This document shows positions 1 to 64,000 of a stretch of 64,000 bases of DNA, in pieces; the stretch's first letter is position 1; every line of letters begins with the position of its first letter. The stretch is from Verrucomicrobiota bacterium (lineage in GTDB: Bacteria; Verrucomicrobiota; Verrucomicrobiia; Limisphaerales; Palsa-1400). The stretch is taken from contig JBEKYR010000001.1 in the NCBI GenBank assembly GCA_049510745.1, forward strand, positions 64,001 to 128,000. Direction: 5' to 3'. Made by a program: the position numbers and the translations under genes. Below the pieces are notes generated by a model, which was not told where the DNA came from, searched no databases, and saw nothing but the letters and a program-made list of their open reading frames with translations.

Positions 1-2416
1 CGGATTCGTCGCCGTTGCCATCAACCAGGCGCCGGGTCCCCGTGCTGAGCTTGCTGTAAAGGAACCGGGCCAGGGGGTCCTGGTTTGGGCTGTTGCGCAG
101 TTTGGCGGCGAGGCTTGACGGCTTGGCGATTTGGCCGGGAGTGAACCAGGAAGTGCTGGTGCGGCGCCGTTTCTCGACCTTCGCGCCAAGCCCTTCAAAA
201 ATGTCGTCCAGAAACCTGAACGCGCGCATCGGCCCGTGGAAAATGCTGGGGAGCGAGCCGGAGAAGAAGTTCTGAAAGAACGGCGGATCGTTTTGGGCGC
301 TGCGATTGTACTGGGCGCGGATGTAATCCAGATAGGTGTTATCGGCCAGGGCGTTTTGGGTGATGATATAGACATCGCGCCGGTCGTAATTCTGGTCCTG
401 TTCGGGCTGGCAATCGTGGGGAATGAAGCTTTCGCAGAAAATGGTGTAGGTGGGGCAGAAGCGTCCCGGATCGGTGCCGCCGTAGAGCACGGCGTCGCGC
501 GCCATTTCGGGATAGACCATCGTGCCCTGCGGCCCTTTGGCGGCGGCCTCGCGCAACCTGGCATCGTAGGTCAGGTTGCCGTCCGGCCCGACAAACGGCG
601 GGGTAAACATATCGTGGCCGAACCAGTAGCCGAACCAGTGATTGCGCTGTTCGCTGTGGAACCAATGGGACATGCCCGAATAGACCGGCAGCAGGGCAAA
701 GAGTCCCAGCGCGATGGCCAGCGGCGCCCGGTTCCGATAGAGACCCACCGCCGCCAGAAAAACCAGCGTCAACACCACCAGCAAAAGGCTGGCAATGACG
801 GGCGACCCGTATTGGTCCGGGGCGAACGACTGCGCGATCCAGTGCGGCAATTCTCCCAAGCCAATCTCCCCGTCCAACCCGCGGTAATGTCTGCCCGTCA
901 CATCCAGCAGCGAGTAGAGCGCCAGCGCCACCCCCGCCCCGGCCCCGGCCAGTCCCCAGCGGCGGAATTTTTGGTAATTGGTGGCCATGAACGCCGCCGT
1001 CATCGCCAGGCCGTAACCGATCAGGATGGCGACCACCGCGTGCGAGGCTGTAAAGAAGACTTTGACCAGATCGGCCGTCTGGCGCTCGCGGGTGGGATTG
1101 AGGGTGATGGCCAGGAGCACGCCCAGGAAGGGATAAATGGCGCCCACCATGATGATCCACGAACGCTCCCGTTTTTGCATCTTGAGGATGAACAGGAACG
1201 GCAACAGGGCGAAAAACATCGCCACCCAGCTAAAGGCGTCGGCCAAACCCGTGACCAACATCTGCAACTCGATGAGGAAATGGCGCCAATCGTGGAACAC
1301 GTCGGTGGGGTTGACCTTGTCGTACTGCCCCCGGGTCACGGCGTGCCAAAAGCCTTCGACGGTGCGGGGATAGCCCCACTCCATCGGTGGATTGGTCATG
1401 CCGGAAAGGGCTTCGTAAAAGTAAAAGCTCGCGCCGCAGAACGAGAGCAATATTATGAGAAGGATCGCCTTCCACTCCGTGCCAATGCCGCTGGTTTTGA
1501 TCGTCAGATAGACGCAGGCCGCAATGGAACCCATGCCGACGAAATTGTAAATGGTGAACACCATCGGCGTGGTGGAATCGAAGAACGCCACCAGATGCGC
1601 GGCCTTGGCGACCAATCCCAGGATATAAGCAACGCTGTTCCAAAGGAAGAGATCGCGGCCCAACTTGGCGTCCCGGGCCGCGACACCAATCTCGACTCCC
1701 ATGATGGCCATGGTCAGGGTTTGGTGGATGGTGGAGCAGATGCCGAGGAAGAAAAACGCCAGGTAGAGGTAACGGCGCTGGTGGGGCGCGTAGTTCCAGC
1801 GCATCAGGCACAGCAGCACCAGCATCATCCACGGCACGCCGAAGAGCGAAATGCGGTTGATGACGACCGATTCCTTCCACATCGAACTGCCCAGCGCCAT
1901 GAGCAAGCCCGCCGTCACGCCGCAGACCATGCAGATGGCCCGCTCCCAATTGCCCTTCATGTTTTTCAGTTCCTCGATCCCTTCCATGAGCATGCTGCTG
2001 CCGCGCGAGACCATGAAGGCGAGCACGCCGGCGGCCATGGCGGCGGTGCTGGCTTCGGCCAGGGCCACCCGCCAGGCGATGTTTTTAAACGGCACCAGCA
2101 CCGTCCAAAGCCAGGTATAGATCGCCCAGAACGGGTATCCCGGCGGATGCGGAATGCCCGCATAATAGGAAGCGGTGCAAAGTTCGCCCGAGTCCTCCAG
2201 CGTCACCTCCGGCGCCAGGCAGATAAAATAAATGACCCAGACAATGGCCAGCGTGATGACCAGCGTCAGCCAGTCGATGCCCCGGAAAAGCGGGGGCACG
2301 GGCTGTTTGGCGGGCAGGGGCGGCGCTGGCGGTTTGGGGCCGTAAGGCGCGGCCGGGGCTTTAGCCGACGGACCTTGCGGCGGTCGAGTTTTGGAATTCA
2401 TCGTTTCTTTTGCCAT
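1..2416 (-). CDS. DUF2723-domain polytopic membrane protein (TMEM260-like GT-C glycosyltransferase family), 3' end outside window
   Basis: Manual minus-strand translation from ATG 2416: MAKETMNSK...LAPEVTLEDSGELCTASYYAGIPHPPGYPFW, the DUF2723 signature, then many hydrophobic segments. Missing from the ORF track because it runs off the edge. Confidence 0.85.
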   Translation of the reverse strand, partial: MAKETMNSKTRPPQGPSAKAPAAPYGPKPPAPPLPAKQPVPPLFRGIDWLTLVITLAIVWVIYFICLAPEVTLEDSGELCTASYYAGIPHPPGYPFWAIYTWLWTVLVPFKNIAWRVALAEASTAAMAAGVLAFMVSRGSSMLMEGIEELKNMKGNWERAICMVCGVTAGLLMALGSSMWKESVVINRISLFGVPWMMLVLLCLMRWNYAPHQRRYLYLAFFFLGICSTIHQTLTMAIMGVEIGVAARDAKLGRDLFLWNSVAYILGLVAKAAHLVAFFDSTTPMVFTIYNFVGMGSIAACVYLTIKTSGIGTEWKAILLIILLSFCGASFYFYEALSGMTNPPMEWGYPRTVEGFWHAVTRGQYDKVNPTDVFHDWRHFLIELQMLVTGLADAFSWVAMFFALLPFLFILKMQKRERSWIIMVGAIYPFLGVLLAITLNPTRERQTADLVKVFFTASHAVVAILIGYGLAMTAAFMATNYQKFRRWGLAGAGAGVALALYSLLDVTGRHYRGLDGEIGLGELPHWIAQSFAPDQYGSPVIASLLLVVLTLVFLAAVGLYRNRAPLAIALGLFALLPVYSGMSHWFHSEQRNHWFGYWFGHDMFTPPFVGPDGNLTYDARLREAAAKGPQGTMVYPEMARDAVLYGGTDPGRFCPTYTIFCESFIPHDCQPEQDQNYDRRDVYIITQNALADNTYLDYIRAQYNRSAQNDPPFFQNFFSGSLPSIFHGPMRAFRFLDDIFEGLGAKVEKRRRTSTSWFTPGQIAKPSSLAAKLRNSPNQDPLARFLYSKLSTGTRRLVDGNGDES

Positions 2417-2708
2417 TCATCGGCCTCTGTCCACAGAACAGACACCGGAAGCGGCCAATTTGTATAAATTCGTTCGCCCCAATGGGCAATGACTAATTTC
2501 GAGCAGAACTTGCGGGGGAGCATCTCCATCTTTGGATACGGGCTGGTTGTCGGCGGGGGGCCGCGCTCGACCGACGGGGGAAAATGACGAATCGATTTCG
2601 GGGGCCAACCGCAAGGTTGCGTCGCGGAAACGATTTCACTAAAGCGGTGGTGGTGAACAACGTCAACCTGGCCATGGAGCTGGAAAACCTGAGTTACTTC
2701 GTGCAACG

Positions 2709-2740
2709 TTGACATGACAAAGGAACAAAGGCACTTTGTT
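2709..2740 (+). promoter_or_regulatory. sigma70-type promoter with overlapping operator for the vapBC pair
   Basis: TTGACA (2709-2714), 17 nt, CACTTT (2732-2737), ATG at 2744. ACAAAGG direct repeats and palindrome AACAAAG-GCA-CTTTGTT (2724-2740). Confidence 0.55.
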
Positions 2741-2743
2741 GGA

Positions 2744-2974
2744 ATGAAGACGGTGAATTTGACGATTGACGACCAAACGTGGCGCGCCGCCCGCGCTCTG
2801 GCGGCAGAACGGGAGACCAGCGTCAGTTCGCTGGTGCGGGAAGCGTTGGGCTATTTGACCAAGACTGATAAGCGCAGGGAACAAGCCCGGCAGGAGATCC
2901 TGCGGATGGTGGGTTCGTTCGGCGGGAAGGTGGGCCGGATGCCGTCGCGGGAGGAGAGAAATGGCCGCCGCTGA
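2744..2974 (+). CDS. vapB: Ribbon-helix-helix (CopG/DUF6364-like) antitoxin
   Basis: MKTVNLTIDDQTWRAARALAAERETSVSSLVREAL RHH pattern; overlaps the downstream PIN gene. Confidence 0.75.
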   Translation: MKTVNLTIDDQTWRAARALAAERETSVSSLVREALGYLTKTDKRREQARQEILRMVGSFGGKVGRMPSREERNGRR

Positions 2975-3386
2975 CGCGCTCTTGGACAGCAATGTGCTGT
3001 TGTATGCGCTGTCCAGCGCGCCTGGTGAGCGGGTCAAACAGGAGCGGGCGGCCCAATTGCTCGCCACGGAGCAATTTGGCACGTCCTACCAGGTGCTGAT
3101 GGAGACGTGGGTGGTCGCCACGCGCAAAATGGAGCGTCGGGTCAAGCCTGAGAAGGTGGCGGCGTTTCTGGAGCAGATTCTTGCCTTTCCTTGCGTGCAA
3201 GGGACGGCGGGACTTTACCGGCAAGCTGTGAGGCTGGCCGAACGCTATGGAGTGCATCCCTACGATGCCGCCATCCTGGCCGCCGCACAAGAGCTTGGCG
3301 CCAAGCGCCTCTATTCCGAAGACATGGCGCACGGCCAGAATTACGACGGGGTGACGGTTATCAATCCGTTTCGCGGTTTGGATTAG
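2961..3386 (+). CDS. vapC: PIN-domain toxin (VapC family)
   Basis: LLDSNVLLY, QVLME, YDAAILAAA, LYSEDM, VINPF PIN motifs. Confidence 0.9.
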   Translation: MAAADALLDSNVLLYALSSAPGERVKQERAAQLLATEQFGTSYQVLMETWVVATRKMERRVKPEKVAAFLEQILAFPCVQGTAGLYRQAVRLAERYGVHPYDAAILAAAQELGAKRLYSEDMAHGQNYDGVTVINPFRGLD

Positions 3387-3417
3387 AACGATGAAGAAAA
3401 TGTGACATGCAGTGCGT

Positions 3418-4278
3418 TCAGCGGCCGTTCGGCTGCTCCGGCGGGGTTTCGTTGACGCTGCCGCGCCGGTAACCCTGCAAATCGAGCGTGACGTGGGCGT
3501 AGCCGATTTTTTTCAGCGCCTCCGCCACGCGCGCGGACACTCCGTCAACGAGAAATTTCGGAATTTCCTCCGCGCCGACTTCGATGCGGGCCAGGTGAGT
3601 GGTCCGTTCCTGGGCGCGCAATTCGTGGTGGCGGGCGCGCACGTCGTGAAAGCCAAGGTCGCGCAGGAGGTCCTCCGCCTGCTCGATCATGCGCAGTTTG
3701 TCGGGCGTGACCGGCTCGCCGTAGGGGACGCGCGAGCTGAGGCAGGCCATTTGGGGCTTGTCGGCGGTGGGAAGTCCCAATTGGGCGGACAAGGCGCGGA
3801 TTTCGGATTTGCCCAGGCCGGCTTCCTTGAGCGGGGCGCGGGCCTGGAATTCGCCGGCGGCTTGGGCGCCCGGGCGGTGGTCCCCGGCGTCGCTGGCGTT
3901 TTCGCCGTAAGCGATGACGGCGAAATTCTCGGCGCGGGCCAGCGGGGTCAACTGGGTGAACAACTCGTGTTTGCAGAAGTAACAGCGGTTGTTGGGATTG
4001 GAGAGGTAGGCCGGGTTGTCAAATTCCTGCGTGCGCACGATGCGCAGCGGGATGGAGAATTGGGCGGCCACGGCGACGGCTTGCTCCAATTCGCGGCGCG
4101 GCAGGCTGGGGGAATCGGCCAGGACGGCCAGGCATTTGTCGCCCAGAACCTGATGCGCCACCGCCGCCAGGAAGACCGAGTCCACCCCGCCTGAATAGGC
4201 CACCAGGCATGAACCGTAGGAGCGCAGGATGGCGCGGAGCTGTTCAAGTTTGTTCAAAGACACGCCCAAATCTGCCAC
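3418..4278 (-). CDS. larE: LarE-family PP-loop sulfur transferase (nickel-pincer cofactor biosynthesis)
   Basis: AYSGGVDS PP-loop, NRCYFCK, DHRPG, ACLSSR, VTLDLQGYRRGS. Confidence 0.9.
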   Translation of the reverse strand: MADLGVSLNKLEQLRAILRSYGSCLVAYSGGVDSVFLAAVAHQVLGDKCLAVLADSPSLPRRELEQAVAVAAQFSIPLRIVRTQEFDNPAYLSNPNNRCYFCKHELFTQLTPLARAENFAVIAYGENASDAGDHRPGAQAAGEFQARAPLKEAGLGKSEIRALSAQLGLPTADKPQMACLSSRVPYGEPVTPDKLRMIEQAEDLLRDLGFHDVRARHHELRAQERTTHLARIEVGAEEIPKFLVDGVSARVAEALKKIGYAHVTLDLQGYRRGSVNETPPEQPNGR

Positions 4279-4377
4279 GGCTCACCGGGAATGTCGAGAC
4301 GGATGGAAAGGGCTCAAATCCTAACGCGGCCTTACCGCCGAGCGATGACCTATACAAATTGGATAGGAGAGCGAAGA

Positions 4378-4430
4378 AGCGGTCGGCGAGGGCGCCGACC
4401 GCTGCACGCGATGGCGCGTGCGCTCCCAGG
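4378..4430 (+). repeat. REP-like double hairpin element, copy 1
   Basis: AGCGGTCGGCG-AGGG-CGCCGACCGCT then GCACGCG-ATGG-CGCGTGC then GCTCCCAGG. Confidence 0.7.
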
Positions 4431-4535
4431 GATGTACTGCAACGGTTCTTAGGATTTGGGAAGGGACCTTTCCGCCCTTGAAATCGGCGGCCAGGCGCCG
4501 GCTTTCACCGCTCTTCCTCGCGCTCGGACTTGAGA

Positions 4536-5537
4536 TCATTCAGGTTTTTCATTGAACCAATTCAAGCTCCATGAGTCCTGCCACTCGACGGTCAGGCTGT
4601 CGCCTTTGATTTGAAGGGGGAGCCAGAGGTAGGCGCTCTTGGGCAGTTCGCGAGGTTTCCAGCGGTCCGCTATGAAGATGAACGCGCCCGGCTTGCCCGG
4701 CACCGGCAAGACAAAGGTGGATTGACCGCCAAACGTTGTCGCGGCGTTCGGACCACGGCAGGGATTGGGATGGCCGGTCCAGGGGCCAAGGATGTGGTCG
4801 GCGGTGTAATAGTTGGCCGCATTGGGCGCCCAGCCAGTGCAGGCGCTCGTGATGAGATAATACCTGGCGCGATATTTGAAGAGCGCCGGCGCCTCACGAT
4901 GATCGGGGGCGATGATGACGTCGTTGGTGGTGGCGGAGAGAAAATCATCGCTCAACTGGCAGATGCGCAGGTCGTAATTGTCGCGCGCAGCGTAGATGTC
5001 ATAGGCCTTCCCATCGTCGTCCAGATAGAGATTCATGTCGCGGGACTGGTTGCCATTGGGGCGGAGAGCGTTCAGGAAGGTGAACGGTCCGGCCGGGCGG
5101 TCGGCCACGGCGATGCCGGCGCTGGCGAAACGGTAGCCCCGTTGTTCCAGGTGCATCCACATGACGAACTTTTTTGTGCGCGGATTGAAGATCACCTTGG
5201 GTCGTTCGATGAAAGTGGACTGGCCGTCCACGCGTGGCAGGGATTCCGGGGGCAGGGCGGCCCCTTCGCGCGTCCATTCATAAAGATTGGACGAGGCATA
5301 GCAGGAGACGCCGCCGCGCGTTCCGGGCGTCCGGTCTTCGCCATACCAGTAAAACATATTGCTGTGGACCAGCACGCCGCCGGCGTGGGCCTGAATCGGA
5401 TTGCCGGCGGTGTCGGTCCAGATTTCGCCGGGATGAAACTCCGGCCCGGCCAGGGCGTGGCTGGCGGCCAGCAGCAACCCGGCGATGAGCAACGCGGCCG
5501 GCCGCGAGAGCAGCCGAATTTTAGGATGTAAAATCAT
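4536..5537 (-). CDS. Secreted GH43 glycoside hydrolase (GH43_24 / exo-beta-1,3-galactanase-like)
   Basis: Signal peptide; IQAHAGG, IERPKV, SRDM, HREAPA, QSTFV motifs. Start moved to ATG 5537. Confidence 0.85.
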   Translation of the reverse strand: MILHPKIRLLSRPAALLIAGLLLAASHALAGPEFHPGEIWTDTAGNPIQAHAGGVLVHSNMFYWYGEDRTPGTRGGVSCYASSNLYEWTREGAALPPESLPRVDGQSTFIERPKVIFNPRTKKFVMWMHLEQRGYRFASAGIAVADRPAGPFTFLNALRPNGNQSRDMNLYLDDDGKAYDIYAARDNYDLRICQLSDDFLSATTNDVIIAPDHREAPALFKYRARYYLITSACTGWAPNAANYYTADHILGPWTGHPNPCRGPNAATTFGGQSTFVLPVPGKPGAFIFIADRWKPRELPKSAYLWLPLQIKGDSLTVEWQDSWSLNWFNEKPE

Positions 5538-5667
5538 TTTTCGTTTCAGAGAATTTGAGGGACTCCCGTTCCGCAGGCAATCCCCCAAAGGGGTGGTGGC
5601 CCAGTTTAAATCCCGGACTTGGTTGGGCGTGAGGTTTTTTACCCCCCCCCTCCCCCTGTTGCTGGGG

Positions 5668-6180
5668 TCTGATTTGGTTTGATTTAGTCTGATTTAGTTT
5701 GATTTTTGGGGGGCCAATCCGCCGTCGCTCCGCGAAGCGGAGCTATGGCGGACAGGGGGGCCAAAACGACCAGTGGGACGAATGGGACGTATGGGACGAA
5801 TCCGCCGTCGCCGAAGGGATTGGGCGTCCAGCGCAGAGCGCCCGGAGCCGAAGCCGGCCCTGACCGATGTGACGATTTAGCGTCATCGAAGGAAGTATTA
5901 CCACTGTTATTTGGAATATGCAAGGTTTTTTTCAGGAGAAGGGGATTTAACCGCTGGCGCGGGGGGCTTGGCGCGGCAAAGCCGCAATCAAGAGGCATAC
6001 AACCACGGATGGACACGGATTAACACGGATGGGAAGCGACGGGGTTTTTATCCGTGAAAATCCGCGAAATCCGTGGTGAGACACGTTCCCGAAAATGAAT
6101 GATGCTCGCGCAAAGGCGCAGAGGGCGCGGAGAGGACTGGAAAAATCTTTGAGACAGGATGACAGGATACGGAATGGATT
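5668..6180. repeat. Mosaic of short tandem and inverted repeats
   Basis: (TYTGATTTNN)x4 at 5668-5707; hairpin 5718-5752; (TGGGACGWA)x3 at 5774-5800; (NNNCACGGAT)x3 at 6001-6030 with inverted copies at 6050-6077; GACAGGATx2 near 6153. Confidence 0.75.
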
Positions 6181-6360
6181 GAGCCGGGCGAGGATTGAAG
6201 AAGCGATGGTCTGAGCCGGCGCCACGTTGGCTGAAATCCACGAGAAAACTTAAGAATCGGGCGATCCCAGGGGAGACCCCGGCGACAAAATCGAAGCAAA
6301 CTAGGGGTGAGATCATTCCCATCCAGCCTCTGAAAATGCGTCCAATCCTGAAATGAACGG

Positions 6361-7299
6361 TCATTTTTCCAGTTGTTGCAGTTTTTTAGCCGTAAGTTCA
6401 TACCACTGCTTTCCATCCGAATTCGTTTGGAGCTGGACAAAAGAGGGTATCGCAGATGCGTTCGTCGGTATCGGCATAAAAGAAATTTGGAAAAGAGCTA
6501 AAGTCCTCGGCGATTTCTTGGACACAATCATTATCCACACAGGAAGCCATTCAGGATCGTCAAACTTAGTGGCAATTCTAAGGCCAGGGCTCGTTTCCCC
6601 AGAGAATTCATATATTGTCGGAGTTTTAAAAACCACATATTTCAATTTGATTTTTTCATTCCCTGACACTGTTTTGAAAAGTTCGTCATCTCTGTATGCG
6701 GAAACCCAGCCGACCTCAGGTGACCATTCCCGGTTGCTTGGAATACCGACCCACAATTCCACATCCTCGGTGAAAATATCGGAACGGTTCATTACCACAA
6801 ATTCAAACTCTACATTTGGTTGGTTTGATTGGATTGGGACAGCAAGATATGAATTCGCAGGAATATAAATGTCCGAGTTGAAAACGAGCGTATTTGTCAC
6901 AAGCACTTGGGTATTACGGTCATCCCCTATTTGCAGGTATAGCTTTAAATCGGCAAGCGGCGGAATCCGCGCGGGATTATTTGGTCCAAACGAAAGCCAA
7001 TAGTATATGACCAACACAATCGCACACAATATTCCGAACTGCCATAAAGCACGCCTACGATTAAGGGTTTTCTTAAATCGCGCATTGACAAGCAGATATA
7101 ACCCAGCACAAAAGACAAGATAATGAAACAAACATCCTGTTCTAATCCATCCCCGGTTAGTTAAGTCGTCTCCCAAAACATAGAAAATAAGGCCGGCAAG
7201 AGCATCAGTGATATGTTTGAAACCAGGTATGAGATCAGGTTTTTTGACATACTTTCTGCGCTTATCATCGGCTTTCTTTGCGGATTGGTTGTCGCTCAC
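6361..7299 (-). CDS. Hypothetical membrane protein (AT-rich, 2-3 N-terminal hydrophobic segments)
   Basis: 312-aa ORF in a visibly AT-richer segment; no family recognised. Confidence 0.65.
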   Translation of the reverse strand: MSDNQSAKKADDKRRKYVKKPDLIPGFKHITDALAGLIFYVLGDDLTNRGWIRTGCLFHYLVFCAGLYLLVNARFKKTLNRRRALWQFGILCAIVLVIYYWLSFGPNNPARIPPLADLKLYLQIGDDRNTQVLVTNTLVFNSDIYIPANSYLAVPIQSNQPNVEFEFVVMNRSDIFTEDVELWVGIPSNREWSPEVGWVSAYRDDELFKTVSGNEKIKLKYVVFKTPTIYEFSGETSPGLRIATKFDDPEWLPVWIMIVSKKSPRTLALFQISFMPIPTNASAIPSFVQLQTNSDGKQWYELTAKKLQQLEK

Positions 7300-7502
7300 A
7301 AATGATCAGATTTGATTCTTACAGAATGTGTGCCATTTTTCATCGAGGCTCGCCGCATCCATGTGTTGAAGGTGTTTATGACGCTGTTCTTATCGCCATC
7401 AGCCTCCGAAAGCAAGGGTTTCCGTATCCAGTCGGATTTGCTCCCGAATCATTAGCGCTTGTGGACTCACCCACCAGGTGGGGCAGTTTCGGATGAGAGA
7501 TT

Positions 7503-7551
7503 CCGTCGGCGGGACGCCGACGGGGGCGGTCGAGACGACCGCGCTCCCAGG
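7503..7551 (+). repeat. REP-like double hairpin element, copy 2
   Basis: CCGTCGGCG-GGA-CGCCGACGG, GCGGTCG-AGA-CGACCGC, GCTCCCAGG; same layout as 4378-4430. Confidence 0.7.
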
Positions 7552-7633
7552 AAATCGCTAAGGATTGGGGTGGCTCCATTTTGGCGTCTGGGCGCTTGCC
7601 CTTTGGCCGATTCGTGTTACCTTGGCCGTTCTC

Positions 7634-9235
7634 GTGGAGATTGCCAAAGAAATCCTCAAGCGGCGCACGTTTGCCATTATCTCGCATCCGGACGCCGGCA
7701 AGACGACGCTGACCGAAAAGCTCCTGCTTTACGGGGGCGCCGTCCAATTGGCCGGGTCGGTCACCGCGCGCAAACACCAGCGGGCCACCACATCCGATTG
7801 GATGGAGCTGGAGCGCAAGCGGGGCATTTCCATCAGCTCGACGGTCCTGCAATTCGGTTACGACGGCTATCACATCAATCTGCTGGACACGCCCGGCCAC
7901 AAGGATTTCTCCGAAGACACTTATCGAGTGCTGACGGCGGTGGACTCCGTCGTGATGGTGATCGATGCGGGCAAGGGGATCGAGAGCCAGACGCTCAAAC
8001 TCTTCGAGGTCTGCCGGCAGCGCGGCGTGCCGATCTTCACGTTCATCAACAAATGCGACCGGCCCATGCGCGGGCCGCTGTCGTTGCTGGACGAATTGGA
8101 GAGCGTGCTGGGGATCGGCGCCTATCCGGTCAACTGGCCCATTGGCACGGGCTTTGAGTTCCAGGGGGTTTTTGACCGGCGCAGCCGCGAGGTCCATTTG
8201 TTCGAGCGGACGGTCGGGGGCCAATACCGCGCGCCGGTGCAGACCGGGCGCTTCGACGATCCGCTGATCCGCGGGCGGCTGTCCGAGGAAACTTTCGCCA
8301 AAGTCTCCGAAGAACTGGCCATGCTCGATTCGGCGGGCGAGCCGTTCGACGAAGCCGCGGTGCTGGCGGGGAAGACGACGCCGGTGTTTTTCGGCAGCGG
8401 CATCAACAATTTTGGCGTGCAACTGCTGCTGGACGGTTTTCTGCGGCATTCGCCGCCGCCCACGGCGCGGGTCATGGCCGGGACGCGGATAGCCCCAGCA
8501 CACCCGGAATTTTCCGGCTTCATTTTCAAGATCCAGGCGAACATGGACCCGCGGCATCGGGACCGCATCGCGTTCGTGCGGGTCTGCTCCGGCAAGTTCA
8601 AGCGGGACATGACGGTGCTGCATCCGCGGGTGGACAAGAAGGTGCGGCTGTCCAGTTCGCACAAGCTTTTCGGCCACGAGCGGGAAGTGGTCAACGAGGC
8701 CTTTCCGGGCGACATCATCGGCCTGGTGGGCCATGCGGACTTTGGCATCGGGGACACGCTGACGACGGACCGGAATATATGTTACAAGGAAATCCCGCGG
8801 TTCACGCCGGAGGCGTTTGCCTATCTGCACAATCCGAACCCGGCGAAGTTCAAGCAATTCCGCACCGGGCTGGAGCAATTGTTGCAGGAAGGGGTCATCC
8901 AGGTGATGCAACTGCGCGGGGCGGCGGCGGCGGCGCCGTTGCTGGCGGCGGTGGGGCCGCTGCAATTTGAAGTGGTGCAGTACCGGCTGGAGAGCGAATA
9001 CGGCGCGGCCTCGCGTTTGGAGGCGGCGCCGTGGACGGTGCTGAGGTGGCTGCCGCTGGAGTTCGGGGAAAGGGAGTTGGAGGCGCTCTCGCTGCCGACG
9101 GGATCGCGCCTGGCCTACGACATGGGCCGCAACCCGGTGGTGCTCTTTGTCAACGACTGGTCGGCGGGCTACTTCGAGCAAACCAACCCGAAAGCCAGGC
9201 TGTCGAGCCTGCCGGTCGGGACGCTGGCGAATTGA
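7634..9235 (+). CDS. prfC: Peptide chain release factor 3
   Basis: RRTFAIISHPDAGKTT, SDWMELE, DTPGH, FINKCD, KIQANMDPRHRDR. Probable GTG start at 7634. Confidence 0.97.
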   Translation: MEIAKEILKRRTFAIISHPDAGKTTLTEKLLLYGGAVQLAGSVTARKHQRATTSDWMELERKRGISISSTVLQFGYDGYHINLLDTPGHKDFSEDTYRVLTAVDSVVMVIDAGKGIESQTLKLFEVCRQRGVPIFTFINKCDRPMRGPLSLLDELESVLGIGAYPVNWPIGTGFEFQGVFDRRSREVHLFERTVGGQYRAPVQTGRFDDPLIRGRLSEETFAKVSEELAMLDSAGEPFDEAAVLAGKTTPVFFGSGINNFGVQLLLDGFLRHSPPPTARVMAGTRIAPAHPEFSGFIFKIQANMDPRHRDRIAFVRVCSGKFKRDMTVLHPRVDKKVRLSSSHKLFGHEREVVNEAFPGDIIGLVGHADFGIGDTLTTDRNICYKEIPRFTPEAFAYLHNPNPAKFKQFRTGLEQLLQEGVIQVMQLRGAAAAAPLLAAVGPLQFEVVQYRLESEYGAASRLEAAPWTVLRWLPLEFGERELEALSLPTGSRLAYDMGRNPVVLFVNDWSAGYFEQTNPKARLSSLPVGTLAN

Positions 9236-9385
9236 GGGTGCGGCGGGAAGGGCAGGAAAAGACCGGGATTATGATTAGGATTAGAATTATGAAGGGATCG
9301 CACAGTGACATGCGCTTGCGGGAAGGCGGGGACGGAATTCAGTATCGACAAATCCTGTTAAAGGGGGGTAATCTGCCCGAAAGCT

Positions 9386-9940
9386 ATGAGCGAGATCACC
9401 CAAGTCCTGCTGTCACGGCCGGGTGACGGTTGTGATTCGGAGGAGTTGCTGCCGCTGGTCTATGACGACCTTCGCCGGATGGCGGCGGCGCGAATGGCGG
9501 GCGAAGCGGGGGGGCAAACGTTGCAGCCCACGGCCCTGGTTCATGAAGCGTGGATGCGGATTTTTGGGAACGGCGACCGGCGCTGGCAGGATCGCGGACA
9601 CTTTTTCGGCGAGGCGGCCGAGGCGATGCGGCGGATACTGATTGAACGCGCCCGGCGCAAATCCCGGCTCAAGCGCGGCTACGGATGGGTGCGGTTGGAC
9701 ATGGAAGGTCTGGCATTGGCGGAGGCGACGCCGGATGACAAGGTGCTGCTGATCAATGAGGCGCTGGAACGGCTGGAGGCGGAGGATCCGCAGCGGGCGA
9801 AGGTGGTGGTGATGAAGTTTTTCGGCGGACTGACAAACCAGGAGGTGGCCAAGAGCCTGGGCGTGGCCGAACGGACCATCGAGCGCCAATGGGCTTATGC
9901 CAAGGCCTGGTTGTTCCGGAGCATTCGCGAGCAGATGTAA
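9386..9940 (+). CDS. ECF sigma factor of the kinase-associated PVC type (TIGR02999-like)
   Basis: ELLPLVYDDLRRMA, TLQPTALVHEAW, AMRRILIERAR, FFGGLT..EVA..LGV..RT..RQW.YAKAWL. Confidence 0.93.
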   Translation: MSEITQVLLSRPGDGCDSEELLPLVYDDLRRMAAARMAGEAGGQTLQPTALVHEAWMRIFGNGDRRWQDRGHFFGEAAEAMRRILIERARRKSRLKRGYGWVRLDMEGLALAEATPDDKVLLINEALERLEAEDPQRAKVVVMKFFGGLTNQEVAKSLGVAERTIERQWAYAKAWLFRSIREQM

Positions 9941-9964
9941 TTTGACAGCAACCCACGCGGCGCC

Positions 9965-12211
9965 ATGCATGACACGCTTTCACGCGAAGAAGAGGTGTTC
10001 GACGCGGCGCGAAAACTGAGCGACTCCGCGCAACGGGAAGAATTTCTGGAGCGGGCGTGCGCGAATGATTCCGACCTGCGGGAGAGAGTGGAAAAATTGC
10101 TCTCCGTCCACAGCCACGCCGAGGAGTTGTTTACCGAGTGCCTGACCGCGTTGCGCTCCTCCGCCGATGCTCCCGAATCCCCGGCGGCGGCGCGGGGGCT
10201 TGAAGAAGAACAGCCGGGGACGCGCATCGGGCCTTATAGAATCCTGCAAAAGATCGGCGAAGGCGGTTGCGGGGCCGTTTACATGGCGGAACAGGAGAAG
10301 CCGATGCGCCGTCTGGTGGCGCTGAAGGTCATCAAACTGGGCATGGACACGCGGGCGGTCATTGCGCGCTTTGATGCCGAGCGCCAGGCGCTGGCGATGA
10401 TGGACCATCCGAACATTGCCAAAGTCCTGGACGCGGGCGCGACCGAGACGGGCCGTCCGTTCTTTGTCATGGAACTGGTGCGCGGGACCCGGATCACGGA
10501 GTATTGCGATCAGAACCAGTTGGATACGCGCCACCGGCTGGAGTTGTTCATCCAGATTTGCCATGCCATTCAGCACGCGCACCAGAAAGGGATCATTCAT
10601 CGCGACATCAAGCCGTCGAACATCATTGTGACGCTGCATGACGGCCTGCCGGTGCCGAAGGTGATAGATTTTGGAATCGCCAAAGCGACGGAGGCGCCGC
10701 TGACGGACAAGACGCTTCTGACGACGCAGAATCAATTCATCGGAACGCCCGCTTACATGAGTCCCGAGCAAGCCGGAACGGGCGGGCTGGACATTGACAC
10801 GCGCAGCGACATTTACAGCCTGGGCGTGCTGCTCTACGAATTGCTGACGGGCAAAACTCCCTTCGACCCGAAGACGCTGGTCCAGTCGGGGGTGGAGGAG
10901 ATGCGCCGCACGTTGCAGGAAGAGGAACCGCAACGGCCTTCCGCCCTGTTGACGGTCCTGGGCGGCAACGAACTGACCCTGACCGCCGCGCGGCGCCACG
11001 CTGAACCGCCCCGATTGATTGCGCTCATGCGCGGCGATCTGGACTGGATTGTCATGAAGGCATTGGAAAAGGAGCGCGCGCGCCGTTATGAAACGGCCAA
11101 CGGATTGGCCATGGATATCCAGCGGCACCTGGGCAACGAGCCGGTGCTGGCCCGTCCGCCCAGCCGAATCTATCGGCTGCAAAAGCTGATGCGGCGGAAC
11201 AAGGTTGTTTTTGTGGCGGCGGCCGCCGTGTCCGCCGCCTTGATCGCGGGGCTGGGCACCTCGACGTGGCTCTTTCTGAAAGAGAGAGAGGCCCGCCAGC
11301 GGGCCGTCGCGGCGGAACGCCAGCAGGCCCGCCTGGCTCAGGAGGCGGAACTGGCCCGTTCCAATGAAGCCAAGTTGCGCCGTCAAGCCGAAGCCCGCGA
11401 GAGGATCACGCAGGCGGAAGTCCTGGTCAGCCAGGACAGATTTGAGGAAGCCGACAAGATGGTCAGCGAGTCGTCTCCGACGGAGCCGAGTGTGGAAGGG
11501 GCGGCGCTGCTGCGTTCCTTGAGTGAGCGGCACGCCCTCCAGGGCCACTGGACCCAGGCGGCGGATCGCTTTGGCTTGCTGCTGCAACTCAACCAACTGG
11601 ACGGGTGGGATGTCGGCACGATGGATTTTCTCGGATGCGGGGTCTGCCTGATTGAGAGCGGCGACGCCGAGCATTACGATTGGTTTCGCCAGGCGGCCCT
11701 GTCTCGATTCGCGTCCACTCCCAACGGCGTTGCCGCGGAACGAATCATCAAGATTTGCCTCTTAAAAGCTCCGAGCCAAGGCGTTCTGGAGTCTTTTGCT
11801 CCACTGGCGCGCGTGGCCGAGGGATCTTTCAGCACGGTGGACAGCCATGATGCGGAGGCGGTTTTTCGAGCGGCCTGGGGATCGGTTTCTCTGGCGCTCT
11901 GGGAGTATCGTCAGGGCCACTATGCCAGGAGCATCGAGTGGGCCAGACGCTGCCTGGCCTTTCCCGAGTCCAACGCGCCCAGAGCGGCGGCGGCCCACGT
12001 CGAACTGGCCCTGGCTTTGCGCCAGACCGGGCAGAGGGACGAAGCGCTCCGAGAACTCAGCCAGGGCCGTCAATCCATCGAAGACGAATTCAATGGGAGC
12101 CTGGAAGCGGGGAGCGCCGTGCAGGGTTTCTGGTTCGATTGGGTCTTCGCCCGCATCCTGTTGCGGGAAGCCACGGACCAGATCGACCCGCGCCCATCCG
12201 TCTCTCCTTAA
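9965..12211 (+). CDS. Hanks-type Ser/Thr protein kinase with hydrophobic segment and helical/TPR-like C-terminus
   Basis: IGEGGCGAVY, VALK, HRDIKPSN, DFG, GTPAYMSPEQ, DIYSLG; hydrophobic stretch after KLMRRNK. Confidence 0.95.
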   Translation: MHDTLSREEEVFDAARKLSDSAQREEFLERACANDSDLRERVEKLLSVHSHAEELFTECLTALRSSADAPESPAAARGLEEEQPGTRIGPYRILQKIGEGGCGAVYMAEQEKPMRRLVALKVIKLGMDTRAVIARFDAERQALAMMDHPNIAKVLDAGATETGRPFFVMELVRGTRITEYCDQNQLDTRHRLELFIQICHAIQHAHQKGIIHRDIKPSNIIVTLHDGLPVPKVIDFGIAKATEAPLTDKTLLTTQNQFIGTPAYMSPEQAGTGGLDIDTRSDIYSLGVLLYELLTGKTPFDPKTLVQSGVEEMRRTLQEEEPQRPSALLTVLGGNELTLTAARRHAEPPRLIALMRGDLDWIVMKALEKERARRYETANGLAMDIQRHLGNEPVLARPPSRIYRLQKLMRRNKVVFVAAAAVSAALIAGLGTSTWLFLKEREARQRAVAAERQQARLAQEAELARSNEAKLRRQAEARERITQAEVLVSQDRFEEADKMVSESSPTEPSVEGAALLRSLSERHALQGHWTQAADRFGLLLQLNQLDGWDVGTMDFLGCGVCLIESGDAEHYDWFRQAALSRFASTPNGVAAERIIKICLLKAPSQGVLESFAPLARVAEGSFSTVDSHDAEAVFRAAWGSVSLALWEYRQGHYARSIEWARRCLAFPESNAPRAAAAHVELALALRQTGQRDEALRELSQGRQSIEDEFNGSLEAGSAVQGFWFDWVFARILLREATDQIDPRPSVSP

Positions 12212-12236
12212 GGCCTCCTTTCCGCACACGATTCCG

Positions 12237-12280
12237 TGTCGGGTTTTGGCGTTGATTGGCGCATTTAGGGAAAGAACAGC
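12237..12280 (+). promoter_or_regulatory. Candidate ECF-sigma promoter, copy 1
   Basis: TGTCGGGTTT...TGGCGCATTTAGG; 37/44 identical to 18148-18191. Confidence 0.6.
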
Positions 12281-12400
12281 CATCTGTCGGGAACCCCAGA
12301 AGTTCTCCCTGTGGTCGAGTCGTGCCGCGATTCGGGGCGGTCGTTGCTGCGGGGCATAGTCCACGGTGCGCTCGAGTGCGAGGGGAGGGAAAGCGGGGCG

Positions 12401-12547
12401 TGCGCAATATGGCGATTTTTATGCGCAGAATGGCGTTGCGGCCCGATGCCGCCGTTTGGTAACGTCATACGCAATACATCATAGGTCGTACGTCATAGGT
12501 AGTCATACTCTTATTTCAACCGTGCCTGTGAAACAGTGTCTGTGAAA
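12401..12547 (+). promoter_or_regulatory. sigma70-type promoter with 21-bp-spaced direct repeats and a heptamer array
   Basis: TGCGCAnnATGGCG at 12401 and 12422; TTGCGG 12436; extended -10 TGgTAACGT 12457-12465; GTCATAS-like heptamers 12464-12508. Confidence 0.5.
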
Positions 12548-12588
12548 ATCAAATCAACGTCGAATCAAACAAACTCAACAACAAAAAT

Positions 12589-15432
12589 ATGAGAAAAAAT
12601 CTAAACACCGGGTATCGGATGATTTTTTGGAGTTGTGCGGGGCTTCTGGCAGCGCAACTGACAGCCTCGGCGCAAACGCTGGCGCACGAATACAGCTTTT
12701 TTACGGCGACCAACGGCACGACCAATGCTGTCGATCTGGTCGGGGGCGCGAACGGAACGCTCGTCGGCACCATAACCAACACCGGGATTACCGGGGGCCG
12801 TATGTTCTTCGATGGCACCTCGTATGTGGTGCTGCCGGCCGGCATCATCACCAACGACCTGGCGGTGACGGTCGAAGCCTGGGCGGACTACGCCTCTCTT
12901 AGTGATCAAGGCCTTTGGGCGAATCTTTTCGACTTCGGCACGCAGGATGCCGCCGTCAATGATTCGTACAGCATTTCCTTCTGTGTGAATACCAGCGCCC
13001 ATGTCCTTGATGCCGCCATTTCGGATTACGACAACGCCAACGTGAGCCGCGAGAATTGCGCCTCGTTAGCGAACCCCCTCGACGGCGCGACCGGCGCGTA
13101 TATCGCGACCGTGTTTGATCCTCCCGATGGTTTCATTGCTCTTTACGTCAACGGCGTCCTCAACACGAAACTTCCCATTATCAGCACGATCACGCCCGGC
13201 GTCCGAGATCTCAACAATGAGCTCGGCGCGGACAATTGGAATGACCCAAAACTGAGCGCCTATCTCTACGAGTTCCGCATTTGGAACGGCGCCCTCAATG
13301 GCCTTGAAGTGGCGGCCAGTTGCGAGAACGGCTACTCTGGCGGCATTAATACCAATGCCGGCGCCATCACGAGCCTCCAATTGTCGGCAGGCGCCCAAGT
13401 GGTTCAAGGAGGCCAGGAGCCTTCGACGGTGCTGGCCACGGCATCATTGATCACTAACGACGTCGATGTGACGTCGCTTTGCACCTATTCATCCGGCAAC
13501 ACGAACAAGATCACGGTTGATTCCAAAGGCGGGATCCACGGCGTTGGGATCGGTTCCGCCTTGATCACCGCGAGTTACGGAGGCCAGAGCAACTCGATCA
13601 CGGTCACTGTGGTCGAGCCGGTTTCGATTCTCACCCACCGCTACAGCTTCAACGACGCCCAAAACACGCCAAACGCCATGGTCACCGACTCTGTCGGCAC
13701 ACTCAACGGAAACCTGATGGGAACCGCTTATGAAACCAACGGGCAGGCTGTGCTGGATGGCACCGCCGGCTGCTATGTGGACTTAAGCTCAAATTTGTAT
13801 TCCACCGATGGCATGATTTCCGGCTATCAGTCCGCGACGATTGACTACTGGGCTACGTTTGGAACCCTGGGCAACTGGAATTACGCTTGGGTCATGGGCA
13901 ACTCCACTTCAGGTACCTCCGGTGTTAACTACGTTCATCAAGTGGTTCGCGACGGCAACACGTCACATGAGATTGACGAAACGGGCGCGGGTTTTGCCAT
14001 GCTCGGGACCTTTGCCAATGAGACGGTCCACTGCACCACTGTCATGGATGCGCCCGAAGGCCGCATGGCTCTGTACACCAACGGCGTTCTCAGCGGCGTA
14101 ATCACGAATGATTTTGTGCCGCTCAGCACCATCGCCACCAATTTCGCTTGGATTGGCCGTTCGCTCTGGTATGTCTACGATCCTTATGTAAGCGCGAGCT
14201 TCGACGAGTTCCGTGTTTACAACGGGACGCTGACTCCTCAGCAAATCGCCCTGGCCGACGCGCTGGGGCCAAACAACACTAACCTCGTGGTCGGCGCCCT
14301 GCAATCGATCCAGGTTTCCATCCCGACATTGAACCTGGGAGATGCCATCATTGGCCCCGTGCTGGCCAACTATGGCAATTTGACCAACTACAATCTGACG
14401 GGGAACAGCCCGATCCCGCTGTTCATCTTTACCTCGAGCAACTCCAACGTTGTCTATCAAGCCGCCGATGGGAAGCTCCACGCGGTCGGCCGGGGCACTG
14501 CCACGGTCACGGCCACTTACGGGGGTTTCGTGAGCAGCCAGGTGGTGAGTGTGGTGCATAGTCCCGTTCTGGTTAACCGCTACAGCTTCCAGGACGCCAT
14601 CGGCAGCACCACTGTCGCCGACACGGTGGGCGGCACGAATTGGAACGGCACTTTGCCCAACGGTGGCACTTTCACGGGCACCAACCTGCAATTGAGCCAG
14701 CAATGGGTCCAACTCCCGTCGGGAATCCTTAGCAATTACCCCGCCGTGAGCATCGACCTATGGGCCACGTTCCCTGATGCGTTGCCGGCCAACTGCTTCT
14801 TATTCGGTTTCGGCAACACAGATTCCGGCGGCGCCGGGGAGAACTACATCTTCTGCCAACCCGAGGGCGGACGCATTGCCATCTGCGGCGTTGACCCTGG
14901 CTGGACGGGCGAACAAGGCACTGGCGGCGCTAGGAACTTCAGCTTGCAGACCAACCTCCATGTCACGGCGGTATTCGATCCGCCGGCGGGCTTGGAGAGC
15001 TTTTATACGAATGGCGTCCTGGCTTCGCAGATCACCACGGTGACGGTTCCGATGGCTTTCGTGCAAAGCGTGAGTAACTACCTCGGCCGTTCGCTCTACA
15101 CTGCTGACTCCTACATAGACGTGTACTTCAACGAGTTCCGCATCTACAACGGCGCGTTGACTCCCGCTGAAGTGGCAGCCAGCCAGATTCTGGGGCCGTC
15201 CGCGCTGCTCACCACCGGCACAGAAAGCCTGACCGTCTCGGCCTCGGGTGGCAACGTGGTGATTTCGTGGCCGGCTGCGTTGGCGGATGGTTTCTCGCTC
15301 TATTCGAGCAGCACCCTCGGGCCGAACGCCGCGTGGACGCTGGTGAGCGCGACACCCACGATCGTCGGTCAAAACATTCAAGTGTCCGTCCCGACCAGCG
15401 GCACGGCGAAGTTCTACGTGCTGAAGAGGTGA
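12589..15432 (+). CDS. Secreted protein: 3 LamG/ConA-like lectin domains + 2 Ig-like (BIG_2) domains + C-terminal F-[YF]-x-L domain
   Basis: Signal peptide; three LxxxYSF...EFR[IV][WY]NGxL units; two SS.N....V...G..HxVG.G.A..TA.YGG units; ends TAKFYVLKR. Confidence 0.88.
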   Translation: MRKNLNTGYRMIFWSCAGLLAAQLTASAQTLAHEYSFFTATNGTTNAVDLVGGANGTLVGTITNTGITGGRMFFDGTSYVVLPAGIITNDLAVTVEAWADYASLSDQGLWANLFDFGTQDAAVNDSYSISFCVNTSAHVLDAAISDYDNANVSRENCASLANPLDGATGAYIATVFDPPDGFIALYVNGVLNTKLPIISTITPGVRDLNNELGADNWNDPKLSAYLYEFRIWNGALNGLEVAASCENGYSGGINTNAGAITSLQLSAGAQVVQGGQEPSTVLATASLITNDVDVTSLCTYSSGNTNKITVDSKGGIHGVGIGSALITASYGGQSNSITVTVVEPVSILTHRYSFNDAQNTPNAMVTDSVGTLNGNLMGTAYETNGQAVLDGTAGCYVDLSSNLYSTDGMISGYQSATIDYWATFGTLGNWNYAWVMGNSTSGTSGVNYVHQVVRDGNTSHEIDETGAGFAMLGTFANETVHCTTVMDAPEGRMALYTNGVLSGVITNDFVPLSTIATNFAWIGRSLWYVYDPYVSASFDEFRVYNGTLTPQQIALADALGPNNTNLVVGALQSIQVSIPTLNLGDAIIGPVLANYGNLTNYNLTGNSPIPLFIFTSSNSNVVYQAADGKLHAVGRGTATVTATYGGFVSSQVVSVVHSPVLVNRYSFQDAIGSTTVADTVGGTNWNGTLPNGGTFTGTNLQLSQQWVQLPSGILSNYPAVSIDLWATFPDALPANCFLFGFGNTDSGGAGENYIFCQPEGGRIAICGVDPGWTGEQGTGGARNFSLQTNLHVTAVFDPPAGLESFYTNGVLASQITTVTVPMAFVQSVSNYLGRSLYTADSYIDVYFNEFRIYNGALTPAEVAASQILGPSALLTTGTESLTVSASGGNVVISWPAALADGFSLYSSSTLGPNAAWTLVSATPTIVGQNIQVSVPTSGTAKFYVLKR

Positions 15433-15471
15433 CGAGAGAGGCTGATCGCAGCTTGAACTAAGTTAATCCCG

Positions 15472-15508
15472 GCGTGGGTGGCTGATGATTCGGCCACCCA
15501 CGCTTTTT
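15472..15508 (+). terminator. Intrinsic terminator
   Basis: GCGTGGGTGGCTGA-TGAT-TCGGCCACCCACGC followed by TTTTT. Confidence 0.85.
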
Positions 15509-15522
15509 GATGATATAATGGA

Positions 15523-18048
15523 ATGAGGCTGCGCGGTTTTTTCAGGCCGGAGCGTAAAGCAAACCAGCCGCCTCGTTCCAAGCGCCCGTCCCCGCCCGCC
15601 GCGTCGGCGGCGGCTTCCACGGCGCCGATGTCCCGCACACGGCGCTGGTTTTTTCGTCTGGCGGCGATGGTGCTGGGGCCGCTGCTGTTCCTGTTGGTTT
15701 TGGAGGCTGGATTGCGTTTGGCCGGGGTCGGATATCCGATGTCCTTCTTTCTGCCGATGCGGATCGAGGGGAAGGATTGCCTGATCGAAAACGACCGCTT
15801 TGGGTGGCGTTTTTTTGGCCCGGAAATGGCGCGCAACCCGTTTCCTTTCGTCATCCCCAAAGTCAAACCGCCCGAGACGATCCGGGTCTTCGTCTTAGGC
15901 GAGTCAGCCGCCTACGGCGATCCGCAGCCGGAATTCGGCCTGTGCCGCGTTTTGGAGGCCTTGCTGGATGGACGCTTTCCAGACAAACACATTGAAGTGG
16001 TCAACACGGCCATGACCGCGATCAATTCCCATGTCATCCTGCCCATTGCCAGGGATTGCGCCGGGCAAAAGGGCGACATTTGGGTGATCTACATGGGCAA
16101 CAACGAGGTCGTGGGGCCTTATGGCTCAGGAACGGTCTTCGGCGCGCAGGCCGCCAACCTGGCCCTGGTCCGGGCCGGCGTGGCCTGCAAGGCCACGCGC
16201 ATCGGACAGGCGCTGGGAAACCTGGTTCGCCATGCTCAAAAGCGGCCGGTCAACCAGAGCGAGTGGGGCGGAATGACCATGTTCCTTCGCAACCACGTGC
16301 GCCAAGACGACCCCCGCATGGCCACGGTTTACAGCAGCTTCGAACAGAACCTGAACGATATTATTGACGTCGGCCTCCGCGGCGGCGCGAAAGTTCTGGT
16401 CAGCACGGTCGCCCGCAATCTCAAGGATTGCGGTCCCTTCGCCTCGGAACATCGGCCGGGCCTGCCGGCTGGAGAATTGTCGCAGTGGGACAATTTCTAC
16501 CAGGCGGGGATCCGGTCCCAACAGGCGGGGCGGGCGGCGGAGGCGATCGACTTCTTTCGACAAGCGGCGAAGATCGACGACACCTTTGCCGAGGCCCACT
16601 ATCGCTGGGGCCAATGTTCCCTGGCGCTGGGCCAGGACGCGGAGGCTGCGCGCCAGTTTGCGCTGGCCTGTGACCAGGACACACTCCGGTTCCGCGCGGA
16701 CAGCCGCATCAACGAAATCATCCGGCGCGCCGCCTCCCGTCGGGAGCGGGAGGGCGCGCAACTGGTCGATGCCGAGGCGGTCGTGGCCCGGCAAAGCCCG
16801 CATGGATTGGCCGGCGAGGAATTTCTCTACGAGCATGTCCACCTGAACTTCGAAGGCAACTACCTTGTCGCACGCGCCTTGGCGGAACAAGTCGGGCATG
16901 CTTTGTCCGCCGGCGCCGAACATCCCTGGCCCAGTGCGGACGATTGCGCCCGCCGCTTGGGCTGGACCGATTCCACCCGGCGCGAGGCGGAGATGGATAT
17001 TGTCAGCCGCCTCAACGATGCTCCCTTCAGGGAGCAAGCCAACAACCGGCAGCAGTATGAGCGTTTGCTCCGGCAGATCGAACAACTTCAATCCGCGACA
17101 CTTCCCGATTCGCTGCGGGAGGAAAAGGCCCGCGCCGAAGCGGCGGCCGACGCCGCGCCCAATGACTGGATTCTCCGGGAGAATCTGGCGCACCTCCAAC
17201 AGCGAACCGGGGACGCCGCCGGCGCGGTCGAATCATTGCGGCATCTGGCGCGGTTGCTGCCGCAAAGCCCGGACGCCTGGGAGGGATTGGGACTGGCCCT
17301 GGAGGCGGCAAAGCGGGACGATGAGGCGATTTCAGCCTTTCAACAAGCCACCCGGCTGCGCCCGGAATCGGTGGTGGGGATGAACAGTCTGGCCGAGTTG
17401 TATGCGCGCGAAGGGCACCCCGAAGAAGCCGCGCGCGGGTTTCGAGAGGTCTTGCGGAAAAAACCTTACTGGAGTCCGGCCCACCTGGGTCTGGGCAAAG
17501 CCCTTGAGGCGATGGGCAAACCCCAGGAAGCAAAGAAACAATTCGAAGAAGCGCTTAAAAACCGCGTCAGAACCCCGGAGTCTTTCAACACACTGGGAAA
17601 GTTTTCGTTCGCCCGGGGCTGGTACGATGCGGCCGCCACCAATTTCACCGATTCCCTCCGCCTCTATCCTTCCGATCCCGAAACCCACTTCGACCTCGGC
17701 CTGGCCCTGGACAAGCTCGGAAGGCGTGCCGAAGCCAAGGCTCATTACGCCGAAGCTGTCCGTTTGCAGCCCAAGTTCGCCGAGGCCCATTTCTGCCTTG
17801 GTTTGGAACTGGGCAAGGACGGCGACGCCGCCGGCGCGGGGGCGCAGTTCGCCGAGGCGGTGCGCCTCAAGCCGGAGTTTATCGAGGCGCGTTTGAACCT
17901 TGGGATCGCTCTGTCCAACCAGCACCTCAATCAGCAGGCCCTGGATCAATTCGAGGAGGTATTGCGCCGCGACTCCAAAAACCAGATCGCCCTGGCCTAC
18001 GCCAAGATTCTCCGCGCCCCTCCCGCCGCCGCGCCGCAAGACCGATGA
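15523..18048 (+). CDS. Membrane-anchored SGNH-like hydrolase/acyltransferase with TPR repeats
   Basis: N-terminal TM; VFVLGESAAYG, IYMGNNE, FLYEHVH; many TPR motifs (EAHF.LG, EARLNLG). Confidence 0.85.
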   Translation: MRLRGFFRPERKANQPPRSKRPSPPAASAAASTAPMSRTRRWFFRLAAMVLGPLLFLLVLEAGLRLAGVGYPMSFFLPMRIEGKDCLIENDRFGWRFFGPEMARNPFPFVIPKVKPPETIRVFVLGESAAYGDPQPEFGLCRVLEALLDGRFPDKHIEVVNTAMTAINSHVILPIARDCAGQKGDIWVIYMGNNEVVGPYGSGTVFGAQAANLALVRAGVACKATRIGQALGNLVRHAQKRPVNQSEWGGMTMFLRNHVRQDDPRMATVYSSFEQNLNDIIDVGLRGGAKVLVSTVARNLKDCGPFASEHRPGLPAGELSQWDNFYQAGIRSQQAGRAAEAIDFFRQAAKIDDTFAEAHYRWGQCSLALGQDAEAARQFALACDQDTLRFRADSRINEIIRRAASRREREGAQLVDAEAVVARQSPHGLAGEEFLYEHVHLNFEGNYLVARALAEQVGHALSAGAEHPWPSADDCARRLGWTDSTRREAEMDIVSRLNDAPFREQANNRQQYERLLRQIEQLQSATLPDSLREEKARAEAAADAAPNDWILRENLAHLQQRTGDAAGAVESLRHLARLLPQSPDAWEGLGLALEAAKRDDEAISAFQQATRLRPESVVGMNSLAELYAREGHPEEAARGFREVLRKKPYWSPAHLGLGKALEAMGKPQEAKKQFEEALKNRVRTPESFNTLGKFSFARGWYDAAATNFTDSLRLYPSDPETHFDLGLALDKLGRRAEAKAHYAEAVRLQPKFAEAHFCLGLELGKDGDAAGAGAQFAEAVRLKPEFIEARLNLGIALSNQHLNQQALDQFEEVLRRDSKNQIALAYAKILRAPPAAAPQDR

Positions 18049-18054
18049 ACCCAT

Positions 18055-18099
18055 CACATAACGCCTGATACAAGCTATTCTGAATCAGGCGTTTATGTG
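18055..18099 (+). terminator. Stem-loop after the TPR gene (possible terminator)
   Basis: CACATAACGCCTGAT...ATCAGGCGTTTATGTG inverted repeat. Confidence 0.5.
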
Positions 18100-18147
18100 C
18101 AAGCCGGGACAGGATACAGAGACAATTGCGGGCAAAGGCGGGATGTC

Positions 18148-18191
18148 TGTCGGGTTTGGGGGGTGAATGGCGCATTTAGGTACAGAAGAGC
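18148..18191 (+). promoter_or_regulatory. Candidate ECF-sigma promoter, copy 2
   Basis: TGTCGGGTTTGGGGGGTGAATGGCGCATTTAGGTACAGAAGAGC, ending ~55 nt upstream of ATG 18245. Confidence 0.6.
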
Positions 18192-18244
18192 ACTGACATG
18201 AAGAACTGCAAGAAACCCCAACTCTCTCAATCAAAAAACAAAAT

Positions 18245-20452
18245 ATGAAGAAAATGACGATAAGCAAAAAACTGTGTTATCTGGCGTTTGTTGGCTTGGC
18301 GCTGTGTTTGAGTCACCGTGTTTCAGCGCAGGATGACCACTGGAATGGCACGACAAGCAACAATCTGTGGAACAACCCGGCGAACTGGAGTGAAGGCATA
18401 GTGCCGCCCAACGATACGAATGCGGTTCCCCCTTACCCCTGCGGCGGCGGGACATATTTTCGAGGCAACGTGTGGCTTGATCCCGCAAATGGAGATACCG
18501 TGATAACAATTCCCCCAGGGGACATTGAAGCTCCCGGCGTCCCAGTATGCGGTGAAGGGGATAACTATGCGTTTAATACGATTTTTGGCCCGGAGTTCGG
18601 ACTCACTCTCAACATCTACGGCTCGTTGAGCTTCGCCTGGACAATTGCCCCGTATTCGCCCGATCCCGCGGCGCGCAGCATTATCAATATGTTTACCAAT
18701 TCCTCCATGTCCACTGACGGCGCCTCTCTCAATCTCGGTGATGGCTGGTGGCCGATAGCGGAGGGGTGTTATGTGACGATGAACATGTACGACAACGCCC
18801 AATACAGCAGTCTTGGCGGAGCCGGATGGTGGTGGGGGGGTCATTTGAATATCTATGACAATGCGAGTTTCTTTATCAATGGGTACGTCAACTTTGGTGA
18901 TGTCTCGAATCCTAATTGGTCCCAATCTGACGGCACAAGGTCGCTTGTTCTCGGCGGCGGCACGTTGACCCTGCCGGAAGGCAGCATTACCGACACCAAT
19001 GCGGGAAAAGTCTTTGATTGGGTGGGAAGAGGCATGCTTCGAGCCTATGGCAAGGGGGAGGATACGAACGACCTTATTGCCACTGACAATACCACCAACA
19101 CGATCGTGACGGTTGTGCCTTTGGGCGGCGCCCTGGAACGTGTTTATTTCCAACCCTTGCTCAAGACTAATGTGCCCCTGGGCACGTTCCAACAGTTGGT
19201 GCTGGTCGGCGATTACCCGGCGGTCACGGGAGTCTATTTGAGTTCGTCGGAACCGGGTTTGAACCCGGCGTCGTTTCCCAAGCCGGTTTACACATCGAGC
19301 AATCCCAATGCGGTCACGGTGAATGCCGTCGGCGTTGCCACCGCCGTCGCTCCAGGCAGCGCCACGGTGAGCGCCACGGTCGGCGCGTTCACCAGCACCA
19401 ACACGGTGACGATTACCGTCTCGGATAACCCACCGAGCCTGATCCACCGCTACAGCTTTACCAACAGTTCGGGCACCAACGTGGCGGACTTGGTGGGCGG
19501 CACGAATTATACGGCCCAGCTCGTTGGCGGCGCCACTTTGGGCGGAGGACAGGTCACGCTGGATGGTTCAACGGGCTATGTGCAATTGCCGGCCGGAATT
19601 CTGGGCGGCTTGGACGAGGTCACGATCGAGACTTGGGCCAGCTTTGGCAGTCCCATCAATCATTTTGCGAATCTCTTCTGTTTTGGATATGCGGATCAAA
19701 CTGGGGCAAACAATGGGAGTGGAGCCGATTACATTAATGTCCAGTTGGACTACGCAGGAAATCCAACCACACAGTTGGACTTCGGCCAGGGTATCCCCGG
19801 CAACACGGGTGAACGGGATGCCGTGGCAAACACGGCTCTGGATGGAAAGACCAATGTGCAGGTCGTTGCCGTCTATCATCCGTATGCAGGCTACGAGTCG
19901 CTCTATATCAATGGCGCGCTTGCCGCGACTCAGACGATGTTCAACAACATGTCTGATCCAGTGGCTTTTGCCGGTCCTACCTACAACAGTGGAAGCATTC
20001 TGGCCTACACGCTCGGCGCGCAGGCGATTTTTGACGGCGCGGCCGGACCGACCCCGAACAATTATATCGGTTGGGATGTCTATCAAGGAACCAATGGTCT
20101 TATGCTTCCAGGGATTGCTGGCGCAGACCCGTCTCTCAATGGTTCGGTTGCTGAGTTTCGCATTTACAGCAGCCCGCTGACGGCCGCTCAGATCAAGGCC
20201 GACTACGCCCTCGGCCCCAATCAACTCATCGGTGCGAACACGCATGTGACGCTGACCGCGACGCTCTCGGGCGGCAACATAGTGATCAGTTGGCCGACGA
20301 GTTCCGCCTACGTGACCTTGGTGTCCAGCCCGGTGCTGGGGGCCGGCGCCGTGTGGACGCCGGTGAGCAGCGGCACGCTGGCGGTTGTCGGCGCCAATTA
20401 CCAGGAAACCATTGCAATTACAGGTTCCACCCAGTTCTTCGGACTGGAGTAA
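18245..20452 (+). CDS. Secreted protein: beta-rich N-terminal region + BIG_2 + LamG domain + C-terminal F-[YF]-x-L domain
   Basis: Signal peptide; WNG...WNNPANWS; YTSSNPNAVTV..G.ATAV..G.ATVSA; LIHRYSF...EFRIYSSPL; ends STQFFGLE. Confidence 0.85.
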   Translation: MKKMTISKKLCYLAFVGLALCLSHRVSAQDDHWNGTTSNNLWNNPANWSEGIVPPNDTNAVPPYPCGGGTYFRGNVWLDPANGDTVITIPPGDIEAPGVPVCGEGDNYAFNTIFGPEFGLTLNIYGSLSFAWTIAPYSPDPAARSIINMFTNSSMSTDGASLNLGDGWWPIAEGCYVTMNMYDNAQYSSLGGAGWWWGGHLNIYDNASFFINGYVNFGDVSNPNWSQSDGTRSLVLGGGTLTLPEGSITDTNAGKVFDWVGRGMLRAYGKGEDTNDLIATDNTTNTIVTVVPLGGALERVYFQPLLKTNVPLGTFQQLVLVGDYPAVTGVYLSSSEPGLNPASFPKPVYTSSNPNAVTVNAVGVATAVAPGSATVSATVGAFTSTNTVTITVSDNPPSLIHRYSFTNSSGTNVADLVGGTNYTAQLVGGATLGGGQVTLDGSTGYVQLPAGILGGLDEVTIETWASFGSPINHFANLFCFGYADQTGANNGSGADYINVQLDYAGNPTTQLDFGQGIPGNTGERDAVANTALDGKTNVQVVAVYHPYAGYESLYINGALAATQTMFNNMSDPVAFAGPTYNSGSILAYTLGAQAIFDGAAGPTPNNYIGWDVYQGTNGLMLPGIAGADPSLNGSVAEFRIYSSPLTAAQIKADYALGPNQLIGANTHVTLTATLSGGNIVISWPTSSAYVTLVSSPVLGAGAVWTPVSSGTLAVVGANYQETIAITGSTQFFGLE

Positions 20453-20465
20453 TGGGATTACAGGC

Positions 20466-20494
20466 GGGGCCGGGAGACGCCCGGCTCCCTTTCT
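20466..20494 (+). terminator. Weak terminator/stem-loop
   Basis: GGGGCCGGG-AGACG-CCCGGCTCC-CTTTCT. Confidence 0.4.
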
Positions 20495-20516
20495 GGCAGG
20501 GGTGGCAAGGCGAGGC

Positions 20517-22946
20517 ATGTTTGCGGTGCCTCGCCTTGTCCTTCTCCTTGCGTTCCTGGGCATCGGGCGCGGCGCGGCGCAGATTCCGTTGCAGGGCGAC
20601 TTTTTTGTTCACGATCCGTCCCCCATGAACAAATGCGACGGGCGCTATTACATCTACTTTACAGGCCAGGACATTCCCTCTATTTCATCGCCGGACAAAA
20701 TCAATTGGGTGGCGGGGCCATCCGCCTTCAACGCCACCAACGCGCCTCTCTGGACCACCAACGCGGTTCCGGGATTCACCGGCTTTTTCTGGGCGCCGGA
20801 CGTGGTCGGTCTCAACGGCGGCTATTACCTTTACTACGCCGTCTCCACTTTCGGCAGCCAGGTGTCCGCCATAGGGCTGGCCACCAATTCCACCCTGGAC
20901 CCGGCGGCGCCCGGTTACCAATGGGTGGACCAGGGGCCGGTCATCCAGTCCGGCAGCGGAGTCAATTACAATGCGATCGATCCCAGTGTGCTTCTGCTGG
21001 CCAACGGCCAGTTGTGGATGTCGTTCGGTTCCTTCTGGAGCGGCATCCAGATGATCCAGCTTGATCCCGTGACCGGCAAACGGATCAGCGCCAATTCCAC
21101 TGTCTATGCCCTGGCCACCCATCCGCCGAGCACGGCCATCGAAGCCTCATGCCTCGCGCAAAATGGCAGTTTCTACTATCTGTTTGTCAACTGGGACACC
21201 TGCTGTTCCGGGGTTGACAGCACCTATAGCATCCGGGTCGGCCGCAGTTCCAGCATCACCGGGCCGTATTTGGACCAGAACGGCGTCAGTATGGCGGCCG
21301 GAGGCGGCACGCTCTTTCTGGAGAGCACGGGACGATTCATCGGCCCCGGCCAGGCGGGCCTGTTGGTTGAGGCGCAGACCAATTGGTTTACTTACCACTA
21401 CTACGACGGCAACAACCACGGCGCCCCGACTCTCGGCCTGGGCCAGATGACTTGGAGCGCCGGCGGCTGGCCGCAATTGACCAATAACTGGTGCGCCTTT
21501 TATCCGTTTGAAGCCAACGCCCAGGAGCATCTCGGCCAGTTTAACGGACAGATGGTCAACGGCGCCTCCATCACCAACGACCCCGATCGCGGCCACACCC
21601 TCCTCCTGGACGGCGTCAGCAACTATGCCTCGCTGCCCTTATCGGCCGCCAACGCCAGCACGTTTGCCATTTGGGCAAAATGGAACGGCGGCGCCGGCTG
21701 GCAGCGCGTCTTCGATTTTGGCGATGGCACCGGCCGCTACCTCTTCTTGACGCCCGCCAATGGAGTCAACGGCCTGCTGCGATTCGCCATTACCACCAAC
21801 GGCAACGGCAATGAACAAATCATCGACGCCCCCATCGCCTTGCCGACAAATTCGTGGTGTCATCTCGCGGTGGTCCTCAACGGCGCGTCGGGCAAGCTTT
21901 ATTTCAACGGCCTTCCCGTTGCCACCAAGAGCAATCTGACCATTCGACCCTGGCAGGTCCAGGCTGCCAGCAATTACCTCGGATTGAGCCAGTTTGCCGC
22001 CGATCCCCATTTCAGCGGGCAACTCGATTCCCTTCGCATTTACGGCATCGCTCTGAGCGACGCGCAAGTCCTGAATGTGGCCGAGGCCCATCCCGGGTTG
22101 GCCCATCGCTACTCTTTTTCCGCCGACGCCACCGACTCCATCGGCGCCGCGGATGGCGCCCTCAGTGGAAACGCGCTCATCGCCGGGAACGCGCTCGTTT
22201 TGGACGGTTCGACGGGAAGCTATGTCAATCTGCCCGGCGGATTGGTCAGCGGATGCACGGCGGCGAGCCTGGAATTCTGGGCCACGTTTGGGGTCAACAG
22301 CAACTGGGCGAGAGTTTTCGACTTTGGCGCGACCAACGGGGCCAGCGGCCAGCAGTTTCTTTTCTTCAGCCCGCACACCGGCGTCAATTCGCAACGCCTG
22401 ACAATCTCCACGTCCACCGCAACCGCCAACCTCGACGTTCCGGGGACGCTCGACGGCGCCGCCGTGCAGGTCGTCTGCATCGTCGATCCCACCAACAATT
22501 ACTGCGCCATTTACACCAATGGGACCCTGGAATCCGCCGCCACCGCCGCCCTGCCGCCTTTGAGCGGCGTCAGTTCGGCCCTTTCCTATCTGGGCCGCTC
22601 TCTTTTTTCCGCCGATGCGTGGCTGACGGGCGCGATCGACGAGTTTCGCATTTATGACGGCCGTCTTTCGCCCCAGCAAATCATGGCCGATTACCAAGGC
22701 GGCCCCAACGGACTGGCCATGCCGGTCAGTCTGGCCGCCTGGGCGTCCGGCCAGACTTTCACCTTGACGTGGCCCTCCTTCGCCGCCGGTTTCCTGCTCG
22801 AATCGGCCCCGGCGCTGGGCGCGGGCGCGCGTTGGAGCGTCGTGACCAACACGGCCAGCATCGCCAACAACACCAATTGGGTCGTGCTTCCCGTTGCCAA
22901 TGCCGCCGCGTTTTTTAGACTGCGCCGGGCGGACGTTGGCAGCTAA
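20517..22946 (+). CDS. Multimodular GH43 arabinanase with two LamG domains and C-terminal FFRL domain
   Basis: VHDPS, FWAPDV, NAIDPS, SFGSFWSGI, AIEAS, CCSGVDSTY; two LamG units; ends AAFFRLRR. Start moved to ATG 20517. Confidence 0.9.
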   Translation: MFAVPRLVLLLAFLGIGRGAAQIPLQGDFFVHDPSPMNKCDGRYYIYFTGQDIPSISSPDKINWVAGPSAFNATNAPLWTTNAVPGFTGFFWAPDVVGLNGGYYLYYAVSTFGSQVSAIGLATNSTLDPAAPGYQWVDQGPVIQSGSGVNYNAIDPSVLLLANGQLWMSFGSFWSGIQMIQLDPVTGKRISANSTVYALATHPPSTAIEASCLAQNGSFYYLFVNWDTCCSGVDSTYSIRVGRSSSITGPYLDQNGVSMAAGGGTLFLESTGRFIGPGQAGLLVEAQTNWFTYHYYDGNNHGAPTLGLGQMTWSAGGWPQLTNNWCAFYPFEANAQEHLGQFNGQMVNGASITNDPDRGHTLLLDGVSNYASLPLSAANASTFAIWAKWNGGAGWQRVFDFGDGTGRYLFLTPANGVNGLLRFAITTNGNGNEQIIDAPIALPTNSWCHLAVVLNGASGKLYFNGLPVATKSNLTIRPWQVQAASNYLGLSQFAADPHFSGQLDSLRIYGIALSDAQVLNVAEAHPGLAHRYSFSADATDSIGAADGALSGNALIAGNALVLDGSTGSYVNLPGGLVSGCTAASLEFWATFGVNSNWARVFDFGATNGASGQQFLFFSPHTGVNSQRLTISTSTATANLDVPGTLDGAAVQVVCIVDPTNNYCAIYTNGTLESAATAALPPLSGVSSALSYLGRSLFSADAWLTGAIDEFRIYDGRLSPQQIMADYQGGPNGLAMPVSLAAWASGQTFTLTWPSFAAGFLLESAPALGAGARWSVVTNTASIANNTNWVVLPVANAAAFFRLRRADVGS

Positions 22947-22954
22947 ACTCCGAT

Positions 22955-23956
22955 ATGACTTCGCCATCCCAAAAACTGGCCGTTGTTGTTCTAAGCCTGG
23001 CTTGCTGCGGCGTTGCCTTCGGCGCGGAGACCAACACGGCCACCAATACGGCGGTCCTCCTGCTTGGCCGGCGCGACGTCTCCGTCCACGACCCATCCAC
23101 CATTGTCCGTTGCAAGGATGAGTACTGGGTTTTCGCCACCGGCCGCGGCCTCGTTTCCCGCCATTCCACCAATTTGACGCATTGGACTCTAGGCCCGCGG
23201 GTTTTCACAAACGCCCCGTCCTGGACCACCAACGCCGTTCCCGGCAATCGCGGCGATTTCTGGGCTCCGGACGTTATCCACCTGGGCAACCGCTACCTCC
23301 TTTACTACGCCGTCTCCACTTGGGGCAAGAACACCTCCGCCATCGGACTGGCGACCAATCGCACCCTGGATCCCGCCGACCCCGATTACGCCTGGGCAGA
23401 TCAGGGACCCGTCATCCAAACCACGGCCACAAGCGACTGCAATGCCATCGATCCGGCGATCACATTGGACACCGGCGGAAAATTGTGGCTCGCCTTCGGC
23501 TCCTTTTGGACCGGCATCAAACTGGTGGAACTCGACCCCACGACCGGCAAACGCCGCGCCACCAATTCTCCCATCTACTCGCTGGCCCACCATGACATGA
23601 TCGAAGCGTCCTATATCTATTGGCGCGACGGTTATTACTATTTGTTCGTCAACTGGGGCCAATGCTGCCGGGGCGTCAAGAGCACCTATAACATTCGCGT
23701 CGGCCGCTGCAAAAAGATCACCGGCCCCTACCTGGACAAGGAGGGGGTCGATCTGCTTCTGGACGGCGGCAGTTTGGTTTTGGGCAGCACTGGGCCGTTC
23801 ATCGGGCCGGGCCACGCGGGCATCATTTCGGCCGGCGGACAGGATTGGTTCAGTTGTCATTTTTATGACGGCACGCGCGAGGGAAATCCGACGCTGGCTC
23901 TCCTTCCCCTCCAATGGGATGCCGCCGGCTGGCCGGTAGTGGGCGCTCCGCACTGA
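22955..23956 (+). CDS. Secreted GH43 endo-1,5-alpha-L-arabinanase
   Basis: VHDPS, FWAPDV, NAIDPA, FGSFWTGI, IEAS, CCRGVKSTY, GPGH. Confidence 0.92.
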   Translation: MTSPSQKLAVVVLSLACCGVAFGAETNTATNTAVLLLGRRDVSVHDPSTIVRCKDEYWVFATGRGLVSRHSTNLTHWTLGPRVFTNAPSWTTNAVPGNRGDFWAPDVIHLGNRYLLYYAVSTWGKNTSAIGLATNRTLDPADPDYAWADQGPVIQTTATSDCNAIDPAITLDTGGKLWLAFGSFWTGIKLVELDPTTGKRRATNSPIYSLAHHDMIEASYIYWRDGYYYLFVNWGQCCRGVKSTYNIRVGRCKKITGPYLDKEGVDLLLDGGSLVLGSTGPFIGPGHAGIISAGGQDWFSCHFYDGTREGNPTLALLPLQWDAAGWPVVGAPH

Positions 23957-24005
23957 TGCGAGAAGCAAACATGAAATCCTTGACTCCACGACAAACTCAA
24001 ACCTT

Positions 24006-25979
24006 ATGAAACTGAAACTCTCCATTGTCTCAACCCTTGGCGCGGCCCTGGCCTTGCTGGCCGCAAATCCTGCCGCCCGCGCCACCACCCTGACCATCGA
24101 CGCCGGGCATCCCGGCGCCGCCATCAATCCCGCCATGTGGGGGATATTTTTCGAGGACATCAATTTCGGGGCCGACGGCGGCCTTTATGCCGAAATGGTC
24201 AAGAACCGTTCGTTTGAGTTCCCGGACCCGCTGATGGGCTGGATAAAAATCAGTCCCAGCCTGGCCAGGGGCGAACTGGCCGTGCGCGGGGAGGATCCCT
24301 TGACGCCGGCCAATCCCCATTATCTGCGCGTTCACTCCGAAGGCTCGGCCCCGTTCGGGATTTCCAACCCTGGCTTCCGGCGCATGGGTGTGAGTCAAGA
24401 CGAAAGCTACAATTTCTCCATCGAAGTCCGCCCGGTGGCCGGCGCGCCCGTCCTGGAGGCGCAATTGGTGGCGGCCGATGGCAGCGTGCTCGACTCGGCG
24501 CGGCTGGAGGGGTTTGCCGCCGGATGGAAGCGATACACCCTGGTGCTGCATCCCAAGGAGAGCGATTGGGGGGCGCGGCTGAATGTCCTCATGACAACCA
24601 AAGGAACGGTGGATTTGGACATGGTTTCATTATTCCCGGAACACACCTGGAAAAACCGCCCGGGCGGGTTGCGCGCCGACATGGCGCAAATGCTGGCGGA
24701 TCTCAAGCCCGGCTTTCTGCGGTTCCCCGGCGGTTGCATCGTCGAAGGCAGCATCCTGGACCGCCGTTACCAATGGAAGAAGACCATCGGGCCGGTTGGG
24801 GACCGCTCTCTCCTCATCAACCGCTGGAATTATGAGTTCGTTCACCGGCCCACTCCCGATTATTTCCAGTCCTTCGGCCTGGGCTTCTTTGAGTTCTTCC
24901 AACTGTGCGAAGACATCGGCGCGCAGCCGCTGCCCATTCTCAACTGCGGCATGGCCTGCCAGTTCAACTCGGGCGAACTGTGTCCGCTCGACCAGCTTGA
25001 GCCTTACATTCAGGACGCCTTGGACCTCATTGAATTCGCCAACGGGCCGGAGACCAGCGTCTGGGGCGCGAAACGGGCGGCAATGGGCCATCCCCAGCCG
25101 TTCCAGATGAAAATGATGGGGGTGGGCAACGAGCAGTGGGGCCCGCAGTATATCGAGCGCTACGTCCGGTTCGCCGCCGCGCTCAAGGCAAAGCATCCGG
25201 AAATTATGCTTGTCTCGGATGCCGGCCCGTCGCCCGACGACGAACGTTTCCAGTTTCTCTGGCCCAAACTGCGCGAGCTGCATGCGGACATTGTGGACGA
25301 GCATTGCTACGCCAATCCCCCCTGGTTTTTCAACAACACCCATCGCTACGACAACTATGATCCCAACGGCCCGAAGGTCTTCATGGGCGAGTATGCCGCC
25401 CAAAGCGTTGACGTCGTCAGCCCCAAAAACCGCAATACGCTGGAATGCGCGCTGGCCGAAGCCGCCTATATGACCGGCCTGGAACGCAATGCCGCCGTCG
25501 TCCGCATGGCCTCCTACGCGCCCCTCTTCGGCAACGCGGAGGCCTGGCAATGGACGCCCAACCTGATCTGGGTGGACAACCACCGGATTTACGGCACGCC
25601 CGATTATTACGCCCAGCAACTTTTCAGCCGCAACCGCGGCGACGTCGTCCTGCCCGTTTCCAGTGACGATCCAGCCTCGACCAGTTTCTTTGCCTCGGCG
25701 GTGCGGGACAATCAGACGAAGGACATCATTCTCAAAGTGGTCAACGCGAGCAGCCAGGCGGCGCCCGCCGCCCTTCATCTTAACGGAATCCCGCCCGGCG
25801 CGCAGAAGGCGCAAGCCACCATTCTGACGAGCGACAACACGGCGGATGAAAATTCATTCGACCAGCCGCGCAAAGTTGCGCCGGTCACGGTTTCGATCGG
25901 AGAGGTTGGAGGGGGGTTTGACTACACCTTCAGGCCCAATTCGCTGACCGTGCTCAGAATCGGGCCGGGCCGCGAATGA
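24006..25979 (+). CDS. Secreted GH51 alpha-L-arabinofuranosidase
   Basis: GIFFEDIN..ADGGLYAE, FLRFPGGC, GVGNEQWG, FMGEYA, ASYAPL. Confidence 0.95.
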   Translation: MKLKLSIVSTLGAALALLAANPAARATTLTIDAGHPGAAINPAMWGIFFEDINFGADGGLYAEMVKNRSFEFPDPLMGWIKISPSLARGELAVRGEDPLTPANPHYLRVHSEGSAPFGISNPGFRRMGVSQDESYNFSIEVRPVAGAPVLEAQLVAADGSVLDSARLEGFAAGWKRYTLVLHPKESDWGARLNVLMTTKGTVDLDMVSLFPEHTWKNRPGGLRADMAQMLADLKPGFLRFPGGCIVEGSILDRRYQWKKTIGPVGDRSLLINRWNYEFVHRPTPDYFQSFGLGFFEFFQLCEDIGAQPLPILNCGMACQFNSGELCPLDQLEPYIQDALDLIEFANGPETSVWGAKRAAMGHPQPFQMKMMGVGNEQWGPQYIERYVRFAAALKAKHPEIMLVSDAGPSPDDERFQFLWPKLRELHADIVDEHCYANPPWFFNNTHRYDNYDPNGPKVFMGEYAAQSVDVVSPKNRNTLECALAEAAYMTGLERNAAVVRMASYAPLFGNAEAWQWTPNLIWVDNHRIYGTPDYYAQQLFSRNRGDVVLPVSSDDPASTSFFASAVRDNQTKDIILKVVNASSQAAPAALHLNGIPPGAQKAQATILTSDNTADENSFDQPRKVAPVTVSIGEVGGGFDYTFRPNSLTVLRIGPGRE

Positions 25980-26091
25980 ATCCATTCACGGCCGGACCTC
26001 CGGCGGCGCGCCGCCGCGCCTGGTTTCCACGCCACAAAATGGCTTGCCGCAATTTTTCGGCGGGCGCATATTGTATCTGTCGATTGGCCGT

Positions 26092-26166
26092 GCGCGCTTA
26101 GCTCAGCGGTAGAGCATTACCTTCACACGGTAGGGGTCGCAGGTTCAAACCCTGCAGCGCGCACCA
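26092..26166 (+). tRNA. tRNA-Val (anticodon CAC)
   Basis: Cloverleaf: GCGCGCT/AGCGCGC acceptor stem, GCTC/GAGC D-stem, TTACC-TTCACAC-GGTAG, GCAGG-TTCAAAC-CCTGC, encoded CCA; upstream TTGCCG-17-CATATT. Confidence 0.97.
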
Positions 26167-26252
26167 TTCTTCATTTGCAATGGGTGACGCGGATTTTGAG
26201 CTAAAACCAACAACCAGTTCAGATTTGTTTCAGGATATGATTAAGGAACAGG

Positions 26253-27527
26253 TTAGTTTTCGAATCGCTTGCGCCAGGCCCAAAGGCCGAGCGCCGGGTT
26301 GGAAATATAGAAAATCCGTTCGCCGTCGGGCAGCGTGTTCCAGCCGTCCTTCAGGGCCGCTGGATTATAGCGCCGCATCGTGGCGGCAAGATCGGCATAT
26401 TTGAAGCCGACGCTCTCGATCTCCGCACATGTGAGTTGGCCGGGGCAATAGGTGATACTGAAGCGGCCTTCGCTGGAGCCGTGAATCAGGTGTGCGGCGG
26501 CGCTGAGGTTCTCGCGCAACTCGCCGTTGGCCCGAGTTGCCGCCAGCGTGGCCGGCGTGCCGCGATAGCCGTACTTGCGGATAAGACGATCAATCTCCGG
26601 GTCTTCGCCAAACTCTTTGAGACCGGGAGCGAGAACGACCAACTCACCGCCGTCGGCCATGGCCATGCGCGTGCGATAGACGCTTTTGTTGCCAAGCCAG
26701 GTGCTTTTGAACTCACCCGGATCGAGATAGACAACCACCTTTTTCAGCGGTTCATCGAGCATCTCAAAATTGACCTTGAGGGACAAATCCGCGGCCTTGG
26801 TGAATGCGGAAGCGTCGTCGCCGATAAACAGGCCGCGGACCTGGAGTTTGCCCTGCTCGTCGCGGCTGACCACGGTGTGCATATAGACGATGGGCAGGTG
26901 ACGCGTGAACTTTTCTCCCGCGTAGTTGAGCATTCTGCGGACCGGGGTGTCGGCCCGCCCCATCATGCGTTCCATGCCGTAAGCGGCGCCGACAAAATGG
27001 CTCTTGTTGATCGCCTCGGCCCCGCCGGTGCCGACGAAGATATTCTTGTTGTAACTGGCCATGCCGATCACTTCGTGCGGCACAACCTGGCCGATTGATA
27101 GGATCAAATCATGTTTGCCGGTCCAGATCAGGTTGGCCAGTTGCGCCGGCCACGCGAAGTCGGCAGCACCTTCGGAGACCTCGCGCACGAATTCGGCCGG
27201 CACTTCGCCGACGGTAGTGACGCCGGTGCGCCAGTTATGCACACGGAACAGGCTGGCAGGCACACCGGCGAACATTTCGGCGATTTGCGCCGGGGTCACG
27301 GGAGAGTGCGTTCCGAGCGCAGGCAGCACGTCCGCGAGCCGGTCCCCGCAATAATCGTAAACCAGACGCGTGAGAACCCCGGCATGGGAATGAAACCGGG
27401 TAAAATCCGGCGGGATAACAAGCACCCGGCGGCGTGGCCCCAGCCGCTCCATGGCCTGGGCAACACCCGCGCGCAAGTCCCCGGTTGCAATTTTGTCGGG
27501 TGCAGAGCCGCGTTCAAAGTAAAGCAT
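26253..27527 (-). CDS. LarA-homologue (DUF2088) nickel-pincer-dependent 2-hydroxyacid racemase/epimerase, probable sugar-acid epimerase
   Basis: PPDFTR, ALGTH, VVPHEVIGMASYNKN, NKSH match LarA active-site motifs; next to a KDG-kinase-like gene. Confidence 0.85.
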   Translation of the reverse strand: MLYFERGSAPDKIATGDLRAGVAQAMERLGPRRRVLVIPPDFTRFHSHAGVLTRLVYDYCGDRLADVLPALGTHSPVTPAQIAEMFAGVPASLFRVHNWRTGVTTVGEVPAEFVREVSEGAADFAWPAQLANLIWTGKHDLILSIGQVVPHEVIGMASYNKNIFVGTGGAEAINKSHFVGAAYGMERMMGRADTPVRRMLNYAGEKFTRHLPIVYMHTVVSRDEQGKLQVRGLFIGDDASAFTKAADLSLKVNFEMLDEPLKKVVVYLDPGEFKSTWLGNKSVYRTRMAMADGGELVVLAPGLKEFGEDPEIDRLIRKYGYRGTPATLAATRANGELRENLSAAAHLIHGSSEGRFSITYCPGQLTCAEIESVGFKYADLAATMRRYNPAALKDGWNTLPDGERIFYISNPALGLWAWRKRFEN

Positions 27528-27580
27528 AAGGAGACACTAGTTTGCCCCAATCTCCTGGGCATTGAAAGCTCTTTGGCAAT

Positions 27581-28663
27581 TCAACGTTGGATGCGCGCGG
27601 AGCCACCCTTGGCAAAGGCCTTGACTTGATCCACCGTGGCCATGGTGGTGTCGCCGGGGAAGGTGGTCAGCAAGGCGCCGTGGGCCCAGCCCAGCTTGAC
27701 CGCTTCCTCCGGGGCTTCCCCGCTCAGCAAGCCGTAGAAGAAACCGGCTGCAAAACCGTCCCCGCCGCCCACCCGGTCGAACACCTCCAACTCGCAAGCA
27801 GGCGCGAGATAATTCTTGCCGTCGATCCAGGCCACGGCGCTCCAATGATGGCGATTGGTCGAATGGACCTCGCGCAAAGTCGTGGCGATAATCTTCACCT
27901 GCGGATGTTGTTTGGTAACCCGTTCGATCATGGTCAAGAAGGCCGATGGGTCGAGTTTGGATTTGGCCGCCATTTCCGGTCCGGCAATGCCCAGGCCTTT
28001 TTGCATGTCTTCCTCGTTGCCCACCAACACGTCCACGTTCTTGACAATCCGGTTGATGACCGATACGGCCCGATCCTGGCCGCCTGAGATTTTCCAGAGC
28101 TTCTCCCGGAAATTCAGGTCGAAAGAAACCACGGCCCCGGCCGCCTTGGCCGCCTGCATGCCTTCGATAATCAACTCGGCCGTGGTTTGCGAAAGCGCCG
28201 CGAAAATCCCGCCGCTATGGAACCAACGCACGCCCCCGGCAAAAATCTGTTTCCAATCGAAGTCCCCCGGCTTGAGTTGAGCTGCGGCTTCATTACAGCG
28301 GTTGTAAAAGACCACCGGCGCGCGCACGCCCTGCCCGCGGTCGCTATAAACCGCGGCCATGTTGGGACCGGTCACGCCATTGTGGGCAAAGTGCTTGTAA
28401 AATGGCTTTACGCCCATGGCTCGCACCCGCTCGGCAATGAGATCGCCAATGGGGTAATCCACCATGGCGGTGGCAATCCCGGTTTGCAGTCGAAAGCAGT
28501 CCGACAAATTGGCCGCCACATTATACTCGCCGCCGCTGACATGGATCCGGCACTCAGTGGCTTTGCGAAAAGGAATAATGCCGGGGTCCAGGCGGTGGAC
28601 CAAACCTCCAAGCGATACCAGGTCCAGCGCGCCGCCCGTTCTTATATTTAGTCCGTATTTCAT
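27581..28663 (-). CDS. kdgK: PfkB sugar kinase, 2-keto-3-deoxygluconate kinase-like
   Basis: GGEYNVA, SFDLNFREKLW, GNEED, DRVGGGDGF, TTFPGD. Confidence 0.85.
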   Translation of the reverse strand: MKYGLNIRTGGALDLVSLGGLVHRLDPGIIPFRKATECRIHVSGGEYNVAANLSDCFRLQTGIATAMVDYPIGDLIAERVRAMGVKPFYKHFAHNGVTGPNMAAVYSDRGQGVRAPVVFYNRCNEAAAQLKPGDFDWKQIFAGGVRWFHSGGIFAALSQTTAELIIEGMQAAKAAGAVVSFDLNFREKLWKISGGQDRAVSVINRIVKNVDVLVGNEEDMQKGLGIAGPEMAAKSKLDPSAFLTMIERVTKQHPQVKIIATTLREVHSTNRHHWSAVAWIDGKNYLAPACELEVFDRVGGGDGFAAGFFYGLLSGEAPEEAVKLGWAHGALLTTFPGDTTMATVDQVKAFAKGGSARIQR

Positions 28664-28734
28664 GGGTGGGACGTTGACCGAATCCAGCCTCGTTTGTCAC
28701 GGAAAAAACGGACGTGTTTCCGCTAAGACCTTAG

Positions 28735-30375
28735 TCAGGAAGTCTGGCATCTGGCAAGGACCCGCTCCACTTCCGTGGCAAAACTGAGAGGAATCAGAAG
28801 CCGCCCAAATTGAGCCATGACCAGGTCACCCACGTTGGTTTGGCCGACCTTCATTGTGAACAGGTCCTGGCCCATGATGCCTGCGTCCGAAACGAACGAC
28901 CGCAGCGCGACCGCGGATTCCGGCTTGCCCAACGTCACTTCCCGTTGCAGGCGAACCAGAAGTTCGCGGCGAGGGTCCGGGGCCAAAACGAAGTCTGTGC
29001 CGTCGTCGGTCTTTCCCACCACGTAACGCAGGCCGACGGCGATCAGCAGAACCAGCGGGGCAATTTCCGTCTCGCTCGCGCCGCTTTCCACCATGCGCTT
29101 GAGGGTCGGGTACACCCGGGGCAGATATTTGGCCGTCCAATTCATCGCGATTCGCTCCGTAGCGTCGGGCAGGTGCGGGTTGAGCACGCGGCGGATGGCA
29201 TTGGCGCCAAAAGCTTGCGCCGTCGAGAAACTCGGAGAGCTAATTCCCGTCGTAGCCAATTTGATGATGTGTTCAACCATCGCCCGCAAAAGCGGATCGT
29301 GCATCCCCTTATAGATACTGAAGGGGCCGAACCACCCCTTGATCGCGCCCGCGAGTGCCAGCCAAAGATGGAGGGCGTTGAGGGTGGTGAGCTTGAGCTT
29401 CTCCGCCACCTCAACTTCGTAGAGCGGCACGAAATGCACCCCATCCACTTCATCCATCGGGGGGACCGCTCCCGCAAACTGCTGTTCGATGATCCACCAG
29501 AGTGTCTCCTCGGTAACTGCCGTCGGGCAAACAAAACCGAACTCCTGGACTCGCGCCACAATTTCCGGCGTCGGGGGGATTGAGATACGGTCAATCATGC
29601 TGTCAGGGCAACCGACCTGTTCGGGGTCGGCAATCCAGGCCTCAAAGCCCTTGAGGGCGGCGCCGCGAGCCCGCTCGAAACTACGTGCCATCATGCGGAA
29701 CGCCGCTCTTGCGAACTGCCCGTTACGGCTGAAGTTCGTCCCGGAGATAAAGGTGAACCTGGGGCCACCGGCAGCGTAACGCGCCGCGAGGAACTCCGTG
29801 AAGCGTCCCAGATGGCTCCTGGTGGCGCCATGAGCAACGTCATCTTTGGTGGCCGTCCCCAGCGGACTGGCCAAGTCCCCGTCGCCCAATTTCCACTCAC
29901 AGTCCCACCAACTTTCGGGCACGTTGCCCGTCGCGAAACTCACTTTCGGATCGGCCGCGTGATGCCGGAGCCAGGCCCACGTGGCGCCGGCGCCGCTTTC
30001 GCCCGCAAAGCCAACACCCGCGAAGCTGTCATGAATCCGCAGTTGCGGAGCACCGTCGGAAGGCAGCACCAAGTGGGCGGCCAAGCCATCGGTCTGATTC
30101 AGGTCGGATACCAGGCCGCCGTTGAAGGTCTCCATGCCAATGACACGGGGAGCGCATTCCGGGCCGCGTTTGCGCCGGAGCAGTCCGAGAACGTCGCTGG
30201 TGAAACCAATCCCCATCCCACCCGGTCCGAGAATGACTCCGGCGGCCTGTGGGGCAGTGGCATGACGAAAATAAGGCGGAGCTACAAGGGTGAGGCCCGC
30301 GGCTGTCAGGGTTTCTTTATCCCCCAGAAGCGCCAGCAGGGATTTTCGGGTAAGGGGCTCAAGTGTTTTCTTCAT
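28735..30375 (-). CDS. Divergent polyol-specific long-chain dehydrogenase (mannitol DH / UxuB / UxaB family)
   Basis: GPGGMG, CPDSMIDRI, WIIEQQF, KLTTLNALH. Probable start ATG 30375. Confidence 0.75.
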   Translation of the reverse strand: MKKTLEPLTRKSLLALLGDKETLTAAGLTLVAPPYFRHATAPQAAGVILGPGGMGIGFTSDVLGLLRRKRGPECAPRVIGMETFNGGLVSDLNQTDGLAAHLVLPSDGAPQLRIHDSFAGVGFAGESGAGATWAWLRHHAADPKVSFATGNVPESWWDCEWKLGDGDLASPLGTATKDDVAHGATRSHLGRFTEFLAARYAAGGPRFTFISGTNFSRNGQFARAAFRMMARSFERARGAALKGFEAWIADPEQVGCPDSMIDRISIPPTPEIVARVQEFGFVCPTAVTEETLWWIIEQQFAGAVPPMDEVDGVHFVPLYEVEVAEKLKLTTLNALHLWLALAGAIKGWFGPFSIYKGMHDPLLRAMVEHIIKLATTGISSPSFSTAQAFGANAIRRVLNPHLPDATERIAMNWTAKYLPRVYPTLKRMVESGASETEIAPLVLLIAVGLRYVVGKTDDGTDFVLAPDPRRELLVRLQREVTLGKPESAVALRSFVSDAGIMGQDLFTMKVGQTNVGDLVMAQFGRLLIPLSFATEVERVLARCQTS

Positions 30376-30636
30376 TTGCACTAGCTGGTTTCTTTGCCGC
30401 TTTCCCGGGCTTGATGGGATGCGTTCGATTGTCTCATTTTGCGCAGATTGTGGCCATTTTACATCGGAAAACAAGCTGAAACCTGTTCGATTGGCCCGTA
30501 GGGCGGGCGGAAAGGATACGCATCAGTTCAAACTGCTGGCGCTGGACACAATTCGAGGTGGTTTGTGAATTTCAATGCCGGTGATCTGAGCGGGAGGTTT
30601 CCGTCATTTCCCGCCTGCTTTGGGAGAAATCTGATG

Positions 30637-31191
30637 TCACGACCCGCCCATCAATCCAATCTTTCTCAAAAGGATTTCCAAGTCAGCGTCCACATTCGCC
30701 ACTCGCAAGAGATCATCAAGCGAGAATTGCCGCCCCAGCGCGTGGGCGTTTACCGGCTTCTGATAACTTGGCCACCGGCTTTTTAGTCTTGTTTCCGCTG
30801 AGGCGGCGTCGGGAATTTCACGCTTCATGCCAGGCATCATTCTCAACAATAAGCCTTCGTGGTTTGGAGTTTGCACGCAAACGGTGATTTTGTTTTTGGC
30901 GGCCTCACGCCTCAACCGTTCAATTGACCAGTCGCCTTGCTCCGCGCGGTCTCTGTCCACGATAAGAAAGCGGTCCCGGTAAGCGCCTGCGATTCTGCAA
31001 CGCCGCTTATGCAGACGCACAGTCTTTTGAAGCATTGATTTGAACCCGCCGCCGCCGAGCAGGACGCCATCCAGATGAACGTGCAATTCCTTTTGTGAGA
31101 GCGCCTGCAGCCACGCGAGGAAGGACTGTTCACTCTCGCCCTCAACCGCGACAAAGAATCGCGCGCGAATTTTGACGATTGGCGCTGACAT
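30637..31191 (-). CDS. rloB: RloB-family (TOPRIM-like) protein
   Basis: VAVEGESEQSF, IVDRD, TPNHEGLLL; directly downstream of the AAA_21 ATPase. Confidence 0.75.
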   Translation of the reverse strand: MSAPIVKIRARFFVAVEGESEQSFLAWLQALSQKELHVHLDGVLLGGGGFKSMLQKTVRLHKRRCRIAGAYRDRFLIVDRDRAEQGDWSIERLRREAAKNKITVCVQTPNHEGLLLRMMPGMKREIPDAASAETRLKSRWPSYQKPVNAHALGRQFSLDDLLRVANVDADLEILLRKIGLMGGS

Positions 31192-31194
31192 GGG

Positions 31195-32388
31195 TCAGCC
31201 GATATGCGGCACAGCCCCCAGTTCGCCGGAGAGATATTTTTTCATCAGGCTCGGCTCGCGGCGCAGCCCTTTGATTTCGCGCGCGCCGTAAATGCGCGTC
31301 GGTTTGCCGCCCGGCTTTTCGGTGAAGAATACCTGTTCTTTTTCCAGTTCATCAAGAATTGCAGGATTGTGAGCCGTGAACAGAAGTTGCGCGCCGTTCG
31401 GGTTGCGCCGGCTGTCGTAAAACCAGCGGAACAGTTCAGGAATCAGCAGAGGGTGAATGTCGGTGTCCAATTCATCAATCACTGCCACCCCGCCAATATC
31501 CAGGACAAATTGCAGCAGTGGAAAAATCTCGATAAACTGCCGCGTTCCCTTTGATTCCTGCGCCAGCACAATGTCGCAGTCGAGTCCAACATGCTTGAAC
31601 GTCGCTATAGGGCCGGTGTTGCCAGGGTGAATCTTCATTTCTTGAAGTCCCAAATCAAGGCGGCTGAGTTCGCGGTTCAAACGCTGGAGATAGTCGGGGC
31701 GTTGCGCGTAGAAAGACAGGGCGCTATTGAGTCCTCCATTTGCTTTGTCCAGCCCGACGATATTGGTTTGCAGGCCCCGAAGCGATAAAATGAAATCGCT
31801 GGAGAGTTTGTGGTTAAGTTGCGCCAGCGTGCTGATAACGCTCGCATTCGGGCGGATGCTCTGAATGCGCGAATCACCATTGGTGATGCCGAACTCACGG
31901 CCAAAAGTGAATTTCTGCTGATGGCGTTCAAAAATCCTGCGGGGTTTCCCATGCGGTGCGTAAGACAGCGATTCGTAACTTACCTCGCTGCCAAATTTGT
32001 TTGGCTCATGGCCGATATGCACCTCGTAGCGAAAGACCGCGGCAGGCGCGTTTTCCGCAAGCTGGCTGTCATATTCAATACTGATCTTTGAGGGGCGATT
32101 CCACCAATTGTTGCGCGCATACGGATTGAAAAGCGGAATGGCACTGCTGGGCTGCAGGGTAAAGCTGTGCTGCACAAACGAAGCCGCGCTTGTAATGGCG
32201 CGCAGAACAGTGGATTTGCCGGATGCGTTTGGCCCATAAACCCCGATGATCAACGGCAGCCGCTGGCCGCAAGCAGCCCGCGAATCCCGGAAGCAGGCCA
32301 AGTCTGGGGCATTTGCAGGCACCTGGAAATCCATCTCCTGCCTGTCGGCCACGGAGAAGAAGTTTTCTATGACAATGCTGTGTATCAT
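31195..32388 (-). CDS. rloA: RloA/AbiLi-like AAA_21 ABC-type ATPase
   Basis: IENFFS, GPNASGKST, ESKGT, IDELD..IHP, QLLFTAHN, YLSGELGAVP. Start moved to ATG 32388. Confidence 0.88.
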   Translation of the reverse strand: MIHSIVIENFFSVADRQEMDFQVPANAPDLACFRDSRAACGQRLPLIIGVYGPNASGKSTVLRAITSAASFVQHSFTLQPSSAIPLFNPYARNNWWNRPSKISIEYDSQLAENAPAAVFRYEVHIGHEPNKFGSEVSYESLSYAPHGKPRRIFERHQQKFTFGREFGITNGDSRIQSIRPNASVISTLAQLNHKLSSDFILSLRGLQTNIVGLDKANGGLNSALSFYAQRPDYLQRLNRELSRLDLGLQEMKIHPGNTGPIATFKHVGLDCDIVLAQESKGTRQFIEIFPLLQFVLDIGGVAVIDELDTDIHPLLIPELFRWFYDSRRNPNGAQLLFTAHNPAILDELEKEQVFFTEKPGGKPTRIYGAREIKGLRREPSLMKKYLSGELGAVPHIG

Positions 32389-32576
32389 GGCTGTAATGTT
32401 TGCATATTTTGTGTCGAAAGTCAACGTTGAAACAGATAAAACAGAGACATAAATGCCATTTTGACATAAAAATGTTGTTTAATGCGTTATTCTGATCCGC
32501 TGTTGTGCGAACTTACCAAGTTTCCATCAACCCTGCGCCGAAAACCCAACTGGAGCCAGCAAAAGACTGCGGCGGA

Positions 32577-34721
32577 TCACGGCGCCGGAATTTTTTTCCG
32601 TGGTCTCGGCGGCTGGTGGCTGAGCTGGAAATCGACTTGCTTTTTGAAGGTGTCCACTTTGCCGACTTGTACGGTGACTTTGTCGCCGAGCCGGATGACG
32701 CGCCGGGTGCGGCGGCCCACCAATTGGTTGCGCGCGGCGTCGAAGATGAAAAAATCGTCCTCGACGGAGGAGAGATGCACTAACCCGCTCATCCCAAGGG
32801 CGGGCACATCGACGAAGAATCCGAAATTGCGCACGTCGATGACCAGCGCGGGGTAGGCATGAGGCTGGCCGGATTTCAGTTGGCCGCGCAGATAGGCGAA
32901 GAGCTTGACGTCTTTGCTGTCGCGCTCGGCGTCGGCGGAGTTGCGCTCGGTTTCGGAGAGGCGCCGGGCCACGGGGGCGAGGCCGTGCGCGCTGCTTTTG
33001 ACGCTGTCAAATAATGCGCGGTGGACGACCAGGTCGGCGTAGCGGCGGATGGGCGAGGTAAAGTGGGTGTACTTGGCCTTGTTCAGCCCGTAATGGCCGA
33101 GCGGTTCGACGGCGTATCGGGCGCGCATGAGGGATTTGAGAAAACCGATCTTCAGCGCCGGGCCGATGGGCAGGGTGTCCAGGCGCAACAGGAGTTTTTG
33201 CACCTCGGGCCGGTGCGTCAGGCCGCCGCACGGGATATTATGACTGACAACGTCGTCGCGGTATTCCGCCAGGCGCGTTTCGTCGGGCGGCTCGTGAACG
33301 CGATAGATGGCCGGGCGGCGCAGCGACATCAGCCGCGTGGCGACCGCTTCATTGGCCAGGAGCATGAATTCCTCGATCAACTGGTGCGAGACGTCGTTCT
33401 CGATTTTTTCGATCCGCAGGACGCGCCCGCGGGCGTCGAGGCGGATTTTCGTTTCGGGAAAATCCAGGGCGAGCGAGCCGGTCTGGAAACGGGCGCGGCG
33501 AAGGCGCTGGGCCAGGGCGTGGGCCTGATGGAGCATTTGTTCGACGGGATCGCCGGCCGGCGGCCGTTGCAGGATGGCGAGGGTTTCCTTGTAAGTCAGG
33601 CGCCGCCGGGAGCGGATGACGGCGGGATAAAATTTCGCCTCCAGGACGCGCCCCTCGCTGGAGAGGAGAAACTCGACGCATTTGGTCAGGCGGTCCACGG
33701 CGGGATTGAGCGAGCAGAGTTCGTTGCTCAACGCTTCGGGCAACATCGGGATGACGCGGTCCACCAGGTAGGTCGAATTGCCGCGCCGGAGCGCTTCTTC
33801 ATCCAGGGCGCCGCCGGGGCGGACGTAGTGCGAGACATCGGCGATGTGGACCCATAATTTCCATTGATGGCGCGCGTCGCGCGCGAGGCAAATCGCGTCG
33901 TCAAAATCCTTGGCGTCGTCCGGATCGACGGTGACGACGCAATGGCTGCGGCAATCGACCCGCCCGCGCCATTCGTCCGGCGACGGCTCGCCGCGCGGAT
34001 GCGTTTTGGCGATGGCGGCGGCTTCGGAGAGCACCTTTTTGGAAAAATGCGCCGGCAGGTTGTAGTGGCGCAGGACCGAAAGCATATCGACGCCTTCGTT
34101 GCCGCCCGGCCCGAGGACTTCGATGATTTCCCCTTCGGGATTGGTATGCCGGGATTCCCAGGCCTTCAATTCCACGACCACTTTGTCGCCGACACTGGCG
34201 GGCCGGCCCGTATCGCGGGCGGGCGGGACATAGATGTCGTGCGGAATGCGCGGATCGTCGGGAATGACAAATAGAAATTGCCGGCTGCGCTGCAAGGTGC
34301 CGACGATTTGGGCGCGCTTGCGGTCCAGGATGCGGACGACCGCGCCGGTGGCTTGCTCCCGGCCGGACGGGCGGCGGCCGGCGGCGGCGTCGCGCCGCAC
34401 CAGGACGTGATCGCCATTGAAGGCCGTGCCGGTGGCGCTTTCGGGGACGACGATTTCCGGCACGGTGGAATCGTCCGGTTCGAGAAAGCCCTTGCCCTGG
34501 CGGTTGACGCGCAGGACGCCGGGGATGAGGTCGGCCTGGCGGGATTGGATGTAGCGATGGCCCTTGGTGCGGATGATCTGGCCGTTTTGCTCCAGGCGGC
34601 GGAGGGCGTGTTGGAGAGCGGGTTGATCGCCTGGGGAAAGGCCCAGGCGGGAGAGCAACTGATGGAAGTCGGAGGGAGAGTAATCGCGCCGGCCCAGCAG
34701 ACGTAAAATGGCGTCTTCCAT
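32577..34721 (-). CDS. rnr: Ribonuclease R
   Basis: DPDDAKDFDDA, HIADVSHYV, LIEEFMLLAN, HFTSPIRRYADL, C-terminal S1 domain. Confidence 0.95.
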   Translation of the reverse strand: MEDAILRLLGRRDYSPSDFHQLLSRLGLSPGDQPALQHALRRLEQNGQIIRTKGHRYIQSRQADLIPGVLRVNRQGKGFLEPDDSTVPEIVVPESATGTAFNGDHVLVRRDAAAGRRPSGREQATGAVVRILDRKRAQIVGTLQRSRQFLFVIPDDPRIPHDIYVPPARDTGRPASVGDKVVVELKAWESRHTNPEGEIIEVLGPGGNEGVDMLSVLRHYNLPAHFSKKVLSEAAAIAKTHPRGEPSPDEWRGRVDCRSHCVVTVDPDDAKDFDDAICLARDARHQWKLWVHIADVSHYVRPGGALDEEALRRGNSTYLVDRVIPMLPEALSNELCSLNPAVDRLTKCVEFLLSSEGRVLEAKFYPAVIRSRRRLTYKETLAILQRPPAGDPVEQMLHQAHALAQRLRRARFQTGSLALDFPETKIRLDARGRVLRIEKIENDVSHQLIEEFMLLANEAVATRLMSLRRPAIYRVHEPPDETRLAEYRDDVVSHNIPCGGLTHRPEVQKLLLRLDTLPIGPALKIGFLKSLMRARYAVEPLGHYGLNKAKYTHFTSPIRRYADLVVHRALFDSVKSSAHGLAPVARRLSETERNSADAERDSKDVKLFAYLRGQLKSGQPHAYPALVIDVRNFGFFVDVPALGMSGLVHLSSVEDDFFIFDAARNQLVGRRTRRVIRLGDKVTVQVGKVDTFKKQVDFQLSHQPPRPRKKIPAP

Positions 34722-34722
34722 G

Positions 34723-35679
34723 TCAACCGCCCAGGGCGGCCAGTTGCTCGCGGCCTTCCATCAGGAATTCGAGATAGGAGCAGAGGCGGGCCTTCATTTC
34801 CAGGCGCGGCACAATGGCGTCAATCAAACCGTGCTCAAGCAAGAACTCGGCCGTTTGAAAGCCCGGCGGCAATTCCGATTGGGTGGTGCTCTCGATCACG
34901 CGCGGCCCGGCAAAACCGATCATCGCGCCCGGCTCGGCCAGGATCAAATCGCCCACCGCGGCGAAGCTGGCCATGACGCCGGCCATGGTTGGGTTGGTCA
35001 GCACGCTGATGTAGGGCAGCTTGTTGCGGGCGTGATAGGCCAGCGCGCCGCAGGTCTTGGCCATTTGCATCAAGCTGAACATCCCTTCATACATGCGGGC
35101 GCCGCCGCTGGTGGAAATGATGATGACGGGCAGGCCCTTGTCGGTGGCCGCCTCGATCAAACGGGTCAGCTTCTCGCCCACGACCGCGCCCATCGAGCCG
35201 CCCAGGAATCCAAAATCCATCACCCCCAGGGCGACGCGGCATTTGCCCACGCGCCCGATGCCGGTGCAGACGGCGTCCTTGAGGTTGGTTTCCTTTTTGT
35301 ATTGTTCGAGTTTGGCGGTGTAGGCGGCCACGCCGGTGAATTTGAGCACATCAACACTTTCCATGGAGGCGTCGGCCTCCTCGAAGGAACAAGTCTCGAC
35401 CAGGGCGTGGATGCGTTCGCGGGCGCTGATGGGGAAATGATACTGGCATTTGGGGCAGACCTTGAGGTTGGCGTCCAGCTCCTTGTCATAGATCATGGCG
35501 GCGCACTTTTTGCACTTGGTCCAGAGGCCCTCCGGGATTTCGCGCTTGCGTGAGGGAGGGCCGGCCAGCTTGGGTTTCTTCACGAAACTGGTGGTCTGGG
35601 CGTCCGAGGGCGGCGGCGTGACGGCGGGTTCACCGGTTTCCAGGTTGAGGGTCTTTTTCGTAAATGAAGTTGTGGCCAT
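34723..35679 (-). CDS. accD: Acetyl-CoA carboxylase carboxyltransferase beta subunit
   Basis: WTKCxxC...CPKC zinc finger, GGSMG, SGGARM, GFAGPRVI, FQTAEFLLEHG. Confidence 0.96.
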   Translation of the reverse strand: MATTSFTKKTLNLETGEPAVTPPPSDAQTTSFVKKPKLAGPPSRKREIPEGLWTKCKKCAAMIYDKELDANLKVCPKCQYHFPISARERIHALVETCSFEEADASMESVDVLKFTGVAAYTAKLEQYKKETNLKDAVCTGIGRVGKCRVALGVMDFGFLGGSMGAVVGEKLTRLIEAATDKGLPVIIISTSGGARMYEGMFSLMQMAKTCGALAYHARNKLPYISVLTNPTMAGVMASFAAVGDLILAEPGAMIGFAGPRVIESTTQSELPPGFQTAEFLLEHGLIDAIVPRLEMKARLCSYLEFLMEGREQLAALGG

Positions 35680-35749
35680 ATTAAAACCTCGTCATCCGAT
35701 TGTTAATTGCCAGCACTTTATCCATTAAACCCGATCCGCTTGCGCGGCG

Positions 35750-36487
35750 TCAAGTTCCGCGCGCCACCGTCCAGACACAGACATCGCCCGCGCCGGCTTG
35801 GCGGGCCGCCTGGGCGCAAGCGTGCGTTGTGGCGCCCGTCGTGAGCACATCATCCACCAAAATAACTTTTTGGCCATCCAATTCTTTTCCGGCCCGCGGG
35901 GCGAAGGCCGCCTGCATGTTGGCGGCCCGTTCCGGGCGGGTCAACCTGGTCTGGGTCTGGGTGAATTTGACCCGGCGGAGCAGGCGATTGTTCACCGGAA
36001 GGCCCAACGCGCGGCCCAGGTGGCGGGCCAGGCAGTTGGCCTGGTTGAATTCCCGTTCGCGCTCTTTGAGCGGATGCAGCGGCACCGGAACAATCAGGTC
36101 CCATTTTTCGCCGGCCAGGGCGGGGGCCGCCTGTCGCACCAGCAGATCGGCCAGGAACGGCTCGAACCAAACCGCCCGCTTGTATTTGTAACGATGGATG
36201 ATGTCCAGAATCAGCGCGTTGGCCGCCACCGCCGAGCGGGCATAGCGAAAACCGAATTCGACCTCCGCGCAATTCGCGCAGCGGAACGGTTGGGTGATGT
36301 GGCCTTCGTAGGGCAGTCCGCACCGCTCGCAAAACGGGGCGGTGATGAAGCGAACGCCCGACCAGCATTCGCCGCCGACATACCCCTCGGCCGCTCCGGC
36401 GCGTTCCTGGCCGCAAATCTGGCACACCGGCGGATAAATGAAATTCAACGCGGCGTCGAGGGCGGTTTTGAAATTCGAGAGGTTCAC
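35750..36487 (-). CDS. comF: ComF-family protein (double zinc ribbon + PRTase)
   Basis: CxxC motifs, PVPLH, REFNQA, LVDDVLTTGAT. Confidence 0.92.
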   Translation of the reverse strand: MNLSNFKTALDAALNFIYPPVCQICGQERAGAAEGYVGGECWSGVRFITAPFCERCGLPYEGHITQPFRCANCAEVEFGFRYARSAVAANALILDIIHRYKYKRAVWFEPFLADLLVRQAAPALAGEKWDLIVPVPLHPLKEREREFNQANCLARHLGRALGLPVNNRLLRRVKFTQTQTRLTRPERAANMQAAFAPRAGKELDGQKVILVDDVLTTGATTHACAQAARQAGAGDVCVWTVARGT

Positions 36488-36505
36488 CCGAATCCTTGGC
36501 GACCT

Positions 36506-36736
36506 TTATCCCTTGCGCAATTCGGCGCGCGCCTCACGGATGATGTCAGGCAGACGATCCAGTTTTCCCGAACGGCGGTCGGCCTCGGCGTCGGCTGACA
36601 ACTCGCGCCAGAGCCGTTCCTTCTCCAGACGCGGTAAAAGGCGGTGCAGCAGCAGCAAGCTCTCGTCATCCATAGCCTCGATGCGCTGGATGAGTTCAGG
36701 CCGCAATTTCCGGGCTTCTAAGACGGTCGCTTCCAT
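36506..36736 (-). CDS. Small hypothetical protein, antitoxin-like
   Basis: 76 aa; W..L..DAEAD..SGKLDRL...REA resembles antitoxin-type small proteins. Confidence 0.5.
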   Translation of the reverse strand: MEATVLEARKLRPELIQRIEAMDDESLLLLHRLLPRLEKERLWRELSADAEADRRSGKLDRLPDIIREARAELRKG

Positions 36737-36798
36737 GACACCATCATGCGCCAGCCTGCCTGCCAAAGCGAGTCATTTCTGGTGAATTTGATTTTGGC

Positions 36799-36827
36799 TT
36801 GCCATGCCAAGCTGCTTGGCATATCTT
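36799..36827 (+). promoter_or_regulatory. sigma70 promoter with a perfect palindromic operator in the spacer
   Basis: TTGCCA-17-TATCTT, ATG 6 nt later; ATGCCAAGC-T-GCTTGGCAT at 36804-36822. Confidence 0.7.
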
Positions 36828-36833
36828 CTCTTG

Positions 36834-37196
36834 ATGCGAAACGCGATCTCTGCTCACTACGCCAAAATCGGCCGCCGGGGCGGTCTGGCCTCCACGCCAG
36901 CCAAGCGCGCGGCGGCGCGGCGCAACGCCCTCAAACGCTGGCGGCGCAAGCCGGATGCCGGAATTCTGCCATTGAACAGGTTGCGCGATGGAATGTGGTA
37001 TCTTGGCCGCGGGCGCAACGGGGCCGCCGGGTTGTGGGATGCGCGCGCCCGATGCTTTTGGACCATTGCCCTGAATGACTTCGCGGACCCGGCCACTTTC
37101 CCGGCTGAACCACGACGCCAGGTTCGTCTGAAACGAGAGGACTACTTTTCCCGCCAGAGCGGGACTTTCAGACCAACCGCCCGTTTGGGAGCCTGA
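36834..37196 (+). CDS. Small basic protein with GRRGG..S.AK.AA.R.N motif and unknown C-terminal domain
   Basis: MRNAISAHYAKIGRRGGLASTPAKRAAARRNALKRW...; has its own promoter and operator. Confidence 0.7.
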   Translation: MRNAISAHYAKIGRRGGLASTPAKRAAARRNALKRWRRKPDAGILPLNRLRDGMWYLGRGRNGAAGLWDARARCFWTIALNDFADPATFPAEPRRQVRLKREDYFSRQSGTFRPTARLGA

Positions 37197-37332
37197 AGCG
37201 TGTTCACAACCTGTTCCCAAATTCAGGAAGCCCTATCCCGCCTCGGACGCCGTCTGGCTTTAAACTTGGAACATTAAACTCGCGCAAGCGCGCTTGCAGT
37301 GGGGCGGCGATTGGTTCTAAATGTGCGGCCGG

Positions 37333-38013
37333 ATGAACAACCAGACAGTCACATTTACCAAAGAGGACCCGTGGCGCGTGTTTCGCATCATGGCGGAATT
37401 CGTCGATTCCTTCGAAGTTCTGTCGCAGGTCGGGCCGTCGGTGACGATTTTTGGCTCGGCCCGGACGCGGCCCGGCGATCCGTATTACCAGGCGGCGGCG
37501 GCCCTGGCCAGGGAGTTGGCCAAGAATAAACTGCCGGTCATCACCGGCGGGGGGCCGGGCATCATGGAGGCGGCCAATCGCGGCGCGGCCGAGGGCGGCG
37601 GCAAATCCATCGGCCTGAATATCGAGCTGCCGTTCGAGCAGAAAGGAAACCGCTTCGTCAATGTCCCGATGCAGTTTCACTACTTTTTTTCGCGCAAGGT
37701 CTGTTTCGTCAAGTACAGCATTGCCTTTGTCTATATGCCGGGCGGATTCGGCACGCTGGATGAGTTCTTCGAGGTGCTCACCCTGGTGCAGACCCAGCGC
37801 ATCCCGCGTTTTCCGCTCATCCTCTTCGGGCGCGATCACTGGCGCGGCTTGCTCCGCTGGATGAAAAGCACGCTGGTGAGGGAAAAGATGATCAGCCCGG
37901 GTGATCTGGATTTGTTTTTCCTGACGGATGACGTCGAGGCCGCGGTGCATCGGATTCTCGATTACATGAGACAGGTCGGGCCGCCGGAAGTGACGCCGCG
38001 CGCCCTGGCCTGA
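37333..38013 (+). CDS. LOG-family (TIGR00730) nucleotide phosphoribohydrolase
   Basis: FGSAR, TGGGPGIMEAAN, LPFEQ, PGGFGTLDE. Confidence 0.93.
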   Translation: MNNQTVTFTKEDPWRVFRIMAEFVDSFEVLSQVGPSVTIFGSARTRPGDPYYQAAAALARELAKNKLPVITGGGPGIMEAANRGAAEGGGKSIGLNIELPFEQKGNRFVNVPMQFHYFFSRKVCFVKYSIAFVYMPGGFGTLDEFFEVLTLVQTQRIPRFPLILFGRDHWRGLLRWMKSTLVREKMISPGDLDLFFLTDDVEAAVHRILDYMRQVGPPEVTPRALA

Positions 38014-38031
38014 ATTTCACCCGGCGGCCCC

Positions 38032-39294
38032 ATGTACAAAGTGACGCGCCTGGAGAATGGGTTGACGGTGGCCACGGCCGAAATGCCGCACATGGCCAGC
38101 GTGAGCGTCGGGATATGGGTTGGGGTGGGAGGCCGCCATGAGCCGGCGGAGGTGAACGGCGTGTCGCACTTTATCGAGCACCTGCTCTTCAAAGGGACCC
38201 GGAAACGGTCGGCGCGGGAAATTTCGCAGGCGGTCGAGGGCATCGGCGGTTACCTCAACGCGTTCACCAGCGAGGAGCAGACCTGTTTTTATGCCCGCGC
38301 CCGCCACGGCGATTTTGGGCGGCTGCTGGAAGTGCTGGCGGACATGTTTTTGCATTCGACGTTCGAGCCGGTGGAAATTGACAAGGAACGCGAGGTGATC
38401 AAGGAGGAGCTGGCCATGTACATCGACCAGCCGCAGCAGTATGTCCAGGAATTGCTCAACGCCACCATGTGGCCCGATCAACCCCTGGGCCGCTGCATCA
38501 CCGGCACGGAGAAGACGCTCGACGCCATCCGGCGCCCGCACCTGCTCGATTATCAAAAGAGCCACTATGTGGCGGCGGCGTCGCTGCTGGCCGTGGCGGG
38601 CCGGATCACGCACGCCGAGGCGGTAAGGGCGGCGCGGAAGTATGCGGGGAAGTTCGCGCGCGGTCCGCGGCCGGGCTGCGCGCCCGCCGTGACCGCGCAA
38701 ACCAAGCCGGCCCTCTGCCTTCACACCAAGGAAACCGAGCAAACGCAGATCGCCCTCGGCATCCGCACTTGCTCGCGCCATGACGAACGGCGCTTTGCCC
38801 TGCGCCTGCTCAACGTCGTGCTGGGAGAGAACATGAGTTCGCGCCTCTTCCAAACCGTGCGCGAAGACCACGGCCTGGCTTACTCCATTTACAGCGGCAA
38901 CAGCTTTTTCGACGACGCCGGCGACATTGTCATTTCGGCGGGGCTGGACCTGGATAATTTGGGGAAGACACTCAAAATCATTGTGCGGGAAATGAAACGC
39001 CTGACGGCGGAGCCGGTGCCGGCGGCGGAGTTGCGCCGCGCGCGCGATTATCTCATCGGCCAGCTTGACCTGAGCCTGGAAAGCAGCGAGAACCAAATGA
39101 TGTGGGTGGGCGAACAATGGCTGGGTTACGGGAAAATTTCGCCGCCGGACGAAGTCAAGAGGCGTTTGAGCGAAGTCCCGGCGGGCAGAGTTCGCGCCGC
39201 GGCGCGGGAGTTCTTCCGCCCCGAACGCTTCAGCCTCGCGCTGATCAGCCCCTTGAAATCCGCCCGCGGATTGGAGAAATTGCTGGCGGCCTGA
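38032..39294 (+). CDS. M16 (pitrilysin) family zinc peptidase
   Basis: HFIEHLLFKGT inverted zinc motif, NAFTS, SSRLFQTVRE..GLAYS. Confidence 0.95.
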   Translation: MYKVTRLENGLTVATAEMPHMASVSVGIWVGVGGRHEPAEVNGVSHFIEHLLFKGTRKRSAREISQAVEGIGGYLNAFTSEEQTCFYARARHGDFGRLLEVLADMFLHSTFEPVEIDKEREVIKEELAMYIDQPQQYVQELLNATMWPDQPLGRCITGTEKTLDAIRRPHLLDYQKSHYVAAASLLAVAGRITHAEAVRAARKYAGKFARGPRPGCAPAVTAQTKPALCLHTKETEQTQIALGIRTCSRHDERRFALRLLNVVLGENMSSRLFQTVREDHGLAYSIYSGNSFFDDAGDIVISAGLDLDNLGKTLKIIVREMKRLTAEPVPAAELRRARDYLIGQLDLSLESSENQMMWVGEQWLGYGKISPPDEVKRRLSEVPAGRVRAAAREFFRPERFSLALISPLKSARGLEKLLAA

Positions 39295-39307
39295 TCTGGA
39301 ACAACTG

Positions 39308-40723
39308 GTGCGCCCGGTTCTTCAATCCATTCAAACGTCGCACACGCCCGAATCGCTGGTCGAGCGGCTGGCGGGGGAGCGGGGGATTGTTCTGTTGCGC
39401 AGCGCCTTCTTCGACTCGCCGCAGGCGCGCTACTCGTTTGTGGCGGCGCGTCCGCTGCTGGTCTTCCGGTCTTTCGGCGCGCGCTGTGAGCTGGACGGCC
39501 CGGACCGGGTGCAATTCGGCAATCCGTGGCAGGGGCTGGAGGAGTTGATGGCGCGTTACGAACTGCTCGATGAGATCGACCTGCCGTTCCCGCTGGGCGG
39601 CTGCTTTGGCTATTGGGGCTACGACTTGAGGAATTTTGTCGAACCCCGGCTGCCGCGGGCCGCCGTCAACGACCTGGACCTGCCCGATTGCCACGCCGGG
39701 TTTTACGACAGCCTGGCGGTCTTTGATCATCGTCTTGACAAGACCTGGATCATTTCGACCGGCCTGCGGCCGGACGGTTCGCGGAGCGCGGCCCGGGCGC
39801 GGCAACAGCTTGATTTCTGGGCCGGCCATCTGGCGTCCGCTCCCACTCTTAGCGCGCCTGAAGAAACGGAGGCGCCGGCCTTTCGCTCGAATCTGTCGCG
39901 GGACGCTTTCGTGGCCAAAGTGCGGCGGGCGCAGGAATACATCCGGGCCGGAGACATTTACCAGGTGAACCTGTCGCACCGGTTGAGCGCGAGAACCAAG
40001 GCGGCGGGATGGGCGTTTTTCGAGCGATTGTGCGAGGTGTCGCCGGCGCCGTTCGCGGCTTACCTGGACGGCGGGGACTTCCAGATCTGCTCCTCGTCGC
40101 CGGAAATGTTTTTGCGGCTCAACGGCCTGGAGATTCGGACCCGGCCGATCAAGGGGACGCGCCCGCGCTCGGCGGACGCGACGCGGGACGCGCAGTTGAC
40201 TTACGAACTCCAAACCAGCCCGAAGGACATGGCGGAGTTGGTCATGATCACCGACCTGATGCGCAATGACCTGGGCAAAGTGTGCGAGTACGGCTCGGTG
40301 CAGGTGCCGGAATTGGTGTGTTTGGAGCGCTATCCCCAGGTGCAACATCTGGTCTCGACCGTCACCGGGCGATTGCGGCCCGAGCAGACCCATTTCTCGG
40401 CTTTTGCCTCGTGTTTTCCCGGCGGCAGCGTCACGGGCGCGCCGAAAATCCGGGCCATGGAAATCATCGACGAATTGGAGCCGTTGACGCGCGGCCCCTA
40501 TACCGGCGCCATCGGATACCTGGGCTTCAACCGCCAGAGCCAGTTGAGCATCGCCATTCGCACGGCGATTTGCCGCGGCGGCGAAGTTCATTTTCAAGTC
40601 GGCGCGGGAATCGTGGCCGATTCGGTGGCCGAGGCGGAATACGAGGAAACGATGGCCAAGGCGGGCGGATTCTTCGCCGCGCTCGGCCGGCGGCAAACCC
40701 CTTTCCAACCCGCTTCCGCATGA
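39308..40723 (+). CDS. pabB: Aminodeoxychorismate synthase component I
   Basis: GDIYQVNLS, SSPEMF, PIKGTRPR, MITDLMRNDL, FPGGSVTGAPK. Confidence 0.9.
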   Translation: MRPVLQSIQTSHTPESLVERLAGERGIVLLRSAFFDSPQARYSFVAARPLLVFRSFGARCELDGPDRVQFGNPWQGLEELMARYELLDEIDLPFPLGGCFGYWGYDLRNFVEPRLPRAAVNDLDLPDCHAGFYDSLAVFDHRLDKTWIISTGLRPDGSRSAARARQQLDFWAGHLASAPTLSAPEETEAPAFRSNLSRDAFVAKVRRAQEYIRAGDIYQVNLSHRLSARTKAAGWAFFERLCEVSPAPFAAYLDGGDFQICSSSPEMFLRLNGLEIRTRPIKGTRPRSADATRDAQLTYELQTSPKDMAELVMITDLMRNDLGKVCEYGSVQVPELVCLERYPQVQHLVSTVTGRLRPEQTHFSAFASCFPGGSVTGAPKIRAMEIIDELEPLTRGPYTGAIGYLGFNRQSQLSIAIRTAICRGGEVHFQVGAGIVADSVAEAEYEETMAKAGGFFAALGRRQTPFQPASA

Positions 40724-41580
40724 TTGTTTTTCTCAACGGCGAATTTGTGGCGGAAGAAAAGGCGGTGGTCTCGGTCTTTGACCGCGGTTTTCTTTACGGC
40801 GACGGGTTGTTCGAGGGAATGATCGTGACGCGGGGGCGGCCGTTCCGCTGGAACGAACATATCGAGCGGCTCCGGAGCGGCGTTGCATTTTTAAAGTTGA
40901 CGCTGCCGTATTCCCCGGCGCAACTGCTGGAGTTCGCCCTGCAACTGATCGAACGCAACCAAATGCCCGACTGCATCCTGCGCCTGAGCCTTTCCCGGGG
41001 GATCACCGAGCGCGGATATTCGCCGAAAAATGCCACGCGGCCCGCCCTCGTCATGACCCTGCACCCGGCGCCCAGGATCGGGGGCGCACGGCCGCCGCGC
41101 TGGCGCGTGATCACCTCCTCCTTCCGCCTGCCTGCCGGCGATCCGCTGACTCGTTTCAAGACCGCCAACAAGCTGCCGCAGGTGCTGGCCCGCGCCGAAG
41201 CCGACGCCGCCGGAGCGCAAGAGGCGCTTCTGCTCAACACCGCCGGCTGCCTCGCGGAAGGGACGACGAGCAACGTCTTTTGGGTGCGGGACAACGTCGT
41301 CTGCACCCCGCCGCCGCCGAGCGGCGCGCTGCCCGGCGTGACGCGGCAGGCCATCCTTGATCTCTGCGTCAAGAATAAGATTCCGTGGCGGGAGAAGCAG
41401 GCCAGGCCCGCCGTCCTGCGCGGCGCCGACGGGGTGTTCCTGACCATGACCTCGATGGGGGTCGTCGAAGTGGAGTTTCTGGATGGCCGCCGACTCAAAC
41501 GGTCGCCGTTGGTGAAGAAGCTCTGGGCGGATTACCGCGGGTTGACAGGGCAAGGAAGAGGGAAGAAGGCAGAAGGATGA
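40720..41580 (+). CDS. pabC: Class IV PLP enzyme, probable 4-amino-4-deoxychorismate lyase
   Basis: DRGFLYGDGLFE, FKT.N, EGTTSNVF, LPGVTR; ATG 40720 overlaps the pabB stop. Confidence 0.85.
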   Translation: MIVFLNGEFVAEEKAVVSVFDRGFLYGDGLFEGMIVTRGRPFRWNEHIERLRSGVAFLKLTLPYSPAQLLEFALQLIERNQMPDCILRLSLSRGITERGYSPKNATRPALVMTLHPAPRIGGARPPRWRVITSSFRLPAGDPLTRFKTANKLPQVLARAEADAAGAQEALLLNTAGCLAEGTTSNVFWVRDNVVCTPPPPSGALPGVTRQAILDLCVKNKIPWREKQARPAVLRGADGVFLTMTSMGVVEVEFLDGRRLKRSPLVKKLWADYRGLTGQGRGKKAEG

Positions 41581-41674
41581 AGGAAGAAGACCCATTTTCT
41601 TTGGCACTTGTGAGGTTTTTCGTCACTGGTCGCCGTCGCCAAATCCGGGTATTTTTTGAATTTTCATTTTTTGG

Positions 41675-41754
41675 CCCGATTTAGCCGGATTTACCCGGAT
41701 TTGTCCGGATTTACCCGGATTTGTCCGGATTTATCCGGATTTGTCCGGGTTTTT
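41675..41754. repeat. Tandem decamer array (CCGGATTTNN)x8
   Basis: Eight 10-bp units, six with a perfect CCGGATTT; inverted copy AAATCCGGG at 41641. Confidence 0.9.
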
Positions 41755-42020
41755 GGATTCGTTTTCCGGGTTGAATCCGGCATTTTTTGCCGCTTTTAGG
41801 GGTAGTTCCCGGTGCTGGCGGTGTATCGGGTCTGCGCTTGAACCGCCCGAGATTTGAGTTTTTACGTCAAGTCTGTCACCTGCAAATGAGGGCATAGGTC
41901 GCCGATGAGGGCGAACGTCCAAGGTTTGACTGGCTTGATTGGTGAGGCAATGCGACGAATGGCTGATCGGATGCGGTAAACGTTCCACCAATTTCATCTC
42001 CGGCCCAAACTTCCCCGGCT

Positions 42021-43952
42021 TTGCTTTCAGCGCCACGCACAGTCGAATATCCATTTCAAGTCAAGTCAGTTCCTCATTCTCCTCTGCCGTTGCTCGGCGA
42101 CTCTGACACGAAAGAACTTCGGGCGGAATTGAATGCCTCCACCGCGCCGAATCGAATTCGTCGTCTCACGAACCTGCTGAGTGTTTCCGAAAATTTGAAT
42201 CGCACGCTCAAAACGACGCAGCGGCTTCTCACTGAAGATTGTCTGGCGTTATTGTTGGCTCGTTTCGTGGTGTCGGAGGACTTGCACAAGCCGCTTGGTC
42301 GTTCAGCGCGGGCCGACGGCAAGCGGTACTCTTTCGAAGCACAGGCGCCGCAGGAAATTCTTGTCCCAGGCACGATCCAAACTCCGCCACTCGCATTTGT
42401 CGGCGCTACGCTTGGTAATCACAAATCATCTGAACAGGCGAGCGGTGGCAAGCAGTGTGTTGCGCGCGGCATGAGCGTTTGGGATTTGTTGCTCCCGCTC
42501 CTGCAACGTCCCGTCAATCTGGAATTGGGAACTGTCGTTGAACTGCCATCAAATCTCTGGGCTTTCCAGATCAAGGGAGTTGAGTTCCTCGTCGAGACGC
42601 CGTCGGCGCTGTTGGGTGACGACATGGGAACAGGCAAGACTGTCCAAGCTTCTGTTGCCTTGCGGATCTTATTTCAGACTGCCAAGGTTCGGACAGCTCT
42701 CATCGTTTGCCCTCTCAGCGTTGTTCCGAACTGGGACAGGGAGCTTGCCAAATGGTCTGGAAACCTTGCCGTCACCGTCGTTCGTGGCGACAAAGAGCGT
42801 CGCGCGATTTGCTGGCGGCAGCCCGCACACGTCTGGCTGACAACTTACGACACGCTGCGAAACGACCTTGCGAGCGTGCTGATGCTGAGGAAAGGCGGAT
42901 TCGATTTGATTGCTCTCGACGAGGCGCAACGCATCAAGAATCGGAACAGTGGTATAACCAGCGCCGTTCGCGAACTTCGTGCAACGTATCGCTGGGGTCT
43001 TACCGGCACGCCTTTGGAGAACAACACTGACGAGTTGTGGACAATTCTCAATGTGCTCAAGCCAGGCATCTCCCAAGGCCCGCTTGACTGGTCGCTGGGA
43101 ATTCAAAGCGTGCTGCGGCCTATGTTTCTTCGCCGCCGGAAGCAGGATGTGCTTACGGATTTGCCGCCCCTGGTGCAGAACCCGGTTTGGCTGCGTTTGG
43201 AAGATGAACAGCGAAAAAGCTACGACCAGCTTGAGAAGCAAGGCGTGCTGGAACTCCACGCCAAGGGCGAAACTATCACGGCTCAAACAATTATTGTCCT
43301 GCTGAACAAACTGAAACAGGTGTGCAATCGCTGTCCGAGGACTGGCGAAAGTTCAAAGCTCGTTTGGCTTCGTGACAGTCTCGATGACATCGCGGCGGCG
43401 GGAGACAAGGTGTTGGTCTTTTCGCAATATACCGACGAAAGATTTGCCGGGGCTGACTGGCTTGAAAAGGAACTGGCTAATTTTGGCGCGCTCAACTACT
43501 CCAAGGCAACGACCGACAGAAAGCGCCAAGAACTCCTGGCTGCGTTCCGCGACAAATCCGAGCACCGCATTTTTGTCGGCCACCCGAAAACGGCGGGCCT
43601 GGGGTTGAACGAGCTCGTTGCCGCCAACTACGTCGTTCACTTCGACCACTGGTGGAATCCGGCGGTGATGAATCAGGCTACAGCCCGCGCTCACCGTCCG
43701 GGGCAAACCAAGACCGTTTTTGCTTACGATTTGTGGATTGAGGATACCTACGAGGAAATTATCTTCAAGCTTCTGGAACGTAAACAGGGGCTTTACAACG
43801 AAGTCATCGACAGCATGAGTGCAGAGAGCGCCCCCCCAGAAAACCTAGCATTCGCTGTTCTGGAGAGCCTCTGTATAAAACACGGCTTGAAACCGATTCA
43901 ATTGAAACCCACTCAAGACAAAAAAGGAGAAAGGCAGCAAGAGTTGATGTAG
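42021..43952 (+). CDS. Stand-alone SNF2-family (SF2) ATPase/helicase; start uncertain
   Basis: GDDMGTGKT, DEAQRIKN, LTGTPLEN, LRRRK, LVFSQY, GLGLN, DHWWNP..QATARAHRPGQ; codon usage less GC-biased than its flanks. Confidence 0.9.
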   Translation: MLSAPRTVEYPFQVKSVPHSPLPLLGDSDTKELRAELNASTAPNRIRRLTNLLSVSENLNRTLKTTQRLLTEDCLALLLARFVVSEDLHKPLGRSARADGKRYSFEAQAPQEILVPGTIQTPPLAFVGATLGNHKSSEQASGGKQCVARGMSVWDLLLPLLQRPVNLELGTVVELPSNLWAFQIKGVEFLVETPSALLGDDMGTGKTVQASVALRILFQTAKVRTALIVCPLSVVPNWDRELAKWSGNLAVTVVRGDKERRAICWRQPAHVWLTTYDTLRNDLASVLMLRKGGFDLIALDEAQRIKNRNSGITSAVRELRATYRWGLTGTPLENNTDELWTILNVLKPGISQGPLDWSLGIQSVLRPMFLRRRKQDVLTDLPPLVQNPVWLRLEDEQRKSYDQLEKQGVLELHAKGETITAQTIIVLLNKLKQVCNRCPRTGESSKLVWLRDSLDDIAAAGDKVLVFSQYTDERFAGADWLEKELANFGALNYSKATTDRKRQELLAAFRDKSEHRIFVGHPKTAGLGLNELVAANYVVHFDHWWNPAVMNQATARAHRPGQTKTVFAYDLWIEDTYEEIIFKLLERKQGLYNEVIDSMSAESAPPENLAFAVLESLCIKHGLKPIQLKPTQDKKGERQQELM

Positions 43953-44892
43953 CAGCGCGAATTTCATGTCGGGTTTGTTCCGCCCGACGGCGAAGTTTTG
44001 AACCGGGTGCCATTTCCCACCAAGGCTTGGTCGTGTCCGGTCATTTTCCCCAAGATCGCACCCTTGCCGTCCTCGCAGCGCTGGAAACCCCGCCATTCTC
44101 CAGCAGGTCGAGGTATCTTTCCTCACCTAATTGGCGACCACAAAAATCCGAAGATTGCCCGGAATCAAAGGCTCCATAATCTGTGCGAGGCGAAACTGAG
44201 GCCGTTCTCTCTCGTGGGCGATGGAGAATAATCCATTCCTAAAGGAAAGCCCTGTGCCCAATTTCGTCTTCGATGACAAACAACCATCCACCCGTGAATC
44301 GGTCAGAATGTAATCCGAACCCTCGCAGTCCAGTTCGCTCGCAGGCTCAATGCATCCTTCACCTCCAACATAGTAGGGTTTCTCTAAGCCCCCCTCTCCC
44401 AGTGAATCATAGACTTCGCGACTGACTGATTCCCGATCTAAGAATCCGTCCGCTCGTCCGTTGGCTAATTCAAACTTTTTCTTCGCGGTTATGGGATCGA
44501 CAACGAACATCAATGCCGCCCCGATCCGACACGGCATGTTTGGGAGGATTCCGCAAATCTTTGGACAGCTACCCCGGCGAATTTGGTGTCGTAGCAACGG
44601 CATAATCTTTTAGGGTCTGTCGCACAATTCATGGGTGATTTTTGGGAGTTCTCGGGTTTTTGCAAGCCTTTTTTGCAAGTTTTCTTGACGTAGGGCATGT
44701 CACATTTTTGGGTGGCGGTTTCTAGCTCCTAACCTTAATACGCGGCTGCTGCCGCGCCGCCAAAAAAAAAGGAGAGGCGGATACCTCGGTCCATCCGGCC
44801 CTCGGCCCTGTTATCAGGCGCAGTTCACTGGGCGCACTGCTGCGGCGCCCGGAATTTGTTGGGCGCGGAGGGCGGCGAACAAGATGCTCTGG

Positions 44893-44914
44893 CATACTGT
44901 CATATGACAGTATG
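44893..44914. promoter_or_regulatory. Perfect 22-bp palindrome (candidate protein-binding site)
   Basis: CATACTGTCATATGACAGTATG is its own reverse complement. Confidence 0.55.
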
Positions 44915-44978
44915 ATTAGATTTGAAACGGCTGGGGAATCGGAAACGGTTGTTGGGCGTCAGTGGGCGCTGGCGCGGA

Positions 44979-46712
44979 TCAGTGATCGGTTGCCGATGAG
45001 CTGGCGGGCGCTGGCGCGGAAGGGTCGCGGCGATAGTTGACGCCCAGTTCGTCCAGCCGTTGTTCATCCACTTTGAGGCGCTGTTGAAAGTCATCGTAGT
45101 TGCGCGAGTTCTTGTCGGACCAGCCAACTTCCGCCAGCGCGCACAGGCGCGGGAAAATCATGTATTCGGCGTGCGGCAGCGACGCGACGTATTCCGTCCA
45201 CAAGTTGCCCTGCGCGCCGAGAATGTGCGCTTGAAATTGGGCCGGTAAATTCGTTGGCACCGGCTCGAAGGAATAAACCTTTTCCAACGGCAAAAAGCCC
45301 CCGATGGCGCGCGGCTCGGTCGCGTGATTGGTCGATTGGTAATGGTCCAGGTAACAAAAGGCGGTGGGCGTCATCACCACGTCGTGGCCGTTGCCGGCCG
45401 CTTCCCTGCCGCCGCCAATCCAGTCCATCACCACGGCGTTTTGGGCCAGGCCGCCCTGCAGAATCTCGCTCCAGCCGATGAGCGTCTTGCCGCGGGAGTT
45501 GACGAACTTCTCGATGCGTCTGATGAACCAGCTCTGCAATTCCTCCGGGTTCTGCAGCCCCTCCCGGCGCATCAGCGCCTGGCATTCCAAACTTTTTGCC
45601 CAGGAATCCTTCCGCACCTCGTCGCCGCCGATGTGAACGTATTTGCCGGGGAAAAGCTTGAAAACTTCCGCCAGCACGTTGTCCAGGAATTGGAAGGTTC
45701 CCTCGTTGGCCGGATTGTAAACGCCACGATTGGCCGGACCAGACAGGCCATTGATGCCGAGGGCCGCGCCGGCGCTGTTGGAGCCGCCAAACCCGCCGAA
45801 TTGCGGATAAGCCGCCAGCGCCGCGACGGAATGGCCCGGCATTTCAATCTCCGGCACGATGGTGATGTGGCGCGCCGCCGCGCAGGCCACAACTTGGCGG
45901 ATGTCAGCCCGCGTGTAAAATCCGCCGTAGCGTCCGTCCGGGCCGAACTTGTCGGCGGCAGGCGTGGCCCAGGGCGGCTGGGCGTTGGTGCCCTTCTGTT
46001 TTGGCAGCGCAAGCTCGCTTTGCGCGCGCCACGCGCCGATTTGCGTGAGCCGCGGATATTTTTTGATTTCAATCCGCCAGCCTTGATTGTCCGCCAGATG
46101 CCAATGAAACCGGTTCAATTTGTGCAGCGCCATCAAATCGAGGATCGTTTCCACTTCGGCTTTGCTGTAAAAATGGCGGCTGACATCGAGCATCAGGCCG
46201 CGCCACTGGAACCGGGGCCAGTCCTCGATATGCAGGCACGGCAATTGCCACACCGCGTTCGTCACGCGGGTGGCGGAGAAAATTTCCGGCGGCAACAGTT
46301 GCAGCAACGTTTGCGCGCCGTAAAACACACCCGCCCGCTCCGGCGCGCGGATGACCACGGCATTGCCGGCCACGGTCAGCTCATACCCCTCCGCGCCAAG
46401 CTGGGAGTTGGTTGATTTGGTTGTGAGTAAAATGCCGTTTGCAATCGGGCGATCCGTCCAAAACTTCACGCTGACCTTGAGCGGATAGCCGGTGGATTGG
46501 CGCAGGCGCGCGGCCAATTGTCTTGCGGTTGGCAGCGAAGCGCGGTTGGCGAAAATTTTTGTGTCCGGCGAGAGCTGGAACGCGCCGGAGCGAAGCTCCA
46601 TTTGCTGCGGCAACGGAACGATGGCGGGCGCGTTGGTGTCGGCGGCCAGAAGGGTCGCGGCCCAAAAGAAAGCGGCCAATTCGGCCAGCAATTTTTTTAT
46701 GGCGTATTTCAT
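44979..46712 (-). CDS. Secreted GH20 beta-N-acetylhexosaminidase
   Basis: WRGLMLDVSRHF, HWHL.D.QGWR, PEIEMPGH, HIGGDE, NLWTEY, PRL.ALAE. Start moved to ATG 46712. Confidence 0.95.
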   Translation of the reverse strand: MKYAIKKLLAELAAFFWAATLLAADTNAPAIVPLPQQMELRSGAFQLSPDTKIFANRASLPTARQLAARLRQSTGYPLKVSVKFWTDRPIANGILLTTKSTNSQLGAEGYELTVAGNAVVIRAPERAGVFYGAQTLLQLLPPEIFSATRVTNAVWQLPCLHIEDWPRFQWRGLMLDVSRHFYSKAEVETILDLMALHKLNRFHWHLADNQGWRIEIKKYPRLTQIGAWRAQSELALPKQKGTNAQPPWATPAADKFGPDGRYGGFYTRADIRQVVACAAARHITIVPEIEMPGHSVAALAAYPQFGGFGGSNSAGAALGINGLSGPANRGVYNPANEGTFQFLDNVLAEVFKLFPGKYVHIGGDEVRKDSWAKSLECQALMRREGLQNPEELQSWFIRRIEKFVNSRGKTLIGWSEILQGGLAQNAVVMDWIGGGREAAGNGHDVVMTPTAFCYLDHYQSTNHATEPRAIGGFLPLEKVYSFEPVPTNLPAQFQAHILGAQGNLWTEYVASLPHAEYMIFPRLCALAEVGWSDKNSRNYDDFQQRLKVDEQRLDELGVNYRRDPSAPAPASSSATDH

Positions 46713-46740
46713 TGAATTAAAATTTCTCCAGAAAATGACG

Positions 46741-48258
46741 CTATGGCGTGCCGCTCTGACCGGTGAAACCGGCCAGCAAAAGGACGAGCGTGTCGATGGC
46801 GGCGCGGCCATTTTCGTCCGGCTCGGAAGGGCGGTAATTGTTGAGCATGATGGAGAAAACAAGATGTTCCTTGGCGGCGGTGGTGAGAAAACCAGAGAGG
46901 GTATCGACATGGCCCAGCGAACCGGTCTTGGCGCGGACATTGCCCTCCGCCGGCGTGCCTTTGAAACGATTGCGCAGAGTGCCGTCCACTCCCGCAACGG
47001 GCAGCGCGTCGAGCAGCGCGTCGCGACAGCGGTGTTGATTCATGTAAAGCAGAAGCCCGACCGTCGCGGCGGGAGTGACCAGGCAGCCGCGGGACAAGCC
47101 GGACCCTTCCTCCATCAGGACGGCGGCGCGGCTGATGCCGGCATCGAGCAGGAACTTCTGCATTTCCGCCAACCCGGCCTGCTCGGTGTCGCGGTTGGTG
47201 GCGCCGGCCCTGGCGCCGACTTGGAGCAACAGGAGTTGGGCGTAGAGGTTTTCGGAAGGCTTCAACGTTTGCTTGACAATCTCCGCCAGCGGGCGCGACT
47301 GGGCCGAAGCCACTTCGACGAGCGACGATAAATCGATGGGGGCGGCTTCGCGGTCGAGCCAATTGCATTGGCGCGCAACGCCCGAGATGGTGACGCCGTT
47401 TTGGGCCAGCGCCTCCTTGAGCATGGCGGCGAACCAGAGCGCCGGCTTGGGCACGGAAACGGCATCGGCCTGGGCGTTCGAACCGAGCGGCAGGCGGCCC
47501 CAGACGTAGGCCACATCCCCGCCCACCGGGCGGTAAATCCGAACCCGGCCGCGCGCGTCTTTAGCGGCCGTTTGCGTTCGGTTGCTGAAGGTGAGAATGG
47601 CCGTCTCCGGCATCGTCACGATGCGGCAGGGAGCGCCCTCGGCCTTGCCCGGCTCGAAGAGCAAGTCAATAACATTGTCCTGGAAGGAGAGCGCCGAGGC
47701 GGGCGCGCCGTAGTACTCCTGCAAGTCGTCCCAAGTCCAATCCGTGCCGAAGGGCGGTCCGCGAAAATAGCTTTCGTCGCCGACCAGATCGCCCTGGACG
47801 CGTTTGATGCCGGCGGCGAGCAAGGCATCGACGGCGGGTTGCAGGGCTTTCTTGTAATCGCCGTGATTGAAGCGGGCGGAGAAGGAGGGATCGCCGCGGC
47901 CATAGACGAGCAGGTCGCCGTGAATGACGCCGTCCGCATCCGGTTTGGCGGCGGCGTAAAAGGAGGTCTTGATGCGAAAGTCCGGTCCAAGGCGGTCCAA
48001 GGCCAGGGAGGCGGTGTAAAGTTTGGCATTTGAGGCGGGTTTCATCAATTTGTCCGCGTTGCGCTCGAAGAGAGTAATGCCGGAGTCGAGCGAGACGACT
48101 TTGACGCCCCACTGAGCGTGGGCAAAGCGAGGCTGATCCAAGGAGGCCGCGAGGCGGGCCTGGAGCGCGGGCAGAGAGTCATTGGTGGGCTGGCCGCCGG
48201 CGCCGGCGCAACAGAGGAGCACGCAGGCGAACGCAACGATCGGATGAAAGCGTTTCAT
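46741..48258 (-). CDS. dacB: D-Ala-D-Ala carboxypeptidase/endopeptidase (PBP4, peptidase S13)
   Basis: PASNAK, GRGDPS, SEN, GSGLSR, AKTGSL. Start ATG 48258. Confidence 0.95.
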   Translation of the reverse strand: MKRFHPIVAFACVLLCCAGAGGQPTNDSLPALQARLAASLDQPRFAHAQWGVKVVSLDSGITLFERNADKLMKPASNAKLYTASLALDRLGPDFRIKTSFYAAAKPDADGVIHGDLLVYGRGDPSFSARFNHGDYKKALQPAVDALLAAGIKRVQGDLVGDESYFRGPPFGTDWTWDDLQEYYGAPASALSFQDNVIDLLFEPGKAEGAPCRIVTMPETAILTFSNRTQTAAKDARGRVRIYRPVGGDVAYVWGRLPLGSNAQADAVSVPKPALWFAAMLKEALAQNGVTISGVARQCNWLDREAAPIDLSSLVEVASAQSRPLAEIVKQTLKPSENLYAQLLLLQVGARAGATNRDTEQAGLAEMQKFLLDAGISRAAVLMEEGSGLSRGCLVTPAATVGLLLYMNQHRCRDALLDALPVAGVDGTLRNRFKGTPAEGNVRAKTGSLGHVDTLSGFLTTAAKEHLVFSIMLNNYRPSEPDENGRAAIDTLVLLLAGFTGQSGTP

Positions 48259-48302
48259 CCCTGCAAGGCTAGGTTGCCGGAAAAGGGAAGGCGAGTCTGT
48301 TA

Positions 48303-49784
48303 TCAGGGCAGGTTGGTGGCGCCCATGAGAAAGAGGTCGCACTCGCGGGCGGCGCCGCGGCCTTCGTTGAAGGCCCAGACCACCAGGCTCTGGCCGCGCC
48401 GGGCGTCGCCGGCGGCGAAAACTCCCCGAAGATTGGTGCTGTACTTCCCGTATTCGGCCTTGACGTTGGTGCGAGCGTCGCGCTCGACGCCGAGTTGCTC
48501 GAGCAAGGACTGTTCGGGGCCCAGAAAACCCATGGCCAGAAGCACCAGTTGGGCGGCCCGCACCTGCTCGGTGCCGGGGACTTCGGAGGCCACGAACTGG
48601 CCCTTGTCGTTGCGCTTCCACTCGATCTGAACGGTGTGAACTTCCTTGACGTGCCCGGCGTCGTCGCCGGCGAATTTTTTGGCGGTGGTCAGATAGGCGC
48701 GCGGATCGGCGCCGAATTTGGCGGCGGCCTCCTCCTGGCCGTAGTCAAGACGATAGACCTTCGGCCACTCCGGCCAGGGATTGTCCTGGGCGCGGTTCTG
48801 GGGCGGGCGCGGGAGGATTTCCAGTTGCACCAGGCTCTTGCAGTTGTGCCGCAGGGCCGTCCCGACGCAGTCGGTGCCGGTGTCGCCGCCGCCGATGACG
48901 ACGACGTCCTTGCCCCCGGCGGAAATGAAGGCGCCATTTTTAGAGTCGTCGAGCAGGCTTTTGGCATTGGCGTGAAGGAATTCCATGGCGAAATGAACGC
49001 CTTTGAGATTGCGGCCTTCGACGGGCAGATCGCGCGGCCTGGTCGCGCCGGTGCAAAGGACGACGGCGTCGAACTCGCGCAAGAGATTGGCGGCGGGATA
49101 ATTGTTCCCGACCTCGGTGTTGGCGACGAAGGAAACGCCTTCCTCGGCCAGCAATTCGACGCGGCGCTGAACCAGCGTTTTATCCAGCTTCATGTTCGGG
49201 ATGCCGTAGATGAGCAAGCCGCCAATGCGGTCGGCGCGCTCGAAGACGGTGACCTGATGGCCGGCGTGATTGAGTTGGGCGGCGGCGCACAGGCCGGCCG
49301 GGCCGGAGCCGACGACCGCCACTTTTTTGCCGGTGCGCACCTGGGGCGGTTGGGGCTTGATCCAGCCTTCGTCCCAGCCGCGATCGGCGATGGCGCACTC
49401 AATGTTCTTGATCGTGACGGGCGGCGAAGTGATGCCCAGGACGCAAGAGCCTTCGCACGGGGCGGGGCAGACGCGGCCGGTGAAGTCGGGGAAATTATTG
49501 GTTTTATGGAGGCGCTCCAGGGCTTCGTGCCAGAGGCCGCGGTAAATCAGGTCGTTCCATTCGGGGATGAGGTTGTTGATGGGGCAACCGGAGGCCATGC
49601 CGTTGAGCAACGTGCCGGTGTGGCAAAAGGGGATGCCGCAATCCATGCAACGGGCGCCTTGCTCGCGCAACTTCTTTTCATCCAAATGAAGATGAAATTC
49701 GTTCCAGTCGCGAATGCGTTCCAGGGCCGGCCGGTCCAGCGGCAACTCGCGCAAATACTCTATGAATCCTCTGGGCTTGCCCAT
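48303..49784 (-). CDS. gltD: Glutamate synthase small subunit
   Basis: [47 protein letters not shown]. Confidence 0.97.
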
Positions 49785-49816
49785 TTAGGTTCGGGTTTTG
49801 TTCGTTTTGACCATCA

Positions 49817-52800
49817 TTAACCTCCGCCGACGCGGGCGGCGTCCTTGGCGTTCTCCTCGAACGCGGCCATGATGGCGTCTTCGCCGCTCAAGCCGGCCTG
49901 GGTGACGCGGCTGAGGGACTGGAGGACGCGCTTGTAATCTTTGGGCATGACTTTGACGAATTTCGGCGTCATTTCCGCCCAAAGCGCCAGCACCTTGAAG
50001 GCGCGGTGGCTGCGGGTGTAGCCGGCGTGGCGCTGAATCATCTGGCGGATTTCCTCGATTTCCGCCGGGTCTTCCAGGCGTTCCAGATGCACCATCTGCG
50101 GGTTGCAGCGCCGGCTGAAATCCCCCGCCTCGTCCAGCACATAGGCGACGCCGCCCGACATGCCGGCGGCGAAATTGCGCCCGGTTTGGCTCAGCACCAC
50201 GACGCGCCCGCCGGTCATGTATTCGCAGCCATGATCGCCGACGGATTCCACCACGGCGGAAACGCCGCTGTTGCGCACGCAGAACCGCTCGCCCGCCATG
50301 CCGCGAATGTAGGCCTCGCCGGCGGTCGCGCCGTAAAGGGCGACGTTGCCGGTGATGATGTTTTCCTCCGCCACAAAGGTGGACCCTTCGGGAGGGTAAA
50401 GTATAATTTTGCCGCCGGAAAGGCCCTTGCCCAGGTAGTCGTTGGCATCGCCTTCCAGCACCCAGGTCACGCCGCGCGGCATGAAGGCGCCGAAACTCTG
50501 CCCCGCCGATCCGCGGAAATGGATTTTGATCGTGTCCTCCGGCAGGCCGGCGGCGCCGTAGCGGCGGGTGATTTCGCTGCCGAGAATGGTGCCGACGACC
50601 CGGTTGACATTTTTGATTTCGAGGTCGGCGACAACCTTTTCCTTCCGCTCCAGCGCCGGCTGGCACAACTTGAGCAGCACGGTGTTGTCCAGCGCCTTGT
50701 CCAGGCCGTGGTCCTGCGGAATCTGGCAATAACGGCCAACCTCCTCGGAAACTTTGGGTTGATAGAGGATGTTGGTGAAGTCCAGGCCCCGGGCCTTCCA
50801 ATGGTCGATGGCTTCGCGCGGTTCGAGCAGGTCGGTGCGGCCGATCATTTCGTTGATGGTGCGGCAGCCCAGTTGGGCCATGAGTTCCCGCACTTCCTGG
50901 GCGACAAACCGCATGAAGTTGACGGCGTGAGCCGGGTCGCCGGTGAAATTCCTGCGCAAGGCCGGGTCCTGCGTGGCGACGCCGACGGGACAGGTGTTGA
51001 GGTGGCAGACGCGCATCATGACGCAGCCCAACGCCACCAGCGGGGCGGTGGCAAAACCAAATTCTTCGGCTCCCAAAAGGGCGGCCACAACCACATCGCG
51101 CCCGGTCTTGAGCTGGCCGTCGGTTTCCACGGCAATGCGGCTGCGGAGATTGTTGAGGACCAGGGTTTGGTGGGTTTCGGCCAGGCCCAGTTCCCAGGGG
51201 ATGCCGGCGTGTTTGATACTCGTTTGGGGCGAAGCGCCGGTGCCGCCATCGTGTCCGCTGATGAGCACCACGTCGGCGTGGGCTTTGGCCACGCCAGCGG
51301 CGATGGTGCCGACGCCGACTTCGGCCACCAGTTTGACGCTGATGCGGGCGCGATGATTGGCGTTTTTCAGGTCGTGAATCAACTCCGCCAGGTCTTCAAT
51401 GGAATAAATGTCATGATGGGGCGGTGGTGAAATCAGGCCGACGCCGGGCGTGGCAAAGCGGACTTTGGCGATCCAGGGAAACACTTTGCCGCCGGGCAAC
51501 TGGCCGCCTTCGCCCGGCTTGGCGCCTTGGGCCATTTTGATTTGCAGTTCCCGGGCATTGACAAGATACAAACTGGTGACGCCGAAGCGGGCGGAAGCGA
51601 CCTGTTTGATGGCGCTGTTCTTGGAATCGCCGTTGGCTTCGGGCACGAAGCGGGCGGGGTCTTCGCCCCCCTCGCCGGTGTTGCTTTTTCCGCCGATGCG
51701 GTTCATGGCCACCGCCAGGGTCTCGTGGGTTTCCTTGCTGATGGAGCCGTAGGACATGGCGCCGGATTTGAACCGTTTGAAAATGGCTTCCAGAGGCTCG
51801 ACTTCTTCGATGGGGATCGATTGGGCGGCGGTCTTGAGTTCGAGCAGGCCGCGGAGGGTGCAGGCTTTCTTGGATTGGTCGTTGACGGCCCGCGAGTATT
51901 CCTTAAAGGCCTTGTAATCGGCATTGCGGCAGGCTTGTTGGAGCTGATGCACCGTTTGCGGATTGAACAAATGATACTCGCCGTCCGCGCGCCATTGGTA
52001 ATTGCCGCCCACTTCCAAAACGTGCCCGTTGATCTGGCGGCTGGGAAAAGCGGCCTGATGGCGCATTTGCACCTCGCGCGCCAACACCTCCAGCCCGACC
52101 CCGCCCACCCGCGAGGCCGTGCCGGTAAAGTATTTTTCCACCACCGACGGGTGCAACCCGATGGCCTCGAAAATCTGCGCGCCGCGATAGCTTTGGATGG
52201 TCGAGATGCCCATCTTGGAAATGACCTTGACCACGCCTTTGACGGCGGCCTTGACGAAATTCTTGCAGGCGTCCTTGTGCGACAAGCCGGTCAGCAACCC
52301 CTGCCGGATCAGGTCGTCCACCGTCTCGAAAGCGACGTAGGGGTTGATCGCGCCCGCCCCGTAACCGATGAGCAGGGAGAAGTGATGGACTTCGCGCGGT
52401 TCACCCGATTCCAGGACCAAACCGACCCGAGTGCGCGTGCCTTCGCGAATGAGATGGTGATGCAGGCCCGCCACCGCCAGCAGGGCGGGGATGGCAGCCA
52501 TCTGCTGGTCCACGCCGCGGTCGGACAAAATCAGGATATTGGCGCCGGCCTCGACCGCGCTGGAGGCGCGGGCGCAAAGGTCGTCCATCGCTTTGACCAG
52601 GCCGGCCTCGCCGTCGCTGACCTTGAAGAGAATGGGAAGGGTGACCGATTTGAAGCCGGCTTGATTAATGAATTTGAGCTTGGCGAACTCCTCATTGGTC
52701 AGAATGGGGGAATTCAATTCGATGAGATTGCAACTGGACGGCTTGGGTTTGAGCAAATTGCGCTCCGACCCGATGGTGGTCGCGACGGAGGTAACCAATT

Positions 52801-54439
52801 CCTCGCGGATGCAGTCGATGGGCGGATTAGTGACCTGGGCAAAAAGCTGCTGGAAATAGTTGTAGAGCAGTTGCGGTTTGCCGGACAACACCGCCAGCGG
52901 CGTGTCGCAGCCCATCGAGCCGACCGCCTCGACGCCATCGCGCGCCATGGGGATCATGACGATGCGCAAATCCTCGAAGGTGTAACCAAAGGCCTGCTGG
53001 CGCTGCAAGACGCTGTAGTGGGAGGGTTCGGGCGCGTGCTCGGATGGGACGACGTACTGCAAATTCAACAACTGGGTGTTGAGCCAGTGCCGGTAGGGTT
53101 GCTCGGTGGCGATCTTCAATTTGATCTCGTCGTCCGCCACGATGCGCCCTTCCTCAGTATCCACCAGAAACATGCGTCCGGGTTGGAGGCGGCCCTTGAG
53201 CAGGACCCGGTCCGGCGGCACGTCCAGCACGCCGACTTCCGAGGCCATGATGACCAAATCATCCTTGGTCACGTAATAGCGGGAGGGGCGCAGGCCGTTG
53301 CGATCGAGGACCGCGCCGATTTTTCTCCCGTCGGTGAACGCGATGGAGGCCGGGCCGTCCCACGGTTCCATGAGGCAACTGTGATACTGGTAGAAGGCCT
53401 TTTTCTCGTCGCTCATGGTGGCGTGATTGGCCCACGGTTCGGGAATCATCATCATGATGGCGTGCGGGAGGGAGCGGCCGGCCAGGACGAGCAATTCGAG
53501 GCAATTGTCAAACATAGCCGAATCGCTGCCGTCGGTGTTGATGACCGGCAGCACCTTCTTGAGGTCCTCGCCGAAGAGTTCGTTCCGGAACATGGCCTGG
53601 CGGGCGTGCATCCAGTTGATGTTTCCCCGCAAGGTGTTGATCTCGCCGTTGTGGGCGATGAAGCGGTACGGATGCGCCCGGTCCCAACTGGGAAAGGTAT
53701 TGGTGCTGAAGCGCGAATGCACCAGGGCCAGCGCGCTCTCCATCGCCGGATCTTTCAGGTCGGGAAAAAACTCGTCCATCTGCTCGGTCAGGAGCATGCC
53801 TTTATAGAGCAGCGTGCGGGAGGAGAGGCTGGAGATGTAAAACCAATGGCCGCCTTTGATGCCGCTGTAACGGATGGCGCGCTCGGCGCGCTTGCGAATG
53901 ACGTAGAGCTTGCGCTCGAACGCCATGTCGTCCTCCAGCCTGGGGTCGCGGCGGATGAAGGCCTGCTGCACGCACGGTTCGCTGGCCCGGGCCGTCGCGC
54001 CCAGCGAGGCGTTGTTGGTTGGAACCGTCCGCCAGCCCAGAAACCTCTGCCCCTCCTCGACGACGATGTTCTCGAAGAGTGTTTCGCAGGTGCGCCGCTC
54101 ATTGGGATCGCGCGGCAGAAACACCATGGCCACGCCGTATCCGCCCAGCGGCGGCAGCTTGATTTTGTCCTTGGGGGAGACTTCCTTGAAAAAACCGTGC
54201 GGCATTTGCAGGAGGATGCCCGCACCGTCGCCGGTGTTGGCTTCGCAGCCGCAGGCGCCGCGATGGTTGAGATTGACCAGGACCGTCAGGGCGTCACGAA
54301 TGATCTTGTGGGATTTTTTCCCTTTGATGTTCACCACGAAACCGACGCCGCAGGCATCGTGCTCGAACCGCGGGTCGTACAATCCCTGTTTTGGCGGCGG
54401 CCCGATCCGGGCTTTTCGGATTGCTGGCTCCTGTCTCAT
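49817..54439 (-). CDS. gltB: Glutamate synthase large subunit
   Basis: DACGVGF Ntn cysteine, [37 protein letters not shown]. Confidence 0.98.
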
Positions 54440-54674
54440 TTTGCTCGACGATATGTTTTCTATAAAATTTCGCTATTTTTTACTAAAACGCCACCTCAGC
54501 GCAATAGCCGAGTGCAAAAAAGTTTTTGCGTCTGCGGATCGGGACCGGAAGCTGACGGTTCAACCAGGCGGCGCGGGCGAGGACGACCGCTACCCAGCTT
54601 GTCCGGGAGATTTAAATGCACCCTTCCTTTCCGCTCTGCTCCGGAGCTTGCCCGGAACGGGCCGCCAACCTCGC

Positions 54675-56642
54675 CTATTTCTTCAAATCGTCGAAATAAT
54701 CGCGCACGACTCCCTGGTAGGCGCGGGGCACCTGGTCCTGATTCAGGGCGCTTTGGGCGTCGCGCTGCGCGGTCTGGACGGCTTCGGTGTAACTGACCGC
54801 GCTCTGCCCTTTGATGCTGACCCCTTTCAAGGTGATGCTCGGCATCGGCGCGCCCGGCGTGATTTGGCCGTGCAGCTTTGTCGGGGCCAGGTTGTCGGCC
54901 AATTGCGGGTCGCCGCGGTCGGTCAAGCCGCGCGGATCGCGGTCCGGACGATCAATGCCGGAGTTGTCCCATAAGCCGCTCATCTTCGGATACAATTGGG
55001 AATCGTCATCCGTCCAGGTGCCGACGCCGCGTCCGCCCGGGCCTTTGCCCAGTCCCAGGCAATGCCCCGCCGCCAGACAGCGTCCGGTGCAATCGCCGCA
55101 GGTCGGGCACTCGCCCCAGCAACGGTGGGTGGCCAGGGAGATCTCCGCCTTGTTCAAGGCATCGAGCGACCCTTGCAAGGCCTTGGCATCGGCCATTTGC
55201 GCCTGGATTTTCTCCAGTTCTTTGGCCGCCGCCGCCAGCGACCCGGCCGAAGCGGGATTGTCCCCATTGCGCAATTGCTGGGCTGCCTGGTGGAGATAAT
55301 GCGAGGCGTCGCCGTAAGGAACGGCCGGCTGGACGGCGCGGGACACTTCGTCGAGGATTTTGGCCGCCTGCGCCGCTGACATTTTGGCGGAGCGCACTTG
55401 GTCAATCATTTTTTCAAGCGATTGGCGGGCCAGGTCCACCTGGCCAAACTTGAGCTGCTCCGGCAGGTCTTTTCCTTCCCGGTCCGCCTGCTGCTGCAGG
55501 CGCTGCAATTCCCTGGACATCTTCTGCAATTTTTCCAGGTCGGTGGTGGCCAGGTCCATGTCCTTCTGGAAATTCTCCGTTTGATTGGCTTGCAGGGCGG
55601 CGATGGCCTCGTCCAGGTTCGGCAGGGGCTGGCCCAATTCGCGGGCCTTCTCGGCCAGATCGGAGAGGCTTTGGGCCAGTTTCTGGCGTTGGGCGGCGGC
55701 TTGGGGCGAATTGTCCTTGGGAATTCCCGCGGCCGCCTTCTCCAGCTTCTGCATCTGCTCGGCCAACTTGTCGAGCGCGGCGGGGTCCTGGCCCGCCTTG
55801 CCCTGGGATTTTTGCCGGTCGTCCATTTGTTTTTGCGAGGCGGCGCCATTGGCGGGATTGGAAAGCTGTTCGCGGGCGGCGCGTTCCATGTCCTTGAATT
55901 CCGGGTTGTTTTTTCCCAACTCTTGCAGTTGGGCCTTGAGTTTTTCGGCCACGTTGGAGAGGTCCTTGAGCGCGTCATTGCGCGTCATGGCGACTTTGTC
56001 CAGGCGCAACCCCGTCTGTTCAGCGGTTTCCAGCGCCTTGCGGGTCGTTTCCAACGCGGGCGGACGCTGTTGGAGGGCGCGACGGGTGATTTGGACGATT
56101 CGTTTGCCGGCCTCCCGGATGGCTTGGGCGTCCTGCTTTTTGTCCAGGAATTCCTTGGTGCGATATTCGGGGACAAACCCCAATCCCGCCGCCAGCCCCA
56201 GGGCGACCAACGCCCAGCGGCTGATCGGCGGCAAACGCCAGGGAAAAATCTGGCGCGGGTCCAACTTGGCGGCAAAGCGGGCCGCGTCGGAGAGCAGCAA
56301 AGAGCGCCAACCGGTGTCCGGGCCGCTGGCGCCAATTTCCCATGCCGTGCTGATTCGCTCCTGCAGATGCTGCCGCTGGTCCAGGCAGCGGGCCGTCTGC
56401 TGCAAGGTCGGCCGGCGCATCCAGCCGGAGAGGAAGCCGCCCAGGAGACAAAGGCCGGCCAAAATGCCGGCGGCGCTGAGAATAAAGGACGGAATGGGGG
56501 CCAGTTTAAAAGTGGCAAGCGCCACCAGCCAGATGGAAGCCCCGGCAAACAGCCCCCGCCAGAGGCCGTTCCAGGCCCGTTCCCAGCGCCGGCGTCGCGC
56601 CGCGCGCCACAGAACCGATTGAATGGCTTCCAGATCGCTCAT
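54675..56642 (-). CDS. Membrane-anchored coiled-coil hypothetical protein (DUF4175-like layout)
   Basis: Three N-terminal TM segments, L.ERISTA.E, long Q/K/E-rich coiled coil, C-terminal VP..Y...VRDYF. Confidence 0.75.
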   Translation of the reverse strand: MSDLEAIQSVLWRAARRRRWERAWNGLWRGLFAGASIWLVALATFKLAPIPSFILSAAGILAGLCLLGGFLSGWMRRPTLQQTARCLDQRQHLQERISTAWEIGASGPDTGWRSLLLSDAARFAAKLDPRQIFPWRLPPISRWALVALGLAAGLGFVPEYRTKEFLDKKQDAQAIREAGKRIVQITRRALQQRPPALETTRKALETAEQTGLRLDKVAMTRNDALKDLSNVAEKLKAQLQELGKNNPEFKDMERAAREQLSNPANGAASQKQMDDRQKSQGKAGQDPAALDKLAEQMQKLEKAAAGIPKDNSPQAAAQRQKLAQSLSDLAEKARELGQPLPNLDEAIAALQANQTENFQKDMDLATTDLEKLQKMSRELQRLQQQADREGKDLPEQLKFGQVDLARQSLEKMIDQVRSAKMSAAQAAKILDEVSRAVQPAVPYGDASHYLHQAAQQLRNGDNPASAGSLAAAAKELEKIQAQMADAKALQGSLDALNKAEISLATHRCWGECPTCGDCTGRCLAAGHCLGLGKGPGGRGVGTWTDDDSQLYPKMSGLWDNSGIDRPDRDPRGLTDRGDPQLADNLAPTKLHGQITPGAPMPSITLKGVSIKGQSAVSYTEAVQTAQRDAQSALNQDQVPRAYQGVVRDYFDDLKK

Positions 56643-56766
56643 TCCGCCGGCCAGTGTGCCACAAACCAGCGGCATTGGCCAGCCAAATCCGGCTCAGGGG
56701 GTTTAAATTAAACAGTGTTTAAATTACACAATTGACAACCGCAAATCTTGGATAATCGTAAAGCGC

Positions 56767-58044
56767 ATGACCGGGACGAAAACTCTGACAATAACAACGG
56801 CCCTGGCCGGAATGCTGGCGGGCCGCGTCGGGGCAGTCGATTGGCCCCAGTACCGCGGCCCCAATCATGACGGAACCTCGCCCGAAACGATTCTCACCAC
56901 CTGGCCGAGCGGCGGCTTGCGCCCAATTTGGAAGCATCCGCTGCACAACGGCTTCAGCGCGATCACCGTCGGAGGGGGCAAGGCCTTTACCTTGGTGACG
57001 CGGGAAGTGGAAGGGGCGGACCAGGAGGTCTGCGTGGCCTTGGACGCCAATACGGGCAATGAACTTTGGGCCGTGCCCCTGGGCGCGGCCGTGTATGACG
57101 AGGGTGGAAATCGCGGGGCGGAGGACAACAACGGCGGCGACGGGCCGCGCTCGACGCCGGCATTCGACAGCGGGAAGGTCTATACGTATTCGTCGAAGAT
57201 GGTGTTAAAATGCCTGGACGCCGCCAGCGGGCGGCAGATTTGGGCTTGCGATCTGATCCGGGAACACGACGGGCGCAACATCCATTGGGAGAGCGCCGCC
57301 TCGCCGGTGGTGGAGGGGGAGTTGGTGTTAGTCGCCGGCGGCGGGCGGGGCCAGGCGCTGCTGGCCTTTGACAAGAATGACGGCCATGTCGTCTGGAAGG
57401 GCCAGGATGACGCCATGACGCAATCGACGCCCGTGGTGGCCACCATCCTGGACCAGCGGCAGGTCATTTTCTTTACGCAAAAGGGATTGGTGTCGGTTGT
57501 GCCGACGACGGGCGCCGTGCTGTGGCGGTATCCTTATTCGTTCCGGGTTGCAACGGCCATGACGCCGGTGGTGTCCGGCGACATTGTTTATTGCTCGGCC
57601 GCCTATGGGGTGGGGTCGAGCGCGTGCCAGATCAGCAAAACGGCCAACGGCTTCGAAGCCAGGCGGCTGTGGTTCCAGCCAGCCAACGTGTTGCAGAGCC
57701 ATTGGAGCACGCCCGTGTGCAGCCAGGGTTATCTTTTCGGGATCAGCGGGCAGGCGAAATTTGGGGCGGCGCCGCTGGTTTGTGTGGAACTGGCAACCGG
57801 AAAGAGCATGTGGTCGCACGAGGGCTTTGGGCCGGGCGGTTGCACGCTGGTGGACGGACACGTGCTGGTGCTGAGCGACGCCGGGGATTTGGTGCTGGTG
57901 AAGGCGACACCCGCGGGTTACCAGGAGGCGGGGCGAAGCCACGTGCTGGCCGGCAAGTGCTGGAACAGCGCCGGGGTAAGCGGCGGGCGCATTTACGCGC
58001 GCAGCACCAAAGAAGGCGTCAGCGTGGACGTTTCGGTTCGATAA
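56767..58044 (+). CDS. Secreted PQQ-binding-like beta-propeller protein
   Basis: DWPQYRGP, GPRSTP, repeated LD..[TS]G...W units. Confidence 0.9.
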   Translation: MTGTKTLTITTALAGMLAGRVGAVDWPQYRGPNHDGTSPETILTTWPSGGLRPIWKHPLHNGFSAITVGGGKAFTLVTREVEGADQEVCVALDANTGNELWAVPLGAAVYDEGGNRGAEDNNGGDGPRSTPAFDSGKVYTYSSKMVLKCLDAASGRQIWACDLIREHDGRNIHWESAASPVVEGELVLVAGGGRGQALLAFDKNDGHVVWKGQDDAMTQSTPVVATILDQRQVIFFTQKGLVSVVPTTGAVLWRYPYSFRVATAMTPVVSGDIVYCSAAYGVGSSACQISKTANGFEARRLWFQPANVLQSHWSTPVCSQGYLFGISGQAKFGAAPLVCVELATGKSMWSHEGFGPGGCTLVDGHVLVLSDAGDLVLVKATPAGYQEAGRSHVLAGKCWNSAGVSGGRIYARSTKEGVSVDVSVR

Positions 58045-58152
58045 CCTGGAGCCGGGAATTATCGCATTGGACTTGCGAATGGCACGGAAGTTGCGGGGGA
58101 ATGAGGTGGACATTCGACCTTGCATTTGGTAGAAAACCGAACCTATTGATTC

Positions 58153-59280
58153 ATGCGCTTGTTGATCGTGAAATTAAGTGTGGTGGCCGCCCTGTTGACA
58201 GGGCCCTTGGTGGCGCGGTGCGGCGCGCAGGTGACCCTGGTGTGGAACCCGTCGCCCAATCCCAGCGTCGCGGGTTATAATCTTTGCTGGGGCACCAACA
58301 GCGGCGCTTATGTCTTCACCAACACTTACCCCAATACCGAGACAAATGCCACGCTGACAGATTTTCTGCCCAACCAGGCCTATTATTTTGCGGTGGCGGC
58401 ATTTTCGAGCAATGGAGTCGTCAGCCCGTTTTCCAACGAGACGAGCTTTACCAACGGTCCCCCTTCCACAAATTCCCTGGCGTCCACCAATGGCCCGCCA
58501 GCGCCTCCTGGAGGGGGCACACCGGGTTTGCCCGGCACCAACAGCCCCGGACAGGTCAACAATGGCGGCGGCGGCGGTGGCAATTCTTCGCAGGGCAGTT
58601 CCTCCAATTCGGCGGCCAATTTCTGGGGCGTCCCGCCCTTCCTGACGCTGACGTTGTCCAATGGGCTGCCGAATTTGAACATTGGGGGGACGGTAGGGGC
58701 CACGCTGATGATCCAAGCCACGACCAATATCTTTTCCCTCGATAGCTGGGAAACGGTGACCAATGTGGCCCTGACCAACATCGCCCCGATAGCGCAGACC
58801 AATCAGTCGGGCCAGGCGCAGGACGCCCTGGACCTGGCCTTCGTCCCCAGCGCGCAATCCCTTCCGATCACCCCGAGCAATTCGACTCCCTTTCAGTTCT
58901 TCCGCGCCGTCATGCCCTACGATTATGTGATCCTGGCCAGCATGGTGTTGCCGGGCAAGGGCTACACGCCGCGGCTGATTGTGGTCAACATGCCCGGCAT
59001 CGTGTGCGACGACGCTTGCTACGTCAACGAATCGAGCAGCTTCATTCATTACAGCCAGACCAACAGCGCCCTGCAGCTCGAGGGGTCCGGTTCGACGATT
59101 CGGCAGATTGCCACCACCCTGGCCAATTCGCTCACTTTGGACTGGACATCCGCTTCGGAGTTCACTTATTCTAACGGCTTGGGCCAAATACTGGCCACTG
59201 TCGTTGAAACAGAACCGTCATCTTCCGATCCAGTCGCTGGGCAGAACCCGCCCAGCCAGCCGATGGTCATTGACTTTTAG
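58153..59280 (+). CDS. Secreted fibronectin type III domain protein
   Basis: VTLVWNPS....AGY....G..SG.Y, YYFAVAA....S.FSNE; Gly/Pro/Asn linker; internal ...FQFFRAV domain. Confidence 0.82.
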   Translation: MRLLIVKLSVVAALLTGPLVARCGAQVTLVWNPSPNPSVAGYNLCWGTNSGAYVFTNTYPNTETNATLTDFLPNQAYYFAVAAFSSNGVVSPFSNETSFTNGPPSTNSLASTNGPPAPPGGGTPGLPGTNSPGQVNNGGGGGGNSSQGSSSNSAANFWGVPPFLTLTLSNGLPNLNIGGTVGATLMIQATTNIFSLDSWETVTNVALTNIAPIAQTNQSGQAQDALDLAFVPSAQSLPITPSNSTPFQFFRAVMPYDYVILASMVLPGKGYTPRLIVVNMPGIVCDDACYVNESSSFIHYSQTNSALQLEGSGSTIRQIATTLANSLTLDWTSASEFTYSNGLGQILATVVETEPSSSDPVAGQNPPSQPMVIDF

Positions 59281-59301
59281 CCCTCAATCATTCCACGCGC
59301 C

Positions 59302-60468
59302 ATGAAGGAGAACATCGTCAAGCGCGTCATCGCCTTGTTTGTCCTCATGCTGGGGATATTGGTCTATGTGGCCGTGTCGGCGGTGCGCAACATCCAGCAC
59401 TCCATCAAGAGCGAAGACTGGGTCAATCACACCCATGCCGTCATCATTGACGCCGGCGACATTCTTTCCTATCTGCACGCCGGCGACGCCGCGTTGCGCA
59501 CTTTCCTCATTACCGGGGACAAGCGTGATCAGGCGGCCTACCGCAATGACTATAACACGATGATCGAAAAACTGCTCGATGCCGAGGCCCTGACCCGGTG
59601 GGGCGACGAAGAGAAACCGCTGCACCAAAGAATCCTCGATCTGCAGGTTCTCATCAGCAATCGCATTGATGTCGCCCGTTCCATCGTCAAGTCCCGCGAG
59701 CAGGGCGGCCTGGACGGCGTGCGGGCGCTCTTTGCCTCCAGTCCGGACGTGGAGTCCATCGGCAAGATCGAACGCGCGGTCGGAAACCTGGTCGGCGAAG
59801 AAGACGGCCTGCTGCGCGAGCGGGACAAGCAAGAACACTTGCAGGCGCAAGCGACCCGCATGACGGTTTATCTGGGCGTGGCGGTGAATTTCGCCCTGCT
59901 CGCCGTTATGCTATGGCTGCTCCTCGACGACTTGGCGGCGCGGCGCAAAGCGGCCCAGGCGCTGGAAGACGCCAACGCCCAACTGGAGGCCAAAGTGCAG
60001 GAACGGACCGCCGAACTGGTCAAAACCAATCAAACCCTTAAACAGGAGAATCTGGAACGGCGCTGGTCGTACCAGGCTTTGGACCATCAATTGCGCTACA
60101 ATCAACTCATCATCAATTCCATCGCCGAACTGGTCTTTGTCATCAGCCGCGCCCTCAACATCAGCCGGGTCAACCCGGCGGTGGTGCATCAGACCAGTTG
60201 GGAGCCGCAAGACCTCATCGCGCAGTCAATTGAACGCGTATTGCAACTTCCCCCCGACACCGCCTCCGGCTCGCCCCAGAATCCCCTCATTACGGCCATG
60301 CGAGACGGGCGCGAAATCCAAGAGCGTCCGGCCATGCTGCTGACCCGCTCCGGCAAAACCACCCCGGTTCACTTCAGCCTCATTCCCCTGCACGACCAGG
60401 ACAAGGTCGTGGGAGGCGTTGTGACCGTGCGCGTCCCAAACGGCGCCCCGCCGCCGGGGCCGACCTAA
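59302..60468 (+). CDS. CHASE3-PAS membrane sensor lacking a kinase/output domain
   Basis: TM, WVNHT..V...R.FLITGD CHASE3, TM, LEAKVQERTAEL signalling helix, PAS, then stop. Confidence 0.85.
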   Translation: MKENIVKRVIALFVLMLGILVYVAVSAVRNIQHSIKSEDWVNHTHAVIIDAGDILSYLHAGDAALRTFLITGDKRDQAAYRNDYNTMIEKLLDAEALTRWGDEEKPLHQRILDLQVLISNRIDVARSIVKSREQGGLDGVRALFASSPDVESIGKIERAVGNLVGEEDGLLRERDKQEHLQAQATRMTVYLGVAVNFALLAVMLWLLLDDLAARRKAAQALEDANAQLEAKVQERTAELVKTNQTLKQENLERRWSYQALDHQLRYNQLIINSIAELVFVISRALNISRVNPAVVHQTSWEPQDLIAQSIERVLQLPPDTASGSPQNPLITAMRDGREIQERPAMLLTRSGKTTPVHFSLIPLHDQDKVVGGVVTVRVPNGAPPPGPT

Positions 60469-60481
60469 ACCGCTCATTCCC

Positions 60482-60892
60482 ATGAAAAAACATATTCTTT
60501 CCATCGACGACGAAGCGGACATCCGCGAACTGCTGCAGGAGGTATTGACCATCAAGGGCTACCGCGTCTCCACCGCCGCCGAGCCCGAGAAGGCCAAGAA
60601 AATCGTCAAAGACGACCCGCCCAACTTGATCATCATGGATTTCAACATCGAGGAGGGAGACGGCTTCGTGCTGATCGACGAGATCAAGAAGATCGGGCCG
60701 GCCATACCGATTCTATTATTGACTGGCGCGGTTTTCGACCGGACCGTCGTGCGGGACACGATCGAGAAGAAAGTTTCCCGCTACCTGGACAAGACGGCCT
60801 CGCTCAACACCATCGTGACCGAAATTGAAAAACTGCTGGGCGATCCGGTCAGCGGTCCCGGCAACACCATTACCATGCGGCGGGCGCCCTGA
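60482..60892 (+). CDS. Single-domain response regulator (REC only)
   Basis: ILSIDDE, IIMD, LLTG, YLDK. Confidence 0.92.
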   Translation: MKKHILSIDDEADIRELLQEVLTIKGYRVSTAAEPEKAKKIVKDDPPNLIIMDFNIEEGDGFVLIDEIKKIGPAIPILLLTGAVFDRTVVRDTIEKKVSRYLDKTASLNTIVTEIEKLLGDPVSGPGNTITMRRAP

Positions 60893-60924
60893 AGGCCGCC
60901 CGGCGGGCGCGGGGCCGCGCCGCC

Positions 60925-61887
60925 ATGTCCCCACGCAAGACCCTGGTCATTCGCGGCGGCGCGCTGGGGGATTTCATATTGACCCTGCCCGCGCTGGCCG
61001 CGTTGCGCCGCCATTTTCCGGGCCGCGCCCTGGAAATCTTGGGCTATCCGTCCATTGCCTCCCTGGCCGTCGCCGGCGGCCTGGCGGAAGGGGTTTCCGC
61101 CATCGAGTCCCCTGCCCTGTCCGGATTTTTTGCGCGGGGCGGCTCCTGGCCCGCATCGGCCGCGGAATACTTTGCCCAATTCGACCTGATCGTGTCCTAC
61201 CTTTACGACCCGGAAGGAATTTTCCAGTCCAACGCCACCCGTTGCGGCCCGGCGCGATTTATTGCCGGTCCGCATCGTCCAGACGAAGCCTCCGGCGCGC
61301 ACGCCGCCGTTGTTTTGCTGCGTCCGCTGGAATCCCTTGGCATTCACAACGCCGACCCGCGTCCGCGTCTTGTGTTGCCCGAAGCGGACGATTGCCCCGA
61401 GGGCGCCTGGCTCGCCTTGCACCCCGGCAGCGGAAGCGAACGGAAGAACTGGCCGGAGGCGAAATGGGCGGAACTTCTCAAAACCCTCGCTGAGCGGGCA
61501 CATTGGAGTTTTCTGGTGATTGGCGGTGAAGCCGAAGGCGAGCGCAGCCGGCGTCTGTCCGCCCTCCTGCCGCCCCGGCGGGCGCGCCTGGCTCAGAACC
61601 TGCCGCTGGTGGAACTGGCCCAAAAAATGAGAACTTGCGCCGGCTTCATCGGGCATGATTCCGGCATCACGCATCTGGCGGCCGCGCTGGATTTGCCTGG
61701 ATTGGTGCTCTGGGGGCCGGCATCAGCGGTCGTCTGGCGGCCCATGAGCGATAAAATGCGCCTCCTGCGGGACGATCGCGGACTGGGTGGATTGGCGGTT
61801 GAAACTGTATTGCGGGAAGTGACGGCGGCGTTCCCCCTTTGCGTTTCGACTGGTCCGGTCCGGTGCCGGGGAATCGGGGGAGGTTAA
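60925..61887 (+). CDS. GT9 glycosyltransferase (ADP-heptose:LPS heptosyltransferase family)
   Basis: GALGDFIL, HPGSGS..KNWP, GHDSGITHLAAA. Confidence 0.92.
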   Translation: MSPRKTLVIRGGALGDFILTLPALAALRRHFPGRALEILGYPSIASLAVAGGLAEGVSAIESPALSGFFARGGSWPASAAEYFAQFDLIVSYLYDPEGIFQSNATRCGPARFIAGPHRPDEASGAHAAVVLLRPLESLGIHNADPRPRLVLPEADDCPEGAWLALHPGSGSERKNWPEAKWAELLKTLAERAHWSFLVIGGEAEGERSRRLSALLPPRRARLAQNLPLVELAQKMRTCAGFIGHDSGITHLAAALDLPGLVLWGPASAVVWRPMSDKMRLLRDDRGLGGLAVETVLREVTAAFPLCVSTGPVRCRGIGGG

Positions 61888-62137
61888 GGAAACAGGGACA
61901 AGGCGGCGCGGCGCGCCGATGCGGGCAACCCACCCGGCAATACCAACTTTCTAGTCCTGACCCTTTCACTTTCCTGACCCTTTCTCAACGCCATTCAACC
62001 GCTGGTCAAAAAATGGCTCCTGGCAAAACCGCGTTTCGGGAAATTGTCCCAAAGGGCGTTCGACCGGAACCTATCCGACCTGGAACGGAATCACTCGTTG
62101 GACCCCAATAACCAAGCGCCATTCCGAACGAACCGCT

Positions 62138-64000
62138 CTACGGTGTGAGCAGTCGATAGAACTTGCTGCCCGTCTGCACCAGGTCCGTGACCACGTATTG
62201 CGTCGCGTTGGTCGGATACGGCGGCGCAATTACGGTCCAGCCGTTGGAGCCGGTTGTCAGGTCGGCCGTCGCTTCGAGCTGCCAATCGGGCGCGGGCTGC
62301 GGCCAGGAGATCACCACCGCGTTGGTCGGCGTGCTTGCGATTGACAACAGCGGCGCGACTGCAATTTGTGAAATGCTCACATCATCCACATACCACGCAT
62401 ACGCCGCGGTATAGACGCTCGAGTAGGCCGAGAAGCGCACCGCAAAATAAGGGCCAGCGGCACTGGCCGGAACCGTGTCTGTATAGGATTGGTATTGAGT
62501 CGAGCCATCGCCAATGATGGTCCGCAGATTCTGCCAGGTAAAGGAACTGGAGTCGAAATACTCGATTATGAACGATTGGCTGGACGGGATTTCGTCGGGG
62601 TTCACCTTGTATTGCACCAGTGCCGCCCCGCTCAACTGCATTGGCAGGGTGCGCACCGTTCCGAGCTTCTGGTTGTAGTTGAAACCCCGGCCAATGTTGA
62701 TCTCCAGATGCTGATACTGGCAGTCAACCTGATCCGCCGCGGTCCATTTGGCCGGGTCCGGCATGGAGCTGTTATTGTTGAAATTATCCGCGAAGGGCAG
62801 TGAGGTCGTCGGTGTCGTCACCGTCCCCGCCGTCAAACAAGCCGCACTCGCCGCGGTGGCGCGAATTCGGGCGATGTTCAAGTCTTCAAACGAGTAATAG
62901 CCGACACTACAGCCGCCCAAGCTGGAGCACATAATGCGACAGCGGGGGTCGCTGTCGTAATCGCAGTGATAGGCGTTAAAACTGTGGCCGATCTCATGGG
63001 CGGAAAGGGCGATGCGCTTGCCCAGATCGGTTTGCGAGCGCGAACAGGCAAAGCTGTAATGATCGAAACCGGGGCATACCTGGTCCTCAATGCTATCGCC
63101 GATGATACTGCCGAAGTTCTTCCCCGTGAACAGATGAGCGATGTCGCGGGGTATGTCCTGATGGTTGTTTATCCAGTCGAGGCGAAACTGAGCCAGCAGC
63201 CCATCCGCTGTCGTTGCGTCGTAGGGGTCGGGCTCAGCCGATCGCACAAGGATCTGTGTGAGTTGAAACGACACCCCGGTATCACGTTCAAAGATCGCCG
63301 AAACGCCGTTGATGATGGTCTCGATGTCCGCGACGGTGTTGCTCACCGAACTCCCGTTCAAAGTGTAATACTCATAGTCGGCGTCGCAGGCGATTTGGCA
63401 TACCAGCACATCCAGGTTCGTCGATTGACCGTTCCTGGGGGTCGCACCGGAATCCTTGGCCATGGGAACATCGTGGTTTCCACAAACTCCGGATTCCCCG
63501 CCCGAATCCTCGGTGTTGTAAACCACATGCTGCCCGGCCGCCGCGTCCGCCAGAACAGTCTGCAGCGGCTCAATCACCCAGGTCGAGTCGTTGGCATCGC
63601 CCAGGCGAACAAACGCGCGTATCCTGCCTTTCGTGAACGAGGCCAGGACGCTGCTCCCCCCACAACCGGCTACATAGCCTCGATAGGTCTGGAAGTCGGG
63701 AGCCGGCACGTCGTGAAATCCCCCGTTACCGTCCTGCACCACCACCCGAAATCCGGGCGCCCGCAGCGAATGTTTCTGCAAGACGATTTGGTGCGGCTGC
63801 CCCGCCAGTTGGAGGCTGAACTTAAGCTCCCCTGACATTTCCACCGACTCCAGATCCTGCAGTGTGAACTTGCCAACATGCAACTGGTCAACCACCCGCT
63901 GCTGCACGACCGAGTCGGCGGGCGCCCTCGTGGAATTGGTTTGGCCGTGACAAGGAAAGAGACTGGCTAATGCAATTAGAGAAGCCCAAAACCCTGGAGA
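62138..64000 (-). CDS. Secreted M12B/reprolysin-like zinc metalloprotease with C-terminal FYRL domain; 5' end outside window
   Basis: HEIGHSFNAYH + IMC Met-turn; the frame stays open to 64000 and encodes a signal-peptide-like segment (FWASLIALASLFPCHGQTN); ends SKFYRLLTP. Confidence 0.9.
   Translation of the reverse strand, partial: SPGFWASLIALASLFPCHGQTNSTRAPADSVVQQRVVDQLHVGKFTLQDLESVEMSGELKFSLQLAGQPHQIVLQKHSLRAPGFRVVVQDGNGGFHDVPAPDFQTYRGYVAGCGGSSVLASFTKGRIRAFVRLGDANDSTWVIEPLQTVLADAAAGQHVVYNTEDSGGESGVCGNHDVPMAKDSGATPRNGQSTNLDVLVCQIACDADYEYYTLNGSSVSNTVADIETIINGVSAIFERDTGVSFQLTQILVRSAEPDPYDATTADGLLAQFRLDWINNHQDIPRDIAHLFTGKNFGSIIGDSIEDQVCPGFDHYSFACSRSQTDLGKRIALSAHEIGHSFNAYHCDYDSDPRCRIMCSSLGGCSVGYYSFEDLNIARIRATAASAACLTAGTVTTPTTSLPFADNFNNNSSMPDPAKWTAADQVDCQYQHLEINIGRGFNYNQKLGTVRTLPMQLSGAALVQYKVNPDEIPSSQSFIIEYFDSSSFTWQNLRTIIGDGSTQYQSYTDTVPASAAGPYFAVRFSAYSSVYTAAYAWYVDDVSISQIAVAPLLSIASTPTNAVVISWPQPAPDWQLEATADLTTGSNGWTVIAPPYPTNATQYVVTDLVQTGSKFYRLLTP

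Follow-up and report, generated by a model that had tools for sequence, protein, structure and literature searches.

A small uncatalogued C-terminal domain on about 160 proteins of a Verrucomicrobiota bacterium, a candidate cargo tag for secretin machines

Verrucomicrobiota are major polysaccharide degraders, and we found no description in the literature of the outer-membrane route taken by their very large enzymes and adhesins. The question is raised by a 64,000-nucleotide stretch of such a genome (hereafter the window), in which four proteins with signal peptides and different domain contents end in the same pattern. A preliminary description of the window took this tail for a tag of outer-membrane translocation or anchoring and left its machinery unnamed. 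What, then, is the tail, and which machinery could read it? The features concerned are the following.

12589..15432, + strand: cargo 1, 947 aa; signal peptide, three LamG, Ig-like domains, tail
15211..15432, + strand: tail domain 1, 73 aa plus stop; ends the LamG protein; copy used for the AlphaFold model
18245..20452, + strand: cargo 2, 735 aa; signal peptide, Big_2, LamG, tail
20234..20452, + strand: tail domain 2; HMM E 1.4e-9; reaches the stop
20517..22946, + strand: cargo 3, 809 aa from ATG; signal peptide, GH43 arabinanase-like domain, two LamG, tail
22713..22946, + strand: tail domain 3; HMM E 5.5e-11; then four extra residues (DVGS) and stop
22955..23956, + strand: neighbouring signal-peptide GH43 without tail, used as internal control
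62138..64000, - strand: cargo 4, M12 metalloprotease (P0151); start codon 27 bases past the window end
62138..62365, - strand: tail domain 4 plus stop; HMM E 1.7e-11

All four tails are indeed present in the sequence and form one family. The translation first given for 15226-15432 is exact, whereas the other three tails had been placed one or two bases off frame; their in-frame modules are 20234-20449, 22713-22931 and, on the minus strand, 62141-62365. Signal peptides are present in all four cargo proteins, including P0151, which is complete at 629 aa when its start beyond the window is included. Five exported enzymes that had been described as tail-less (two GH43, one GH51, one GH20 and a peptidase S13) were correctly identified, and the tail HMM finds no tail on any of them. 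The tail-less GH43 contains 30 K+R+E per 300 residues, versus 11 in the tail-bearing GH43.

Searched genome-wide with reversed sequences as decoys, the HMM made from only the four tails matched 35 ORFs, all of them at the C-terminus, and no decoy. Upon iteration it converged at 131 domains, 126 of which end 15 aa or less before the stop. A pass of higher sensitivity raised this to 167 domains, spread over 164 of the 4,329 called genes, again with no reversed match. Of these copies 157 are C-terminal (146 within two residues of the stop) and 10 internal. The last residue is a proline in 88 of 158 tails, against a background of 12.7%, and tandem arrays exist, with eight consecutive copies in P0001. 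At E<=1 the four tails match nothing in Pfam or NCBIfam, and the domain is described nowhere in the literature that we searched (subscription journals and supplements excepted). The tail is a small uncatalogued domain that ends about 160 proteins, mostly with signal peptides.

The 47 of these proteins that were scanned are mutually unrelated hydrolases, proteases and adhesins, LRR adhesins included; some tail proteins carry autotransporter-type PATR repeats and some the NCBIfam 'choice-of-anchor' GloVer repeats. By a crude rule applied to imperfect start calls, signal peptides were assigned to 91 of 126 tail proteins versus 1,224 of 2,780 others. Among the 202 proteins of at least 300 aa with a composition of the extracellular type (low K+R+E, high N+T), 133 end in the tail; among the remainder are 10 genes cut off by contig ends and a second C-terminal family, and visual inspection also pointed to two-partner, flagellar and pilin proteins. 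The genome therefore bears out what the preliminary description had expected of a tag, that is, many matches, nearly all C-terminal, on signal-peptide proteins of extracellular type. The first 126 tail proteins account for 114,228 of 1,606,287 residues, so that one small HMM flags about 7% of the coding capacity as probable exoproteome.

The AlphaFold model of tail domain 1 (pLDDT 90.2) displays six strands. The tail is thus predicted to be a six-stranded fibronectin-III sandwich without the last strand, strand G, which would leave an open sheet edge; its final strand, F-Y-R-L, would lie two to four residues before the C-terminus. Alignment by hhalign with 45 Fn3 repeats from four proteins gave a probability of 96.7 (E 3.2e-10), a comparison that is partly circular since the repeats were chosen with the tail HMM, one of the four proteins being confirmed by Pfam fn3. 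The alignment stops where the Fn3 consensus runs on into strand G, and in tandem tails strand F connects straight to strand A of the next copy. Among the structural matches listed, the top ones are Fn3/Ig domains (Z 5-7), the best being cytokine-receptor Fn3 domains (6nmy_D, Z 7.1, rmsd 2.9, 69 aligned), and no T9SS CTD is named; Foldseek with the tail model returned no match at E<=0.001. The tail is homologous to Fn3 (PF00041) across strands A to F and differs from it by the absence of strand G, a similarity below Pfam detection, a length of about 73 aa and an almost always terminal position.

One could therefore wonder whether the tail is an ordinary truncated Fn3, which domain shuffling has spread as a cap or spacer at the protein end, or as a carbohydrate-binding module, and which has no sorting role. 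Besides the clear homology to Fn3 repeats, this would agree with a partial sequence match to CBM32 (E 6e-4, 44 of 76 positions, profile positions 11-54), a CBM32-like false positive in genome G051, a match to CBM56 in fold only (Z 5.4, rmsd 3.1, 66 aligned) and the loss of the tail by one GH53 clade. On the other hand, the Fn3, Ig and LamG domains of the same proteins are placed anywhere, whereas 94% of the tails are terminal; the tail sits on proteases and LRR adhesins besides glycosidases; and it is lineage-restricted, being found in 86 of 201 genomes of the phylum and, in the outgroup phylum, in 2 of 60 other genomes with one or two matches each. The CBM32 match spans only 44 positions, the CBM56 Z score falls in the common-fold range, and Pfam detects no F5/8 family in the four tails. 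Of the objection foreseen in the preliminary description, a match to a known carbohydrate-binding module, there is a weak and partial form in CBM32, a full-length match being absent; we read it as a shared beta motif rather than as membership. Altogether, we consider a plain Fn3 without sorting role quite improbable.

The position of the tail can also be occupied by other modules. We compared 120 homologues of the M12 protease: the tail terminates 19 of the 20 closest, Pfam FlgD_ig takes its place in 10 others, and dockerin-like modules do so in at least 15. The FlgD_ig or dockerin-like ends are found in other phyla, the latter in planctomycete homologues; a scan of the genome collection with the M12 protein gave no match. 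FlgD_ig is regarded as a secretion signal in T9SS-bearing lineages. For GH53, 11 of 120 close homologues are full-length and retain their signal peptide but not the tail. Of these 120, the rows divisible by pattern show 8.3% K+R+E in the tail-less proteins (11 rows) versus 7.3% in the others (38 rows), a difference to which we give no weight because the tail-less GH53s are essentially one clade.

A candidate for the machinery comes from gene order. Tail genes lie directly behind three pilus/secretion gene sets across many related families, while the background frequency of a tail on the next gene of the same strand is 95/4,076 (2.3%). The first set is the pilN-pilO-pilP-secretin operon, behind which 23 of 30 loci have an NHL-propeller homologue; the first gene after the operon has a tail in 17 of 20 extended loci, with one to three complete tail genes in succession, and no tail gene was seen behind it in G247, G213, G237, G251 and 7 of 30 other loci. 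The second is a Verru_Chthon-like cassette of FimT/PilV/W/X-like minor pilins, whose PilX-like gene occurs in every one of the order's genomes (41 of 41); the next gene encodes a tail-bearing S8 giant in all 16 loci readable to the stop (20 were fetched), and in this genome as well. The third is the Amuc_1098-1101-type secretin operon, with a tail gene first or second downstream in five of five genomes of the order; for Amuc_1098-type loci of other lineages, tail or tail-like genes stand behind 4 of 20, and eleven loci from the other class(es) are followed by no tail gene. The GspD-type operon has no conserved adjoining tail gene among the loci listed. Of 49 genes with a prepilin motif, 13 stand next to a tail gene, versus 248 of 4,122 (odds ratio 5.6). 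The loci were picked by contig room, with the neighbour partly known beforehand, and the operon links count as about three to five events rather than forty because each is one inherited arrangement. The link of tail genes to type IV filament machinery is new here. Where the preliminary description could name no machinery, conserved gene order now points to secretin-containing type IV filament systems as the candidate, its two options of export and anchoring still standing side by side.

This arrangement recalls the PilY1/PilC tip adhesins of type IVa pili, which are also large exported proteins encoded after fimT/pilV/pilW/pilX-like genes and have a beta-strand at the extreme C-terminus. Here, however, the end is a folded domain common to about 160 other proteins, a C-terminal propeller is lacking and the PilX-like partner apparently has its own last strand. 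The tail aside, the S8 giants contain only S8, P-domain and LamG, and in the secretin-linked tail proteins the NHL repeats are N-terminal. On visual inspection, each of the four PilK/GspK-type proteins seems to close with a last strand of its own, so strand donation of the PilY1 type would not obviously apply.

Does the tail follow the secretins from genome to genome? After the exclusion of G051, a CBM32-like false positive, 85 of the 201 genomes counted as tail-positive, single weak matches in the others being kept as they stood. Of these 85, 83 have a GspD-type secretin and 79 an Amuc_1098-type one, and none is without both; the corresponding figures for the 116 tail-negative genomes are 77 and 89. 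The GspD-type secretin was not found in G036 (five C-terminal tails) or G063 (one tail). The present genome has a complete T2SS, with a GspE-F-G-H-I-J-K-L-M-C-D operon on contig C14 and a dispersed set on C37/C53 (GspD on C37, GspI/J/K on C53). It also has PilQ-like and Amuc_1098-type secretins (C22, C46) and PilV/W/X-like sets on C40 and C52. A requirement for the C14-type T2SS was discarded, as searches for its GspK came up empty in 15 of 61 genomes, one of them G213 with 138 tail matches. The PilNOP-secretin profile (E 1e-60) was dropped, its apparent absence from 26 of 61 genomes being partly an artefact, since three of them have the operon; PF03934 (T2SSK), which over the 201 genomes retrieved mostly DNA ligase-like ORFs of 750-850 aa and missed this genome's own GspK, was uninformative. 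The 82,867 representative matches overstate the family because true Fn3 arrays also match.

To our knowledge, a detachable cargo tag of such kind is so far known only for the T9SS. The tail resembles the T9SS CTD types A (TIGR04183/PF18962) and B (TIGR04131) in being a module of ~70-80 aa at the extreme C-terminus of many unrelated signal-peptide cargo per genome, in its restriction to a lineage and in filling, on homologous M12 proteases, the same slot as FlgD_ig; the CTDs are put at about 80 aa in PMC7712824. It differs in that it matches none of these models, derives from Fn3, ends in F-Y-R-L-x-x-P instead of the T9SS motifs and occurs in tandem. The earlier view that it is neither a PEP-CTERM nor a T9SS CTD therefore stands at the level of sequence, there being no Pfam/NCBIfam match at E<=1. 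A dedicated translocon, functionally analogous to the T9SS, could nevertheless read the tail, in which case the pilus-gene link would concern a few specialised cargo only. Size, position and many-to-one use closely parallel the T9SS CTDs, neither secretin type strictly tracks the tail, and a partner could have escaped us as co-occurrence was profiled for selected families. Such a translocon seems improbable to us. No match to SprA, PorP/SprF or the type A CTD appeared in this genome, but the genome is 94% complete and the controls were silent as well; a rough heuristic beta-barrel scan revealed no obvious SprA-sized barrel.

We favor, at about an even chance, the proposal that type II secretion/type IV pilus machines recognize the tail as a modular tag of their cargo. 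The family combines signal peptides, strict C-terminal placement, unrelated cargo, exchange of the terminal slot and conserved gene order. Tail proteins would be exported by Sec and folded in the periplasm, where a part of the machine, be it the secretin N-domains, a GspC/PilP-like subunit or the pilus tip, could recognize the tail; the secretin machine would next drive the protein across the outer membrane via the secretin pore. For the bulk of the cargo, the lineage-wide GspD-type system would be the first candidate. In a bolder form, which is possible and which we put forward tentatively, Verrucomicrobiota would have evolved a portable T2SS/type IV pilus secretion signal, a strand-trimmed Fn3 by which more than 100 enzymes and adhesins per genome would dock at the secretin or the tip of the pilus, with enzymes perhaps being loaded onto pili.

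One could also assume, though we find it rather unlikely, that the tail is an anchor and not an export signal: the proteins would cross the outer membrane by another route, and the tail would then bind a surface polymer, a scaffold protein or pili in the manner of dockerin and cohesin. The dockerin-like modules in the same slot of planctomycete homologues fit this idea; arrays of up to eight tails suit avidity better than a one-time signal, and adjacency to pilin genes is equally compatible with pilus decoration. The small tail proteins behind fibre-like proteins, mentioned below, would fit as well. However, the slot also takes FlgD_ig, with its presumed secretion role in T9SS-bearing lineages, and no scaffold candidate was identified, while internal copies (10/167) are rare for a binding module. 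Moreover, cargo of 100-400 kDa requires a route for the second step, yet a search that detected its positive control found no autotransporter barrel in this genome.

The proposed secretin tag can be compared with signals already described for the T2SS. In PelI, a loop of an Fn3 domain serves as a T2SS signal that contacts GspC and GspD (PMC7949064). PelI/Pel3 of Dickeya and Pectobacterium share with the tail an Fn3-type domain implicated in GspC/GspD recognition and a generic fold match (3b4n_A, Z 5.3, rmsd 3.0, 64 aligned), but their signal is N-terminal, protein-specific and made of composite loops, whereas the tail is shared, C-terminal and present on more than 100 proteins. GlyGly-CTERM and MYXO-CTERM proteins need the T2SS to reach the surface (bioRxiv 10.1101/2023.06.07.544157). 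Like PEP-CTERM, these are shared C-terminal tags; the tail alignment differs from all three in showing neither a transmembrane helix nor a basic cluster nor a signature motif, and no dedicated processing protease was identified for the tail. This genome has two exosortases and two separate PEP-CTERM-like proteins.

T2SS substrates are described in PMC7949064 as thought to carry only diffuse, structural signals. If our proposal is true, a shared and swappable tag would open T2SS recognition to direct tests with deletions and fusions, could serve in the engineering of secretion, and would give the T2SS family a detachable tag of the T9SS kind.

Finally, inspection by eye showed that small proteins made of a signal peptide plus the tail follow two of the three apparently trimeric, C-terminally self-cleaving fibre proteins.

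Four long open reading frames of the window close with a related segment of 70-75 residues, hereafter the tail:

12589-15432, three LamG and Ig domains (Pfam)
18245-20452, Big_2 and LamG (Pfam)
20517-22946, GH43 and two LamG (Pfam)
62138 to past the window end, M12 protease (Pfam)

The preliminary description of these four tails was right, except that three of its coordinates missed the frame by one or two bases, and the tail is indeed absent from all five exported enzymes that it named as lacking it. A parallel can be drawn with the T9SS CTD, which the tail resembles in size, place and use. By sequence, however, it is no member of that family, as had been suspected, since the four tails have no Pfam or NCBIfam match at E<=1; a literature search found no description of the domain. 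The GH43 domain that bears a tail contains 11 K+R+E per 300 residues, versus 30 in its tail-less GH43 neighbour. In an exported fn3 protein (58153-59280, + strand), a divergent tail-like segment was noticed by eye; it is internal, with about 120 more residues behind it, and the tail HMM does not match it. Immediately upstream of the LamG cluster lies an ECF sigma factor and Ser/Thr kinase-TPR pair (9386-12211, + strand). Comparable pairs adjoin tail genes in two loci (L026 and L027) of the compared genome G071, which suggests shared regulation.

The genome-wide check proposed with the preliminary description came out in its favour: in the 5.63 Mb searched (85 contigs, 94% complete), an HMM of the four tails matched 35 ORFs at once, every match being C-terminal. 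Iteration converged on 131 domains in 130 ORFs, 126 of them within 15 residues of the stop, with zero matches among the reversed ORFs. A more sensitive search of the 4,329 called genes raised the count to 167 domains, carried by 164 proteins, with 157 of the domains at the C-terminus. Conserved in the tails are the Pro that precedes strand A (91%), a mid-domain Leu (84%) and Trp (96%), and an end motif F-Y-R-L (87, 70, 77 and 49%), after which 130 of 158 tails carry 2-4 more residues; Pro is the final residue in 88 of the 158. The cargo (47 proteins scanned, five without a Pfam family at 1e-5) mostly consists of adhesin types (Ig, LRR, NHL, RCC1, FG-GAP or Calx-beta) or hydrolases (GH29, GH53, GH13, S8, S53, lipase, arylsulfotransferase). 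The median K+R+E of the tail proteins is 4.5%, versus 16.6% in other proteins, a composition which we take to be of extracellular type, and the tail is present on 133 of the 202 proteins composed in this way. An anchor function of the tail is an alternative that we consider rather unlikely. With a crude site caller, the mature part of tail proteins is predicted to start with Gln more often than with any other residue (28/79 tail proteins for which a site was called, 60/432 of the others), which recalls the Q-rule of Bacteroidota.

The AlphaFold2 model of the tail, obtained from a 53-row alignment, has six strands (pLDDT 90.2, pTM 0.74), the last one at residues 68-72 of 73. Among known structures, cytokine-receptor Fn3 domains match this predicted fold best (6nmy_D, Z 7.1, rmsd 2.9, 69 aligned); next come other Fn3/Ig folds, as well as CBM56 (Z 5.4) and the Fn3 domain of PelI (Z 5.3), all within the range of a common fold. 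A profile alignment with Fn3 repeats covers strands A-F (probability 96.7) and ends where these repeats go on into strand G. Since in tandem copies of the tail strand F runs straight into the next strand A, the six-stranded unit is itself the repeat and a free C-terminus is not required. That the tail is an ordinary cap or CBM seems improbable. CBM32 modules match it weakly and partially (E 6e-4), which at the sequence level reads as a beta motif in common.

The tail profile matches 86 of 201 genomes of the phylum, in a search that counted no more than 28 matches per genome; five genomes from the same order as this one have 62-146 matches each. Named relatives come from Verrucomicrobiota, Limisphaerales, Pedosphaera and Kiritimatiellales records, and the closest Atlas clusters are mostly from Verrucomicrobiota. 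In an outgroup phylum centred on a Terracidiphilus-titled record, 2 of 60 further genomes have 1-2 matches each. The tail genes of that record (G261) are on short contigs (C627, C606, C504, C692) that are probably mis-binned; one of its tails is 94% identical to an LRR-type tail of the present genome. Among 120 homologues of the window M12 protease, the tail ends 19 of the 20 closest, the remaining one being partial, and remoter ones close with FlgD_ig (10, Pfam), with dockerin-like modules (15 by pattern and further ones by eye, several named Planctomycetota) or with other common ends. The tail is retained by 102 of 120 close GH53 homologues; another 11 lack it and are full-length, and 7 appear truncated or aberrant. 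Taken together, these ends make the tail an interchangeable terminal module, which most orthologues retain but which can be lost.

The preliminary description had proposed an export or surface-sorting signal without naming its machinery. The genome encodes four secretin loci:

contig C14, a full T2SS operon with GspD in two pieces (48649-51491, two ORFs of 521 and 415 aa)
contig C37, GspE-L-M-D, with GspH-I-J-K located on C53
contig C22, PilN-O-P-secretin
contig C46, an Amuc_1098-1101-type operon

Amuc_1098 is described in PMC4960237 as an outer-membrane secretin of PilQ type. In a quick tree, the C37 GspD shares a clade (support 96) with T2SS secretins of other orders and classes. The operons of these secretins contain GspE-M and D, and no further conserved gene was seen in them. 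A dedicated translocon of another kind could also read the tail, which we find improbable. No autotransporter barrel was found in this genome, and T9SS markers gave no match, the control genomes being equally silent. In G251 (contig C63) and G236 (contig C3), the GspD-type secretin ORFs reach 4,276 and 3,901 aa and contain many repeated N-domains.

Tail genes stand immediately downstream of three type IV filament gene sets. On C22, three coupled tail genes begin 66 bases behind the secretin; the first of them has a homologue behind the secretin in 23 of 30 loci, and of 20 loci that were extended by 14 kb, 17 bear a tail on the first gene behind PilN-O-P-secretin. The tail is absent behind the secretin in four further such loci. 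The minor-pilin cassette of contig C52 has weak, below-cut-off matches to Verru_Chthon A, B and D. The PilX-like gene closing such cassettes is present in 41/41 genomes of the order, and the next gene encodes a tail-bearing S8-protease giant in each of the 16 loci that could be read through to the stop (20 fetched, two truncated, two too short). Finally, tail genes follow the Amuc_1098-type operon in 5/5 genomes of the order; of the homologues in this genome, the first two have no tail, and one of them ends in a second C-terminal family. In other lineages, HMM-supported tails are near one of 20 such loci; near three more there are giants whose ends resemble the tail weakly (hhalign E 6e-4, probability 29, against E 0.28 for a reversed control), and the remaining 16 show no tail nearby. 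As a background, 95 of 4,076 genes are followed by a tail gene; 13 of 49 prepilin genes adjoin one. These links are inherited arrangements and thus represent only a handful of independent events.

Co-occurrence was assessed in 85 tail-positive and 116 tail-negative genomes, after removal of one false positive and cross-reading by hand. As to the check suggested beforehand, every tail-positive genome has a secretin (GspD-type in 83, Amuc_1098-type in 79, zero without both; G036 and G063 have tails and no GspD-type secretin), but secretins are also common without tails (77 and 89 of the tail-negative genomes, respectively), so that the profile indicates compatibility, not dependence.

We propose, with about even confidence, that the tail is a cargo tag for a secretin route. 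The sequence of the tail cargo points to export by Sec; a secretin machine would then recognise the tail and the cargo would pass through the secretin. This recognition and passage are suggested by gene order, by the lack of another evident route and by precedents: an Fn3 loop of PelI touches GspC and GspD (PMC7949064), and a T2SS is required by GlyGly-CTERM and MYXO-CTERM proteins (10.1101/2023.06.07.544157). 

In type IVa pilus operons, the position of the S8 giant is held by PilY1. Docking of PilY1 relies on its final ~10 residues, which complete the PilK sheet, according to PMC13533445. The PilK-type proteins of this genome seem to end in a strand of their own, and we therefore do not claim such docking for the giant.

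Other C-terminal domains were observed. One of ~300 aa, ending G-G-[YF]-F...L-x-P, is common to about ten large exported proteins of this genome (G000), among others:

G000:C46:27914-32203
G000:C24:35734-53103
G000:C20:24342-31610
G000:C8:159336-166857

On one conserved gene downstream of the Amuc_1098-type secretin it stands in place of the tail. In the single protein scanned, Pfam matched nothing in this region. In the tail-negative G045, the C-terminal domain of a cyclophilin-Ig protein beside gspF (L115:405-2414) is of another kind; it ends ALVEVYE and is not matched by Pfam. Lineages without the tail may use a tag of their own. Two small proteins (G000:C3:149724-150170 and C39:12027-12491) consist of a signal peptide, ~55 residues and a tail, and possibly supply it in trans; such small tail proteins follow two of three large proteins whose C-termini look, by eye, like self-cleaving chaperones.
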